A stretch of 25,045 nucleotides of DNA, taken from contig PEAD01000010.1 of NCBI GenBank assembly GCA_002753335.1, forward strand, positions 62,001 to 87,045, written 5' to 3'. The stretch is from Nitrospirae bacterium MYbin3. GTDB lineage: Bacteria; Nitrospirota; Thermodesulfovibrionia; Thermodesulfovibrionales; Dissulfurispiraceae. Both the position numbers and the translations under genes were made by a program. The notes beneath the pieces were generated by a model. The model did no database searches. It was not told the origin of the DNA and saw only the letters and a program-made list of their open reading frames with translations. Shown piece by piece: positions 1 to 25,045 of this stretch (positions are counted from its first letter, which is position 1; every line of letters starts with the position of its first letter).

Positions 1-687
1 GCATTTTACTATCATAGAGAAAAGGTCATCCGGGTGAAGATAATCCCGAACCATATCAGCCCCGTCGGTAATTAGAATTTTATTATTCATGATACAGTCA
101 ATAATGTCCGTGATGAAATAGCCGTCAGCCAGATCCGCAAACCTGCTGAAATACGAAAATATCCTGAGATCAACTATCTTCAGCCCTTTGAACGCCCTGT
201 GCTTTGCTTCCGCATTAAGCCTGACAACAGCATAATAATCTTCCGGAGCGATATTATTAACCCTGATACAATTCAGAGAATCTTCTTCTGCAGGAACAGA
301 ACATTCCCTGCCGTAAACCGCGCCGCTGCTCAAGCTGATATAAAGGGCTCCAGGGCAATTATTATTCAGATACCTTAGAACCATATTGTCATACTCTTCG
401 GTAACCGTAAAATATTTCGTATAATCACCCTGCAGCTTCCTTGCGGTTCCAACCCCAACGCAGTTGATTACCGCATCGTAAGAAGAATCGGCAAAATTAT
501 CGTAGCCTTCGTGAATCTCGCAACCGGTTTCGGATATGCCTATAGAGCGAAGAAAATCACAAACATTACGCTGTGTCCTTGAAAATAAATACAATTTAAA
601 ATCTTTGCTGCTGAGGAAATTATTTATCAGTCCTTTTGCTATATGTGAGGAAGCCCCCAATATTGCTATTTTTATTTTTCCTATCAT
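1..687 (-). CDS. NAD(P)-dependent epimerase/dehydratase/reductase (extended SDR), 3' end runs off the window
   Basis: Not in the ORF track. Manual translation from ATG at 687 is open to position 1: MIGKIKIAILGASSHIAKGL...YDAVINCVG...YISLSSGAVYG...EDYYAVVRLNAEAKHR...DLRIFSYF...VRDYLHPDDL. Shows a Rossmann start, the SSGAVYG motif, a Yxxx(K/R) motif and the RDYLH motif. Confidence 0.88.
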   Translation of the reverse strand, partial: MIGKIKIAILGASSHIAKGLINNFLSSKDFKLYLFSRTQRNVCDFLRSIGISETGCEIHEGYDNFADSSYDAVINCVGVGTARKLQGDYTKYFTVTEEYDNMVLRYLNNNCPGALYISLSSGAVYGRECSVPAEEDSLNCIRVNNIAPEDYYAVVRLNAEAKHRAFKGLKIVDLRIFSYFSRFADLADGYFITDIIDCIMNNKILITDGADMVRDYLHPDDLFSMIVKC

Positions 688-716
688 CAATATTTAAGCC
701 AATCCCATATAAATGG

Positions 717-2003
717 TTAGCACACTAACGTATTGACATAGTCCGAATAATACATAGGATTAAAATATCTATGCAGTGAATATTTCTGACATTTTACACA
801 TAAAGAATGTGTGTGTCGCAAATTAATAATATCGTCAAGCGAAATTTCTAAATAATTATCAGCCAATTTATGATAGGAATAATTGCAACATGGCATAACA
901 GACATATCCCAGTTGATAACCGGAAGCACACGATTTAGCAAACACTGCTTATGACGCTCCTTTATTCCATTTTGAATCAACTTCTCTAAGCCTATTAACA
1001 TTAAATCTCCAGCCTTTTTTGCTTCATCGCTTAACCCCTTGCCTTCACAATAATCAAAGGCATGATCAGCTAATAACATCGCTAAGACAGGATGAAAACG
1101 AAATCCATTTTCTTCACATAATTCTCGCATTTGCTTAGATTCATTTAGGTTATTCTTATAAACATGATAATAAACTTCCACTATTGTATTCGTCTGATAC
1201 TTATTTATATATTCGGCTAACAATAAAAGATTCTGGTAGAAAATCTCCCAACGTCCTCCCTTGTGTGTAATTTCATAATTTTTCTCACCATAACCTGAAA
1301 CAGAAACCCTGATTTGAGCAGGTGAGGCCTTAATGACATCCTCAAGATATTTACCGGCATTTAAATTTGATGAAATACCACTTGCTATCCCCAGATTAGT
1401 GTTGATCTTTATTATTTCTGACAATTCAGGATTAAGTAATGGCTCCCCCCAAATATATAAATCAACTAAATATAAAAAGGGAATTTCCTTTATAAGCTTA
1501 TCTATAACTCTGGAATAATAATCAGCGGTCATGAAACCACCTTTTTGTGGTAGGTGTGCAGAATCACCTCTGGGACAACTTAAACATCTCAAATTACATA
1601 CCCCGGAAATTTCTACGGTAGGATAAAAAGGGGATAATTCCTGAATATTTATAAAATCCTTGTTTTTTGTTAATCCGGCACTTTCGCATAATGCAAACAT
1701 TTCTTTATTTTTCTTGTCTACACTTGCAACAAGGATAAAAGAAGATTTGCAGGTTTTGGGATTATTTAAAACAATCTTCGGATCAAGAATTGGAACTCCT
1801 CCATACTCCGTCCCAATAAGCAAAGGAGAACTATCTAGAAATGCTTTTACCGGAAACCCATTCCGATTTAAAGCAAGCTTAAAGCCCCTACCCTTTTGTC
1901 CTGCACCCCATATATATAAATCGCGTCCCTTAAATAAATCAGATGCATCTTTTGCGGTATAGACACGATAGTTACCCCGACAAAATGTATTATTGTTTTT
2001 CAT
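717..2003 (-). CDS. Radical SAM enzyme with N-terminal Rossmann-like domain and C-terminal Twitch/SPASM-like Cys region
   Basis: CNLRCLSC (CxxxCxxC); WGEPLLNP; N-terminal IWGAGQKG...AFLDS; C-terminal C..INWDMSVMPCC..CVKC. Confidence 0.9.
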   Translation of the reverse strand: MKNNNTFCRGNYRVYTAKDASDLFKGRDLYIWGAGQKGRGFKLALNRNGFPVKAFLDSSPLLIGTEYGGVPILDPKIVLNNPKTCKSSFILVASVDKKNKEMFALCESAGLTKNKDFINIQELSPFYPTVEISGVCNLRCLSCPRGDSAHLPQKGGFMTADYYSRVIDKLIKEIPFLYLVDLYIWGEPLLNPELSEIIKINTNLGIASGISSNLNAGKYLEDVIKASPAQIRVSVSGYGEKNYEITHKGGRWEIFYQNLLLLAEYINKYQTNTIVEVYYHVYKNNLNESKQMRELCEENGFRFHPVLAMLLADHAFDYCEGKGLSDEAKKAGDLMLIGLEKLIQNGIKERHKQCLLNRVLPVINWDMSVMPCCNYSYHKLADNYLEISLDDIINLRHTHSLCVKCQKYSLHRYFNPMYYSDYVNTLVC

Positions 2004-2034
2004 AGCAATAATTTCCCCCTTGAAATAGAAATTA

Positions 2035-3210
2035 TTAAAAGCATGAATTTAAAATCAACTCAATGTCCTGCGTTGACAATCTAACGAAATTGCCTATAGT
2101 ACCGCTAGGCATAACAGAAACACAATTATTAGCTATATCAGCAAATTCTGTTTTATTGATAAGACCTATCTCCTGAAGTGTTGAAGGCATCCCTATAGCT
2201 TTCAAAAAAAGCTGGAATTTATCTATAGCCACCAATATTGCCTGACTGTTTTCCAGCGCACCTTTTTCTATGTCAAAGACTCTATTGGCAAACTGTAAAA
2301 ATATTTGTTCATTTGTTTTATACACATATTTCATCCAAGCAGGAAAAATAACAGCCAAAATAGCACCATGAGCCACGGCATACCGTGAGCCAATTTCATG
2401 ACTAATCTTGTGACTAGCCCAGTCCTGTTTCCTGCCAAAACCTGCAGTATTATCATGAGCAAGTTTACAGCCCCACATTATTTCCGCGCGTACCTCATAA
2501 TTATCAGGCTCTTTATCGACAAGAAGAGCGTATTTCATTAAGGTTTTAACAAGCCCTTCGCAAATTCTGTCGGAGCAATCTACATATGCAGTATTGGAAA
2601 AATATCTTTCCAATACATGTGTTATAGCATCAACAATCCCACAAAATGTGTGCTGCCGAGGAACCGTAAAAGTAATTTCCGGATTTAACATCGAAAATAC
2701 AGGGTACATAACAGGGCTACCGCAATCATATTTCACCTTAACCCTTTCATTTGTAATAACAGCACCATCGCTAGATTCACTGCCAGATCCTGGAACTGTA
2801 AGAATAGTTCCAATTTTAAGACTCTTTTGTGGGATTTGTTTTTTATTGAAAAAATCAATAAAATCGCCTTCATACGGAACCCCTATTCCAACAGTCTTAG
2901 CAGAATCGATAACACTTCCACCTCCAACAGCCAATATAAAATCAATCTTTTCTTTCCTACAGATATTTATACCTTCATATATCAACCCTGCCTCTGGATT
3001 AGATTTCACCCCGCCAAGTTCAATAAACTCGATTCCTGAAGATTTTAATGAATTTGCAACTTTTTCATACAAACCATATTTTTTAAAACTCTCACCACCA
3101 TAGTGTAGTAATATTTTTTTTGAGTATTTTTTTACTTCTTCGCCAACAGTTAATTCAACACCCCTTCCAAAAAATATAGTAGTAGGATTACGATAAACTC
3201 CACTTAACAT
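2035..3210 (-). CDS. Iron-containing alcohol dehydrogenase (BdhA/YqhD-like)
   Basis: NPTTIFFGRG, AVGGGSVIDSAK, GSGSE, DAITHVLERYFS, HKISHEIG...AHGAILA (Asp/His metal ligands). Confidence 0.92.
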   Translation of the reverse strand: MLSGVYRNPTTIFFGRGVELTVGEEVKKYSKKILLHYGGESFKKYGLYEKVANSLKSSGIEFIELGGVKSNPEAGLIYEGINICRKEKIDFILAVGGGSVIDSAKTVGIGVPYEGDFIDFFNKKQIPQKSLKIGTILTVPGSGSESSDGAVITNERVKVKYDCGSPVMYPVFSMLNPEITFTVPRQHTFCGIVDAITHVLERYFSNTAYVDCSDRICEGLVKTLMKYALLVDKEPDNYEVRAEIMWGCKLAHDNTAGFGRKQDWASHKISHEIGSRYAVAHGAILAVIFPAWMKYVYKTNEQIFLQFANRVFDIEKGALENSQAILVAIDKFQLFLKAIGMPSTLQEIGLINKTEFADIANNCVSVMPSGTIGNFVRLSTQDIELILNSCF

Positions 3211-3225
3211 CTGATTGTCCTTTTC

Positions 3226-4497
3226 CTAACTATTTATTAACATATTGAATGTATGGTATTTTTTTAGCAGCACTTCGATGTCAAGTCGATGGAGCCCGTG
3301 CTTCTGGCATATTTCACATTGTGCTTGATGATGTCGCAAATTTACCAACTCATTCAGAGAAATATCCAGAAAATTATTCGCAATTACCGGACCATAATAT
3401 GTATGACAAAGCGATACTGAAAGGTCCCAGTTAATTATTGGAAAAATCCTCTGACACAAGCATGGCTTTTGCGCATCTGCTTTTGCAAACTCCAAGGCAT
3501 GGTTTAAGTCACACGGTAAGATATCCATTATACTCTTAGCTTGTAAGCCTATATCTCGGCCCTCACAATAATCAAGGATTTTATCGTAAGGATTTAAATA
3601 CGCCCATGTAGTGTAAAGTCTTAACCCTAGCCCCAAACAAAGATTACGCATATCATCTAAATCCTGCTTTTGATTATTCCGGTAAAGGTGATACAAAACA
3701 GCAACTTGGGTTTTGGGATTATATTTGTCGATAAGTTCTTTTAATAAATGGAGGTTGTCAAAAAATAACTTCCATGAAGCGCCAATACGACCAGTTTCGT
3801 ATGATTCCTTATATCCGTTTGTAGAAATAATCAGTTGACTGGGTTCTGCCTTAATTACATCTTCTAATATGTCTGCCGTTTGTAAATTCGTGGCTACAGT
3901 ACAAGGAACCAATTTTTCGGTCATTTGAATTATCTCTGGAAGGTCGGGATTCAAAAAAGGCTCCCCCCAGGTAAAAAGTTCTATATTCATTAAGGATGGC
4001 CTTTCGGTAAGCAATTTATTTAATACTCGCTTATAGACCGCTGCAGTCATATATCCTTCCGGTCGCAAATTCTCCATATTGCCATGGGGGCAACTTGAAC
4101 ATCTTACATTACATTTACCTGCAACATCTATTGCCACTTCAGGGCGAGATATCCGAACATAACTTAAATAATCATTATTTTTTAACAATCCGGCGTCAAG
4201 GCAATCCTTTTCCATCGCATCCTTATGCTGTACAGATGCTATCATTATAAAAGCTTTTTTGAATCTGACAGAATTAAAAATCTCCTTTGGATTAATGACC
4301 TTTAGATTGTCCGTTATTTTCAATTTAGGATTAATGTCGCAGAATGCTTTAACCGTTAATCCGTTTTTATCAAAATATCTTTTTATGATTCGGCCTAAAT
4401 GTCCGCAACCCCATATATAAATATCACGACCATTAATCAATGTCTTAAGTTCATCTATTGACAATCCTTGATATGTTTTTAAAGGTATATAAGACAT
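3226..4497 (-). CDS. Radical SAM enzyme with N-terminal Rossmann-like domain, paralogue of 717..2003
   Basis: CNVRCSSC; WGEPFLNP; N-terminal IWGCGHLG...AFCD; C-terminal CLC..INWDLSVSLC..CEIC. Confidence 0.9.
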   Translation of the reverse strand: MSYIPLKTYQGLSIDELKTLINGRDIYIWGCGHLGRIIKRYFDKNGLTVKAFCDINPKLKITDNLKVINPKEIFNSVRFKKAFIMIASVQHKDAMEKDCLDAGLLKNNDYLSYVRISRPEVAIDVAGKCNVRCSSCPHGNMENLRPEGYMTAAVYKRVLNKLLTERPSLMNIELFTWGEPFLNPDLPEIIQMTEKLVPCTVATNLQTADILEDVIKAEPSQLIISTNGYKESYETGRIGASWKLFFDNLHLLKELIDKYNPKTQVAVLYHLYRNNQKQDLDDMRNLCLGLGLRLYTTWAYLNPYDKILDYCEGRDIGLQAKSIMDILPCDLNHALEFAKADAQKPCLCQRIFPIINWDLSVSLCHTYYGPVIANNFLDISLNELVNLRHHQAQCEICQKHGLHRLDIEVLLKKYHTFNMLINS

Positions 4498-5649
4498 TTA
4501 TTCCTTTGGAACAGTAGCGTAAAGCACTGTTTCCGCTACAAATGAAGTATAATTTCTCAAATAAAAAACATATCCCAGACATAAGCTCTCAAGGTAAAGC
4601 GGTATATCCCATATGTGGTTTGGTGCATGATATACACAAATAGCAAGGTCTGGCTTATTTTCTTTTAAGAGAGCTTCTGCACCTTTTAGCGCCTCTAACT
4701 CGGCCCCTTCCACATCCATTTGAATAAAAGTTGGTTTGCAACCAGGTATTACATGATCCAGAGAAACACACTGAACAACTGAATCGCCTTCATCCGAAAT
4801 TGCACTGTTAACTTTATCACCACATGAAAAACGAAGTTGTGTTTCATGGCTAAAAACTCCACATGGAAATGCCATCACACTTTGTGCTATTTCGCTATGT
4901 TTTGCTGATAGATATTTTGATAACGATCCGAAATTCTCAGAATCAGGTTCGAAACATACTATCAAATCAATCTTGCCATACAAGGCATTTAGCTTTAGCA
5001 CTGTGTCGCCGTTGTAAGCACCACAATTTATAAAACGTGAATATCCTTTGCTTAAATTTATATCTCTCGGGAAATACTGCTCTTCCATTGGACTGATAGA
5101 TATAGCAGTCGGGCTTTTCTTTATATGAGTTTCAACAACGCTAACAAATACGTTAGAACTCAAATTGTCAGAAAAAATGTCTAAGCAAGACAAAATTTTT
5201 TCTTTGTTATCTAAATAGTAATCAAATCCTCTTTCTATAAGCTCGGTTGGCGGATGCAAAAGATGATATTCGTATATATCGCTTGACAATATTATATTTC
5301 TAAACCCCATACTTTTCAGGCATTTGAAAATTTCCTCTTGATATTGTTTTGTTATAACAGTAACAACTACAATGGCATCTATTTTTTCATCTTCTGTCGG
5401 TTGATATTCAAAAGGAGCGCAGCTCGGAACATCCAAATAAAAATCTCCAGATTGGAATTTGCGATCAAGCACTATTTGAGCCTTTAATCCATATCGTCTC
5501 AAAACAAAAGTAAAAAAGCTAACCGCCCCCCCTCCAGCACCATAAACAATTATCTTTTTATCTCTCAGCAAATCTATATAGCTGAAAGAATTATTATGCA
5601 CAGATGGCTGCTTAAACAATTCTATAAGGGCTTCTTTATAGTTAGACAT
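4498..5649 (-). CDS. FkbM-family SAM-dependent methyltransferase with N-terminal Rossmann-like domain
   Basis: FINCGAYNGDT, CFEPD, FIQMDVEGAELEALKGA, PDLAICVYH, FYLRNY; N-terminal IVYGAGGGA. Confidence 0.9.
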   Translation of the reverse strand: MSNYKEALIELFKQPSVHNNSFSYIDLLRDKKIIVYGAGGGAVSFFTFVLRRYGLKAQIVLDRKFQSGDFYLDVPSCAPFEYQPTEDEKIDAIVVVTVITKQYQEEIFKCLKSMGFRNIILSSDIYEYHLLHPPTELIERGFDYYLDNKEKILSCLDIFSDNLSSNVFVSVVETHIKKSPTAISISPMEEQYFPRDINLSKGYSRFINCGAYNGDTVLKLNALYGKIDLIVCFEPDSENFGSLSKYLSAKHSEIAQSVMAFPCGVFSHETQLRFSCGDKVNSAISDEGDSVVQCVSLDHVIPGCKPTFIQMDVEGAELEALKGAEALLKENKPDLAICVYHAPNHIWDIPLYLESLCLGYVFYLRNYTSFVAETVLYATVPKE

Positions 5650-5684
5650 TTTTTGAATTCCATTTAGTTATTAAAAATTAATTC

Positions 5685-6704
5685 TCAATATGTATAAAAC
5701 TTTTTAAGCCGCTCAGCGTCATTGTTCAGTACGTCCTCAGGAAACAGCCTGTATTTGATGATATTGCAGTTTTCACATGTCCCGCCCACATTTTTTGCGC
5801 CATCAAGCATAGTACGCCTGAACTCCTGGAACTTCGGACCGATCCATATTTTATGCACAGGCTCTTCATTGCAGTCCCCCATAATTTCAGGGTATTCGAA
5901 AGAATAGCACGGAACAACTTTGCCATCCGGATTTATCTGCATCGTAAAGAAGGGCTGCGGACAGATATGGACTTCCGACACCGGCAGACCGAACTGGGTA
6001 ACCTCTTGATCCCGATTCACTGACAGCCGTTCATAATCTACGCCTGCATGAATGGGAACAGCATGTTCGATAGCTATCGTGTCACAAATGTCGCCAAAAA
6101 TATCAAAAAATTTCTGCTCATCAGCATTGCCCTCCAGCGCGCAATCAACAATTTTAATATAAACCTGAGCGCTGCCCTTGTTGTCATAAAAATACCGCAG
6201 ATTCTCGACAAGCATCTCGAACTCCACCTTAGAGGAGCAGATTTCGAGATATTTCTCCGCTGATGTGCCCTGCAGCGATACAACCAGCCTGGAGAGTCCT
6301 GCCGCAATAAGGTCCTTAGACAACTGCGGAGTCAAAAGCGAAGCATTAGTTAAAATCTCGACTGTTTTCGCCGTATCTTTTGAAACAGCATATTCGATCA
6401 TGGCCGCTATGTCTTTGTGGAGCAGCGGCTCGCCTATGCCGACAAAGCGCAGCACTTTCAATTTTTCGGAAAACATCGCAATTTCGTCCATACACTTTTT
6501 ATAAAGGCCGAAATCCATATTTACCCTGTCTGAAATAAAATGCCTCTTTGCCTTATCGACCGAGAAAATACAATAGCTGCATTTAAAATTGCAGGCATAT
6601 ACAGGGAATATCTGCAGAACAAATGGTGCTGCCAGGGGTAGAACCTCGGCAAGCCTTGTTCTATTGCCGCCCGGCGCCTGTCCGCTGATGACTCTTGCTT
6701 TCAT
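5685..6704 (-). CDS. Radical SAM/SPASM(Twitch) domain protein
   Basis: CNFKCSYC; GIGEPLLH; CPQPFFTMQINPDGKVVPC...CENC. Confidence 0.92.
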   Translation of the reverse strand: MKARVISGQAPGGNRTRLAEVLPLAAPFVLQIFPVYACNFKCSYCIFSVDKAKRHFISDRVNMDFGLYKKCMDEIAMFSEKLKVLRFVGIGEPLLHKDIAAMIEYAVSKDTAKTVEILTNASLLTPQLSKDLIAAGLSRLVVSLQGTSAEKYLEICSSKVEFEMLVENLRYFYDNKGSAQVYIKIVDCALEGNADEQKFFDIFGDICDTIAIEHAVPIHAGVDYERLSVNRDQEVTQFGLPVSEVHICPQPFFTMQINPDGKVVPCYSFEYPEIMGDCNEEPVHKIWIGPKFQEFRRTMLDGAKNVGGTCENCNIIKYRLFPEDVLNNDAERLKKFYTY

Positions 6705-6738
6705 ATTAAAACTCTTTGACCGTCCGTTCGATTCGGGC

Positions 6739-7239
6739 TTATATAAACGCCCTGTATATTTCGTGATATTTAATCAGATTTGAGGGACAATGATCATGCC
6801 ACCTAAGATATCCCGCATCTTCGGGAGAAAGCCCTTTATTTTCGGGAACAAATCGGGATGGAACAAAGCACTTATACAAAACAGATATGAAATGCCCCCT
6901 CAGATCACGGTCTTTATTTATGAGCTGGTTCAGGGCTATTGGAGCGGGATCAAATTCAAAAGAAATATCGCTTCCTATTTCGGTCTCTGCCACTTTTCTT
7001 ATCCGCTCCTCAAACGTCTCCTTAAACCTGACTATTCCTCCCGGCACATGCCATCCGGTGCCGGAATACCGGTCATCCCGCCAAGCCAGAAGCGTCCGTC
7101 CATTTTCATCTTTTATTAAAAGATCGACATTCACAAGAGGTGTTGTCCGGCTGATGTAATAAAACAGATCGTCAGGCAATCCCACGGCGGGATTAGGTAC
7201 AAGTTTGTCTAAGGCAGCTATAGCATTGGAGATTTCCAT
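6739..7239 (-). CDS. NUDIX hydrolase, GDP-mannose mannosyl hydrolase (Gmm/WcaH)-like
   Basis: TPLVNVDLLIKDENGRTLLAWR and a modified Nudix box WHVPGGIVRFKETFEERIRKVAETEIG, resembling Gmm. GGAG RBS upstream. Confidence 0.8.
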   Translation of the reverse strand: MEISNAIAALDKLVPNPAVGLPDDLFYYISRTTPLVNVDLLIKDENGRTLLAWRDDRYSGTGWHVPGGIVRFKETFEERIRKVAETEIGSDISFEFDPAPIALNQLINKDRDLRGHFISVLYKCFVPSRFVPENKGLSPEDAGYLRWHDHCPSNLIKYHEIYRAFI

Positions 7240-7251
7240 GGTTCTCCCGGT

Positions 7252-8373
7252 TTATTTCTTAAACAGCCTGGCGTCTTCATTAAAAGGCCTCCGCGTTCTA
7301 TCCTCGTCCGCAAAAACCTCGGAACACGACACAGGAAGAGGCTTGCCATAAATCTTTTTAGCCACATAATTATTTATAAAATCCCTGTCCTCCGCAATAA
7401 TGCAGGTATCTACATATTCCCCGAAATGCTTAATGCCAAGCCCTCTATCAACAATGTCTTTCAAAGGCTCCTCAAAAACATTTCCGATAGAAGTATGAAT
7501 ATAGGGACAGGGCAGAACATCTCCGTACTGCGTTACCGAAAACATCCCCTTGACAGATATGCAGCCCATATTGAGGCCATAGGCCGAAGTTAAGTGGGTA
7601 AATACTTTATATTTTTTTTCGAGTTCCTCCATATACCTCATATCTCCCTTATCCACCAAAACATCGAAATTCCCCTCCCATGCGCCGACAGGCTTTGCGT
7701 ATGTTACAAATACCCCTATGCCCATATTATTAAAATGTTCGATAAACTTGATAAATTCATCCGTATAAAGCCGCTGTTTAGTAACAACAGTTTGCATAAA
7801 AATACCTAAGCCTGCTTTTAAGGCTATATCGACCGATTTCATGGCCCTCTCGTAAGCGCCCTTTACGCCCCTGAACCGGTCATGTTCTTCGGGATTAAAA
7901 CTATCTAAGCTCAATTGAACTCTGTCAACGCCTATGCCCTTTATATGAACAGCCTTCTTCTCATCCAAAAGCCAGCCGTTGGTATCGCAGTTAATATAAA
8001 ACTTCTGAGGATCGATAGCTGCCACCAAATCATCGAAATCTTTGAAGGTTAACGGCTCCCCGCCGGTAATAGTCACGCGCGCAAGCCCCATTTCGTCAGC
8101 CTGCCTGAAAAGCTCTCTGACATCCGCTATGGCAAATGACCGTTTGTTAGTCTTGCCCTGAAATCTTTTGACCGAGCAATGTTCACATGTAAAATTGCAT
8201 GAGTAATTATACTGAAACTGAATAATAGCGATGCTTTCGCCGCGCCTAAGCTTTTCGTCGAATTTCATAACCTTTTCGTAAACGTAAGGCTTCTCCCGCA
8301 TAAGAATGCTTCTTCTATCGGTCTCTTCCTTTGACCTAGGGCTTTGAAATGGCATGTTAGTATTCTCCTTCAT
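7252..8373 (-). CDS. Radical SAM/SPASM(Twitch) domain protein
   Basis: CNFTCEHC; ITGGEPL; DTNG; QLSLDS...HDRFRG; GC...SVTQYGDVLPCPY...IGNV. Start may be the second Met (MPFQ), which has AGGAG upstream. Confidence 0.92.
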   Translation of the reverse strand: MKENTNMPFQSPRSKEETDRRSILMREKPYVYEKVMKFDEKLRRGESIAIIQFQYNYSCNFTCEHCSVKRFQGKTNKRSFAIADVRELFRQADEMGLARVTITGGEPLTFKDFDDLVAAIDPQKFYINCDTNGWLLDEKKAVHIKGIGVDRVQLSLDSFNPEEHDRFRGVKGAYERAMKSVDIALKAGLGIFMQTVVTKQRLYTDEFIKFIEHFNNMGIGVFVTYAKPVGAWEGNFDVLVDKGDMRYMEELEKKYKVFTHLTSAYGLNMGCISVKGMFSVTQYGDVLPCPYIHTSIGNVFEEPLKDIVDRGLGIKHFGEYVDTCIIAEDRDFINNYVAKKIYGKPLPVSCSEVFADEDRTRRPFNEDARLFKK

Positions 8374-8385
8374 TAATATTCTACG

Positions 8386-9606
8386 CTACGCAACCACATA
8401 CCTGGGATAAGCTAAAGGCCTGTCCACCTGCACTGCAGGAGTTACCTCTTTACCCGACAACGGCCTACCATTGCAATAATCGCATACCTCCAGATATTCC
8501 TTATTCAAAAGATAATTTTTTACAGCATCTTTTATAGTTCCTACATTTACCCCGTCGAGAACCCTGCTATAAATATCAACGTAATCAATCTTGCAGTCGG
8601 GGACCGCGAACAACCTGTTAGCGTTGGCCCCATACGGGCATCTGAAAAGCTTTCCGTCAGACAGAGTAGCCATATTCTTGGCGCAACAGTTCCTGAATAT
8701 TTCCCTATTCCCCTCTGCACCGCGTTTATGGGGTGCTATTTGAGCGCAATCAAGCCATTCAGCCGGTTTCAATATATGATAAGCAATTTTATGTTCTTCA
8801 AGTATATCTCTTAATTCATGCAGTTTTCTGGATAAAACACCGTAGTCCGTTATAATAACCGCCACCTTGGTATTTTTAAAATGAGCAATATCCGCAAGCT
8901 TCGGCACAATAGTGCCGTTTGTATATAAAAGAACCCGTTTTGCCTTTGGCTCCGTGGTAAGTCTTTCTACAATTACAGGCCACTCTTTATTCATAAAAGC
9001 GTCACCGCCGATAATACGGAAATCCATCACCTCATCGACCACCAAACAAAACGCATCTATAGACTTCAACAACATATCCAAATCGGAGTCCCTCGGCTTC
9101 TCGTAATACTGCATAAGGTTGGAGCAATCCTTGCATCTTAAAGAGCAGCGTTCGGTAATAATAATATCTATGCTCCTTAAAAAAAGTTTTTCAGGATGCA
9201 GATAGCCGTCATGACACAATATGCAGTTCTCTATCGCAAACTTCGTGTAATCTATGGCTGAGCCCGGATTGGCGCAAGAAAAATCAATGTCCCTTAATAA
9301 CAAACCTCCAGCATGCCAGTGGTAAAAACCGATGCCCTCGAGGAGATCAACAACATCCTTTATGGCGGCGACGGATATTAAAATAACCGCATCTTTATGT
9401 CTTTCCCTCAATCCCGGAGTAGGGATTACCTCCTTCCCGCAAAATTCAGAACCTGCAATCTTCATGCTGCTGTCGCAAAAACAATCGACTTCTATGCCTG
9501 CATCTTTACAGACAGACAACAAAACCCCGCCCACAATGCCTGCCCCGGCTATCACCACAGGCAGATCCCCGGCTTTGATTTCTTTTATGACATTTTCTTT
9601 TAACAT
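8386..9606 (-). CDS. Radical SAM enzyme with N-terminal Rossmann-like domain
   Basis: CSLRCKDC; IIGGDAF; YTNGT; C-terminal CC...DGKLFRCP...CDYC; N-terminal VIAGAGIVG...CFCDS. Confidence 0.88.
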   Translation of the reverse strand: MLKENVIKEIKAGDLPVVIAGAGIVGGVLLSVCKDAGIEVDCFCDSSMKIAGSEFCGKEVIPTPGLRERHKDAVILISVAAIKDVVDLLEGIGFYHWHAGGLLLRDIDFSCANPGSAIDYTKFAIENCILCHDGYLHPEKLFLRSIDIIITERCSLRCKDCSNLMQYYEKPRDSDLDMLLKSIDAFCLVVDEVMDFRIIGGDAFMNKEWPVIVERLTTEPKAKRVLLYTNGTIVPKLADIAHFKNTKVAVIITDYGVLSRKLHELRDILEEHKIAYHILKPAEWLDCAQIAPHKRGAEGNREIFRNCCAKNMATLSDGKLFRCPYGANANRLFAVPDCKIDYVDIYSRVLDGVNVGTIKDAVKNYLLNKEYLEVCDYCNGRPLSGKEVTPAVQVDRPLAYPRYVVA

Positions 9607-10692
9607 CTATTCGCCTTTACTCCCGCCGTATCTTTTATATGCCTTGAGTCTGCAGACCAGTATTATTAAAGCTGTTAATTTCAGTCTTATCAAAAGGGGC
9701 AGCACTATGCTGTTGCCTTTAGATGGGGAATAATGACTCAGGCAATCCCTCAAAAGAGCGGAATTTACTAGTTTGTCTATCTCTTCATAAATTCTTCTCC
9801 TGTTCTGTTTTGCAAGACTCCTGCAGGAGCGGACCATAAAAATAATCACGTAATGTACAAGTGCATGACCTATCTCTTTTTCGGCAGATATGCAGGACAA
9901 ACCCGCATGTTGACCAAAAAACTCAGCCGTATTCATTCTGAATACATTCATGTCATGCAATAGACTTTCACTGTTAACTATAGCCATGCTCGCAGACAAA
10001 TGGCTGTTGTGCATAGCATAAACATACAGCGCCTTGTTAACAAAAATTATTTTATCCGTATGCTTTAAATATTCGAGATTAAAAACAAAATCCTCAAACA
10101 GGCGCATTGATTCGTCAGCAACGAGGCCTTTGTCCTTAATAACCGACGCCTTGTATAACCTTCCCCAGCAGTAGCTAATCAGATGGTTGCTGGGATGTTT
10201 CAGAAAGTGGCTCACGTACGACATTATATCTGTTTTGTATAACACTTTTTTTTCATCTTCAAACGGTCCGGCCTCGGGATGAAAGGCAACGCTTTGTTTT
10301 ATTACCGCTCCGTTGTTTTCGATCTTCCTGAAATTAGCCATGACCATGTCAGGCTGGTGTTCGTAATAATTCGCAATCAATATCTCTATGGCTTCATCAT
10401 CAATAAAATCATCCGCATCCAAAAAAAATATGAAGTCTCCCGACGCACAGCGCACTCCTGTATTCCTTGCAGCAGCAGGCCCGCGGTTGTCTTGTGCTAT
10501 TACATAAACCCTTTTATCAGAAAGAGCATATTTATTGCACAGCGTTTCGCTGCGGTCAGTTGACCCGTCATTAACGAGTATAAGCTGTATATTGGTATAA
10601 CTCTGCCTTAGGACACTTCCGATAGACCTGTCCAAAAAGTCCTCTGCATTATATACGGGCATAACGATACTTACTAAAACCTGCGGCATCAT
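9607..10692 (-). CDS. Glycosyltransferase family 2
   Basis: VSIVMPVYNAE, ILVNDGSTD, GPAAARNTG, FLDADD (DxD), FEDFVFN. Start uncertain: ATG at 10692 or 10689, or TTG at 10707; ORF open to 10728. Confidence 0.92.
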   Translation of the reverse strand: MMPQVLVSIVMPVYNAEDFLDRSIGSVLRQSYTNIQLILVNDGSTDRSETLCNKYALSDKRVYVIAQDNRGPAAARNTGVRCASGDFIFFLDADDFIDDEAIEILIANYYEHQPDMVMANFRKIENNGAVIKQSVAFHPEAGPFEDEKKVLYKTDIMSYVSHFLKHPSNHLISYCWGRLYKASVIKDKGLVADESMRLFEDFVFNLEYLKHTDKIIFVNKALYVYAMHNSHLSASMAIVNSESLLHDMNVFRMNTAEFFGQHAGLSCISAEKEIGHALVHYVIIFMVRSCRSLAKQNRRRIYEEIDKLVNSALLRDCLSHYSPSKGNSIVLPLLIRLKLTALIILVCRLKAYKRYGGSKGE

Positions 10693-10711
10693 CTCGGAGC
10701 GTTCCAATTTG

Positions 10712-11203
10712 TCACCCGAGGCCTGCAAGTTTATTTAAGATTCCGTCGCATATCTCCGACGGGGGAGCATCTATCTTCATCGTAATTGCATTAACAGGAG
10801 GCTCTAACGCCTCAAACTGACTCTCCAACAAAGGTTCCTGAAAAAAATGTTCCCTTCTCGCTTTCATTCTCGCCGAAATAAAACTTTTATCGCCTTCAAG
10901 GTATATAAAAACTACTTTTGCATTCCCGTCGCCCGATAGCATCCGGCGGTATTCCTCTTTCAATGCAGAACAGGCAATAACAGCACCGCGACCTTTATTC
11001 CAGTCCCTTATATTTCGGGCTAAATTCAAAAGCCAAGGCATTCTGTCTTCATCCTTAAGCGGTATGGAATTTTTCATTTTATCGAGACTGCTTAGTGAAT
11101 GAAAATCATCGGCATCATAAAAATCAATATCAAGTCTGTCAGATAGCATCTTTCCTACAGTAGTCTTGCCCGAACCCGAAACCCCCATAACTACATATAC
11201 CAT
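10712..11203 (-). CDS. Gluconokinase (GntK/IdnK family) carbohydrate kinase
   Basis: MGVSGSGKTTVG P-loop, DADDFH, PLKDEDRMPWL, ACSALKEEYR, LLESQFEALEPP. Confidence 0.9.
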   Translation of the reverse strand: MVYVVMGVSGSGKTTVGKMLSDRLDIDFYDADDFHSLSSLDKMKNSIPLKDEDRMPWLLNLARNIRDWNKGRGAVIACSALKEEYRRMLSGDGNAKVVFIYLEGDKSFISARMKARREHFFQEPLLESQFEALEPPVNAITMKIDAPPSEICDGILNKLAGLG

Positions 11204-11227
11204 ATCCGTACCGGTTCTGCAGAAAGC

Positions 11228-13015
11228 CTACGCCATATTTTTCTTAAACTCTTCCCTGTCGAGAAAAGGCCACAGGTCTTCCATAGGCATCGACTCCATA
11301 GAGCCGTCTTCCCTCTGCCTCGATGAAACCCGCGGAGCAGTACCCTGCTCCGGAGACACCATAACCTCGCAGATAACCGGTCCATCAATTTCGAGTATGT
11401 CACGAACCTTCTCTCTGATTCCGGAGTTGTTTTCGAGCCTAACCGGGGTTATGCCAAAGGCCTTTGCCACTGCGATTATATCGGGGAGTGTGAGACCGCT
11501 CGACCTTGTACTGGCAACATAATTTCCGCCGAAATAGTTGCGCTGGGTGGTCTGGATCGAAACATACCCACCGTTGTTCAGGATAAAGAATTTAATCGGC
11601 AGCCCCAGTCTTTTAACAGTCTCCAGATCCTGTATATTCATGGCAAAGCCGCCGTCACCCTCTATGCAGACAGTCCGCTTCATTCCGGCTGCGACACATC
11701 CGCCTATAGCGGCAGGAACGCCGAACCCCATAGAACCGAGCCCCTGACTGTTTAAAATCCTCATCCCTGACTTGACCCTTATCGCCTGCATAGTGCGTTC
11801 ACTGCAGGCACCTGAACTGCCGGGTATCACCAAGTCATCGCCGGATAATTCATCCGAAAGAGCATCTATAAGCAGATAATCGTTAACAAAGCCTCTGTCC
11901 TCAAAGTATTCCGGCAGTACAACCGGATACCTCTCCTGCCATTCCTTGCATCTATTAAGCCATGCCAGCCTGTCTTTATTCTCTATAATCGAAAAATGCT
12001 TGATAATCTCTCGTAGAAAGTCTCCGGCATCAGCTTTTACAGGAATATCTATCTTCATCTGCAGTTTATTTATCTCGGCAGCATCTATGTCCACAATAAT
12101 CTTAAAAGCGTTTTTGGCGAAATGTCCATGACTGTATGCTGTCTGGCCAAAATCCAGACGCGCCCCGACAACCAGCAGCCAGTCCGCATTCTGCTGCGTG
12201 AAGTTGGCGCCGCGTTGTCCTATGGCCCCGGGCCTGCCTGCATACAGAGGATGGTCGTCCGTAATAATATCTGCAGCCTTCCATGTGGTCAACAAAGGAA
12301 CCCCGAGCCGTTCAACAACACGATAAAAGTCAGCCGTCGCTTTCGACAGCCTTATACCGTTGCCGGCAAGGATCACAGGACGCTCAGCTTTGTTCAACGC
12401 TTCAAGTGCGTGAACAACATCTCTCGCAAGGTTTTCGATGCCTGATGAACGCTGTTCTTCAGCAATTTCGAATCCTTCAAGGTTGTCCTCATCTACCATC
12501 GCTGCCTGAACATCAAGAGGTATATCTATCCAGACCGGACCGGGCCGGCCATGTCTGGCCAGATATACTGCTTTTTCGAGATGGTAGCGTATCGCTGCCG
12601 GCTCCAACACTGTTGCCGCATATTTAGTGATCGAACAGACAAGACCTACTATATCTATCTCCTGAAACCCCATCTGCCGTACACCGCGGTCTCCAGAGAG
12701 GTCCTGCCGCTTTACCTGCCCCGAAATTATAATAACCGGAATAGAGTCGAGCCATGATGCGGCAACCCCTGTAATGGTGTTTGTTCCGCCGGGCCCTGTT
12801 GTCACAAGGGCCGCTCCGATATTATTAGTATATTGGCTGTATGCATCTGCAGCGATAGCTGCGGCCTGTTCGTGCAGCATGCAGATGTATGATAGCTTTG
12901 CATTCCTACCTGCAGAATCGACGAGATGCATGGCCCCGCCGCCCGGAAGCATGAAAATATGTTTTACGCCAAGGTTTGCGATGTAATCAACCACATAATC
13001 CGAAAGCTTAATCAC
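11228..13015 (-). CDS. Thiamine diphosphate-dependent enzyme (acetolactate synthase-like, YerE-type in this context)
   Basis: HEQAAAIAADAY, VTTGPGGTN, GRPGPVWIDIPLDVQ, GSMGFGVPAAIG and the ThDP-binding motif GDGGFAMN...LNNGGY. GTG start overlaps the upstream TGA stop (GTGA). Confidence 0.92.
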   Translation of the reverse strand: MIKLSDYVVDYIANLGVKHIFMLPGGGAMHLVDSAGRNAKLSYICMLHEQAAAIAADAYSQYTNNIGAALVTTGPGGTNTITGVAASWLDSIPVIIISGQVKRQDLSGDRGVRQMGFQEIDIVGLVCSITKYAATVLEPAAIRYHLEKAVYLARHGRPGPVWIDIPLDVQAAMVDEDNLEGFEIAEEQRSSGIENLARDVVHALEALNKAERPVILAGNGIRLSKATADFYRVVERLGVPLLTTWKAADIITDDHPLYAGRPGAIGQRGANFTQQNADWLLVVGARLDFGQTAYSHGHFAKNAFKIIVDIDAAEINKLQMKIDIPVKADAGDFLREIIKHFSIIENKDRLAWLNRCKEWQERYPVVLPEYFEDRGFVNDYLLIDALSDELSGDDLVIPGSSGACSERTMQAIRVKSGMRILNSQGLGSMGFGVPAAIGGCVAAGMKRTVCIEGDGGFAMNIQDLETVKRLGLPIKFFILNNGGYVSIQTTQRNYFGGNYVASTRSSGLTLPDIIAVAKAFGITPVRLENNSGIREKVRDILEIDGPVICEVMVSPEQGTAPRVSSRQREDGSMESMPMEDLWPFLDREEFKKNMA

Positions 13016-13602
13016 TCTTTGCTCCTTCCATCCAAAAGCAATGTTAAAGCCTCGGCAGTTTTCAGACTCGAACTATTCCAGGGTCTCGGCCAAAGAATGT
13101 TTCTTATGCCCAAGCCTTCAGTAGCATTAATATTTACCGGACTGTCATCGACAAAAATATCAACCTTAGAAATCCATTTCAAAAAAGCGGATTTATCGCT
13201 GTCATAGTCCGGGATAGACTGCCCCTCTCTTTTAGAGGGAACAAAATGAAAAGTCCTTATCCATCTGCCGAAATTCTTCAAAACCCATTGAGCTGAAGCT
13301 GAAGCCGCAAGCAGCGGGACCGCCGTAAGCGCGATGTGCCGAAAATTATTGCCGTATTTCAAAAACCATTCCATAACTTCATCCGTCGGCTTCATTCGCT
13401 GATACATGGAAGAAAGACGATACTCGTCCAGAGAGTTCAAATAGTCGCCAAGCTGAACACCCAACAGCATATGAGGCGGGTTCTCATTAATCTGCCCGTA
13501 TCTTAATTTGCATCCGTTATGCTCCCTTGTCCATTTCTGCTCAAACCAGTCATGCATCAAGTTGTTGAGCACATCGTCAACGTCCCATGCTATCGTCTTC
13601 AT
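13012..13602 (-). CDS. HAD-superfamily phosphatase, 5'(3')-nucleotidase NT5C-like
   Basis: Motif I IAWDVDDVL, motif II ALTA, motif III/IV K...IFVDDSPVN, and RPWN. Confidence 0.8.
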   Translation of the reverse strand: MKTIAWDVDDVLNNLMHDWFEQKWTREHNGCKLRYGQINENPPHMLLGVQLGDYLNSLDEYRLSSMYQRMKPTDEVMEWFLKYGNNFRHIALTAVPLLAASASAQWVLKNFGRWIRTFHFVPSKREGQSIPDYDSDKSAFLKWISKVDIFVDDSPVNINATEGLGIRNILWPRPWNSSSLKTAEALTLLLDGRSKE

Positions 13603-13608
13603 CCTGTT

Positions 13609-15138
13609 TTACGAAACCGGCTTAAGCAGCCAGTCCGACCAAAAGGTAAGGGCGGTTTTCCTGTTTTTATTGTTTATCACATCGAGGTCATCATAAAAAG
13701 AGTCGTCATTATAGTGGGTGGTGGATATCTCCTCGAATATCGTTCCCCCGGCAGAACTGAAGCTATGCTTTTTATCTCTTTCAACTATCACCATCTCGCC
13801 CGCCTTGCAGCGCCTCTCTTCTCCATCGAGGCTAACCGCCATATCGCCGTACAGCACATGAAAGGTTTCTTCCTTCTTCTTGTGGCGGTGCACAGGATGC
13901 TTCTGTCCGGGCAACAATATTATCAGCTTCTTGCAGTATTCCCGGTTGATGCAGTTAATAATCGTCGCCCCCCACTCTTCGAACCTGTCCAGCCCATAAT
14001 GATGAGATATTTCCATCTCGAGTTTGTCGGGCAGCACAACTCTGCTCTCGATAAGCAAGCAACTTATTTTTTTAACAATTACCAGGACCTTATCTCTTAA
14101 ATTTGTAATATTTATATCGGCAATAAATACAGGCTGATCAGCATTTATGTCCTTATCCGCAACAAACTCAGAATATTTCGACATCTGGTTTGAAACCATC
14201 TGTCCCTCAAGATTAGGGATGGCAAAAAAGGTATTAAAGGCGTCAACTCTTTCTCCCTTTTTAATATTCATCTTTGAAAAAACGCCCCTCTGCAACCCTC
14301 TTAAATCACTCATCTCTTTTTCTGTCCCCTCAAATCTTGTTTCAGAAATGCCGCACATGGCTAATGCTTCTTGTGCCGACTTAAGCCATGCGTCAATATT
14401 CTCCGGAGTTGAAGAATAGGCATTGATCGCATATTTATCAGTTTTTACCGCCACATGCCGCTCAAAAACCGATGCGCCTTTGCCTATAGCGATTTTTACC
14501 GCTTCGTAATTATCTGGAGACTCGTGGGTCGAATAGCCTACAGACACCTCCGGATATCTCTTTCTTAACAGGTCTATCTGGTTTAGCTGCATATTTTTTT
14601 TATCCGTCGGATATTCGCCTACACAATGCATCAGGCAAAAATCTTTATCCCTATGTTCAAAAAATGATACGACCTTATCTATGTCTTCCAATTCAGCTCC
14701 CGCTGTGGAGGCAATCAAAGGTTTCGAGGTTTTCACGATCCTCTCGAGCAGCGGCCAGTCTGTAAATGAACAGCTCGCTATCTTGATAATGTCATAGCCG
14801 TGCTTTTCTATAAGATCTACAGACCTCTCGTCAAATGGCGTACACATAGTTATAAATCCAAGCCTTTCAGCTTCATTCTTTAATTCAATAAACTGCTCTG
14901 CAGACAACTTCGTCTCGATAAAACGCTTCACATATTTAAAGTCTGTACTGTTCTTGAAATCCGGGTGAATGAAGGTATCTATATCCCTGTACTGAAATTT
15001 AAATGCAAACTTAAACGGGAACCTCTTGCAAACATTATGCATCTCTCTGATGATATTAAGGCCATGCACGACATCTCCCATATGATTATTAGCCATCTCA
15101 AAGATAAAAAGCCCGTTAAAATGTTCGCTGTTTTTCAT
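13609..15138 (-). CDS. NeuB-family PEP-dependent 2-keto-3-deoxy acid (ulosonate) synthase fused to SAF and C-terminal cupin domains
   Basis: FEMANNHMG, FKFQ, TPFD, KIAS, LMHCVGEYPT, GYSTHE, ERH; SAF RGVFSKMNIKKGE; cupin CKKLIILLPGQKHPVHRHKKKEETF...HSF...EEIST. ATG at 15138 overlaps the rfbH stop (TAATG) with AGGA upstream. Confidence 0.88.
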   Translation of the reverse strand: MKNSEHFNGLFIFEMANNHMGDVVHGLNIIREMHNVCKRFPFKFAFKFQYRDIDTFIHPDFKNSTDFKYVKRFIETKLSAEQFIELKNEAERLGFITMCTPFDERSVDLIEKHGYDIIKIASCSFTDWPLLERIVKTSKPLIASTAGAELEDIDKVVSFFEHRDKDFCLMHCVGEYPTDKKNMQLNQIDLLRKRYPEVSVGYSTHESPDNYEAVKIAIGKGASVFERHVAVKTDKYAINAYSSTPENIDAWLKSAQEALAMCGISETRFEGTEKEMSDLRGLQRGVFSKMNIKKGERVDAFNTFFAIPNLEGQMVSNQMSKYSEFVADKDINADQPVFIADINITNLRDKVLVIVKKISCLLIESRVVLPDKLEMEISHHYGLDRFEEWGATIINCINREYCKKLIILLPGQKHPVHRHKKKEETFHVLYGDMAVSLDGEERRCKAGEMVIVERDKKHSFSSAGGTIFEEISTTHYNDDSFYDDLDVINNKNRKTALTFWSDWLLKPVS

Positions 15139-16490
15139 TATCCTTTCCTGTTGCCGCAAAATGCCCTTATTTCTTCCGCCATAAAATCAATCATTGCATC
15201 ACCGATTCCCGGATAGACGCCGATCCAGAAGGCATTTTCTGTGACACTATCGGTATTCCTGAGGTCTCCCACAATCCTGTAGCCTTTGCCTGTTCTCCTC
15301 ATTTCATCAAAGCAGGGATGTCTTACGATATTTCCTGCAAAGAGCATCCTTGTCTGTATTCCTCTATCTTCAAGGTGATTTACAATCTCATCCCTTGTAA
15401 ATCCGGCGTCTTCTCTCAGCGTAAGCATAAAACCGAACCAACTGGGGTCGGTACCTGCAGTCGCCTCGGGCAAAATGAACCTGTCCGACAGACCCGCCAA
15501 ACCATCCCTTAAGAGCTTCCAGTTCTTTTTCCTTGCCTTTATAAAATCAGGCAGCTTCTCGAGTTGAGCGCATCCTATTGCGGCCTGCATTTCTGTGGCT
15601 TTTAGATTATAGCCAAAATGGGAGTAAACATATTTATGGTCATACCCAAAAGGCAGTTCTCCAAGCTGTTGTTTAAAGCGTTTTTTACATGTATTATCAT
15701 GACCGGAACTACACCGGCAGTCTCTTCCCCAATCCCTCAATGATTGGATTATTATCCCAAGATCCACGCTATCTGTATATACCGCCCCACCTTCGCCCAT
15801 AGTTATATGATGCGGGGGATAAAAACTTGAGGTGCCCAAATGGCCGGCAGTGCCCGTAAACCTCCATTCACCGTTGTCCAAGTACCTTGAACCGAGGGCA
15901 TCGCAGTTGTCCTCTATCAGCCATAGATTATACTTATCGCAAAAGTTTTTTACCGTCTTTATATCGAAAGGATTGCCGAGTGTATGGGCAACCATAAGCG
16001 CCCTTGTTTTATCCGACAAGGCTGATTCCAATTGATCACAATCTATGTTATACGCCGGCAATGTTATATCCACAAAGACAGGCTCAGCACCGTATTGAAT
16101 GATAGGCGCAATAGTTGTTGGAAAACCGGCAGCAACGGTTATAATTTCATCACCTTTATTGATCCTTTTCTCTCCAAGCTTATACGAAGTAAGCGCCGCA
16201 AATGCAAGGAAATTGGCCGACGAACCAGAATTTACCAGCAAACTGTATTTGACCCCCAGAAACTCTGCAAATGTCTTTTCGAATTGCTCTGCATAATCCC
16301 CTGATGTGAGCCAGAAAGCGAGCGATGCATCTATAAGGTTAAGTATCTCTTTTTCATCAAAAACCCGGCCTGCATACTTAATCCTCGACTTGCCGGGAAT
16401 AAAAGGGGCATTTAGGGCAGTTTTGTGCACTTCTTCATAATATGTCTTTGCATTCAAAACAATTTCTTCTTTGAGTTTATCGGCAATCAT
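15138..16490 (-). CDS. rfbH: CDP-4-keto-6-deoxy-D-glucose 3-dehydratase (E1, RfbH/DdhC)
   Basis: VNSGSSAN, AHTLGNPF, IEDNCDALGS, SFYPPHHITMGEGG (His at the aminotransferase Lys position), Cys cluster DWGRDCRC..GHDNTC, YDHKYVYSHFGYNLK. Confidence 0.95.
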   Translation of the reverse strand: MIADKLKEEIVLNAKTYYEEVHKTALNAPFIPGKSRIKYAGRVFDEKEILNLIDASLAFWLTSGDYAEQFEKTFAEFLGVKYSLLVNSGSSANFLAFAALTSYKLGEKRINKGDEIITVAAGFPTTIAPIIQYGAEPVFVDITLPAYNIDCDQLESALSDKTRALMVAHTLGNPFDIKTVKNFCDKYNLWLIEDNCDALGSRYLDNGEWRFTGTAGHLGTSSFYPPHHITMGEGGAVYTDSVDLGIIIQSLRDWGRDCRCSSGHDNTCKKRFKQQLGELPFGYDHKYVYSHFGYNLKATEMQAAIGCAQLEKLPDFIKARKKNWKLLRDGLAGLSDRFILPEATAGTDPSWFGFMLTLREDAGFTRDEIVNHLEDRGIQTRMLFAGNIVRHPCFDEMRRTGKGYRIVGDLRNTDSVTENAFWIGVYPGIGDAMIDFMAEEIRAFCGNRKG

Positions 16491-17562
16491 ATATAGGTTC
16501 CATATCCCGCATATAGGATTTTATGTTGTCTTTGCTTGACACTGATTTGTGCTCATAAAATTCCTTATACCATCCAACCGTCATTGATATCGCTTTTTTT
16601 ATCCCCCAAACCGGCTTCCAGCCAAGCCTTGTGTATGCCTTGGAGCAATCCAGTTTTAGCAAACTTGTTTCATGAAACTCGGCAGCATTTTTTGAAGCTT
16701 CGTATTTCACCTTATTCCATTCCAAAGCAACCTTTTCTACAACACTTTCTACATCTATACTCCCTTCATCATAGGGGCCAAAATTCCATGCCCCGGCAAA
16801 TTCTTTTTTCCCTTCAAACAGTCTTTGCGCCAGCATCATATACCCTGAAAGAGGTTCAAGGACATGCTGCCACGGCCTCGTTGACCTTGGACTCCTGATG
16901 ATTACAGTTTCATTTTTATTGGCCGATTTCATAATGTCTGGTATCAGTCTGTCAACAGCCCAGTCGCCCCCGCCAATTACGTTTCCTGCCCGAGTGCTCG
17001 CTAAAAGAACTTTATGGGACTTGCCGTATTCATCCAAATTAAAATAAGAAACCCTGTATGAATTTGTTATAAGTTCTGCGCAGGCCTTAGATACGCTGTA
17101 GGGATCATGTCCACCAAGCTCGTCAGTCTCTCTGTATCCGCAGACCCATCCTTTATTCTCATAGCATTTATCGCTCGTTATATTTACTATTGCTCTAACA
17201 TCTCCGGTAAAGCGACATGCCTCGAAAATATTTATTGTGCCCATAATGTTGGTCTCAAGGGTTTCTACCGGATTATTGTAGGAATACCTCACTATAGGCT
17301 GTGCTGCCAGATGAAAAATTATTTCGGGCTTATGTTCCTTGAAAACAGAAATCAGCTTATCCTTGTCTCTGGTATCGCCGACAATTGATGTAATATCCAT
17401 TTGCAGCAATGCATAATGGTTGGGGATTGTCGGAGGCTCTTTGGAATAGCCTACAACATTCGCTCCAAGCTCTTTAAGCCATAAACAAAGCCATGAGCCC
17501 TTAAAGCCGGTGTGGCCGGTAACTATGACATTTTTGTCTTTCCAAAAGTTTTTATCGATCAT
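16477..17562 (-). CDS. rfbG: CDP-glucose 4,6-dehydratase
   Basis: FWKDKNVIVTGHTGFKGSWL, HLAAQPIVRYSY, TSDKCYEN, DPYSVSK, RAGNVIGGGDWA, RPWQHVLEPLSGY. ATG at 17562 has GGAG upstream; ORF open to 17577. Confidence 0.96.
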   Translation of the reverse strand: MIDKNFWKDKNVIVTGHTGFKGSWLCLWLKELGANVVGYSKEPPTIPNHYALLQMDITSIVGDTRDKDKLISVFKEHKPEIIFHLAAQPIVRYSYNNPVETLETNIMGTINIFEACRFTGDVRAIVNITSDKCYENKGWVCGYRETDELGGHDPYSVSKACAELITNSYRVSYFNLDEYGKSHKVLLASTRAGNVIGGGDWAVDRLIPDIMKSANKNETVIIRSPRSTRPWQHVLEPLSGYMMLAQRLFEGKKEFAGAWNFGPYDEGSIDVESVVEKVALEWNKVKYEASKNAAEFHETSLLKLDCSKAYTRLGWKPVWGIKKAISMTVGWYKEFYEHKSVSSKDNIKSYMRDMEPIYDCR

Positions 17563-17599
17563 GCATGCAATCTCCAAACTGCGCTATCTTAACATTAAC

Positions 17600-19156
17600 T
17601 TAAGTTCTCACAGAATTGTATACGACTCTTCTTAATGTCTTCAACTCCAGACCTGTCTTCTTTAAAACCGCATCGAATATTTCGATATCGTCGCGCTCAA
17701 AGCTTCCGGTATAAAGAAGCGCGGCAAAATATCCGCTGATGTATGCCGTTAAATAAAATGGCATCATCCAGAAATAAAGAGGCAGGCTCTTTGCAACCAA
17801 ATAAACGACCACCCCGACCAATACGGCCGCTATAATAGGCTTTATGTACTGGATCGTAAACGGATGTGTCCGGCTGGTCCTATACAGCAGCAGCAAAACA
17901 ACAAGGTTTGACGCAATATATGAAATTATCGTTGCAACAGCGGCTCCTGCGCTGCCCATGCCGAAATGCTTTATTAGTATATAGTTGAGGATTATATTTA
18001 ACGCCGCAGCTGCCGCAGAAACCTTCATCAGCATGCCAGGCTTTCCGATCACCAGCATAAGCACCCCGGTAGTTCCCATCATAGCGCTGAACAAAAACCC
18101 GGCAGATAAAATTCGCAGCGACAAGGCAGAATCCGCATAATTCGTACCGAACAAAAAAGATACCGTCATCTCGGGGAAAAAGAACAATACAAAAAATATC
18201 GGGAAGGTGGCCGAAAATAGCCATTTGGTCAAAACCTGATATGTCCTATTTAAATCCTTATGCTCATTCCTCGAATAAAGCTCTCCTGCAATCGGCAAAA
18301 AGGCAAATTCCATCGCATTTATAGGGAAAAGCAATAATTTTGCAAGAGACATGCTTACGTTATAAATGCCCACCTCCTCGGCAGGTTCATATCTTCCGAG
18401 TATCAAGGTATCGCCCCATAACATAATGATTCCGAGCATATTAAGTATAAGCAGATTAACGGCAAATTTTATAAAATCCCTTCCGGTTTCTGTATTAATA
18501 TCAGCATCGACAACAGTCTGATGGACTCTTCTGAAATAATAAATCCCGATTAAGAGCGCAGCCAGGATCATTGCTCCGGTAAAAGCCCAGACAATGTTCA
18601 GAAGGGAGAATTTTAGAAAAACAAATGACAACAAAAAAACAAGAAATACAAGCGGTTGGCCTATATCGAGAAGCAGCACTTTAGGATAAATAATATTATA
18701 GCCCCTTAAGATACCGATGAAGATATTAGCCATGACAGATGAAAAAACAAACAAGGATATTATTACCAAAAACGAAGCTATATCGGGTTTGTAAAATATG
18801 TGTTTTGATATGAGATCCGAAAAAATTATCAAACCAAAAGCCGCAATTATGCCGGACAGCAACCCTGACTTCAGGGCAAACCCCGATATGAACGCAGCTC
18901 TTTTTTTATCATCTTTGCCGAAGCATATGGATATATATCTTGGAACTGCTTCATGTATGCCGAGCAATGCAACGGCAGAAACAAGGCCACCTATCGCTAT
19001 CAAAATAGAATAAACACCGAACTCCTCTTTTGTAAGGTTCCTTACAATAATAAGACGGGTAACAAACCATATCAGAATACTTAAGATTGAACCTATAAAG
19101 ACGAGCGTAGAGCCTTTGATAGCCCTTCTTAATGAAGATTTAACCGTATCGGACAT
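17600..19156 (-). CDS. Oligosaccharide flippase (Wzx/MOP superfamily)
   Basis: 518 aa with about 12-14 hydrophobic segments; motifs LTKEEFGVYS, DTLILG...VGIYN, LNIILNYILI..FG..GAAVAT. Confidence 0.9.
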   Translation of the reverse strand: MSDTVKSSLRRAIKGSTLVFIGSILSILIWFVTRLIIVRNLTKEEFGVYSILIAIGGLVSAVALLGIHEAVPRYISICFGKDDKKRAAFISGFALKSGLLSGIIAAFGLIIFSDLISKHIFYKPDIASFLVIISLFVFSSVMANIFIGILRGYNIIYPKVLLLDIGQPLVFLVFLLSFVFLKFSLLNIVWAFTGAMILAALLIGIYYFRRVHQTVVDADINTETGRDFIKFAVNLLILNMLGIIMLWGDTLILGRYEPAEEVGIYNVSMSLAKLLLFPINAMEFAFLPIAGELYSRNEHKDLNRTYQVLTKWLFSATFPIFFVLFFFPEMTVSFLFGTNYADSALSLRILSAGFLFSAMMGTTGVLMLVIGKPGMLMKVSAAAAALNIILNYILIKHFGMGSAGAAVATIISYIASNLVVLLLLYRTSRTHPFTIQYIKPIIAAVLVGVVVYLVAKSLPLYFWMMPFYLTAYISGYFAALLYTGSFERDDIEIFDAVLKKTGLELKTLRRVVYNSVRT

Positions 19157-19171
19157 ATTTATAATCCGGTT

Positions 19172-19876
19172 TTATTTACCAAAGATCAGCTTGAACGGCA
19201 ATAATACAGCCTCTCTCACTATCTTCCTGCTCATCTTTGAGCTGCCTTCGCCACGTTCGTAGAATATTATCGGTATCTCGGCAATATTAGTTCCTGACTT
19301 ATGTATCCTATAGACCATCTCTATCTGAAAGGCATAGCCGTTGGACTTCACCAAATCGAGATTCAGCTCTTTAAGAGCTTTCCTTGTATAGCAACGGTAG
19401 CCGCTCGTCAGGTCGGTAAACTGTGTCAGCCCGAGAAGCGCCGACGCATAAGCATTGCCGAACTTTGAAAGCAGGAGCCGCTTGAAATCCCAGCCTACAA
19501 CGCTTATCGTATTCTGCATATAGCGCGAACCAACAACAAGGTCATAGCCTTCTTTGCACTTATCTATAAAATTAGGAATCTCTGAAGGGTCATGAGAAAG
19601 ATCGGCATCTATCTCGAAAAAAAGCCCGTACCCCCTGTCCAGCCCCCATTTGAAACCATTGACATACGCTGTTCCAAGCCCCATTTTACTGTCGCGCCTG
19701 ATAAAGAAAACCCTTCCGCTTTTAACAATCCATGACTCGACCTTCTCGAAAGTCCCATCTGTAGAGTTGTCATCCACAACAAGAATATCAAGATAATCAT
19801 ATGCCAGCAGCCTCTCTATGATTCTGTCAACATTTTCGGCCTCATTATAGGTCGGCAAAATAACAAGAACTCTCAT
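19172..19876 (-). CDS. Polyprenol-phosphate mannose synthase-like GT2 (DPM1/Ppm1-like)
   Basis: VILPTYNEAEN, VVDDNSTDGT, KMGLGTAY, EIDADLSHDP, VVGSRY, DLTSGYRCY, SNGYAFQIEM, EIPIIFYER..GSSKMS. Confidence 0.92.
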   Translation of the reverse strand: MRVLVILPTYNEAENVDRIIERLLAYDYLDILVVDDNSTDGTFEKVESWIVKSGRVFFIRRDSKMGLGTAYVNGFKWGLDRGYGLFFEIDADLSHDPSEIPNFIDKCKEGYDLVVGSRYMQNTISVVGWDFKRLLLSKFGNAYASALLGLTQFTDLTSGYRCYTRKALKELNLDLVKSNGYAFQIEMVYRIHKSGTNIAEIPIIFYERGEGSSKMSRKIVREAVLLPFKLIFGK

Positions 19877-20964
19877 TTAAACTCCACCCGGTTTTTATCG
19901 ATCTGATTCACAAGCAAACCCTCCATAGCTTTAGCGCTTTCGGCCCATGAGAATTTTTTTGCATGATTTATCGCATTAATAGAAACCCTGCACAGCAATT
20001 TTTTATCAGTCAACAATGCAGAAATCTTTTCCGCAAGCGCCGCAATATCTCCGCGAGAAACAAGAAATCCGGTCTCTCCGTCTATAACAGAATCTCTTAG
20101 GCCTTCGACATTATAGCCTACAACGGGGGTTCCGGCCATATTAGCCTCTATCACCACCTGCCCCCATCCCTCACGAATGCTTGGAACTATAAGCAACGAT
20201 GCCTTTCTCAGCAACTCGTATTTGAGCTCTCCGGTCACATAGCCTAAAAATTGCAGATCTTTTACATCTTTGTATTTAGATTCAAGCCTCTGCCTTTCCT
20301 CTCCGTTCCCGGCCACATACATTGCAAGCTCAGGCTTTTTCTGTTTAGCCAGAAGAAACGCCTTTATCGCCTGCTCCGGATTTTTAGTCTTAGTCAGTCT
20401 TCCCAGATACATGACAACAGGCTCAAAAATTTCTTTAGGGGAGAAATCTATCTGCGCTGCCCCGTTCGGAACTATCGCTATTTCCTTGCCCTCAAAACCA
20501 TTAGCAATGAGATCTGCCTTAGTTGATTCCGAGACCGCAACCACAAGCTTTGCCTTGTAAAGCCTCAGCATGAAAAGCTCTACCGCCTTGAAAATATGCC
20601 CCACAGCTCCCATCTGGGCGCACCAAAAATCCCGGTACAGCTGGTGTATAAGCATTATGGAATTCTTAAATCCAACAGTCATAAAACCGATGCCGTTGAA
20701 CTGGTCTATAATCAGGTCATATTTTCCCCTCTCCCGCAGTGCAAAAAGAAAACCGCTGACATGCGTAGTCAGTTCAGAGCCTCCTCTTATGTAACAAATG
20801 CGGTCAATAGTTTCTTTACGCTCTGAGCCTTTGAAATATGCCGAAAAGTGCGTTATTTGATATTTATCCGCAAGCCGTTTAAATATCTCGTGCGTATAAA
20901 TCTCGGCTCCGCCAGAATCAGGGTTTCTGATATCACGCCTGTTGAGGATAAGTATTTCCTTCAA
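19873..20964 (-). CDS. Glycosyltransferase family 4
   Basis: RDIRNPDSGGAE, YLGRL..TK, PSIREGWGQVVIEANMAGTPVV (EX7E), DGETGFLV. Confidence 0.93.
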   Translation of the reverse strand: MKEILILNRRDIRNPDSGGAEIYTHEIFKRLADKYQITHFSAYFKGSERKETIDRICYIRGGSELTTHVSGFLFALRERGKYDLIIDQFNGIGFMTVGFKNSIMLIHQLYRDFWCAQMGAVGHIFKAVELFMLRLYKAKLVVAVSESTKADLIANGFEGKEIAIVPNGAAQIDFSPKEIFEPVVMYLGRLTKTKNPEQAIKAFLLAKQKKPELAMYVAGNGEERQRLESKYKDVKDLQFLGYVTGELKYELLRKASLLIVPSIREGWGQVVIEANMAGTPVVGYNVEGLRDSVIDGETGFLVSRGDIAALAEKISALLTDKKLLCRVSINAINHAKKFSWAESAKAMEGLLVNQIDKNRVEFK

Positions 20965-20965
20965 T

Positions 20966-21943
20966 TTATAATCCCTTTAAACTGTCTTTTACCGCCAAAA
21001 CCTCGATCGTACCGCCCCGCTTAAAAAAATAGGCTTCAATTAGAGATAATGCAAAAGATAGAGGGATGTAAACGGGCAACAAGAGCAGTGTAAAAAATAC
21101 CTCAAAAAGCGAGGCCTTGCTGCAATCATTCGCATATGAGGAGGAACTCTTAAGAAATAAATAAACTGCATTAACACTCCTGAAAGACCTATTTAACAGT
21201 GTTTGCAGCCAGCCGTATGGGTTATATTCCATATTGAAATGATTAACACTAATTATTCTGAAAGAATTGTCTGTGAGCAATTTGCAGAGCCCTTTAGGGG
21301 TAAAATGATTGAGGTGGTACGGCGGATCCAGATGAAACCACCAGCGCTTGCCAAAAACAGCCTGCAGACTCAAAATATTCGGCACAGCCATATAAATATA
21401 GCCGTCCTCACGAAGCAAATTTAGGCATCTTCTAATAATGGCTAACGGATCGTGCATATGCTCCAAAACATGGTTTACTGTTATAACATCAAAGCTATTT
21501 GCAGGAAAATCTAACCTGCCGGTCTTATCACTCACAACCTTAATGTTATAAATGCTTGATACGCATTTAGCAGTGACATTATCAAATTCTGTTCCTACAA
21601 CATCCCATCCGTCTTGCGCCATGATATGAAGAAAAAGCCCTCTGCCGCATCCAATATCAAGTATTCTGCCTTTTTTTATGAACCGCTCTATAACATTTTT
21701 CCTGCGAATTCTGAATAAACGGATAATATATTCGACCAGAGGATTAAAGCGTTTTCCTACGTCAGACCTATATTCTGCATATAGCACTGACAACTCCTCC
21801 TGACCAAGTGTAGGAACCGTAATGCCCATCTTGCAAAGATCGCAAAAATACACTTCAAATATCTTTCCGAGCCTATGTATATCTCCAAAAAGTTTTGCAG
21901 TTAAAGGTTTTTGGCAGATGCTGCAAACAACTGTATCGGTCAT
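20966..21943 (-). CDS. Class I SAM-dependent methyltransferase with N-terminal Cys4 putative Zn site
   Basis: CSIC...CDLC; ILDIGCGRGLFL; FDVITVNHVLEH; AVPN; PYHLNHF. Confidence 0.88.
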   Translation of the reverse strand: MTDTVVCSICQKPLTAKLFGDIHRLGKIFEVYFCDLCKMGITVPTLGQEELSVLYAEYRSDVGKRFNPLVEYIIRLFRIRRKNVIERFIKKGRILDIGCGRGLFLHIMAQDGWDVVGTEFDNVTAKCVSSIYNIKVVSDKTGRLDFPANSFDVITVNHVLEHMHDPLAIIRRCLNLLREDGYIYMAVPNILSLQAVFGKRWWFHLDPPYHLNHFTPKGLCKLLTDNSFRIISVNHFNMEYNPYGWLQTLLNRSFRSVNAVYLFLKSSSSYANDCSKASLFEVFFTLLLLPVYIPLSFALSLIEAYFFKRGGTIEVLAVKDSLKGL

Positions 21944-21972
21944 ATAGCTCGGGAAGTTAAAAAACGCATGGA

Positions 21973-23958
21973 TTACTTTGGGCTCTTGCCAACAAGAATA
22001 TTATCTAACGCTTCGAGGTGCTTTTTAACCTCATATTCCGACAGTTTCTTGTTATTGGGATCTGCAGCCATTGCATCATTAAAGGCCTTTTTAGCATTGT
22101 CAAACTGTTTATCGCTTTCATAAGACAAGCCACGCTTTATCAGAGCCTCAACAAAATTATCGAGGGCCGGAGCATACTCTGGTTTCAATTTCAATGTGAT
22201 CCAAAATTTTTCTACCGCCTCTGAAATCCTTCCCTGTGCCATATAGGCAAGACCAAGACTATGGTGAGTCAAATAAAATACTGGGTTAATCTTTAATGAA
22301 TTGTTAAGCTCAATAATCGCTTTCTCAGGTTGTTTGTCATTTATATATGCAATACTCAAGTTGTTAATTATTGTATTATTAAAAGGATAAATCTTAAGAG
22401 CGGCTTTAAATGACTCTATTGCTTCGCCGTATCTCCCTGTCTTTTGATATATTATTCCAAGTGAATTATAAAGGTGTATGGAATCAGGACTTGTCCTATA
22501 TGCATTTATTTTCAGTTCGTTTATAGCGTCCTCACTCCTGCCGGTATCCGCATAGGCCATCGCAAGCCCATTATAAGCATCAAATGATTTTTTATAATAT
22601 TGCTCCCCCCTCTCCCTAAGCATTTTTGTCGTATATTCCCACAATACAACCGAGTCTTTCCAAACCGCAACCTGTTTTATCGTCAAAAAAGAGAACAACA
22701 CAAAGACAAAAATGACACAAACAAATAAGCCAGCAATAATCAGTGTCTTTTTAGCGGGATACTTAAAGCAAATTTTATCTATACCTACAGCCAACAACAG
22801 TCCGGCTGCGAAAAAAAAACTAAGACTCGGCAGATACATATATCTGTCGGCCATTGCAGAGATGCCCACCTTGACAAAGCCTAGGACCGGTAAAAGTGTT
22901 AAGAAATAATAAAACCATACAGAAAGCCACAACTTATTCTTTTTCAAAAGAAGAACCGTAGTGAAAAAGATTACAGCAATAAATCCTGCCGTATATTGAA
23001 CCGAAATAAAAGATACATTGTCAGGAAAAGGATAGAGGGGACTTAATGAGAACGGCCATAAAACATTTAGGATATAATCGATTAAAGACTTAAAACCTAC
23101 AAGAACCCTTGCTTCCAAGGGAAAATCTGCAGTAGATTTCATCGCAAAGTTATAGCTCTGCGCCAAAATTGTAGTTATCGAAAGGTCAAAAGCAATAAGA
23201 AAAAAAGGCGCTTTCTCAAGCAAAACTCTTTTTATTGAGCCTTTATTAAATCTCTCAAATGGATACCAGTCCAGTATACAAAGAACTACAGGAAGGGTTA
23301 TGGCCATCGGCTTGCTTAAAATAGACAGAAAAAAAAGACCGATAGTCCAAAGATAATGTCTGTCTGTAAGCCATATCTTATTTTGCATGCCTGTTTCCTG
23401 CCTAGCATTGTAGGCATAACGCATATAGGACATTAGGCTAAGCAAGAAAAAAAACGAGTACAAAACATCCTTACGCTCCGACACCCATGCCACAGATTCA
23501 ACATGAATGGGATGAAGGCCAAAAAGCAGACCGGAAACAAGTCCTGCAATAAAAATGCCCTCATCAGATAACACAGGAAAACCGGGTGCAGATATCAGTT
23601 TCATGCGTCTATAATATTCGAGCAGTTGAAAACTCAATAGCGTGACAAGCAGACTATTTATACTATGCAAAATAATATTTACAAGATGGTACCCCATCGG
23701 GTTCAAGCCCCATAAGGCATAGTCAACAGCATAAGATATCCATATAAGAGGATGCCAGTTAGACATATGAAAATTAAAGAAAGCCCATTGAAAGAAATCG
23801 ATCCCCATTGAAGTTATTTTCCGGTTCTGTACAATATAAGAGTAGTCATCCCAGTTAACAAACCCATTTTTTAAAGCAGGCAAATATACTATGAAAGTTG
23901 TGACAGAAACAAAAAATAATGCAGCCAGTTTATTCTTCTTACTTAGAATACTATTCAT
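21973..23958 (-). CDS. TMTC-like GT-C fold membrane glycosyltransferase with C-terminal TPR repeats
   Basis: FVNWDDYSYI (acidic DD after TM1), WHPL, YHLVNIILH, LFGLHPIHVESVAWVSERKDVL, LSKPMA, ADRYMYLPS; multiple TM helices; TPRs such as AYNGLAMAY and LYNSLGIIYQKTGRYGEAIESFKAALKIYP. Confidence 0.88.
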   Translation of the reverse strand: MNSILSKKNKLAALFFVSVTTFIVYLPALKNGFVNWDDYSYIVQNRKITSMGIDFFQWAFFNFHMSNWHPLIWISYAVDYALWGLNPMGYHLVNIILHSINSLLVTLLSFQLLEYYRRMKLISAPGFPVLSDEGIFIAGLVSGLLFGLHPIHVESVAWVSERKDVLYSFFFLLSLMSYMRYAYNARQETGMQNKIWLTDRHYLWTIGLFFLSILSKPMAITLPVVLCILDWYPFERFNKGSIKRVLLEKAPFFLIAFDLSITTILAQSYNFAMKSTADFPLEARVLVGFKSLIDYILNVLWPFSLSPLYPFPDNVSFISVQYTAGFIAVIFFTTVLLLKKNKLWLSVWFYYFLTLLPVLGFVKVGISAMADRYMYLPSLSFFFAAGLLLAVGIDKICFKYPAKKTLIIAGLFVCVIFVFVLFSFLTIKQVAVWKDSVVLWEYTTKMLRERGEQYYKKSFDAYNGLAMAYADTGRSEDAINELKINAYRTSPDSIHLYNSLGIIYQKTGRYGEAIESFKAALKIYPFNNTIINNLSIAYINDKQPEKAIIELNNSLKINPVFYLTHHSLGLAYMAQGRISEAVEKFWITLKLKPEYAPALDNFVEALIKRGLSYESDKQFDNAKKAFNDAMAADPNNKKLSEYEVKKHLEALDNILVGKSPK

Positions 23959-25045
23959 ATTTTTTTATTAACTCCTCGGATTTCCGCAATGCGTCCCTGG
24001 CCTCAGTTGTTCTGCCGGAACGCTGTAAGGCCAAACCTAACTTGACATATGTTAATGGCAGACCTGGATTCTCAGGACCATCAGTTATTGCGGTTTTAAA
24101 CTGGATAATAGCCTCGTCCAATCTTTTCGCGGCAGCATAGAGATCCCCCAACATAATACGAGCATCAGTGTTCCGAGGTTCTATGGCCAGCGCCGTCTTA
24201 ATTTCGATCATATATTTATCCTGCATACCCTTTTGGAAATATGCCATGGCCAGGCCTATATGCATCACCCCCGATCTTTTATAATAGTCGTTTCTCTCGG
24301 GAGAACTATTTTTGATAGCATTAGCCCATAAAGTTGTCGAGTCATGCCACACGCCAATCTGTTTTACGGTCAAAAAAACTAATACAAGATTAACAGCAAC
24401 AACAAAAACAATAAAACTTGCTTTAAATATTAACACTTCCTTTCCTGTTTTTATAACTCTTTCATATATCAATGCAATACCGACACCGATTAATAAAAAA
24501 AAACTAACGCTTGGCAAATACGTATATCTGTCTGCTATTGCCTGATTGCCTACTTTTAGAAATCCAAGAACCGGAAAGAGCATTGCTAAATAATAAGTCC
24601 ATGCAGCCAGTAAACCCTTATATCTTTTGGCAACCAACAAAAACACCACTGTTATCAGAACAATAAAGATAAACGATATCAAATACGGTAAAGATGAAAA
24701 CGATACATTTTCGGGGAAAGAATACAAATTTATCAGATTGACAGGTAAAATCATCATTTTCATATAAGTTATAACAGCGTCAAACCCTACCATTATTCTA
24801 GGTGCAATAGGGAATGATTCTATAGACTTAATCGCATTACCTGACATTTGTGCTAACACAGTAGTAAAGGCCATATTCAGAGAAATAAACACAAATGGTA
24901 TTTTCTCATATACTAAAGCCTTTATCCCCGAAAAACTGTACCGCTCAAAAGGATACCAATCAAGCAATAAAAGTATCACAGGCAATGTCACTGCCATTGG
25001 CTTGCTGAACAGGGCACAGACAAAAAATAACAAACTCAACAGGTA
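23951..25045 (-). CDS. Second TMTC-like GT-C/TPR membrane glycosyltransferase, 5' part outside the window
   Basis: Frame open to the window edge (YLLSLLFF...). FSKPMAVTLPVILLLLDWYPFER, EKIPF, ADRYTYLPS and QIGVWHDSTTLW align with 21973..23958; C-terminal TPRs. Confidence 0.87.
   Translation of the reverse strand, partial: YLLSLLFFVCALFSKPMAVTLPVILLLLDWYPFERYSFSGIKALVYEKIPFVFISLNMAFTTVLAQMSGNAIKSIESFPIAPRIMVGFDAVITYMKMMILPVNLINLYSFPENVSFSSLPYLISFIFIVLITVVFLLVAKRYKGLLAAWTYYLAMLFPVLGFLKVGNQAIADRYTYLPSVSFFLLIGVGIALIYERVIKTGKEVLIFKASFIVFVVAVNLVLVFLTVKQIGVWHDSTTLWANAIKNSSPERNDYYKRSGVMHIGLAMAYFQKGMQDKYMIEIKTALAIEPRNTDARIMLGDLYAAAKRLDEAIIQFKTAITDGPENPGLPLTYVKLGLALQRSGRTTEARDALRKSEELIKKYE

Follow-up and report, generated by a model that had tools for sequence, protein, structure and literature searches.

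The locus lies in a window of 25,045 nucleotides (the whole stretch of DNA analysed) from Nitrospirae bacterium MYbin3, whose right edge is the end of the contig. It harbors six intact open reading frames, all on the minus strand, coding for RfbG, RfbH, a NeuB-cupin fusion, a predicted HAD phosphatase, a ThDP enzyme and a gluconokinase (Table 1). At three junctions neighbouring genes overlap, by 14, 1 and 4 bases, and at the other two they are 6 and 24 bases apart, exactly as given in a preliminary description of this DNA. The rfbG gene starts with ATG, with a possible upstream TTG at 17577, and the operon continues unbroken past the kinase with GT2, radical SAM, NUDIX and further genes. The full frame of the SDR gene cut by the left edge (C34:61737-62693) codes for about 317 amino acids. 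Repeats within the window are paralogue matches or chance only.

Table 1. Features of the cassette and its surroundings, in window positions
Feature	Position	Strand	Role and basis
Wzx/MOP-type flippase	17600..19156	-	Upstream of rfbG; PF01943, PF13440
rfbG, CDP-glucose 4,6-dehydratase	16477..17562	-	Core; TIGR02622
rfbH/ddhC, E1-type CDP-4-keto-6-deoxyglucose 3-dehydrase	15138..16490	-	Core; NF011936
neuB-cupin fusion, whole ORF	13609..15138	-	NeuB plus Cupin_2/Lyx_isomer domains
NeuB-type barrel and antifreeze-like domain (residues 1-344 of P0001)	14107..15138	-	Core; PF03102
C-terminal cupin of the fusion, D-lyxose ketol-isomerase-like	13609..14106	-	Core; profile search, model
HAD phosphatase, NT5C-like fold, motif DVDD	13012..13602	-	Core, replaceable
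YerE-like ThDP carboligase	11228..13015	-	Core; three TPP_enzyme domains
GntK-type gluconokinase	10712..11203	-	Local accessory, outside conserved module; TIGR01313
GT2 glycosyltransferase	9607..10728	-	Candidate transferase of the sugar; PF00535
Radical SAM protein	8386..9606	-	Accessory tailoring; PF04055
Radical SAM/SPASM protein	7252..8373	-	Commonest cassette accessory; 56/90 loci
NUDIX hydrolase, GDP-mannose mannosyl hydrolase-like	6739..7239	-	Common accessory; 53/90 loci
Radical SAM/SPASM protein	5685..6704	-	Accessory; 23/90 loci
FkbM-family methyltransferase	4498..5649	-	Candidate O-methylation; PF05050, TIGR01444
Fe-containing alcohol dehydrogenase	2035..3210	-	Not conserved; 1/144 loci
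Atypical extended SDR	1..690	-	Possible ketoreductase; PF01370; continues beyond window edge

The genes for CDP-4-keto-3,6-dideoxyglucose (rfbF, rfbG and rfbH) are all present in the genome. RfbG and RfbH reach 487 bits against TIGR02622 (cut-off 278) and 716 bits against NF011936 (cut-off 423), respectively, and rfbF lies outside the cluster (C50:54717-55514, 48% identity to a cassette RfbF). RfbH carries His227 where the PLP-binding Lys usually stands, as well as the cysteine set C196, C258-x-C260-x7-C268; a His in that place together with a four-Cys iron-sulfur motif is the hallmark of E1 dehydrases. The genome contains only a weak match to the E3 reductase.

The synthase domain of the fusion has its best PDB match in 3G8R (E 3e-117), while true NeuB enzymes follow at E 1e-19 to 1e-22, and the protein falls far under the cut-offs of TIGR03569 (135/400) and TIGR03586 (126/340). 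This closest solved relative is an uncharacterised structural-genomics entry covering the synthase part only, generically named "probable spore coat polysaccharide biosynthesis protein E". K47, Q49, T100, K119, S122, S144, Y176, S203, H205 and H228 correspond to the PEP, metal and sugar residues whose roles in the NeuB barrel are listed in PMC11339185, and the equivalent of N182 is Gly or Ala. The Arg of the antifreeze domain that binds the N-acetyl group is conserved in 100% of 78 controls, whereas at least 93% of the 77 sequences compared from the family have Ile or Phe instead (I307 in the window fusion), and the equivalent of Asp247, also present in 100% of the 78 controls, is Asn in 100% of the family (N239). 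Moreover, three new basic residues (R51, K71, R72) are invariant in the family and would fit a phosphate site. From these positions, the barrel is predicted to be a 2-keto-3-deoxy acid synthase using PEP and an aldose phosphate.

For the cupin, profile searches retrieve 2Y0O (E 7e-15) and 7NZO (E 1e-11), and the top 10 Foldseek matches of its structural model (pLDDT 94) are all D-lyxose isomerases. Its conserved residues (H417/H419/E424/H458, K403, K422, E470, D479) satisfy the D-lyxose isomerase signature (YCxK, H/Q-x-H...K-x-E...H, distal E and D), with 151 sequences divided between His (54%) and Gln (46%) at the first metal ligand. Identity to the solved D-lyxose isomerases is about 20%. 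The fold, seen in both searches, favours the role of aldose supplier first proposed for the cupin. Species genomes yield at least 570 matches to the fusion, and 7,150 proteins among 8,000 scored match it at E 1e-50, a number that may include other NeuB relatives; no match was found in a plasmid collection (E 1e-40) or a phage collection (E 1e-30).

The HAD protein has no Pfam or NCBIfam match, and its model (pLDDT 95) resembles 5'(3')-deoxyribonucleotidase-type HAD phosphatases, an NT5C-like fold consistent with the phosphatase function suggested earlier. The best PDB matches of the ThDP enzyme are 8RPH (JanthE, E 1e-122) and 5AHK (E 5e-86), both ahead of AHAS. An AHAS identity is ruled out, since the enzyme scores below the AHAS cut-off and the genome has its own AHAS on another contig (C41). 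JanthE, the closest solved relative, has a CDG motif where the window enzyme has GDG; it accepts pyruvate, and its physiological substrates are unknown (PMC12188165).

We compared 144 distinct related loci, taken from the best 80 of 288 matches and the best 80 of at least 570 with 8 same-contig repeats dropped, using six-frame searches; 90 of them have at least 4.5 kb on either side. Of these 90 well-flanked loci, 89 contain the ThDP gene (all except L095), although this and the other counts overstate independence, being drawn from the nearest relatives of the query, many of them related to one another. It lies within 1.5 kb of neuB in 60/69. A NeuA profile iterated over three rounds gave four true matches, one NTP-transferase (L091) being dropped, so that a NeuA-type gene occurs in 4/90 well-flanked loci and is lacking in 140 of all 144: at L068 a cytidylyltransferase gene separates the HAD gene from the ThDP gene, and three more loci have one within 10 kb. 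Neither the window nor the 20 kb downstream (L001) gave a NeuA-type match with the same profile. In contrast, among control loci of canonical NeuB, 41 of 51 well-flanked ones contain NeuA (54/80 overall), and 5/80 a cassette-type ThDP gene. Any of rfbF, rfbG and rfbH is present in 81/90 loci (rfbF 74, rfbH 71, and rfbG 49 at the threshold used). An orthologue of the HAD gene occurs in 63/90 and another HAD gene in 9 more, none being found in the remaining 18. These neighbourhoods, a check that had been proposed at the outset, agree with the earlier suggestion that the NeuB product is a ThDP donor rather than a CMP-sialic acid precursor, as does a Mycobacterium gastri cassette without NeuA (see below). 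The NeuB-cupin most likely makes a keto acid that the ThDP enzyme would graft as a long chain onto a rare surface sugar.

The accessory genes are distributed very differently. The kinase is a GntK/IdnK gluconokinase (TIGR01313, 152 bits, cut-off 114) found at only 2/144 related loci, which excludes it from the conserved module in which it had been placed. Furthermore, a feed from gluconate to pentose is unsupported, because 6-phosphogluconate dehydrogenase was not found in the 94% complete genome. The Fe-containing alcohol dehydrogenase, previously proposed as a ketone reductase, is likewise rejected on its presence in a single locus of 144. The SDR, the other reductase proposed, persists as a weak candidate only: it occurs in 21/90 loci, has Arg for Lys in the YxxxK motif, and co-travels with a radical SAM gene in 17 of these 21. 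One of three SDR types is present in 72/90 loci, the type in the window being atypical and unalignable to the other two at E 0.01. The commonest radical SAM/SPASM gene (7252..8373; 56/90, with a median identity of 63% across the first locus set) has only distant PDB matches (MoaA, SkfB, BlsE), and accompanies the NUDIX gene in 44 of the 53 loci where the latter is found. Both genes were omitted from the preliminary description, and both are commoner than the kinase and the alcohol dehydrogenase. The second radical SAM/SPASM gene (5685..6704) is found in 23/90 loci, the FkbM-family methyltransferase in 7/90, the radical SAM gene at 8386..9606 in 12/90, and the GT2 gene in 14/90, 12 of them with the latter radical SAM gene.

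A rival reading is that the operon makes two separate products: the NeuB-cupin and HAD would yield a free KDN- or Kdo-like ulosonic acid, activated by a cytidylyltransferase encoded elsewhere, and the ThDP enzyme would use pyruvate to make ordinary yersiniose. The viral members of the family bear on both readings. Loci of the viral main group have the ThDP gene in 14/14 cases and NeuA in 0/14, whereas those of a viral sister group (one side of a branch with support 99 in a quick tree of 37 rows) have a NeuA-type gene in 8/8 and the ThDP gene in 0/8, a mirror image that favours the donor role in the main group. Since the sister group has the same active-site residues, the family acid is evidently CMP-activatable; L068, for its part, has a cytidylyltransferase inside the cassette. 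Moreover, seven strong NeuA/KdsB-family (PF02348) genes lie on other contigs of the window's genome, so CMP activation in trans may occur in this organism, and JanthE, the nearest solved relative of the ThDP enzyme, does take pyruvate (PMC12188165). However, the other NeuB genes of the genome and strong PF02348 genes already pair on the same contigs a few kb apart (C50, C7, C21), and the genome has a full-scoring KdsA, which also rejects the fusion as a replacement Kdo route. Together with the scarcity of NeuA at related loci relative to the controls, the constancy of the ThDP gene beside neuB, and M. gastri, which has the cassette and lacks NeuA, this makes separate products improbable.

Mycobacterium gastri DSM 43505 harbors the fusion (53% identity), with the ThDP gene (47-48%) coming straight after it, and then genes for a HAD, two methyltransferases and an SDR. 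The same genes are present in M. szulgai, M. angelicum and M. rhodesiae. In M. gastri, the cassette adjoins rfbFGH and genes for a polyprenol-type GT2, a methyltransferase, a PKS of 2,100 aa and FadD, with the same gene order as the M. kansasii LOS locus, and its rfbH is the only one in the genome. No NeuA was found in the M. gastri genome (best PF02348 score 25 bits), and no homologue of the radical SAM gene at 7252..8373 in the stretch examined. The glycolipid of this species, from a strain that may not be the sequenced one, carries a 3,6-dideoxy sugar with a C7 branch, which requires a C8 keto-acid donor (PMC9306805); such a donor corresponds to PEP plus a pentose. Window and M. gastri proteins are identical at 70 of 75 family-conserved positions, which leaves the aldose unfixed because the positions were chosen for being conserved. 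Around the published mygE gene, no rfbF, rfbG, rfbH or NeuB was found in 20 kb (10 kb on each side), and the gene following mygE is HMGL-like; the published MygI is therefore not the NeuB fusion. The window ThDP enzyme is 24% identical to MyGE as against 47% to the M. gastri cassette enzyme, and MyGE was inactive with ketones (PMC12247030). From sequence comparison, the M. gastri cassette would be a better match for the branched sugar of this species than the locus credited with it in print. This suggests a correction: a better gastriose candidate would sit in the LOS-type locus of M. gastri, a species that can be cultured and whose sugar has been solved.

Taken as a whole, the cassette probably assembles a 3,6-dideoxyhexose that is CDP-linked, bears a long polyol chain at C4 and is destined for a surface glycan. 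RfbF, RfbG and RfbH would provide CDP-4-keto-3,6-dideoxy-D-glucose, as established at the family level, a borrowed reductase presumably replacing E3. The cupin would isomerise a ketose phosphate of central metabolism, and the aldose phosphate so formed, in all likelihood a pentose 5-phosphate of the D-lyxose-isomerase type, would be condensed with PEP by the NeuB barrel to a non-acetamido 2-keto-3-deoxy-octonate 8-phosphate; the fold of the former and the residues of the latter are as described above. A hexose phosphate is a possible alternative aldose and would give a KDN-type C9 acid and a C8 branch. After removal of the phosphate, putatively by the HAD, the ThDP enzyme would decarboxylate the acid and attach the remaining C7 acyl group at C4 of the CDP-keto sugar, a chemistry shown in print for ErwE (PMC9306805). 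An SDR may then reduce the branch ketone to a gastriose-type skeleton, and radical SAM enzymes, methyltransferase and NUDIX could tailor or edit the sugar before transfer by the GT2, the gluconokinase being a local add-on.

The branch could also be made with other wiring, the acceptor being CDP-4-keto-6-deoxyglucose with its C3 hydroxyl kept, or the donor staying phosphorylated with the HAD acting after ligation, or the radical SAM enzymes acting before branching. The missing E3 suggests an acceptor that keeps this hydroxyl: an E3-like gene was found in only 4/90 related loci and not in the other 86, and C4-branched sugars hydroxylated at C3 are described for M. marinum and R. palustris (PMC9912281). 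A late HAD step would be compatible with its absence from the 18 loci noted above and with the use of nucleotides as substrates by NT5C-like HADs. However, RfbH retains the E1-type His and Cys motif and its gene is present in 71/90 loci, and the M. gastri sugar is 3,6-dideoxy even though no E3-like gene was seen in 38 kb, so we consider these variants unlikely. It is very improbable that the ThDP enzyme is a plain decarboxylase turning the ulosonate into a 2-deoxy aldose activated by the kinase and other enzymes, with no C4 branch, because, although the kinase gene comes next after the ThDP gene in the window, it recurs in 2/144 loci, rfbF/G/H are present in 81/90, and the best structural relatives of the enzyme are YerE-like carboligases.

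We lean slightly towards a broader reading that joins these elements. The NeuB-cupin would be an uncharacterised bifunctional isomerase/synthase converting a ketose phosphate and PEP into a non-Kdo 3-deoxy-octulosonate, used by one branch of the family (hundreds of species of bacteria, archaea and viruses) for a ThDP-grafted side chain and by another as an intact sugar acid through a CMP transferase; in M. gastri, gastriose would in truth be made by the ThDP route and not by MyGE/MygI/MygF, and the window version, with five radical SAM genes, would lead to a further-modified sugar not yet isolated. If so, a large family now labelled "N-acetylneuraminate synthase" would gain a function and no longer be taken as a sign of sialic-acid mimicry, and the acyl-branched sugar scheme would be extended by a PEP-dependent donor route as well as by a ThDP enzyme accepting a C8 polyol keto acid.

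The candidate pathway of the preliminary description is not supported as undescribed in its entirety, because a 2022 study (PMC9306805) had already proposed and tested branching in which long gamma-hydroxy keto acids serve as donors. Steitz 2022 (PMC9306805) describes an aldol-made 2-keto-3-deoxy acid, formed via pyruvate aldolases, as ThDP donor on CDP-4-keto-3,6-dideoxyglucose, with erwiniose (ErwE/F/I/J), caryophyllose (MMAR_2331/2332), gastriose (MyGE/MygI/MygF) and an R. palustris sugar as members. The grafting chemistry is thus in print; the NeuB-cupin supply route was not found there. Literature searches for the NeuB-cupin/ThDP combination gave nothing relevant, the term "gastriose" appears in just 2 papers of the literature searched, and the word "cupin" does not occur in a large NeuB phylogeny (PMC8208679). 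Our cassette and that scheme both contain the genes for the CDP-4-keto-3,6-dideoxyglucose acceptor and for a YerE-like ThDP enzyme, an SDR gene (in the cassette only a candidate ketone reductase), and an aldol-forming enzyme whose product, predicted in the case of the cassette, is a 4-hydroxy-2-oxo acid donor. The published aldolases are BphI-like (ErwI), of the aldolase/citrate-lyase family (MMAR_2331) or HMGL-like (the gene after mygE), whereas none of BphI/HMGL or HpcH/citrate-lyase type was found among the 22 window proteins scanned and the fusion stands in that place; here the donor would be supplied by a NeuB-fold enzyme that uses PEP, the ketol-isomerase fused to it and a phosphatase. 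Nor does the published scheme include the radical SAM and NUDIX accessories. The yersiniose pathway (YerE/YerF with DdhA-D) shares the rfbFGH core and YerE-like branching but, unlike the window cassette, lacks a donor-making enzyme. It has an E3 reductase, which is mostly absent from window-type loci. YerE takes only pyruvate or 2-oxobutyrate (PMC12247030). With NeuB, LegI and PseI, the fusion shares the TIM barrel and antifreeze-like domain, the PEP and metal residues and an adjoining HAD phosphatase, but it differs by the loss of the N-acetyl-binding Arg, the change of Asp247 to Asn and the extra isomerase domain. The KDN-9-phosphate route consists of a synthase, a HAD and a CMP transferase. 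Finally, the Kdo pathway proceeds by the KdsD isomerase, the KdsA synthase and the KdsC phosphatase, a logic that the cassette would follow, with an isomerase forming an aldose phosphate, a synthase adding PEP and a HAD removing the phosphate, but with other folds for isomerase and synthase and with an acid proposed to be decarboxylated and grafted rather than CMP-activated.

The genes of interest all lie on the minus strand at the end of an 87-kb contig (C34, 62001-87045) of the 2.9-Mb genome. The six contiguous genes of the preliminary description are intact ORFs; as noted there, three junctions overlap (by 14, 1 and 4 bases) and two are short gaps (6 and 24 bases), and a flippase gene lies upstream. 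RfbG, RfbH and the GntK-type kinase score above the cut-offs of their NCBIfam models, and RfbH has the E1-dehydrase His together with the four Cys residues. The 509-aa fusion combines NeuB and cupin domains and scores far under the NeuB and PseI NCBIfam cut-offs, and three ThDP domains were identified in the 595-aa protein. The 196-aa protein matched no family in family-profile scans; its AlphaFold model (55 sequences, pLDDT 95) resembles deoxyribonucleotidase-type HAD phosphatases. Past the kinase, the operon continues with genes for a GT2, five radical SAM proteins, a NUDIX hydrolase, a methyltransferase of the FkbM type, an Fe-ADH and an SDR. A copy of rfbF is found outside the cluster, on contig C50, adjoining a second rfbG, and separate AHAS and KdsA are encoded in the genome. 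The reported absence of a NeuA-type gene holds for the window and extends over the next 20 kb (iterated NeuA profile).

Coordinates of the features discussed
Feature	Location	Coordinates
rfbG	window	16477-17562
rfbH	window	15138-16490
neuB-cupin fusion	window	13609-15138
HAD	window	13012-13602
ThDP enzyme	window	11228-13015
Kinase	window	10712-11203
Five radical SAM genes	window	717-9606
Paralogous pair	window	717-2003; 3226-4497
Radical SAM/SPASM	window	7252-8373
Radical SAM/SPASM + NUDIX	window	6739-8373
Polyprenol-phosphate glycosyltransferase	window	19172-19876
Two TPR membrane proteins	window	21973-25039
Further radical-SAM-like ORFs	L001, downstream of the window	12594-18305
Ulosonate-type clusters	C50; C21; C7	15000-56000; 177000-186000; 30000-41000
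Zinc-binding C-methyltransferase-like gene (example)	L032	7190-8206
Cytidylyltransferase	L068, Desulfatibacillum	12066-12935
mygE locus	L096, M. gastri	9459-13662
Matches in sister-group viral loci	L265-L272	about 8000-9500

Some other features of this region are worth mentioning. With at least three further radical-SAM-like ORFs downstream, the tailoring block is unusually dense; two of its genes are paralogues, and several radical SAM ORFs open with a similar N-terminal stretch also present on FkbM methyltransferases and an SDR. The GC content is 40-50% in the core cassette (window 6000-17000) and 35-38% below position 6000, a compositional drop suggesting a different origin of the downstream tailoring genes. 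Near a polyprenol-phosphate glycosyltransferase lie two paralogues, both multi-pass membrane proteins that carry TPR repeats at the C-terminus; they are presumably TMTC-like protein O-glycosyltransferases, and proteins may be the acceptor of the cluster's sugar. The genome holds three more ulosonate-type clusters, with five further NeuB-family genes, of which one encodes a 613-aa NeuB-cytidylyltransferase fusion (C50), and a second rfbFG pair.

From gene identities, folds, residue patterns and co-occurrence, which are established here, we infer every substrate and the order of the steps. It is likely that a keto acid made by the cupin, NeuB and HAD activities is grafted by the ThDP enzyme onto C4 of CDP-4-keto-3,6-dideoxyglucose. 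The cupin domain would convert a ketose phosphate to an aldose phosphate, which the NeuB barrel would condense with PEP to a 2-keto-3-deoxy-octonate phosphate; the HAD would remove the phosphate, the ThDP enzyme would carry out the decarboxylative transfer, and an SDR would reduce the product before tailoring and transfer. In Kdo synthesis, an isomerase, a PEP synthase and a phosphatase act in this order, a logic that the cassette would repeat by analogy. Profile searches with the cupin domain return D-lyxose isomerases first, as are all ten best Foldseek matches of its predicted structure. The nearest solved structures to the ThDP enzyme are JanthE and 5AHK, which we take to be a YerE orthologue.

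Active-site residues were compared between 77 family members and 78 canonical controls, with roles mapped by alignment column. The family keeps K47, Q49, T100, K119, S122, S144, Y176, S203, H205 and H228 (window numbering), the PEP-, metal- and sugar-binding sites assigned in excerpts of PMC11339185, and has lost the antifreeze-domain Arg responsible for N-acetyl binding (I307 in the window protein). It has N239 where controls have a conserved Asp, and R51, K71 and R72, gained with respect to controls, are invariant and form a putative phosphate site.

Two scans of species genomes yielded 144 loci, which are not independent because they are the query's nearest relatives: 78 from the best 80 of 288 matches, and 66 more from the best 80 of at least 570, minus 6 known loci and 8 on known contigs. 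They span many phyla, archaea among them, and in 90 (well-flanked) each flank extends for at least 4.5 kb; gene presence was called by bit-score thresholds set separately per gene. The neighbourhood check proposed earlier, for the fusion with rfbGH and the ThDP gene, with versus without neuA, found the ThDP gene in 89 of the 90 (the exception being L095) and NeuA in 4. One of these four, L068, has a cytidylyltransferase gene between the HAD and ThDP genes, the spot of a WcbI-family gene in other loci; in L031, L066 and L215 it lies 3 to 9 kb off. By contrast, among 80 control loci for a canonical NeuB that this genome also encodes, NeuA is present in 41 of 51 well-flanked ones and this ThDP type in 5/80. 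A NeuA profile seeded with 7 of this genome's own genes and then iterated matched 54/80 controls versus 5/144 test loci, one of the five an NTP-transferase. Well-flanked loci also harbor rfbF (74/90), rfbH (71/90) and rfbG (49/90), any of the three in 81, an E3-like gene in 4, and the HAD orthologue in 63, with a different HAD in 9 more and none found in 18. The kinase and the Fe-ADH, formerly proposed as a pathway component and as a possible reductase, are local additions (1/90 each); the SDR put forward as the other possible ketoreductase is atypical and tracks a radical SAM gene in 17 of its 21 loci. The radical SAM/SPASM gene occurs in 56/90 and the NUDIX in 53/90; they travel together with the cassette (both 44/90, neither 25/90). 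A zinc-binding C-methyltransferase-like gene (Methyltransf_13/23/14), missing from this genome, is present in 42/90. Among 40 relatives of this genome, no more than 3 have the fusion, a distribution that would be expected if the glycan cassette is mobile.

An alternative, alive in principle, is that the fusion's ulosonic acid is CMP-activated rather than used as a ThDP donor. Among 24 viral loci, 14 belong with the main group, 8 are at about 40% identity and 2 are fragments. The eight, two of them near-identical, fall together on one side of a branch supported at 99 (quick tree, 37 rows) and leave room for this alternative: they share the main group's active-site residues, and each carries a NeuA-type gene but lacks the ThDP gene. 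All 14 main-group viral loci show the reverse. This pattern suggests that the fusion makes a genuine ulosonic acid whose fate is decided by the neighbouring gene; the sister group probably stands for an as yet undescribed ulosonic acid that is CMP-activated in glycosylation clusters encoded by viruses.

Use of the acid as a ThDP donor can be compared with gastriose in Mycobacterium gastri. The published mygE locus harbors a small cupin gene, mygE itself and genes for an HMGL-like aldolase and an SDR; neither rfbF/G/H nor a NeuB gene occurs in the 20 kb around mygE, and MygE is 24% identical to the window ThDP enzyme. Transporter and amidase genes flank mygE-mygI-mygF, with no sugar-nucleotide genes nearby, and their real pathway may be other than gastriose. 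At another locus, a full-length NeuB-cupin (53% identical to the window's) is directly followed by a ThDP gene (47-48%). This locus runs FadD, a 2,100-aa Mas-like PKS, methyltransferase, GtrA, rfbG, rfbH (the sole copy of the genome), rfbF, a polyprenol-type GT2, NeuB-cupin, ThDP enzyme, HAD, two methyltransferases, SDR and GT87; no NeuA was found in the genome. The branch of gastriose is O-methylated at two positions, and the cassette's pair of methyltransferases would fit this. This branch is C7 (PMC9306805), and the donor is therefore a C8 keto acid, that is, PEP plus a pentose. The locus parallels the M. kansasii LOS locus as presented in parts of PMC4403928, the PKS being matched to pks5 by gene order alone. 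The same core genes are present in M. szulgai, M. angelicum and M. rhodesiae. Because the stretch read in M. gastri contains neither radical SAM nor NUDIX genes, the product of the window is probably different from gastriose.

The central proposal, an aldol-type acid as ThDP donor, stands as a principle but is already in print: erwiniose, caryophyllose and gastriose were proposed to form when a ThDP-dependent enzyme adds aldol-derived 4-hydroxy-2-oxo acids to CDP-4-keto-3,6-dideoxyglucose, pyruvate aldolases making the donors, and ErwE performs such an addition on a model ketone (Steitz et al. 2022, PMC9306805). Passages of a 2025 review (PMC12247030) state that MygE showed no activity on ketones, and that an in-silico study listed upwards of 200 YerE-like enzymes. 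Our search of open-access papers found none placing a NeuB-type enzyme in an acyl-branching scheme, and the word "cupin" is absent from the large NeuB phylogeny PMC8208679 (term search). Compared with nonulosonic acid synthases, the fusion lacks both the N-acetyl-binding Arg and the NeuA neighbour, and judged by these two sequence features the cassette is not such a system. With the published acyl-branched sugar clusters, whose aldolase it does not have, the cassette would nevertheless share its way of working.
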